A stretch of 20,000 nucleotides of DNA from Trichoplax sp. H2. Its lineage: Eukaryota. A program made the translations under genes and the position numbers. The notes below the pieces were generated by a model. It had not been told where the DNA came from, did no database searches, and saw only the letters and a list, made by a program, of their open reading frames with translations. The stretch lies in contig NOWV01000014.1 of NCBI GenBank assembly GCA_003344405.1, forward strand, positions 929,111 through 949,110, given 5' to 3'. Every line of letters starts with the position of its first letter. The stretch's first letter is position 1. Below are positions 1 through 20,000 of the stretch, one piece after another.

Positions 1-1
1 T

Positions 2-1291
2 CCATGGATTGCAATCGATTGCTTCTTGAAGCAGAACTTTACTGCGCACTTCTATTTTCTGTCTCATCTGCATCAAGACCATATGAAAGGACTCGATTCG
101 CCTGCTTTTAGAACTCACCTAAATGGACGACCGAAGTCTCGTATTTATTGCTCAGAGATTACCAAATCGATATTAATCAAAGATGCAAATTACTCCCACT
201 TAAAATTATTCCTTCAAAGTGTTCCCACCAATGACAAGATCTTCATTGAATTACAACAAACATTCGATACGTCGTATACTGAGATCGAGACGGTAGCAGT
301 TACATTTTTACCGTCTGGTCACTGTCCAGGATCGATGATGTTCTTATTGGAAGGTAAGCATGGCAACATACTTTATACTGGTGATTTTCGAATGGAGGGC
401 GATGAACATAAATTTATGGTATATAATTATCTAAGTGCAATCACCATTGATTCTGTCTATCTTGATACAACGTTTTGCCTACCTGAAATGATGACTATTC
501 CAAAGAGGAAAACTATTACAAAGCAGATCATCAACAAGATACAGCAATGGCTTTGTCAAGGTACCAATCATGTCGTTTGCCTTCGTTGTCGAGCAAGATT
601 AGGATATGAGTATTTATTATCTGAAATTGCCAAGAAGTTAAAGACGAAAATTCTCGTTCACAGCGATCAAATCAAACTCTATGATAATATACCTGAAGTT
701 CGATCCAATCTTACTTTAGTTGATAAAGAAACCAAAATTCATATGTGTATTAGAGGTAGATGTCGGCTTCTATCAGGGCCTCCCACACCTGATAGCAAGA
801 AATTGAAAATTTTACGTATTAAACCATGTGCATTATCATTCGCCTATAATATGGAAGCGTTGAAACAAGGCTGTTTTACCAGAGGTGCCAATTTTTACTC
901 GTTTCTATATTCTGCACACTCTTCTATGGCAGAAATTATAGAGTTTTTAAAATGCCTTCGTCCTTTAAAAGTTTATCCTAATGTCGTACCTGTGAAAGAT
1001 TCTGATCTCGATGCAGTCACACAAAGAATAAATGGTATTATGGGAAATTGCGATATTCCTCGTAAAAAGACAAAGATGACCGCATCTTGTAGTAATCCTG
1101 GCAAAGATCAAGGTAAAGAAATTTTACCATTGGAACCGATAGCAAATACTGATCTTGACTACAAAGCAAGCAGAAAAAAATCCGCTATTATGCAACTAAA
1201 TGACAAAAATTTGATGCTCGATGATGTCGATCCTTGCCAGCGTTTCATTTGCCGTAGGCGATCTCGAGATATTCAAAATAATAGTTCTTAA
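2..1291 (+). CDS. DCLRE1C: Artemis-like (SNM1C) DNA repair nuclease, metallo-beta-lactamase + beta-CASP; 5'-partial
   Basis: Frame is open from position 2 (PWIAIDCFLKQ..., cf. human Artemis YPTISIDRF), so the true start lies upstream of the window and the TTG at 26 is not the start. Motifs: FLSHLHQDHMKGL (human FLSHCHKDHMKGL), IYCSEITK, LPSGHCPGSMMFL, ILYTGDFR, SVYLDTTFC, LGYEYL, IHMC, IKP, YSAHSS, VYPNVVPV. These match Artemis better than SNM1A or Apollo. Stop TAA 1289-1291. Confidence 0.92.
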   Translation, partial: PWIAIDCFLKQNFTAHFYFLSHLHQDHMKGLDSPAFRTHLNGRPKSRIYCSEITKSILIKDANYSHLKLFLQSVPTNDKIFIELQQTFDTSYTEIETVAVTFLPSGHCPGSMMFLLEGKHGNILYTGDFRMEGDEHKFMVYNYLSAITIDSVYLDTTFCLPEMMTIPKRKTITKQIINKIQQWLCQGTNHVVCLRCRARLGYEYLLSEIAKKLKTKILVHSDQIKLYDNIPEVRSNLTLVDKETKIHMCIRGRCRLLSGPPTPDSKKLKILRIKPCALSFAYNMEALKQGCFTRGANFYSFLYSAHSSMAEIIEFLKCLRPLKVYPNVVPVKDSDLDAVTQRINGIMGNCDIPRKKTKMTASCSNPGKDQGKEILPLEPIANTDLDYKASRKKSAIMQLNDKNLMLDDVDPCQRFICRRRSRDIQNNSS

Positions 1292-1460
1292 GGAGACAGT
1301 AGTTACCTACTGAAAAAAATTCTCCAAATTTATAAATATCTTACTGTATTTATTTTTCTTCCCTTTTCTATACGTTAAATATACAAAATTTCAGATTTAG
1401 ACTATTGCTATTCTTTTAGGAATTTATCAACAATTCGATAGTAAATTTCAAACACGCAGC

Positions 1461-1466
1461 AATAAA
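1461..1466 (+). promoter_or_regulatory. Candidate polyadenylation signal (AATAAA) for the Artemis gene
   Basis: AATAAA about 170 nt after the stop codon. The motif is common in AT-rich DNA, so this is weak. Confidence 0.25.
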
Positions 1467-4400
1467 TTTGCTGATTCTGTGAACCCATCAAAAAATTTTT
1501 TTCTGATTCCGATGATAGCATAAATATAATATATCAAATCCTTTGCAATATTATTCATGTAGTAACTTATGAGAAAATATCTGTTAGGTTTTGTAAAATG
1601 TAAGTAATTCAAACAACATACTCTTTATTGGTATAATACTTATCAAATTATCGCAGTATTTTGCGTACGACTGTGGTAAAGAAAGATGTAATCATGCAAT
1701 GAAATGAGTATATTCTTTTCGTTTTAAATTTTTGACATATTTATGAGTCTGCTTTTTTTACTAGTATTTATATGGAATGAATTAGTAAAAGAATGTTAAA
1801 AGGATAAGCTTAAGTTTCATTAATCGAAGAGGTAGCAAAGCGTCTGTTGTATCAGCTTACGCATTACATACATAAAAAATTGGGTTACAAGAAGAAAGTA
1901 TGTGCTAAAGTACCGTACTACAATATTATCGCAGCTAACGCGAAAATTAACAGTAAAGTATTAATTAATCTATACTTTACTATACTATACTGTAGATGAT
2001 CTGGCTCATAAAAATTGCTGTAAATTATTTTCTCTTTCTGCAAGTTACGACGTGTAGTAAATTTATTCGTCACAATTAAGCATCAATTACAAATTGAAAT
2101 GAAAATAAGGATAAATAACCACCAAAATGCATCATAGTAAAAGTTTGTACTGATTTCTTCCTAGAACAGTTATTGGCTACATGACTGCTTACATGCAGTA
2201 TGTACCCCTACAGGTAGTCCTATTATAAAAGTCTGATACAGACGGATACTAAAAATTAGAAAGCAGTGTCAGCGAATGCTGATCGATATATACTATGAGT
2301 AAAGGATTTCAAAATCACAACAGTTGATATGAACTGCAAAAATATAGGCTAAAAATCTTGTAATGAAGGAAGAGCTGAATGCAATTATGGCAAGGTTAGA
2401 AATTTAGCTTTTTGAAAGTAATGGGTGCGCGTTGCATTTTAATTCGCCTAGAAGCATAGCCGCGTTATCTAAAACGATATCTCCAGAAGGGTCAGGGCAA
2501 CTTTACCGATTCTTATGCATCAGAAATATGAAAATAGATTTATACGTAAGATATGTCTTAAATAACGTATTTGATTAATTTACTTTGATTTTTATTATCA
2601 ATATACATTTCATGCTATCCATCTTCCTCGGCCATTTTTGGTCACTTGGTGAACAAAATAAATGGCCCATATATTTTTCGAGTGCATGCCTATTTCATTT
2701 CTAATTTTATAATGCATAAATTATATTAGAACCATAACAATTACATTTTAAACTTCTAGTAGTAACATTGAATATTACGTAGTATAACAAGGCATTTATT
2801 CAACGTATAACAAAAAACTGATATGAAATAAATTTGGTCTGCTCCCTTCCATGTATTCGAATGTACAATATATACGCGTAGGGGCCATAATATTAAAAAA
2901 TATTTAGTTTAGTCTTTAAGTAATAAAGCTATTGATAGTAACTAATGTCTTATCTAGTGTTACTTCGCAAAGCAATAGCAAGCCAACTAGGCTTTCGTGA
3001 GTAATTCCACATTTATTCGCTACATATTAAACAACATCAATCTCTTTATTTCCGTTGCAATAATTTTTTTAAGATATATTGAAAAAAACAGATTTTGGCT
3101 CATGCATTTTTGCGTCCTGTCAAGGTTGACACAAAGACAATTTGTTAATCTACCATGTCCTCGTTAGCTTATTTAGTGGTCGTAATTAATGCAAAGCGGA
3201 TAAGATACGTTGTGTTATTGCTGATTCCTCTCCCTTAAATAGCGTTTACTATTAAGATAACAATATTGAATTTAAATTGTTTCAATACCGGTATTCGACG
3301 GTGCTCAACAGTGTCAATTACATTAAAGTACATTATATTGATGGCTAATTCCTAAATAATTATCCTTCAGTTAGCATTAGTAAAGCTTTGCTAGAAGTAA
3401 TGATAATAAATTGAATAGCGTTAACTACACATTGACGGTGGTATTTTCTAGCATAGTTTTATGGTCAAAATTTTATATAAAGTAGGCGTAGAGTTGCGAT
3501 GATCCAATCTTATGCCTAATAGCGTACCGTCATAACCTAACCTAGTCTTCGACCATAGATTAATAGCATAATTTTGAGCATATTTAGCATGGCTGACATC
3601 TTACAGGCCGTAAATTCCAGTTGATGAAATTATCTGCTAGAGCATCGATGAGCATAAATATAAGCAACATCCTGTCGAATTATTAATAGTAGTCTTAAAT
3701 ATAGATACGTAACTTATATATCTAGTAATGGAAGTCCGTTGCACCATAGCTAATGGCAGTAATGTCTACAGAAGTATAGAAAAATTCTAGTTTACTAGAT
3801 TAAGTTATGCATCTGAAATACTATAGTCCTAAATGCAGATGACAATACAAGTATTAATTTGCTCAATTTATTCTATAAATTATAAACGTAGATATGCATT
3901 GTAGTTTAAAATATTTCAGCAATTTGTAACCATTTTTAAAAAATTTTATTCATGCAAAGAAGCTGCAGAAATAGATCAATAAGAGATTTCTATCTTTAAC
4001 AGCTTTATATTTTGTTATGCAACTTCATCATTACTATCGCCTTAACAAAGAAATATTCAATCCTAATCTAAAAAAATTTCGAAGACACAAAGTTCTGATA
4101 TGCAGTGATACTACCTGCAAGCAAATGATTCCTTTTCTGTGTTTGAAACACCTAATTGTATGATTCCATACTGTTTAGAAATTAGAAATTATAGTGCGAG
4201 GGCAACTTAATTACTTGCTATTTTAGAAAGGGCCTGTTACATACTGTAAACTAACATTCATGTATTTTTAACTGATATAAATACTGTAATTATCAAAATT
4301 ACCGCAGCGTTTTCCATTTACAATAAACTTAGGTATTATCAAATCCAGAAGAGTAAAACCTATAATAAGCTCTTGGTTGCTTACTCAAGACCAAAACTAC

Positions 4401-5708
4401 TATACTTTGTGCATTAATGTATATTAAAATGAGTATACGTTAATAGATGATCATATCCTCTTCACAAAATTAATAGCGATATTCTTAAAGAAGAAATGAT
4501 TTTAGTTTGTTACAGCATAGAATATTCGCCTAGAGCATCTTTTAAAAATCATGGCATCCCATCATTTTTATTGATAATTTATAATTGATTTAATTGCCAT
4601 TGTTTTGCTCAGGCTATGTTCACCAAGGCCTAAAAGAGGTTCTGGCTTTAACAATAGCAATTAATTTTAATTTTTTAATGTAATAAGTGAACATGAAAAA
4701 ATATTTTTACCGCTTTTGTTGCTGTATTTGCTATAGCCTTAAATTATATGCTGTCCTGAATCTTACTTATTCCTAACGTTATGTAGAATGGCGGGATTTA
4801 CGAAATAAAGCGATATACATGCTCATCGAATCAGGCCGTATAAACCAGCATTTATATAGCAATTTAGTATAATATATATTCATGGTTTTTGTTTCTGGAT
4901 TTCGCTTATTGATGGATTGTTCAAATTATTTCGGCGGATCATATTATTAATCTGCTAAAAAAATTCAAAATCTTACATTAAACAACAAAGACTCATTGAC
5001 TAGTTCGTAAATTTACGATCGAAATTGCACGGATTGTGTTTGTACGAAATATGCAGATAATTTTATGGTTAAATTTTCATGCATATACAATGAAGAATAT
5101 ATCGAGCACTATAATCAGCTGTAAGATGTAGACATAATCCTTAAGTACAATACTATTAAGAGCCCGAATGCGTGGATTTAGGAAAATTTTTAGATCACTA
5201 AGCAAATTTCTGATAGGCAGTCAGCAAATGACCGTTCTTATACTGTAAACGTATCCAAATTTCGTACAAAGTTTCATTCAAACAGAAACTGGGTATAGAA
5301 ACCTTACAATTTAAAATAATTCAGAATTTTTATCGTATTGAACCAATTGTTTATAAAAAGAAGTCCATATTATTTGCTATGATAGGTTTGTAATGTTACT
5401 GAAAACGAAATGGTATACACCCAGCATTGATTTTAAAATAGGTAAAAAATTAATTAATTATGATTCATTAGAGCATAAGGTTGTTTTTGTCAGCAATGTA
5501 ATGAGTGAATGAAGTGGAGGATTCTCCTTATGTTTGTAATTCTGCGTAGTTAAATAATGCATTTCAATAATTACAGACTAAGTCAGATTTTCAAAGGAAA
5601 GCTGATCAAAAGCCACAATCAAGACCGTTTTCTTCAATCGCAATGCTCCATAATTAATGAATTTTTCAAGCCAATTTCCTATCGTTTCTTGCCAGATATT
5701 CAGGCATA

Positions 5709-5799
5709 ATGCTTATGATGTCACACCTTCAATTCTGTATAAATTTAATCAAAATTGCTAGCATTTTGATCCTTTCGATAATGATCAAATCGATTACAG
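5709..5799 (+). CDS. LRR gene exon 1: signal peptide
   Basis: MLMMSHLQFCINLIKIASILILSIMIKSIT(G); hydrophobic core; phase-1 donor G|gtaact. The start could be any of three ATGs. An acceptor-like ttcttgccag ending at 5695 suggests an upstream UTR exon. Confidence 0.75.
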
Positions 5800-8700
5800 G
5801 TAACTCCCAAAACTTTAAACAGAGTAGATCTTTGTTCGATTCAAATAGGCATAATACTCGTAGGTGCATGTTTGACGGAAGTTAAAATAAATCTTCACGG
5901 TTATTGAAATTAAGGGTTGCGATAAACATTCTATAATTTACATTGTGTTTAGTATTACATTTATAGTTGAATATGTAGAAGTAATTATATGTCATCTTTG
6001 TTATCAATTTTCAAATCTATTCTAGTAAATTAAAGTTATGATTCTCTTTTAGGAAACGTTAAATTATGTCCAGAGTTTTGCGTTTGTGATTCCAGCATAT
6101 TGCAGTGTAAACATGCTAGTATCAACAAGATTCCCGTAATAAATTCCTCACCAGATAAATATTTAGAAATGTAAGTTTATATAACAATTCTATTGGAACT
6201 ATATCTACAGCTGTTAATGGGGCCATTTCTGAAAAAGAATAAAAGATAAATTTAAATCTAAAAATTGTACGTGATATTGTTAGTCGTTACTAGTATATTT
6301 TTAATAACATAACTAAAATTATTACTACCAATCCTTTATTTATTACATTACTTTGCATAAGACTAGATATGTCCTATATTATGAATGCAATTGATAGTCA
6401 GAACGGATTAATGAGATACATACCCTAACTTATTCATTTTGCCATCACAGCAATAGCAATTAGCTTAGCTTCCTTTGCGTCCTTGGCACAATTAAACTAA
6501 ACTGGGAAATTATTGATACTAGGTTAAAAATTATATAATACCAGCGGAAATACGTTCCATGCTTATAATTACTTATCTTACTTCTCTGGAATTTCGCTAT
6601 AAAGCTAAGATATTTTGCTTCTAATATCACCATAATAGTCCATACTAACTTATGAGATGTATTTTAATTTATTTTATTATACTATACGTCGCGCGAAACT
6701 CAGTTTGTTCACATTTCTATCATTGAAATACTTAAAAGTGCTACATTAAAAATAGTCAGCAATGCAACGCGAACAAAGTCTGAATCGTCTTAAGACTTGA
6801 TATATAGTAGCATCACTATGCTTATATGATCTTTGGTACATCTAATCGAAATAAAATAAATTTATACTGATCCAGTATACTACTAATGTTTATTATTTCG
6901 GCTTTCTTTTCTAACGCTTTTACCGTAAGTTTGTACTAGTAAGACTGAACATCGGCAGGCATAAAAATTAACCCTGGCAATAATAATAGACAATAACTGA
7001 TAGTATTCCCAGATTATAAGATGCTATATAGAATTATCATGGAAACATGGCATTATTATATCCCTATCCTTTACAGTAAACTTCATTTATGATTTTAAAA
7101 TTGATTTTTTGCTATAGATTATAAAGTGTAATTAATAAAGATTTTACCAGGTGTATTAGCATACATCTTCACAACATTTTATTATTATTAATGATGCCCT
7201 AAATCAATAGGACTTCACATAAAATTTAAAATGGAAGCTCTATAAATTAAACATTCCATTTTTTCATTAATTCTTGCTTTTATTTAGGAGTATGTATGAA
7301 AATAGCATTAAAGTCATTAACCAAACCGACTTTATAATTTATCCGAATTTAGAAATCATGTAAGTAATTGAATACAGTGATACATATTTGTTAAAGTGAT
7401 AAGTAGTTTTCCATACCGACAAGATTTTATTAATTAACTGAAAGCTTTGATCTAATGTGCTAATTATTCATATAAAAGAGACCTAAGCAGTAACGGACTT
7501 GAAACGATCCAGCCTAATACATTTTGTCGAATCAGTGGGCTTCTAGAATTGTAAGCTCTTTATTTAATGCTTAATTATGATGTGCCTTAAGAAATATATT
7601 TAACTTTTCCTGATAGCTATAATAAGTGCGAAGACAAATTTAATTAGCTAAAGTGATCAAAGATATTTATATGAGCGCAATTTCTAACAAACTGAACCGA
7701 TTTAATCTAATAATAAAGGTACTTATCGTTCAACCAACTAGGAGAACTAAATAGCTCTAGCTTTAATTGCCTCAAGACTCTAAACGTTTTGTAAGTGATA
7801 ATGGATACTTTACAATGCTATTGTAACTTCACTAAAAAATATTAAAGGTAATATTATTTAATGATGGTCCATCTTTCGCCAAAATAAATAATTGATTACT
7901 CATGCTGATTCCAAACAGTGCAGTAAGTTATTAACGTAGCATCTAAGTATCATATTTCGGCAGTTTAATAGTTTATTTTCAGTTACGGACTGGTTTTACT
8001 GTTATATTAGTTCAAAGACTGCATTTCCTCGTATTAAATATCCTCAAAGTAAGAAATCACTTATGATCAAGCGAACACCAAAACAATAATTTAATATTTA
8101 AATTGAGTGTTACAAAACGGCTCTTCGACAAGATAATGTAATGTACAATCAATAAGTCGATTCCCTAAACTACGTATCAGGAAGCAATATCTACCCTGTC
8201 AGGAAGACTTTTCCTATACTAGTAGACTACATAAAGACTTAGACACCTCGTATTTTACGTTAAACACTAATCTCAAGAACTCCCTTTATTATGCGATATA
8301 CCGTATTTTTATACTCATTTACAATAGTTAGACATCCTAGTTAGTAATGTTAACGTTGAAACCTTCTAATGAATCAAAAGCTAATTTTATCTTCTGGTAT
8401 CTAATGAAGACAACAGTATATATGAACAGAGGCATCTAATGACTAAATACAAAATAGTCAGATTACAATATATCCTATCCCGGAATATTTCGATGATAAT
8501 CTACAATTTACCATAAGTAAGTTATACTCACAGTGATTTGAATTGTAACAAGATTATTCTGGATTTTATCAATTTCAGTATGCTATATGTATGTATATGT
8601 ATCACTACCATAAAAGCTAATACTCTATCACATATCTGAATCAAAATCTCACTAAATAAGGGTAAACCAACAAAATTATCCTAATATAGATATTTCGACT

Positions 8701-11700
8701 ATAATCTCGATATTACAGTGTATAACAACACTGTAACATTGAGACTTATTACTCTCATACTGTTGATGGAGCACGTATATATATATATCAAGCATGTAGA
8801 TAGGTTAAAATGCTATGCAAATGATAAAAGAGACGTATTAATGATATTTATTTGATATTTAAGGTAAATAATTTCAATAATATCGATAATTTTATTATAT
8901 CAATATGAACACGCATCAGATTATAATCACACATGAACCAAAAGAAATGATCTTCATTTTTGTTTATACTCGTATACTAGATTCAAAAGGGTGAATTAGT
9001 GAGATTTTATTATTGCTTCTATAGTTAGTGCTATAACAGTTTTCAGCTTGACTTTCTTTGGAATAGGAGCCTTGCAGTTGCTGAATTAACCGAAATTCCA
9101 GAAGATTTCTTTTGTTTGTTTCCTGAATTACAAGAATTGTATGTTAACAAAATTTCTTCTTAGCTTTAATTCTCTCCTAGTTAGCCTTCAATAGGAATGA
9201 TTCGGGTTCTCTTTTAGGATATATTATGGGAATTATTTAAAGGAAATACGCAATAATACCTTCGCCTGCCTTACCAAATTGACGTCTTTGTATGTTTTAA
9301 AAAGAATTGCTTTCCAAAATTTGTTAGCGTAGATTTATTAATACAGTAAGATTGTTTAAAATTTAATTTCCATCCTAGTAAATAAATTTTCGATTCTCAT
9401 CTGATTGAGAGCCATTAAGAATAGCAGATATCATGCCTAAAAAATTTTCCGTAATTATAGCTTATTAAAGATATTTTCTGATATGACTGCTTATCGTCGA
9501 TTACTTCAAACTGATAATAACATCAAAGCAAGAATTATAGTTATTGATATTGTAGTAATTTCATTGGCTTTAATCAAAGACAGATTCTTATATTATTTTT
9601 CCTGATGTAATTTGCAAAAGATTTAGTTAGCTTAAATAGAATATAAAATTAAGTTAATATGATATAATAATAGCCAGATAAATTGCGATAATAAATAAAT
9701 ACTCTATTGGGCTGAAATTATTTCTCCTATTAATAATTAAATTATTTAGCTATTATTTTTAAATTTGAATTCTATCACAGAGATTTAGCAATGAATGAAA
9801 TCTCCTACATTGCGAGGGACTCATTCAAAAGTTTAACTTCGCTCTCGGAAATGTATGATCTAGATTCACAATTTTATAAACTATCTTAATGATATCAGCT
9901 TCTTGGTTAAATAGCTATTATTGCATAAAATATTACGATAACTAATATCAATAATTTCTAGATATCTGTCATATAATATTTTAACTTCCTATAAAGAAAG
10001 CCTCTTTGGAAAAAATACCAATTTAAAATACTTGTAAGTGAGGTCTGCTTAGCCCAAAAGCTGTGACGACATTTAACATACTGTATTCAACTTAGCAACT
10101 TAGCAACAAAAGAGAAACGAATGCTTGTTAAGTCAAAACCTTCTAGTTTCTATGATATCGTACTTATTATTATATGAATACCTTCATAACTATCGATTTA
10201 GCCACAATAGAAGTACTTTAGTTTTACCACAGTGTAAATGTAAGATTAAAAAGTTATTAACATTGCAATATATAGTAATAAATGTTTTAAATATTAAAAT
10301 ATTCTCAGGTATCTTCACTTTAATTTAATCGAAGAGGTTGGAAGCTCAAGCTTCTGCGAATCGGAAGCTTTAGTCAACCTGTAAGAATTCTGTATTTTAT
10401 AGGATTTTTTAGTATGATCTATAGTTTAATGATTTCTTTAACGATTTATTTTTGAAGAGGTAGACGTTTGACTAATATGAATTTCTATTCTTGCTAACTT
10501 TACATAAGATATCTGCATGGTAATAAGTTAGAAGATATCAACAATCAGACCTTAGGTTGTTTAAAAAAATTACAAATATTGTAAGTTCTAGGCTTAAATA
10601 AATGTACGAACATTGTCATACTAAGTATTTCGAATAATTTTTAAGCATACGGTGCGAAAAATAACAGCTTTCAGAAAAGTAATAGTAACCTATTTACAAG
10701 ATGTCTGTAATCTAGATTTTATGCCATTGGCAATTTTAGGAGAATGTTGAACATTTCTTTCTTGCTATATGCGGTAGGGATATTTCGTTAAATCCAATCA
10801 AAACTATTCACCCTAATTCTTTTTGTGGTATGCAACGCTTACATACCTTGTAAGTATTATAAGAAGAATGAGCGTAATTTTAATTGAATTACTTATTTAC
10901 TGATATTTCGTTTTGTAATTCATCTATTTGAGATTTTATTGGTCAATGCTTTAGTTTATATTCTTTTATTTCACGTAGAAACATGAAAAAAGTTGATTTA
11001 ACGTACATCAATAAAAATGACTTCAACTGCTTGGATAACCTTCAGACCTTGTATGCTTTTATAGTATATGAAAACATAGAAATGAGATATTGCTACAAAC
11101 TATAAAGATTAAATATTAAATAGCATACCGTAGTATATCTATTCATACTTTGTTTTAATTATTCTACAAAGAATTAAGATGCCTTAATTGAATATATTTA
11201 TTGATAAGAACTTAACTAGGTATCATTCATCATAATAAAGATTATATTATTCATAATTTCTCCTTGTTGAATGTCAGAAATTTACAGGGCAGTGCTATTA
11301 AGAATATAGAAAAAGACTCATTCTGCCATACTCCAGGATTGAGCAGCTTGTACGAATTTCAAAGAATAGATATTAAAATTTTGGAGTTATGCGAGCATAT
11401 GACTAAGCGCTAGCCTACTATACAAATTGTTTGAGATATTTTAATGGCTGCCATTGTAAAACGAGTTATTGCAAAACATAGTTTGTAACAATCTATTTTT
11501 AAAAGATATTGTAACTTTAGATTCGTGCAGATATATTATCAGGACTTCCATTTAGCCTAACAAAAACTAATCTATATATTTTTGTAATGATTATAATTTA
11601 CTCTCCTAATCTTAGGACCATAGAAAGATGCGAACTTGATGAAATAAGAAAGGATACCTTTGCTTGTTTAACAAAATTGGAAACCTTGTAGGTTCTGAAC

Positions 11701-14700
11701 GGTTATCTAGCGAGACCCCATTAGTACAAATTTATGTTAATATAATATGCAAAGAGATAACTTATACCTAGATCGTAGAGGTCTAAAAATAACGTTTCAT
11801 TTATGTATCGATTAAAGAAAAATAGGAATGAATAAGATCTTGAATATAGAACCAAAATCCTTCCAACAGTTAAAAAGTTTGAAGAATCTGTACGTCTTTG
11901 TCAACGTTAACAGTATCTAATTCTTTTTTGGATTACTGTACTTGAGGATTATTTCTAACGGCAAAGATTAACATATCCGTTTTCCGCACCTAATTAATTC
12001 GCAGGTATCTGAATGACAATAACCTTAAACATATATCCAACGCGACCTTCTTCGGATTGAAAAGTTTAACAGTGCTGTAAGTTTACTGTTTATTGTTAGT
12101 GATACAAAGAAAAAATCATTAGTTATTTTAGTGCTTATATCGTAGTTACAAATTAGGTGATTAAAACGATAAAGAAAAGTAAATATAGATACAAAATTAG
12201 GCGATATCAACCAAGATCATGAGTTTCTAACAAGAAATAACAATAAATTCACTAATTAAAAGTTACAAAAATTTTTGGATATTACGACTTTGGGGTTTGC
12301 CAAATACATCCGTTTACCAAGTTTTACGTAATTAAAGTTAATGTCGATGTCATAATATATAGTGTTACCTTTGAATTTGAATGATATAACTTATATCGAA
12401 ATAATAATTGCATTTAGCTAAAGTGCATTCTTATTTTCCGTCTATCCAGCTAGTGATTAGTTGAGTATAGCTAATTAGCTATTTCTAACACTTATACAAC
12501 AATTACCGATAGATATCAATTAGAGATAATTTAGTCGACGAACAGAATTAATATGATCTCTAAATATTTTTAGTATAATACAACCTTTGCTAAAGGTAGT
12601 AAATTACAACCTATTTTGCTATAAAATAGCATCTAATATGTAAATCTCTCTTTGATAACATATTACTAAGTTCAATATTTTTATATTCTGCAGTAATGTA
12701 GGTGTTAATAGCATATACTCAATTCCTGCGAATACATTTTGCCATACCTATAATTTGTTGCAGTTGTATGTATTATATCTACTCGTATACCTGCTTTTAA
12801 TTCGAAATTTTTTGTTACGAAAATTGATGTTACACTTCGATTACTTACGATATTGCCCTTTTTTAACTTATAACTTTATGATTTTAAGTTATTTGTATCG
12901 ATTATTTTCAGGTACTTAACGCAGAATTTCATTAGCGATATTTCTAGCGAAACATTCAAATGTCTCTATCGCTTACGAAATCTGTAAGTAGTTTCCTTTG
13001 AGGATGTATGATCTTGCTGTCGGGCATTAGTTGCTTAGCACACAGTATCTGAAATATTTTCTTATTTCACAATATTTGATATTTTATTTAAATTACAGAT
13101 TTATCAGTATCAATTCTATTGAATCTCTTGAAAAGGGCTCGTTCAAGTATTTAAAAAGTTTATCAAATCTGTACGTTTTTAACTACTAGAAACTTCTTAA
13201 AATCTTTGGCAGTCTATCATTATGGTAATGTTTTAACTTAAATTAGTTCAAATGTACCTGGCTAAGTTTTACTTCCGCTACTAGGCACATGAATTCAAAC
13301 AGCATTTCAAATATCAGTGTCGGTGCATTTCAGGGTCTTGCATCAGTAACGTATATGTAAGCGTCATATATATATTAAATTACGATATATAAAACGCGCG
13401 TATTGATGTTATTTGCAGATATTAACCTTAAAGGTAAATGGGAATTTACACGTTTCTAGGGATTTTTCAGATAATCTAATTCCTGAATTATTTCCATTTC
13501 GAAATATAAGCTTGCTATCCACACTGTATGTAAATTTATTTGTTCAAGAAAACACTATCGTTTAGTGTGAATTTATAGGCTAATATCAATTGCAGTTTCC
13601 TGTAGCGTAGCTGATGTGGGTTTTCCACGTAAGTTTAGTAATATATTTGGAAGCTAACTTAGCATAATTCAATTTTAATAAAAATAGTATTCTGGATGAA
13701 AACATTGTTACATCTATTGAAAATAATGCATTTGAAGGCACAAATCAGCTGCAGAAACTGTTTGTATAAAAATACCTAAAAATTAAGTGGCAATACAGAT
13801 CTTGTATTGAATTTACTTATTTATTCTTTTAGCTTAATTTAATGTTTTATTTCACACCTATATAGGTCCATAAATACGAATAAAATTTCTGTAATTGACT
13901 CTTTTGCTTTGAAGGATCTAACAAAGCTTAGAGAATTGTAAGTGTGCAATTACCTTTGAGAGGCTCATTATGTTTATCAGTTTATGTTGCCTATTAATTA
14001 TTTGATCGGGTAAAGCCTATTCGGGTAAAAAGTCTATATTGTCATTACTTTCCTTGCTGAAGTAAAATATCTGTAACTTTACGAGTTATTATAGCATATG
14101 CTTAAATCTATCCTAATAGGTAATATATGTTAACCTTAACTTATGTTTTATATCAGTAAAATAGGCCATAATTTGTTGGTTTAGTGCTTTTACGATACGT
14201 AAAATAGCTCAGTTGTGTATTGATATACTTTATGTCGAATTAAATTATCAGATACTTTCGTTATGGCGGATCATTTAGTCTGATATTCATGGAGTACTAC
14301 TGTATTCTTCGGTACTAAAATCAATAAGGTTTAATCTGTATTAATCTTGCACATTAGTAAAAATTCTTAAGTATGTGGATTGACCTTATGAATTGCCTAA
14401 ATTAGAAAACTTAGCGGAAATCCTTTAAGAAATTTTTCTGGTTTATTCTTACCTGACAGTATCAACATGACATCTTTGTAAGTGTTAGCAGCTACGCTAA
14501 TCTAGGTATGTGCATAGACTTAGTATTTGAATAAATCACACTAATAGATTTGTAACTTGATACCTAGCGAGCTTTCAAGTCTTAATATTCATCAATTCCG
14601 CCAGCTAAATATAACTGGTACAACAAATATTTTGTAAGTTCAGTTAGAGTACTAATTTGAATCGTCTATCTATTTCTAATGCTATTGAATATGGTAAGGG

Positions 14701-17700
14701 CAACAAGTTATACAATAAGGCTACCGAACAAATTTGGATTTTAATTGCTTTATATTCTGTTGATCTATCGCTAATAACTGATAGCATTTTGTATATATGT
14801 TTACGAGTAACATAACGAGATTCGTCTATATGAAGATTATAATCTCAATAAATGGTTGAATTTTATCATCAGAGATCTGTCTTCGAATCACATGGATGAT
14901 CTTACCAGATTTCAATTTTGTGATTGTTTAACCTTGTAAGTTTATCATTAGAGATTTATTTCTTTACAATTGCATTTTGAAAGCTAGTAGAACGCTTTAG
15001 AACTCTAGCAGTTCTAGTAACGCTAAATTATTGTCTGAGGAATACATAGTTAAGCCTCAAACTCGACAGGAAAATAAATTCCCTTCAAATTTGAAACAGC
15101 TTTCACTTTTAGCATTAAGCTAGTTTGAAAGTTTCTTCATTAATACAAGTTATAATACGCTATATTTCAGAAATCTTTCTCAAAACAAATTGGCATATTC
15201 TAGAAAGATGAATTTTTCGTCGTGGCCATCGTTAACACAACTGTAAGTTACGGTTAAATACTTGTATCTTGCGTAAATGATTTTATTTAATCTGAGTTAC
15301 TTGCGACGGAACTCACGGTGTTACTTACAAGGGAATAATATCAGCATTATGCTTTCCTGATTCGGATTTCAGCGATTTATCGAAAAACAGATTTAAAGTC
15401 ATTGATTGGCAGACATTTTTAACGCTAAAGTTTCCTCAAAAGTTGAAGATAATGTTTGTATCAAAACTTTTGCATGATTATCATCTCTTAACATGTACAA
15501 TTGAATGCAAGGACGGCACTATATACCACACAAACTATTATCGGTACCCCAGTTTCATTGCACTACAGTGAAAGATTGAAAGAATCGCTATCGATTAGTA
15601 TACTGTTGTCACGAAAGTTATCTTCGTGGCATATACTTTATTTCTATGTTACGTTCTATATATGTTTGTATCTCAGAAATGTTTTACGGTTTCCTTAATT
15701 GTAATCTTAGTGGTTAACAGTTAATATCCTTAATTTAGGATTACATAGACTAAAATAGTAATTGACAACCAGCTAAACTGGATTATATCTATCACCTCCA
15801 AGTTGTTAAGGTTCAAAGTACAATTCCTAAGTTTATAGGAAATGTCATAATAGGATAGCTTTATGTGTATCTGTTAAACTAATAATAAGCATTGATTATT
15901 TTAATACTGTTACAGTAAATTTAATACGATTAAACTGTATCTAATTGGTACAGATAGAATCTCTTTAGGATATTAATTTGGTTAATTTCTAATAGACGAG
16001 GTGACTTTTGTAGCTAAACCGATTTTAGGTCCGAAACCTATATAAACGGCGAGTTCGCCAACAATAAATTAGATTGTGATTTTCTATTAAGTCTTGAAGG
16101 TCTCCCTACGTTGAACCCTATCTGCCTTGGAATACCAATTGTCTGGTATTCCAAATAACTGTAGTAAAGGGTAGAAGTCACTCTCTTAATACTTGTTGCA
16201 AGATAGGGTTAATCCTAATTCCTAACAACTGTATACGCAGTACTTTCCATAGTAAATAACATTTTTAAGGCAAAATTTTGCTTCCGAATTGAGTCTCTAA
16301 AAACTGTCAAAGACAAGCTTTGCCTTTATGGATATGAACATTTTAACGATTTAAGTATTAGAATTAAGTTCTGTGCTACTTAAATACTGTTCTACTGCGT
16401 CATTAAAATAATTTTTTTAAGTAGAGATTTAAGTTTGATTGTCTATTCTAAACGATGCATTCTAAAACGTAATTAAGTGACACTCGATCCTAAAGATCTT
16501 ACTTAATTAACAGTTTGTTATTACTAGACATTGATATGAAACTTACAGTTACGAATTTTTTCTAAAATCAAGTCAAAAGACATGAAAAGTACTCTTATCT
16601 CCGTAATCTTACTAGGAATCTATCTGAAAATCTCTTGCAATTGATCCATGCAAGAACATTCTCAACAATGCCGACTTTGGAACGGTTGTAAGTAGCTTTA
16701 TCCTATAGTATATATTACAATAAAATTAGAATTTTAATTTATTGTATTTTACGAATCTTCTCGATAAAGATAAATATATAATATTTTACCGAAAACGCCT
16801 TCAAAATATTTTTTTGATCAAAACTTATATTAATCTCTCGTAAAGGTATTGTCAATCAAATGAATTGAAGGAATTGAGTTTCCTAAGATCTTTGTCAGGT
16901 CTTAAATACCTGTATGTAAAACATTAGGCTAATAAGTACATATTAAGGCCATTATCTATATTATGTAAAAATATTTTATACGTGTGGTGTGTGCCTATAG
17001 CAGTACATAGTCCGATATACGAGTACAGAAAGTGAGGATTTGTAAAAATCATAAATAAGGCACGTGAACATAATACGAACGACGAGTGCACTGCATATCT
17101 TTAGAGGGCGTATTTACAAACGTTCGAGTACGCTTATTCACGTTATAAATTCATGATGAGCGATAAAAAATTGCCACAAGCTAAATTTTTCAGCAGAATA
17201 GTAATACCAATTCTAGTGTTTTATAGATACTGTATAAGATTTTAAAAAATGGCTCAAATGCTAACATTTACTTACTGTAATCAAAGCTCTCTAGTTGATA
17301 ACGAAATTATTACATTGAATAAAGAAGACTTCGCCAATTTAACGCAACTTGAAGAATTGTAAGCTATGCTTGTAAATTTCAAACATTGTAAATGCAATTG
17401 ATTTTAAAATATGAAAAGGGAATATGTGAATTTGCCGAGTAAATATATAATTATCGCGCAACGACATGATATTTTCTAGCCTATTTCTCTTCAGGTTTTG
17501 AATACTGTGATATTCTTATTCTATAAAAAACTCTGCATAATAGTACAAAAGATTTACTTCCGGCCAGCTGATGCCAAAATATCAGCACAAATTACTAATT
17601 CATATACATAACAGGATATTACGGTAGTATTTTACCGTGTATGATTTTCTTAGATTTTTAGACAAAAATTTTATTAAAGCTATGACCAATGACTACTTTA

Positions 17701-19851
17701 CAAACACTAGGCTGCAAGTGCTGTAAGTGCTTTTCACTTCTACAATTAGATTTGCAATAGATAAATTATGCAATCCAATGTACGTAGACTATATTGAATT
17801 CTATAAATAAAATTTACTATATGCTGCTGCCACAGATCACTAGCGAAGAATGATATTCACACAATAACGAATGCTTTCCATGGTTTGTCGTCTCTCAAAA
17901 CCCTGTAAGTGGCAATTTGCATAATAGGAATTTTCTATCTAGTAAACCAAGCTGAGATAAAAAGAATGTTTATAAACCCCAATAGATTGTAAGTTAATAA
18001 ATTGCAGCACTCCAAAGGGTCAGTGTTGGTTTGCAAGCTGGCTTTGATAGCCTGTGTAGATATATTGAATAATGGAATACTTAGGCTAGCAAGGTCACTA
18101 AACAGAATATTCTTATTCTGTTGTCCCGGTTAGAGGTAGTAATCAATTTACAAATATTCGCTTCTATATGAGAATAAACAGCGGATAATTAATTGATATT
18201 GTAACCCAAAGATAATTCGTCCAAAATCTTTATCGAGCTTTAATATTTAAACGTAATATAATTCTAATAGGTATAGGGTATTAAATATAAATACTTTAGA
18301 GAGCATAGTAGAGCTCGTGCATTATTTAATATATGCGTACTTAATCTAATGACCCTATAATAGTCTAAAAGATATTTTATATTATTTCTGATGCTATGTC
18401 AATGACATAAGCAGATCATTAATCAGTTCCTTTTAATTGATTTCTTCTATTCTTAATTGTAATTCCGCTGAAAGAAATTTGGATAGCAACAAAATAGATA
18501 ATTTGACTGGAATATTTGTAGAAAGACTTTCAAATTTAACTGAACTGTAAGATATTAATCTTTGGCGTACATTTGCTTACGTGTTCTCAACTTTAATTCG
18601 TCATATTGAAAACTGTATCAAATATGGAGCGAATTTTGGTTTCAAATAAAGTTGAATAAGATAGACTTTACAGTTGACTGCATATTATTCAACCTGTAGT
18701 TTGAATTAACATTTATTCAGATCAATGCAGCATAACTTGATCGGATCATTAGAAGGGAATTCATTAAGAAATTTAATTTCCATGACGCACTTGTAAGTGT
18801 TTGCTTTGAAATTCAGTAGGCTTAATCAGTCGAATTTGATGAGTTTGAGAAGTCATTTCGTAAATGCATAGAGAATTTGTACTAAAACCATCGTAGTCTG
18901 AGCTTCAGTACAATTGGAATAATTTTATCATTAACTTTTTGATTTAATTTTCAGGAATTTTTACGGAAATAAGTTGTCTTCAATTAGTAATCTAATGTAT
19001 TGGAATTTTGTGAGATTGTATGCTGGGAAGAATATTTTTGTGTTCAATATTTTATTAGTATTTTAATAATCATATATCATTTAAAACTCATAAAACAATT
19101 TTAAAAGTTGATATAAGGAACCACTAGCCATGTAGTATCAACAACCGAGCCAAATAGATTGAGAAAAATGATTAATTGATAATTTGATTAATTATTAGAT
19201 CTGTCGGAAATAATAAGCTAAATACTTTATCATGTTCTGAACTACCCTACAACACCTACGAATTGTAAGCTTTTTCCGTAAATTTAAATTTTGTAGCCTA
19301 AAATTCCGTTAGCCGGCTTTTTCCTTAAGCTTGAATCAGTATTGTTGCGAATAATTTTACTACTTCATTGCAGAGATCTGAGCAAGAATAATATATCTAA
19401 GATTGACTCAAATTGTAAACATATCTTAGGCCAAATTGCTATACTGTAAGCATTGAACATTTTATGTTGTTCAATTTTTTTGAGATAAACGCGAGCGAAT
19501 AAACTGCGAGCATAATGACCGTTATATTTTAATTTCAGGGATCTTAGCTGTAATCAATTAGTAAGCAATGGCATTAACATTCAGAAAGATATATTGGAAA
19601 AACTACATTTTGTAGTGTCATTGTAGGTTGCATTTCGAGTTATTAGAATTAATTCAAAATAGTTAGAATTCCTTTCTTATAAGACATCATTTATATAAAT
19701 AGGTTCCTAGCAAGCTATAAGATGCTATTTTTAAATTTTGAGCTACAAATTTAACTTGCATTTTAATTTGATTATTCCAATTCAGGAAATTAGCAGGTAA
19801 CAACATCGCAGAGCTACAAAATCCAATTAGACATTTCAATTTGTTGAATCT
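5709..19851 (+). CDS. Multi-exon extracellular LRR protein (signal peptide + LRRNT + >=39 LRRs), 3'-partial; possibly the ectodomain of an LGR-type GPCR or other LRR receptor
   Basis: 41 exons with AG/GT borders splice into one open frame of 2984 nt (about 994 aa). LRR consensus LxLxxNxIxxIxxxxFxxLxxLxxL. More than 15 N-x-S/T sequons. No stop, LRRCT or transmembrane segment before the window ends. Confidence 0.9.
6053..6170 (+). CDS. LRR gene exon 2: LRRNT cap
   Basis: ttttag|(G)NVKLCPEFCVCDSSILQCKHASINKIPVINSSPDKYLE|gtaagt; CPxxCxCxxxxxxC motif; phase 1 to 2. Confidence 0.9.
7288..7359 (+). CDS. LRR exon 1 (72 nt)
   Basis: tttag|SMYENSIKVINQTDFIIYPNLEI|gtaagt. Confidence 0.88.
7479..7550 (+). 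CDS. LRR exon 2 (72 nt)
   Basis: aaag|DLSSNGLETIQPNTFCRISGLLE|gtaagc. Confidence 0.88.
7719..7790 (+). CDS. LRR exon 3 (72 nt)
   Basis: aaag|YLSFNQLGELNSSSFNCLKTLNV|gtaagt. Confidence 0.88.
8705..8744. repeat. Intronic inverted repeat, 17-bp arms (15/17 match), 6-nt loop
   Basis: TCTCGATATTACAGTGT-ataaca-ACACTGTAACATTGAGA. Confidence 0.7.
9067..9138 (+). CDS. LRR exon 4 (72 nt)
   Basis: aatag|SLAVAELTEIPEDFFCLFPELQE|gtatgt. Confidence 0.86.
9218..9289 (+). CDS. LRR exon 5 (72 nt)
   Basis: ttttag|IYYGNYLKEIRNNTFACLTKLTS|gtatgt. Confidence 0.88.
9781..9852 (+). CDS. LRR exon 6 (72 nt)
   Basis: cacag|DLAMNEISYIARDSFKSLTSLSE|gtatga. Confidence 0.9.
9962..10033 (+). CDS. LRR exon 7 (72 nt)
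   Basis: ttctag|YLSYNILTSYKESLFGKNTNLKY|gtaagt. Confidence 0.9.
10309..10380 (+). CDS. LRR exon 8 (72 nt)
   Basis: tctcag|YLHFNLIEEVGSSSFCESEALVN|gtaaga. Confidence 0.9.
10509..10580 (+). CDS. LRR exon 9 (72 nt)
   Basis: cataag|YLHGNKLEDINNQTLGCLKKLQI|gtaagt. Confidence 0.88.
10778..10849 (+). CDS. LRR exon 10 (72 nt)
   Basis: ggtag|DISLNPIKTIHPNSFCGMQRLHT|gtaagt. Confidence 0.9.
10979..11050 (+). CDS. LRR exon 11 (72 nt)
   Basis: cgtag|NMKKVDLTYINKNDFNCLDNLQT|gtatgc. Confidence 0.88.
11278..11349 (+). CDS. LRR exon 12 (72 nt)
   Basis: gtcag|NLQGSAIKNIEKDSFCHTPGLSS|gtacga. Confidence 0.87.
11616..11687 (+). CDS. LRR exon 13 (72 nt)
   Basis: cttag|TIERCELDEIRKDTFACLTKLET|gtaggt. Confidence 0.88.
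11818..11889 (+). CDS. LRR exon 14 (72 nt)
   Basis: ttaaag|KIGMNKILNIEPKSFQQLKSLKN|gtacgt; weak acceptor. Confidence 0.82.
12005..12076 (+). CDS. LRR exon 15 (72 nt)
   Basis: cgcag|YLNDNNLKHISNATFFGLKSLTV|gtaagt. Confidence 0.92.
12694..12765 (+). CDS. LRR exon 16 (72 nt)
   Basis: ctgcag|NVGVNSIYSIPANTFCHTYNLLQ|gtatgt. Confidence 0.9.
12912..12983 (+). CDS. LRR exon 17 (72 nt)
   Basis: tttcag|YLTQNFISDISSETFKCLYRLRN|gtaagt. Confidence 0.92.
13099..13170 (+). CDS. LRR exon 18 (72 nt)
   Basis: ttacag|FISINSIESLEKGSFKYLKSLSN|gtacgt. Confidence 0.9.
13285..13356 (+). CDS. LRR exon 19 (72 nt)
   Basis: actag|HMNSNSISNISVGAFQGLASVTY|gtaagc. Confidence 0.92.
13460..13525 (+). CDS. LRR exon 20 (66 nt)
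   Basis: ttctag|DFSDNLIPELFPFRNISLLST|gtatgt. Confidence 0.87.
13688..13759 (+). CDS. LRR exon 21 (72 nt)
   Basis: aatag|ILDENIVTSIENNAFEGTNQLQK|gtttgt. Confidence 0.87.
13866..13937 (+). CDS. LRR exon 22 (72 nt)
   Basis: tatag|SINTNKISVIDSFALKDLTKLRE|gtaagt. Confidence 0.9.
14406..14477 (+). CDS. LRR exon 23 (72 nt)
   Basis: attag|KLSGNPLRNFSGLFLPDSINMTS|gtaagt. Confidence 0.87.
14568..14633 (+). CDS. LRR exon 24 (66 nt, irregular)
   Basis: cctag|ELSSLNIHQFRQLNITGTTNI|gtaagt. Confidence 0.8.
14873..14935 (+). CDS. LRR exon 25 (63 nt)
   Basis: atcag|DLSSNHMDDLTRFQFCDCLT|gtaagt. Confidence 0.86.
15171..15242 (+). CDS. LRR exon 26 (72 nt)
   Basis: tttcag|NLSQNKLAYSRKMNFSSWPSLTQ|gtaagt. 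Confidence 0.9.
15373..15453 (+). CDS. LRR exon 27 (81 nt)
   Basis: tttcag|DLSKNRFKVIDWQTFLTLKFPQKLKI|gtttgt. Confidence 0.83.
16127..16154. repeat. Intronic perfect inverted repeat, 11-bp arms, 6-nt loop
   Basis: TTGGAATACCA-attgtc-TGGTATTCCAA. Confidence 0.7.
16616..16687 (+). CDS. LRR exon 28 (72 nt)
   Basis: actag|NLSENLLQLIHARTFSTMPTLER|gtaagt. Confidence 0.92.
16846..16911 (+). CDS. LRR exon 29 (66 nt)
   Basis: gtaaag|YCQSNELKELSFLRSLSGLKY|gtatgt. Confidence 0.86.
17287..17358 (+). CDS. LRR exon 30 (72 nt)
   Basis: tcaaag|SLVDNEIITLNKEDFANLTQLEE|gtaagc. Confidence 0.88.
17654..17722 (+). CDS. LRR exon 31 (69 nt)
   Basis: tcttag|FLDKNFIKAMTNDYFTNTRLQV|gtaagt. Confidence 0.88.
17836..17904 (+). 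CDS. LRR exon 32 (69 nt)
   Basis: cacag|SLAKNDIHTITNAFHGLSSLKT|gtaagt. Confidence 0.9.
18475..18546 (+). CDS. LRR exon 33 (72 nt)
   Basis: gaaag|NLDSNKIDNLTGIFVERLSNLTE|gtaaga. Confidence 0.87.
18721..18792 (+). CDS. LRR exon 34 (72 nt)
   Basis: attcag|SMQHNLIGSLEGNSLRNLISMTH|gtaagt. Confidence 0.9.
18955..19017 (+). CDS. LRR exon 35 (63 nt)
   Basis: tttcag|NFYGNKLSSISNLMYWNFVR|gtatgc. Confidence 0.83.
19199..19264 (+). CDS. LRR exon 36 (66 nt)
   Basis: attag|SVGNNKLNTLSCSELPYNTYE|gtaagc. Confidence 0.85.
19374..19445 (+). CDS. LRR exon 37 (72 nt)
   Basis: ttgcag|DLSKNNISKIDSNCKHILGQIAI|gtaagc. Confidence 0.9.
19539..19622 (+). CDS. LRR exon 38 (84 nt)
   Basis: tttcag|DLSCNQLVSNGINIQKDILEKLHFVVS|gtaggt; an internal gtaagc at 19561 is out of phase. 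Confidence 0.8.
19786..19851 (+). CDS. LRR exon 39 (66 nt); gene continues past the window
   Basis: attcag|KLAGNNIAELQNPIRHFNLLN|gtaagt. Confidence 0.87.
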
Positions 19852-20000
19852 GTAAGTAAGATTATGCTGAAAATGCAGGTACATCCAATATCTCAGTGAT
19901 AATAAAGGATTTTCAAGAACCTGTATTAGTAATTTAAAAATCTTACACTAAAAAAGGGAATATCTGAAATCATGATTACTGAACATCTTTCATAGCACCT

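What the first reader, a model, noticed from the sequence alone, without database searches (positions are those of the whole stretch)
5709..19851. Hidden giant LRR ectodomain: >=39 uninterrupted repeats, one exon each
Seen: a gene absent from the ORF track. It has a signal peptide, an LRRNT cap and at least 39 tandem LRRs (925 aa of repeats) with no internal LRRCT/LRRNT caps, and it is still open at the window edge. Known: LGR4/5 have about 17 LRRs and TLRs about 19-27, and Slit splits its LRRs into capped domains. Chaoptin-like proteins are among the few extracellular examples of similar length. One phase-2 exon of about 72 nt per LRR is typical of glycoprotein-hormone-receptor/LGR genes. Inference: a lineage-specific, greatly elongated LRR receptor or adhesion protein whose solenoid would exceed a full horseshoe turn.
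Basis: partly seen in the sequence, partly recalled or inferred. Interest (0 to 1): 0.75.

Follow-up and report, generated by a model that had tools for sequence, protein, structure and literature searches.

The report
Long leucine-rich-repeat surface protein gene
The window holds the start of a real animal gene for a secreted or cell-surface protein made of 39 back-to-back leucine-rich repeats, one per tiny exon; it is unusually long but belongs to a known kind.

Summary
On the + strand, 41 exons (5709-19851) splice into 2984 nt, or 994 codons, with no stop. All 40 introns are GT..AG.

- **Exon 1:** a start codon and the protein's only strongly hydrophobic segment, which looks like a signal peptide.
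- **Exon 2:** a four-cysteine LRR N-terminal cap.
- **Exons 3-41:** one LRR each, all joined by phase-2 introns. 28 of 39 are exactly 72 nt.

The reading frame is still open at 19851.

What lies downstream cannot be seen, so receptor versus adhesion protein stays open. My best guess is the ectodomain of a lineage-specific LGR-type receptor (confidence about 0.4). The exon pattern, the cap type and position, and the best solved-structure matches (LGR4/5) fit this reading. So do published placozoan LGRs with up to 34 LRRs. None of these features is diagnostic.

The length is not unprecedented. Drosophila chaoptin has 38 LRRs, and sequence databases hold many proteins with 30-46. No close relative turned up (at most 32% identity), but the spliced protein could not be sent to any database tool.

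An unexpected feature is six adjacent-repeat cysteine pairs, which may be disulfide staples.

Verdict: a real gene, a new member of a known kind, of moderate interest.

The parts
5709..5799 (+). Exon 1: ATG plus a 30-aa signal-like peptide, ending at a phase-1 donor
   Evidence: First ATG after an in-frame stop; donor gtaact. It holds the only strongly hydrophobic stretch of the 994 aa, at residues 7-30.
6053..6170 (+). Exon 2: four-Cys LRR N-terminal cap plus the start of LRR 1; enters in phase 1 and leaves in phase 2
   Evidence: Acceptor ttctcttttag and donor gtaagt. Aligns to the FLRT3 and Slit2 N-caps. Atlas places it with an LRRNT cluster at 0.93. Pfam LRRNT gave no hit.
7288..7359 (+). 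LRR exon 1 (72 nt)
   Evidence: 21.9 bits
7479..7550 (+). LRR exon 2 (72 nt)
   Evidence: 25.0 bits; Pfam LRR_8
7719..7790 (+). LRR exon 3 (72 nt)
   Evidence: 24.1 bits
9067..9138 (+). LRR exon 4 (72 nt)
   Evidence: 17.4 bits
9218..9289 (+). LRR exon 5 (72 nt)
   Evidence: 29.8 bits; LRR_8
9781..9852 (+). LRR exon 6 (72 nt)
   Evidence: 23.9 bits
9962..10033 (+). LRR exon 7 (72 nt)
   Evidence: 17.6 bits
10309..10380 (+). LRR exon 8 (72 nt)
   Evidence: 19.1 bits
10509..10580 (+). LRR exon 9 (72 nt)
   Evidence: 27.8 bits; LRR_8
10778..10849 (+). LRR exon 10 (72 nt)
   Evidence: 28.1 bits; LRR_8
10979..11050 (+). LRR exon 11 (72 nt)
   Evidence: 21.5 bits
11278..11349 (+). LRR exon 12 (72 nt)
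   Evidence: 21.4 bits
11616..11687 (+). LRR exon 13 (72 nt)
   Evidence: 22.1 bits
11818..11889 (+). LRR exon 14 (72 nt)
   Evidence: 21.1 bits
12005..12076 (+). LRR exon 15 (72 nt)
   Evidence: 27.0 bits; LRR_8 at E=2.8e-05
12694..12765 (+). LRR exon 16 (72 nt)
   Evidence: 21.9 bits
12912..12983 (+). LRR exon 17 (72 nt)
   Evidence: 25.7 bits; LRR_8
13099..13170 (+). LRR exon 18 (72 nt)
   Evidence: 20.0 bits
13285..13356 (+). LRR exon 19 (72 nt)
   Evidence: 21.1 bits
13460..13525 (+). LRR exon 20 (66 nt; the weakest)
   Evidence: 7.1 bits
13688..13759 (+). LRR exon 21 (72 nt; donor gtttgt)
   Evidence: 21.4 bits
13866..13937 (+). LRR exon 22 (72 nt)
   Evidence: 21.9 bits
14406..14477 (+). 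LRR exon 23 (72 nt)
   Evidence: 19.4 bits
14568..14633 (+). LRR exon 24 (66 nt; lacks the conserved Asn)
   Evidence: 12.1 bits
14873..14935 (+). LRR exon 25 (63 nt; carries a lone F-C-D-C motif)
   Evidence: 18.0 bits
15171..15242 (+). LRR exon 26 (72 nt)
   Evidence: 21.7 bits
15373..15453 (+). LRR exon 27 (81 nt; an alternative donor lies at 15441)
   Evidence: The 15453 donor (gtttgt) restores the LxxLxLxxN register with the next exon. 13.1 bits.
16616..16687 (+). LRR exon 28 (72 nt)
   Evidence: 18.1 bits
16846..16911 (+). LRR exon 29 (66 nt)
   Evidence: 14.0 bits
17287..17358 (+). LRR exon 30 (72 nt)
   Evidence: 20.6 bits
17654..17722 (+). LRR exon 31 (69 nt)
   Evidence: 18.1 bits
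17836..17904 (+). LRR exon 32 (69 nt)
   Evidence: 22.8 bits; LRR_8
18475..18546 (+). LRR exon 33 (72 nt)
   Evidence: 19.9 bits
18721..18792 (+). LRR exon 34 (72 nt)
   Evidence: 20.2 bits
18955..19017 (+). LRR exon 35 (63 nt)
   Evidence: 17.1 bits
19199..19264 (+). LRR exon 36 (66 nt)
   Evidence: 9.8 bits
19374..19445 (+). LRR exon 37 (72 nt)
   Evidence: 18.1 bits
19539..19622 (+). LRR exon 38 (84 nt; an alternative donor lies at 19616)
   Evidence: The donor gtaggt at 19623 gives a Leu junction and the correct register. 11.9 bits.
19786..19851 (+). LRR exon 39 (66 nt); phase-2 donor gtaagt, frame still open
   Evidence: 9.3 bits

Best explanation
**Shown.** One intact gene on the + strand encodes the first 994 residues of a secreted or cell-surface protein. 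It has a hydrophobic signal-like N-terminus, a classical four-cysteine LRR N-cap, and 39 consecutive typical LRRs of 21-28 aa. There is no second cap and no other hydrophobic segment. Each LRR sits on its own exon, and every intron between LRR exons is phase 2.

**Inferred.**
- The array grew by duplication of these frame-neutral exons long ago, since no DNA similarity is left.
- The repeats stack into one long curved solenoid. Its concave sheet is the binding face, and 18 N-x-S/T sites suggest heavy glycosylation.
- Six cysteine pairs in neighbouring repeats act as disulfide staples on the convex side.

**Most likely identity (inferred, not shown).** This is the ligand-binding ectodomain of a lineage-specific LGR-type receptor, that is, an LRR-containing G-protein-coupled receptor. 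A cysteine-rich hinge and seven-helix domain would lie downstream of the window. Binding of a protein ligand on the LRR surface would be passed to the membrane domain.
For: - **Gene model:** 994 codons, 0 stops, 40 of 40 GT..AG introns, 39 of 39 LRR exons entered and left in phase 2.
- **LRR identity:** 16 of 39 single exons hit Pfam LRR_8. An LRR profile of the exons finds 211 PDB sequences at E<=0.001. The top rows are LGR4 (105.6 bits), LRRC15 (102.4), LGR5 (100.1), IGFALS (98.9) and LRIG1 (94.2).
- **Cap:** a classical cap directly after the signal peptide, at residue 36. It is matched by a C-x(2-4)-C-x-C-x(5-10)-C pattern in 6 of 9 LGR4/5-named proteins at residues 30-35. Two of the three misses are N-terminal fragments. 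The pattern occurs in 0 of 17 artichoke/chaoptin-named proteins.
- **Precedent for very long LGR ectodomains:**
  - Trichoplax has 46 LGRs, 41 of them lineage-specific with unusually many LRRs, for example 34. Most carry no GenBank accession (PMC9545775: passages, section 5 part 1 and supplementary Table 2).
  - Library protein P0060 has about 35 LRRs followed by Pfam 7tm_1. Two relatives share its membrane domain.
- **Exon pattern:** one-LRR phase-2 exons are, from recall, the conserved gene structure of LGR and glycoprotein-hormone-receptor ectodomains.
- **Topology:** no TM-like segment within the 994 aa other than the N-terminus.
Against: - No hinge or seven-helix domain is in the window, so the defining half of an LGR is unseen.
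- The exon pattern is not specific to LGRs. It also occurs in Tetrahymena LRR genes (PMC6564038), in brown-alga ROCO genes (PMC11378527, listing only), and, from recall, in Slit and LRIG.
- The PDB ranking is nearly flat: LGR4 at 105.6 bits against LRRC15 at 102.4. It also depends on repeat number.
- The N-cap's best PDB matches are FLRT3, Slit2, AMIGO, VLR and decorin. No LGR is among the 15 hits.
- Identity to the long-LRR receptor P0060 (29%) is no higher than to LRR proteins of other kinds (24-32%). P0060 and its relatives also have an extra N-terminal domain that this protein lacks.
- The organism is not identified.
- The disulfide staples and the glycosylation are read from sequence only.
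Confidence: 0.4

Rival explanations
1. This is another capped extracellular LRR architecture. After the repeats would come an LRRCT and then Ig or FN3 domains with a single membrane helix (LRIG- or IGFALS-like), or a TIR domain (Toll-like), or simply a stop (a secreted LRR-only binder).
For: - LRRC15, IGFALS and LRIG1 score almost as well as LGR4/5 against the exon profile.
- The N-cap aligns best to FLRT3, Slit2 and AMIGO caps.
- Library proteins with about 40 LRRs end in fn3 (P0080) or in an LRRCT followed by other domains (P0214).
- Dolan et al. note that many-LRR proteins of the Toll-related group cannot be sorted by sequence alone (PMC2235866, passages).
Against: - Characterised members of these families have far fewer repeats. 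TLRs have about 19-27 and LRIG has 15, both from recall.
- One LRR per phase-2 exon is not known to me for Toll-like receptors.
- Nothing in the window speaks directly for any of these C-termini.
Confidence: 0.3
2. This is a chaoptin- or artichoke-like protein. Nearly the whole polypeptide is LRRs. It is GPI-anchored or secreted into the matrix and acts as a homophilic adhesion or matrix molecule.
For: - The scale matches. Drosophila chaoptin has 38 LRRs of about 24 aa making up about 90% of 1,286 aa, with 16 N-glycosylation sites and a GPI anchor (PMC2672165, passages). Here there are 39 LRRs, 93% of 994 aa, and 18 sites.
- The best named hits of the LRR-profile word search are artichoke-like and chaoptin proteins of 1200-1500 aa.
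- My pattern counts 33-43 repeats in those proteins, against 34 here, where it undercounts the true 39.
Against: - None of the 17 artichoke/chaoptin-named proteins has the classical four-Cys cap. They carry a different N-terminal cysteine motif.
- Identity to them is only 24-27% over about 850-1000 aa, no better than to unrelated LRR families.
- The neighbouring gene's closest named relatives are coral, vertebrate and echinoderm Artemis at 34-39%, with no arthropod in the 120 rows listed. The Atlas, however, names Arthropoda as the commonest phylum for the nearest clusters.
Confidence: 0.2
3. This is not one functional gene. The exons belong to two or three tandem genes separated by the three introns longer than 1 kb, or the array is a decaying pseudogene.
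For: - Three introns are long: 1117, 1276 and 1162 nt (from the coordinates).
- Repeat lengths become irregular after LRR 19, and one exon carries an LRRCT-like C-D-C motif.
- Every exon is frame-neutral, so an open frame is a weaker test here than in an ordinary gene.
Against: - There is only one start codon with a signal peptide and one N-cap.
- No exon ends in a stop.
- The exons flanking the long introns have consensus phase-2 splice sites and must splice onward.
- The profile finds no hidden LRR exon in the long introns, and a cap pattern was searched for in the spliced protein only, not in the introns.
- 0 stops in 994 codons and 40 of 40 canonical introns argue against decay.
Confidence: 0.07

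Closest known systems
Type-B LGRs (LGR4/5/6; insect rickets/LGR2)
   Same: - Signal peptide, then a classical N-cap at about residue 30-36, then typical 24-aa LRRs.
- LGR4/5 are the best solved-structure matches to the exon profile.
- One LRR per roughly 72-nt phase-2 exon (recalled).
   Different: - These receptors have 14-18 LRRs (PMC9545775), against at least 39 here.
- The cysteine spacing in the cap is of the Slit/FLRT type, and no LGR is among the cap's PDB hits.
- The hinge and seven-helix domain are unseen.
Lineage-specific placozoan LGRs (for example Tadh-LGR-15)
   Same: - Non-canonical LGRs with unusually many LRRs, 34 in the published example.
- Mostly absent from GenBank annotation (PMC9545775).
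- An AT-rich genome with short introns would also fit, though this comes from recall and the organism was not established.
   Different: - At least 39 repeats is more than the published example.
- No sequence of these receptors was available for comparison.
- No Trichoplax-named protein appeared in the 120 named or unnamed rows.
Drosophila chaoptin and the arthropod artichoke/chaoptin-like proteins
   Same: About 38-43 uninterrupted 24-aa LRRs forming about 90% of a heavily glycosylated extracellular protein (PMC2672165).
   Different: - They lack the classical four-Cys cap (0 of 17).
- Identity is only 24-27%.
- The GPI signal cannot be tested.
- From recall, the fly chaoptin gene is not built of one exon per LRR.
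Unnamed long-LRR GPCRs in the protein library (P0060, P0232, P0031)
   Same: 25-35 consecutive LRRs in front of a rhodopsin-type seven-helix domain. P0060 is 29% identical over 839 aa.
   Different: - They have a 250-350-aa non-LRR domain before the repeats.
- Their repeats are young, near-identical 48-aa double units.
- Here the repeats start right after the cap and are old and diverged.
Slit
   Same: The N-cap aligns to a Slit2 domain cap. From recall, Slit LRRs are each encoded by a 72-nt exon.
   Different: Slit breaks its LRRs into four capped domains of 5-7 repeats. Here 39 repeats run without any cap.

Membership tests
LGR (LRR-containing GPCR) | Rhodopsin-type seven-helix domain after the LRR ectodomain | not testable with these tools
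   The window ends 149 nt after the last LRR exon, with the frame open.
LGR (LRR-containing GPCR) | Cysteine-rich hinge of type A, B or C between the LRRs and the membrane domain | not testable with these tools
   It would lie beyond the window.
LGR (LRR-containing GPCR) | Signal peptide, cysteine N-cap and contiguous LRR ectodomain | tested here: met
LGR (LRR-containing GPCR) | LRR exons of about 72 nt joined by phase-2 introns (recalled hallmark; not specific) | tested here: met
   39 of 39 LRR exons are phase 2 to 2, and 28 of 39 are exactly 72 nt.
LGR (LRR-containing GPCR) | Closer in sequence to LGRs than to other LRR families | tested here: inconclusive
   LGR4/5 rank first in the PDB search, but by only about 3 bits. 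Identity is 29% to P0060 against 24-32% to others.
Chaoptin / artichoke | About 38-41 uninterrupted LRRs forming about 90% of the protein | tested here: met
   39 LRRs, 924 of 994 aa so far. Chaoptin has 38 (PMC2672165).
Chaoptin / artichoke | Family-type N-terminus, with no classical four-Cys cap in the named members examined | tested here: not met
   0 of 17 named members have the classical cap; this protein has it at residue 36.
Chaoptin / artichoke | C-terminal GPI signal (chaoptin) | not testable with these tools
   It would lie beyond the window.
Slit | LRRs split into four domains, each with its own LRRNT and LRRCT | tested here: not met
   The 994 aa contain one cap and no LRRCT pattern.
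Toll-like receptors | LRRCT, single membrane helix and TIR domain | not testable with these tools
   It would lie beyond the window. No TM-like segment occurs after residue 30.

The most novel reading that the evidence does not exclude
This is an orphan LGR-type receptor with the longest LRR ectodomain yet described: at least 39 repeats, against 34 in the published placozoan example. Its N-terminal half is stiffened by six disulfide staples between neighbouring repeats. Because every exon is frame-neutral, exon skipping could produce a family of receptors with different solenoid lengths from a single gene.
Probability: 0.25. Interest if true: 0.55.

Novelty: new member of a known kind. Interest (0 to 1): 0.35.

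Why it matters
- **Annotation.** Genes built from dozens of 72-nt exons are invisible to ORF-based protein catalogues. This one is missing from the collection although its neighbour is present. Whole families of such receptors may therefore be under-counted in non-model animals, as the Trichoplax LGR re-annotation already suggests (PMC9545775).
- **LGR evolution.** If the protein proves to be an LGR, it extends the known range of LGR ectodomain length.
- **Structure.** A solenoid of 39 typical LRRs cannot stay planar. This gene would give a natural test case for how such a solenoid packs.
- **Stabilising device.** The alternating cysteine pairs may be a stabilising feature. I did not find them in any of the other 389 LRR and non-LRR proteins collected here.

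The finding is useful but not surprising to a specialist.

Tried and rejected
- **Exon 2 word search.** A search with exon 2 against proteins of 82-2000 aa gave 3 candidates, none scoring. Proteins over 2000 aa were not searched.
- I repeated the search with an alignment whose first row is a 41-aa window ORF.
- **Pfam LRRNT on exon 2.** No hit at E<=1 or at E<=10.
- **Pfam on two ORFs in or next to the longest intron.** 15296-15571 and 16018-16158 gave nothing. I considered the 16029-16109 segment as a possible cap or exon. I rejected it because of its weak donor, low LRR score and lack of the cysteine pattern.
- **Hidden exons in the long introns.** None reached 8 bits.
- **DNA-level repeats among exons and introns.** Only two short pairs, probably chance. 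No tandem repeats.
- **Rfam and tRNA scans.** Nothing found.
- **P0048.** It looked as if it might share the cysteine-pair pattern. Its three matches are repeated N-caps of a fused prediction.
- **P0003.** The best BLAST hit (32%) has near-identical repeats and no signal peptide or cap. I do not treat it as a relative.
- **Literature.** I searched for a printed statement that LGR LRR exons are phase 2 and found none. That point therefore rests on recall. A search joining chaoptin, artichoke and leucine-rich repeat found 0 papers.
  - Sending the spliced protein to Pfam, structure prediction, the Atlas or any database, because joined sequence is not accepted.
  - Searching eukaryotic genomes or metagenome and viral contig collections, which are closed or hold bacteria and archaea only.
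  - Counting paralogues in the genome.

Full report
**The window.** A loose LRR pattern hits the + strand 26 times, 20 of them inside what became the exon model, and the - strand 5 times.

**Gene model.**
- Reading the DNA around two clear fragments showed 72-nt exons bounded by AG and GTAAGT. One base completes the previous codon and two bases are left over, which makes the introns phase 2.
- A scan of the window for every AG...GT/GC segment of 60-168 nt that is open in that phase gave 317 candidates. From these, one clean chain emerges.
- Exon 1 (5709-5799) starts at the first ATG after an in-frame stop and ends one base into a codon at gtaact. Exon 2 (6053-6170) follows ttctcttttag, completes that codon as Gly, and ends in phase 2 at gtaagt.
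- 39 LRR exons follow, from 7288 to 19851.
- I changed two donors after reading the DNA. 15453 (gtttgt, the same hexamer as the donor of exon 13688-13759) replaces 15441. 19622 (gtaggt) replaces 19616. In both cases the change restores the L-x-x-L-x-L-x-x-N register across the junction.
- The final chain is 2984 nt, or 994 codons with no stop.
- 28 of 39 LRR exons are exactly 72 nt. 40 of 40 introns are GT..AG. 18 of 41 donors are GTAAGT. The median intron is 162.5 nt.
- The last exon ends in phase 2, and the remaining 149 nt hold nothing more.

**Is it more than chance?**
- A profile built from the 39 units scores 38 hits of at least 8 bits on the + strand, all in the exons. The 39th exon scores 7.1 bits. 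There are no such hits on the - strand, in the upstream 5.7 kb, or in the long introns. The + hits are circular evidence, but the empty controls are not.
- Independently, 16 of 39 single exons hit Pfam LRR_8 at E<=1 (best 2.8e-05), each below the 27-bit cut-off, as expected for one repeat.
- There is no DNA-level repetition among exons or introns. The array is therefore old, and it is not an assembly artefact.

**The N-terminus.**
- The only strongly hydrophobic stretch of the 994 aa is residues 7-30. That fits a signal peptide and argues against any membrane helix within the repeats. SignalP could not be run.
- Exon 2 carries C-x3-C-x-C-x6-C.
- Pfam LRRNT did not match, even at E<=10.
- However, all 15 PDB hits at E<=10 lie at or near the N-terminus of LRR ectodomain chains. 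In the three printed alignments (FLRT3 twice and Slit2; best E=0.012) the four cysteines line up with the cap.
- The Atlas's first hit (0.93, 181 shared features) is a cluster in which 55% of members carry LRRNT.
- I accept the cap.

**Internal caps.**
- No second cap pattern and no LRRCT pattern occurs in the spliced protein.
- One exon (14873-14935) has F-x-F-C-D-C, like the first half of an LRRCT, but an ordinary LRR follows it.
- From LRR 20 onward, repeat lengths vary between 21 and 28 aa, whereas LRRs 1-19 are all 24 aa.

**Relatives.** Joined sequence is not accepted by the search tools, so I worked with single exons and with profiles of them.
- Exon 2 found no protein of 82-2000 aa.
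- By contrast, the neighbouring intronless ORF (2-1291) found itself at 100% identity, as a 440-aa protein on a 9.7-Mb contig. The collection therefore covers this genome but misses this gene.
- The LRR profile against 1.84 billion representatives gave 25,488 proteins at E<=0.001 and 309 at E<=1e-30. The best scored 330.5 bits with 46 matched repeats. 25 of the best 150 have 31 or more matched repeats.
- Local BLASTP of the spliced protein against all collected proteins gave at most 32.4% identity over 648 aa, to P0003. That protein has near-identical repeats and no signal peptide or cap.
- Named hits of the word-based profile search are artichoke-like, chaoptin, LGR4/5, IGFALS and Toll-like proteins. 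All are 24-29% identical to the spliced protein.
- This absence of a close relative is weak evidence. ORF-derived proteins from unannotated genomes can never contain a gene made of 24-aa exons. Only the top 150 and top 120 rows were seen. Cluster names could not be fetched.

**What kind of protein?** Against solved structures, the exon profile ranks LGR4 first (105.6 bits). LRRC15 (102.4), LGR5 (100.1), IGFALS (98.9) and LRIG1 (94.2) follow closely. That places the repeats in the typical 24-aa class but does not separate families. Two observations shift the odds.
- First, the classical cap right after the signal peptide is matched by my pattern in 6 of 9 LGR4/5-named proteins, and two of the three misses are fragments. 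It is matched in 0 of 17 artichoke/chaoptin-named proteins, which have another cysteine motif.
- Second, very long LGR ectodomains exist:
  - The review PMC9545775 (passages, section 5 part 1 and supplementary Table 2 read) reports 46 LGRs in Trichoplax. 41 are lineage-specific with unusually many LRRs, for example 34, and most carry no GenBank accession.
  - PMC4079206 (passages) gives 7-26 LRRs for sponge LGRs and 20 for a comb jelly LGR.
  - Library protein P0060 has about 35 LRRs before a Pfam 7tm_1 domain, and P0232 and P0031 share that domain. These three, however, have an extra N-terminal domain and young repeats, unlike the protein here.

**Arguments against over-reading the exon structure.**
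- One-LRR phase-2 exon arrays arose independently in Tetrahymena (90 bp; PMC6564038, passages).
- A search listing suggests the same for brown-alga ROCO genes (PMC11378527, listing only).
- I found no paper in the library stating the LGR exon phase. That point, like the 72-nt exons of Slit and LRIG, is recalled.

**Length in context.**
- Drosophila chaoptin has 38 LRRs of about 24 aa making up about 90% of 1,286 aa. It has 16 N-glycosylation sites and a GPI anchor, and it looks arch-shaped by AFM (PMC2672165, passages).
- My pattern counts 33-43 repeats in 17 artichoke/chaoptin-named proteins and 34 in this one, where it undercounts the true 39.
- So at least 39 uninterrupted LRRs is at the top of the known range but not outside it.

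**Organism.**
- It is not established.
- The neighbour is an Artemis/DCLRE1C-like nuclease.
- After two unnamed relatives at 67% and 63%, identity drops to 42%. The best named hits are coral, vertebrate and echinoderm Artemis at 34-39%.
- The Atlas's nearest clusters are mostly arthropod.
- A sparsely sampled animal lineage fits. A placozoan is possible but unproven, and no Trichoplax-named protein appeared.

**An unexpected feature.**
- In the N-terminal half, cysteines sit alternately at unit position 16 in one repeat and position 17 in the next. This holds for repeats 2/3, 4/5, 8/9, 10/11, 12/13 and 16/17.
- The pattern occurs 6 times here and at most 3 times in any of the other 389 collected proteins. 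Those 3 are repeated N-caps of a fused prediction.
- Neighbouring repeats place these positions side by side on the convex face, so inter-repeat disulfides are a reasonable inference. This could not be tested without a fold.

**Verdict.**
This is a real, hidden, intact gene for a very long capped LRR ectodomain.
- It is probably lineage-specific.
- Its class is undecided:
  - LGR-type receptor: about 0.4
  - other capped LRR architectures: about 0.3
  - chaoptin-like: about 0.2
  - several genes or a pseudogene: about 0.07
- It is a new member of a known kind.

Noticed in passing
window 2-1291 (+): An intronless 429-aa open frame running off the window start encodes an Artemis/DCLRE1C-like nuclease with a DRMBL domain. 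It matches a 440-aa protein on a 9.7-Mb contig at 100%. The next relatives are unnamed, at 67% and 63%. The best named relatives are coral, vertebrate and echinoderm Artemis at 34-39%.
   Followed up: partly
window 7479-12983 (LRR exons 2-17): Cysteines alternate between unit position 16 and position 17 in neighbouring repeats, forming six pairs. These may be inter-repeat disulfide staples.
   Followed up: partly
window 13460-15453: After 19 repeats of exactly 24 aa, repeat lengths become irregular (21-28 aa). Exon 14873-14935 carries a lone F-C-D-C motif, like the start of an LRRCT. This may be the scar of an old domain junction.
   Followed up: no
window 6174-6206 (+, other frame): Directly after the donor of exon 2, a different frame reads an LRR-like V-S-L-Y-N-N-S-I-G-T-I stretch (7.0 bits). 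It may be a decayed exon or chance.
   Followed up: no
window 6171-7287, 7791-9066, 15454-16615: Three introns are longer than 1.1 kb, against a median of about 160 nt. No LRR exon, repeat, tRNA or Rfam match was found in them.
   Followed up: partly
window 1292-5708: The 4.4-kb gap between the two genes has no ORF above 62 aa and no detected RNA gene. It was not examined further.
   Followed up: no
library proteins P0060, P0232, P0031: A set of unnamed GPCRs has a 250-350-aa N-terminal domain, 25-35 LRRs (partly young 48-aa double repeats), a short cysteine hinge and a shared seven-helix domain. P0031 looks like two fused copies.
   Followed up: partly
window 7288-19851: All 39 LRR exons are multiples of 3 nt and phase 2 to 2. 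Skipping or duplicating any of them keeps the reading frame, so isoforms of different length are possible in principle.
   Followed up: no

Follow-up and report, generated by a model that had tools for sequence, protein, structure and literature searches.

Cysteine pairs recur at a fixed spacing in the LRR array of a giant placozoan receptor and, judging from the sequence, most likely form disulfide staples in series along its outer half. Within the window, which is the whole stretch of 20,000 nucleotides analysed here, lies the 5' portion of a giant placozoan LGR composed of a signal peptide, an LRRNT, 46 one-exon LRRs, a Cys-rich hinge, and a 7TM. In the N-terminal third of this receptor (repeats 2-17 of 46), six exons carrying a Cys at Phe+1 (type A) are each followed by an exon carrying a Cys at Phe+2 (type B). 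Such Cys doublets occur in about 11 genes, the window gene and about ten relatives, at 2-8 per protein. The whole explanation, in which ear-less LRRCE-like staples multiplied by doublet duplication stiffen the membrane-distal solenoid of a giant LGR, is considered quite probable.

Architecture of the receptor gene

All features lie on the + strand. Coding exon 1 (5709..5799), read from the letters, begins with the ATG at 5709 and encodes a hydrophobic, signal-peptide-like stretch called by eye; an RNA contig spans 5709-5797 and joins to 6051/6053. The next exon (6053..6170), delimited by its translation and the RNA joints 5799>6053 and 6170>7288, encodes an LRRNT cap with four Cys (C-x3-C-x-C-x6-C), matching the known LRRNT pattern CxnCxCxmC (PMC2637281), and its 38-aa piece gave no match in Pfam. 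LRR exon 1 (7288..7359), defined by RNA joints, is devoid of Cys. Downstream of the doublets, LRR exons 18-39 (13099..19851) measure 63-84 nt, are all in phase 2/2, and contain no A/B doublets. They were delineated from sequence and from the RNA joints 13759>13866, 13937>14406, 18546>18721, 19264>19374, 19445>19539, and 19622>19786, with the exon at 15373-15453 being a prediction alone. RNA runs with small shares served as a source of joints, and expression levels were left aside. Extra exons within the 1276-nt intron 7791-9066 were ruled out because RNA joins 7790>9067. All LRR exons of the gene are frame-symmetric. RNA contigs, which drop rare forms, cover 15 of 31 joints, and none of these skips an LRR exon, whether singly or in the pairs that the earlier note on this DNA had predicted.

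The gene extends past the end of both window and contig and resumes on contig G000:C819. The RNA loose end at 19851 carries 8 letters that open the first LRR exon of C819, and this exon also supplies the missing repeat positions of the window gene; the link thus consists of these 8 letters and the repeat order, with no contig bridging the gap. The continuation was located via a 7TM search, and a DNA-pattern search for the next exon missed it (30 matches vs 27 in the control). Its ORF, L066:2042-3190, matches PF00001 (E 4.7e-27), i.e., a rhodopsin-family 7TM. With 39 exons in the window and 7 on C819, some of them predicted only, the LRR count reaches 46. The hinge on C819 reads C-C ... C ... 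S-C and is common to 14 paralogs. An earlier note on this DNA had described an uncapped solenoid; the RNA-joined LRRNT exon and the Cys-rich hinge contradict that description. The window protein, bearing 17 sequons besides its signal peptide, LRRNT, and 7TM, is extracellular by its predicted anatomy.

According to the available part of a study of Trichoplax LGRs, 41 of 46 are Trichoplax-specific and share with the present receptor very many LRRs, an own Cys-rich hinge, and a rhodopsin-family 7TM; Tadh-LGR-15 has 34 LRRs as compared with 46 here, and that part of the text makes no mention of Cys pairs inside the LRR array (PMC9545775). One paralog carries the name GRL101-like in public records.

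Cysteine doublets in the window and its paralogs

Doublet 1 comprises exon 2 (A, TFC; 7479-7550) and exon 3 (B, FNC; 7719-7790), whose joint 7550>7719 is present in two RNA runs. Exon 4 (FFC; 9067-9138) and exon 5 (FAC; 9218-9289) form doublet 2, joined in RNA at 9138>9218, and the joints 7359>7479, 7790>9067, and 9289>9781 surround these two doublets. A Cys-less doublet follows in exons 6 and 7 (9781..10033), with an A-like and then a B-like profile and the RNA joint 9852>9962. Doublets 3 (exon 8, SFC, 10309-10380; exon 9, LGC, 10509-10580) and 5 (exon 12, SFC, 11278-11349; exon 13, FAC, 11616-11687) were read from sequence, and doublet 4 (exon 10, SFC, 10778-10849; exon 11, FNC, 10979-11050) has the RNA joint 10849>~10979. 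After a second Cys-less doublet, assigned by sequence profile to exons 14 and 15 (11818..12076), the series ends with doublet 6, likewise read from sequence (exon 16, TFC, 12694-12765; exon 17, FKC, 12912-12983). All twelve doublet exons are 72 nt long, in phase 2/2, and bounded by GT-AG, and the Cys-Cys spacing in each doublet is exactly 25 residues in the spliced frame. In exon 13, the Asn-ladder position is occupied by an additional Cys.

The six pairs had been listed in the earlier note and were all recovered, each A exon being followed by a B exon; the translations also bear out its statement that exons 6, 7, 14, 15, and 18-24 have no Cys. Its claim that none of these convex-side Cys is unpartnered holds for exons 2-17 (6/6 paired); outside the range of that note, exon 25 (14873-14935) reads F-C-D-C and its Phe+1 Cys has no type-B partner in exon 26. 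Of the 37 adjacent exon pairs called in the window, six have the A-then-B order and neither type applies to the other 31 (Fisher p = 4.3e-7). None of 20000 exon-order shuffles reached six A>B pairs (maximum 5), and the same held when the first 20 exons alone were shuffled.

The pairing extends to the paralog family. In 15 other genes with 526 adjacent pairs, a B exon comes directly after 65 of the 68 A exons, and two B exons occur without A. Shuffling this set gave at most 23 A>B pairs, or 33 vs 62 observed for the first 20 exons. The order is strict (A>A 1/74, B>B 0/73, A>B two exons on 1/74), and 64 of 71 pairs are spaced at 25 residues; since the genes are paralogs, these 71 pairs represent far fewer independent events. 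The exon caller left the Cys columns unscored and made no call on 599,281 reversed bases. The count omits C35 (2/2 paired) and C553 (4/4 paired) as near-copies of other loci, the rearranged fragments of C438 (0/3 A exons with B), C186, in which no exon was called, and single pattern matches on 20-odd other contigs. A scan for the B pattern gave 63 matches vs 22 in the control, with 16 of the 63 lying outside the comparison. Doublets are absent from the LGR genes C125, C303, and C785, and C125 has two lone Cys. The 7TM tree covers loci of this genome alone and resolves 2 of 11 inner branches.

By their residues, A and B exons are two sequence classes that differ beyond their Cys: with Cys masked, a leave-one-gene-out classifier recognised 70 of 73 A exons and 60 of 72 B exons. 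In 20 of 21 cases, the Cys-less gap separating two doublets has an even number of exons. Where such a gap consists of two exons, the first resembles A in 15/15 and the second resembles B in 11/15. Additionally, introns are short within doublets (median 152, n = 71) vs after them (406, n = 73). C161b contains an exact additional copy of one A exon.

Joint change of the two Cys is seen in C191, which has both at a doublet where its relatives C161a, C161b, C311a, and C311b have neither; the close relatives of C191 in this comparison are 63-73% identical to C311b. Secure alignment holds for this one co-change, deeper repeat alignments being ambiguous, and gain/loss counts between distant paralogs (32-40% identity) were dropped for the same reason. 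The earlier note had regarded independent loss of the two Cys in homologues as evidence against the proposed staples. The Cys are mostly paired, as the 65 of 68 A exons with B indicate, yet single losses do occur: the B Cys is Tyr (TAT) at C219:421126, and the A Cys is Ser (AGT) at C504:4798.

Structural register and known disulfide pairs

Since a search of the public collection with the 46-aa LRRNT frame gave 3 unscored candidates for the window protein, a paralog stretch with two doublets was modelled as a stand-in. Alignment-based AlphaFold2 folded this stretch into a regular solenoid of the typical class at pLDDT 98, all four Cys lying outside the strands; the closest folds are Nogo receptor and LRRTM2. 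Sequence position and this model put the doublet Cys on the convex faces of neighbouring internal repeats, with no lateral extension. In a 12-exon profile, the two Cys columns align to Cys284 (after Phe) and Cys317 (Phe+2) of decorin (1xcd/1xku). When two stretches carrying doublets were searched against PDB sequences, no chain with both Cys appeared among the five alignments listed for each; decorin emerged from the exon profile alone. As a background, 6822 repeat cores from 164 other LRR proteins contain 3 such Cys pairs; three unrelated proteins have the same register, and their listed repeats contain no Cys apart from the pair.

The closest known analogue is the LRRCE of canonical SLRPs such as decorin and biglycan (PDB 1XKU/1XCD), in which a Phe+1 Cys bonds to a Phe+2 Cys across consecutive LRRs, the pattern being hydrophobic-C ... 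F-x-C with its two Cys disulfide-bonded (PMC2637281). Unlike the LRRCE, the window doublets have no ear, with 4 residues after the first Cys instead of 7-20 and 7 residues before the second Phe instead of 8-9. Moreover, they are internal, sixfold, and part of a GPCR, whereas the LRRCE occurs once, always C-terminally, in a secreted SLRP. The strict LRRCE pattern had 0 matches on the window gene and its ear-less core had 6. Decorin has one or two more residues in its second repeat and the ear on its first, which makes the geometry similar to that of the doublets, not identical.

Disulfides had been thought, in the earlier note, to be mostly confined to the caps. This is not supported, as the literature already describes disulfide-bonded pairs of internal LRRs in organisms ranging from bacteria to humans (PMC2637281), and convex bonds between adjacent repeats exist in TLR3 (one pair) and plant TDR/PXY (LRR13-14, LRR18-19) (PMC2637281, PMC4979064, PMC4856767). 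The staple itself is therefore not new, and its description as categorically new was rejected. Alignment places the first Cys of mouse TLR3 at the type-A position, with its partner at Phe+3 vs Phe+2 in the window doublets; TLR3 and TDR have one or two pairs per protein, unlike the 2-8 placozoan doublets with their fixed two-repeat register and Phe+2 Cys. Such bonds number about five in BRI1, and LGR4/5, TLR1/2/4, and CD14 have one pair each; the residues are Cys281/Cys306 in TLR4 and C95/C122 in TLR3. The searches made gave no instance of the staple used serially as a two-exon unit. Repeated adjacent-repeat Cys pairs, mostly gained and lost together, are also present in chaoptin-like proteins of parasitoid wasps (Diachasma alloeum P0050, P0090; Cotesia congregata P0169). 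Their register differs from the placozoan one in that both Cys lie at Phe+1 and the first repeat is short, and they are apparently an independent solution. The family pairing and the decorin LRRCE register lend good support to the convex-side inter-repeat disulfide and 48-aa two-exon unit that the earlier note had put forward, a reading that stays predictive.

Proposed mechanism and alternatives

In the proposed mechanism, the N-terminal third of the receptor has its repeats in a two-repeat register, and the Phe+1 Cys of one repeat would form an intrachain disulfide with the Phe+2 Cys of the next on the convex face in the secretory pathway. Such a staple would correspond to the decorin LRRCE bond without its ear. 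The doublet, i.e., exon A, a short intron, and exon B, may have multiplied through tandem duplication, after which single doublets would have kept or lost both Cys jointly. Up to eight staples could clamp adjacent turns and stiffen the membrane-distal solenoid or fix its curvature, leaving the concave face free.

The two sequence classes and the short doublet-internal introns make doublet duplication likely. They would suit a Cys pattern that is a mere trace of two-exon tandem duplication, with the Cys kept separately or by inertia and unbonded, and the two single-base losses of one partner also fit. This is nevertheless very unlikely, as both Cys persist although repeats within one gene are only about 22-43% identical, the Cys-less doublets miss both Cys rather than one, and the register recurs in decorin and three unrelated proteins. 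Surface thiols bonding between chains or distant turns, as in dimers or a folded-back solenoid, would be favoured by the exposure of the Cys on the convex face, by an array of 46 repeats that could curve past one turn, and by the intermolecular disulfide of mosquito LRIM1 and APL1C (PMC4361550). The strict A-then-B adjacency and the fixed spacing are what a local bond predicts, and interchain bonding would not require that order, leaving this arrangement very unlikely. Two close thiols can also bind metal or act as a redox switch, here tuning the shape of the receptor, and His or Asp follows the Cys in some A exons. There is no conserved third ligand, Gly being the residue after the A Cys in 39%; extracellular Cys pairs of this sort are usually oxidised, and the known analogues are structural bonds, so that only a very slim chance is given to this role.

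Beyond the intrachain staple favoured here, a bolder version is regarded as rather doubtful. The A-B doublet would then be a true building block copied in series into a disulfide-locked rod at the receptor tip, differences among paralogs in the number and position of staples would tune curvature and thereby the range of ligands, and the chordate LRRCE cap would derive from the ear-less unit by homology instead of convergence.

The doublets would represent a natural, many-times-repeated disulfide staple within LRRs that are otherwise regular and 24 residues long. Their exact sequence rule (Phe+1, then Phe+2, at a distance of 25 residues) could be transferred to LRR scaffolds made by design. They form a higher-order two-repeat unit within a one-exon-per-repeat gene, distinguish one subfamily within the unexplained expansion of placozoan LGRs, and link the chordate LRRCE cap to a broader internal motif. 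Furthermore, they provide a check on gene models, as an A exon without a B exon usually means a missed exon. Another kind of adjacent Cys pair is present in the exons at 19199 and 19374.

Paired cysteines in the window gene

The gene in the window is one of the placozoan giant hormone-type receptors (LGRs; LRRs, hinge and 7TM). A scan of the window for AG-exon-GT units recovered twelve 72-nt exons between 7479 and 12983, with the positions and motifs that the earlier note had described. These exons form six couples, or doublets, in which a type A exon, with Cys directly after the conserved Phe (Phe+1), is followed by a type B exon with Cys at Phe+2. In the spliced frame, the two Cys of every pair are 25 residues apart. 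Among the 37 adjacent exon pairs called in the window, A is followed by B in 6 and neither type occurs in 31, and 0 of 20000 exon-order shuffles attain six A-B pairs. The six couples are real, and Cys pairing is a strongly non-random feature of the gene.

Other Cys are also present in the array. Exon 13 carries one more Cys, in the Asn-ladder position, whereas the short exon 25 (14873-14935) reads F-C-D-C without a B partner. The first Cys of exon 25 is particular to the window gene; the second is common to many paralogs, and neighbouring repeats offer it no obvious partner. Additionally, the C-terminal half has another kind of Cys pair on adjacent repeats, which most paralogs keep: a 24-residue pair at 19199/19374 (region 19199-19445) and a 28-residue pair in the final repeats ahead of the hinge, on a stretch of contig C819 (L066:969-1416).

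Pairing and co-change across the paralog family

The ends of A exons, searched as a DNA pattern, have 73 matches in the Trichoplax genome vs 6 in the control, grouped on roughly twelve contigs. The paralog set consisted of these groups plus four loci matching LRRNT; neither Cys column was scored in exon calling, and the caller made 0 calls on a reversed control. Of 526 adjacent pairs from 15 other genes or fragments, 65 are A-B, 3 have an A lacking its B, 2 have a B lacking its A and 456 have neither; shuffled paralog exons gave at most 23 A-B pairs. Picking the loci by A leaves the rate of A followed by B unbiased. A separate, independent pattern for B matched 63 times (22 in the control), and 47 of these matches fall within the loci of the set. 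The spacing among 71 pairs is 25 residues in 64, 24 in 6 (second repeat shortened) and 26 in 1. Left out of the count were the near-copies C35 and C553 (6/6 paired) and the rearranged C438 (0/3 paired). Doublets are absent from the genes C125, C303 and C785. In C125 (L049-L050; C125:151765, 151579), two neighbouring repeats have a Cys at matching places in the ascending loop, which may be a third staple geometry. For the C300 paralog, the public gene models (P0001, P0003 vs L033-L034) omit LRR exons, including the B exons 18481 and 19388, so that A Cys there appear falsely unpaired.

The earlier note took its staples to be open to refutation by independent loss of the two Cys. Joint change largely prevails. 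At one doublet, gene C191 carries both Cys and four close relatives carry neither, three of these relatives grouping with C191 at clade support 100/99. Of 21 Cys-less gaps between doublets, 20 span an even number of exons, and the A-like then B-like order persists in such gaps. Moreover, with Cys masked, the classes are still separable (70/73 A exons, 60/72 B exons), and introns inside doublets are shorter. These observations point to a two-exon duplication unit whose Cys appear and vanish together, although the paralogs are not independent of one another, which weighs against the co-change evidence. The exceptions are single-base changes that removed one Cys of a pair in C219 and in C504, and an additional, exact copy of an A exon in C161b.

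Structural register and known disulfide-bonded repeats

A 120-residue stretch of the paralog protein P0003, with two doublets, was folded on a 30-row alignment in place of the window protein, for which no public record was found. The model is a regular solenoid (pLDDT 98) with Cys outside the strands, and the nearest folds are the Nogo receptor and LRRTM2. In a twelve-exon profile, the Cys columns align to decorin Cys284, which directly follows a Phe, and Cys317, at Phe+2. Cys284-Cys317 is the LRRCE disulfide of decorin, and the published LRRCE pattern shares the doublet register (PMC2637281). The strict LRRCE pattern has no match in the window protein; the ear-less core has six. The best structural evidence for the putative staple is this likeness to the decorin LRRCE.

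According to PMC2637281, which names TLR3, ear-less disulfide-bonded pairs of internal LRRs turn up now and then from bacteria to humans. Plant TDR/PXY has two convex-side bonds, each linking a repeat to its neighbour (PMC4979064, PMC4856767). In the mouse TLR3 sequence, the first Cys is at the type A position as in the placozoan doublet, but its partner is at Phe+3 instead of Phe+2. The placozoan doublet would work like the LRRCE bond and the TLR3/TDR internal pairs, without being an LRRCE itself. BRI1, LGR4/5, TLR1/2/4 and CD14 are further examples of such pairs. The A-B register occurs 3 times in 6822 repeat cores of 164 other LRR proteins, a sample ranked by LRR number and not by Cys, which bounds the background and is no proof of absence elsewhere. 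The three cases lie one each in P0024, P0031 and P0042, unnamed proteins of 3000-3600 aa that combine LRR, cadherin-like and dockerin domains; reprolysin is also present in two of these proteins. Parasitoid-wasp chaoptin-like proteins (P0050, P0090, P0169) have repeated Cys pairs in adjacent repeats, as do the placozoan LGRs, but in another register (Phe+1/Phe+1); these pairs are mostly gained or lost together.

The Cys pairs are most probably serial intrachain convex-side disulfides in a subfamily of placozoan giant LGRs, where they would presumably have a stiffening role. What is new here is the repetition of the proposed staple and its two-exon unit. A search of open-licence papers found no description of the placozoan pairs, and none stands in the passages covered from PMC9545775, PMC4079206 and PMC6321704.

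Gene model and surrounding observations

The spliced frame is open for 993 codons from 5712, with ATG at 5709; all introns are GT-AG and all LRR introns are phase 2. RNA contigs from two runs recorded as RNA connect 5799 to 6053 and 6170 to 7288, and they link LRR exons 1-7 consecutively, as well as several exons further downstream. No skipped LRR exon was found among the 15 of 31 joints shown in RNA contigs, and the proposed skipping of exons in pairs has no support. The solenoid, earlier thought to be uncapped, is capped, because exon 6053-6170 carries the four-Cys LRRNT pattern (as quoted in PMC2637281).

The window ends at the contig end. With the hinge of a paralog as query, a genome search listed 65 places with an LGR-type 7TM, one of which sits 2 kb into C819. 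The first LRR exon of C819 opens with the same 8 letters as an RNA loose end at window 19851, and seven C819 LRR exons match the repeats that come next in paralogs. The frame then runs through a Cys-rich hinge and PF00001, ending soon after TM7, beyond which the window gene may have a spliced-on tail. The resulting gene model comprises a signal peptide, LRRNT, 46 LRRs, hinge and 7TM, with the C819 join drawn from the 8 letters and the repeat order. A public Trichoplax protein named GRL101-like is 100% identical to one paralog locus, and a 2022 review (PMC9545775) counts 41 LGRs that are specific to Trichoplax and have very large numbers of LRRs.

Some paralog loci show irregular structures. 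In C161a (L012-L015, C161:188458-214551), a block of some 16 exons that begins with an A exon is repeated within the gene, and a TAG stands in frame close to the hinge. C438 (L044-L046) holds rearranged, truncated LGR copies; both loci are read as pseudogenes or assembly artefacts. Judged by exon order, the C418 gene probably carries on in C504 and the C504 gene in C252, with one identical exon shared (L024, L057, L067, L068), which would make them a tandem LGR cluster split over contigs.

Within the window, a 429-aa open frame off the window start (2-1291, forward strand), intron-free in the part seen, has a PF07522 DNA-repair metallo-beta-lactamase domain, presumably of Artemis/SNM1 type. 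Intronic stretches at about 8270-8730 and 15720-16170 have deep, divergent contig cover with loose ends in several runs, and are read as multi-copy repeats or small mobile elements. Furthermore, contigs of the RNA run X9 at 7719-7889 and 18721-19264 extend from exons into or through introns, which is read as unspliced precursor or intron retention.
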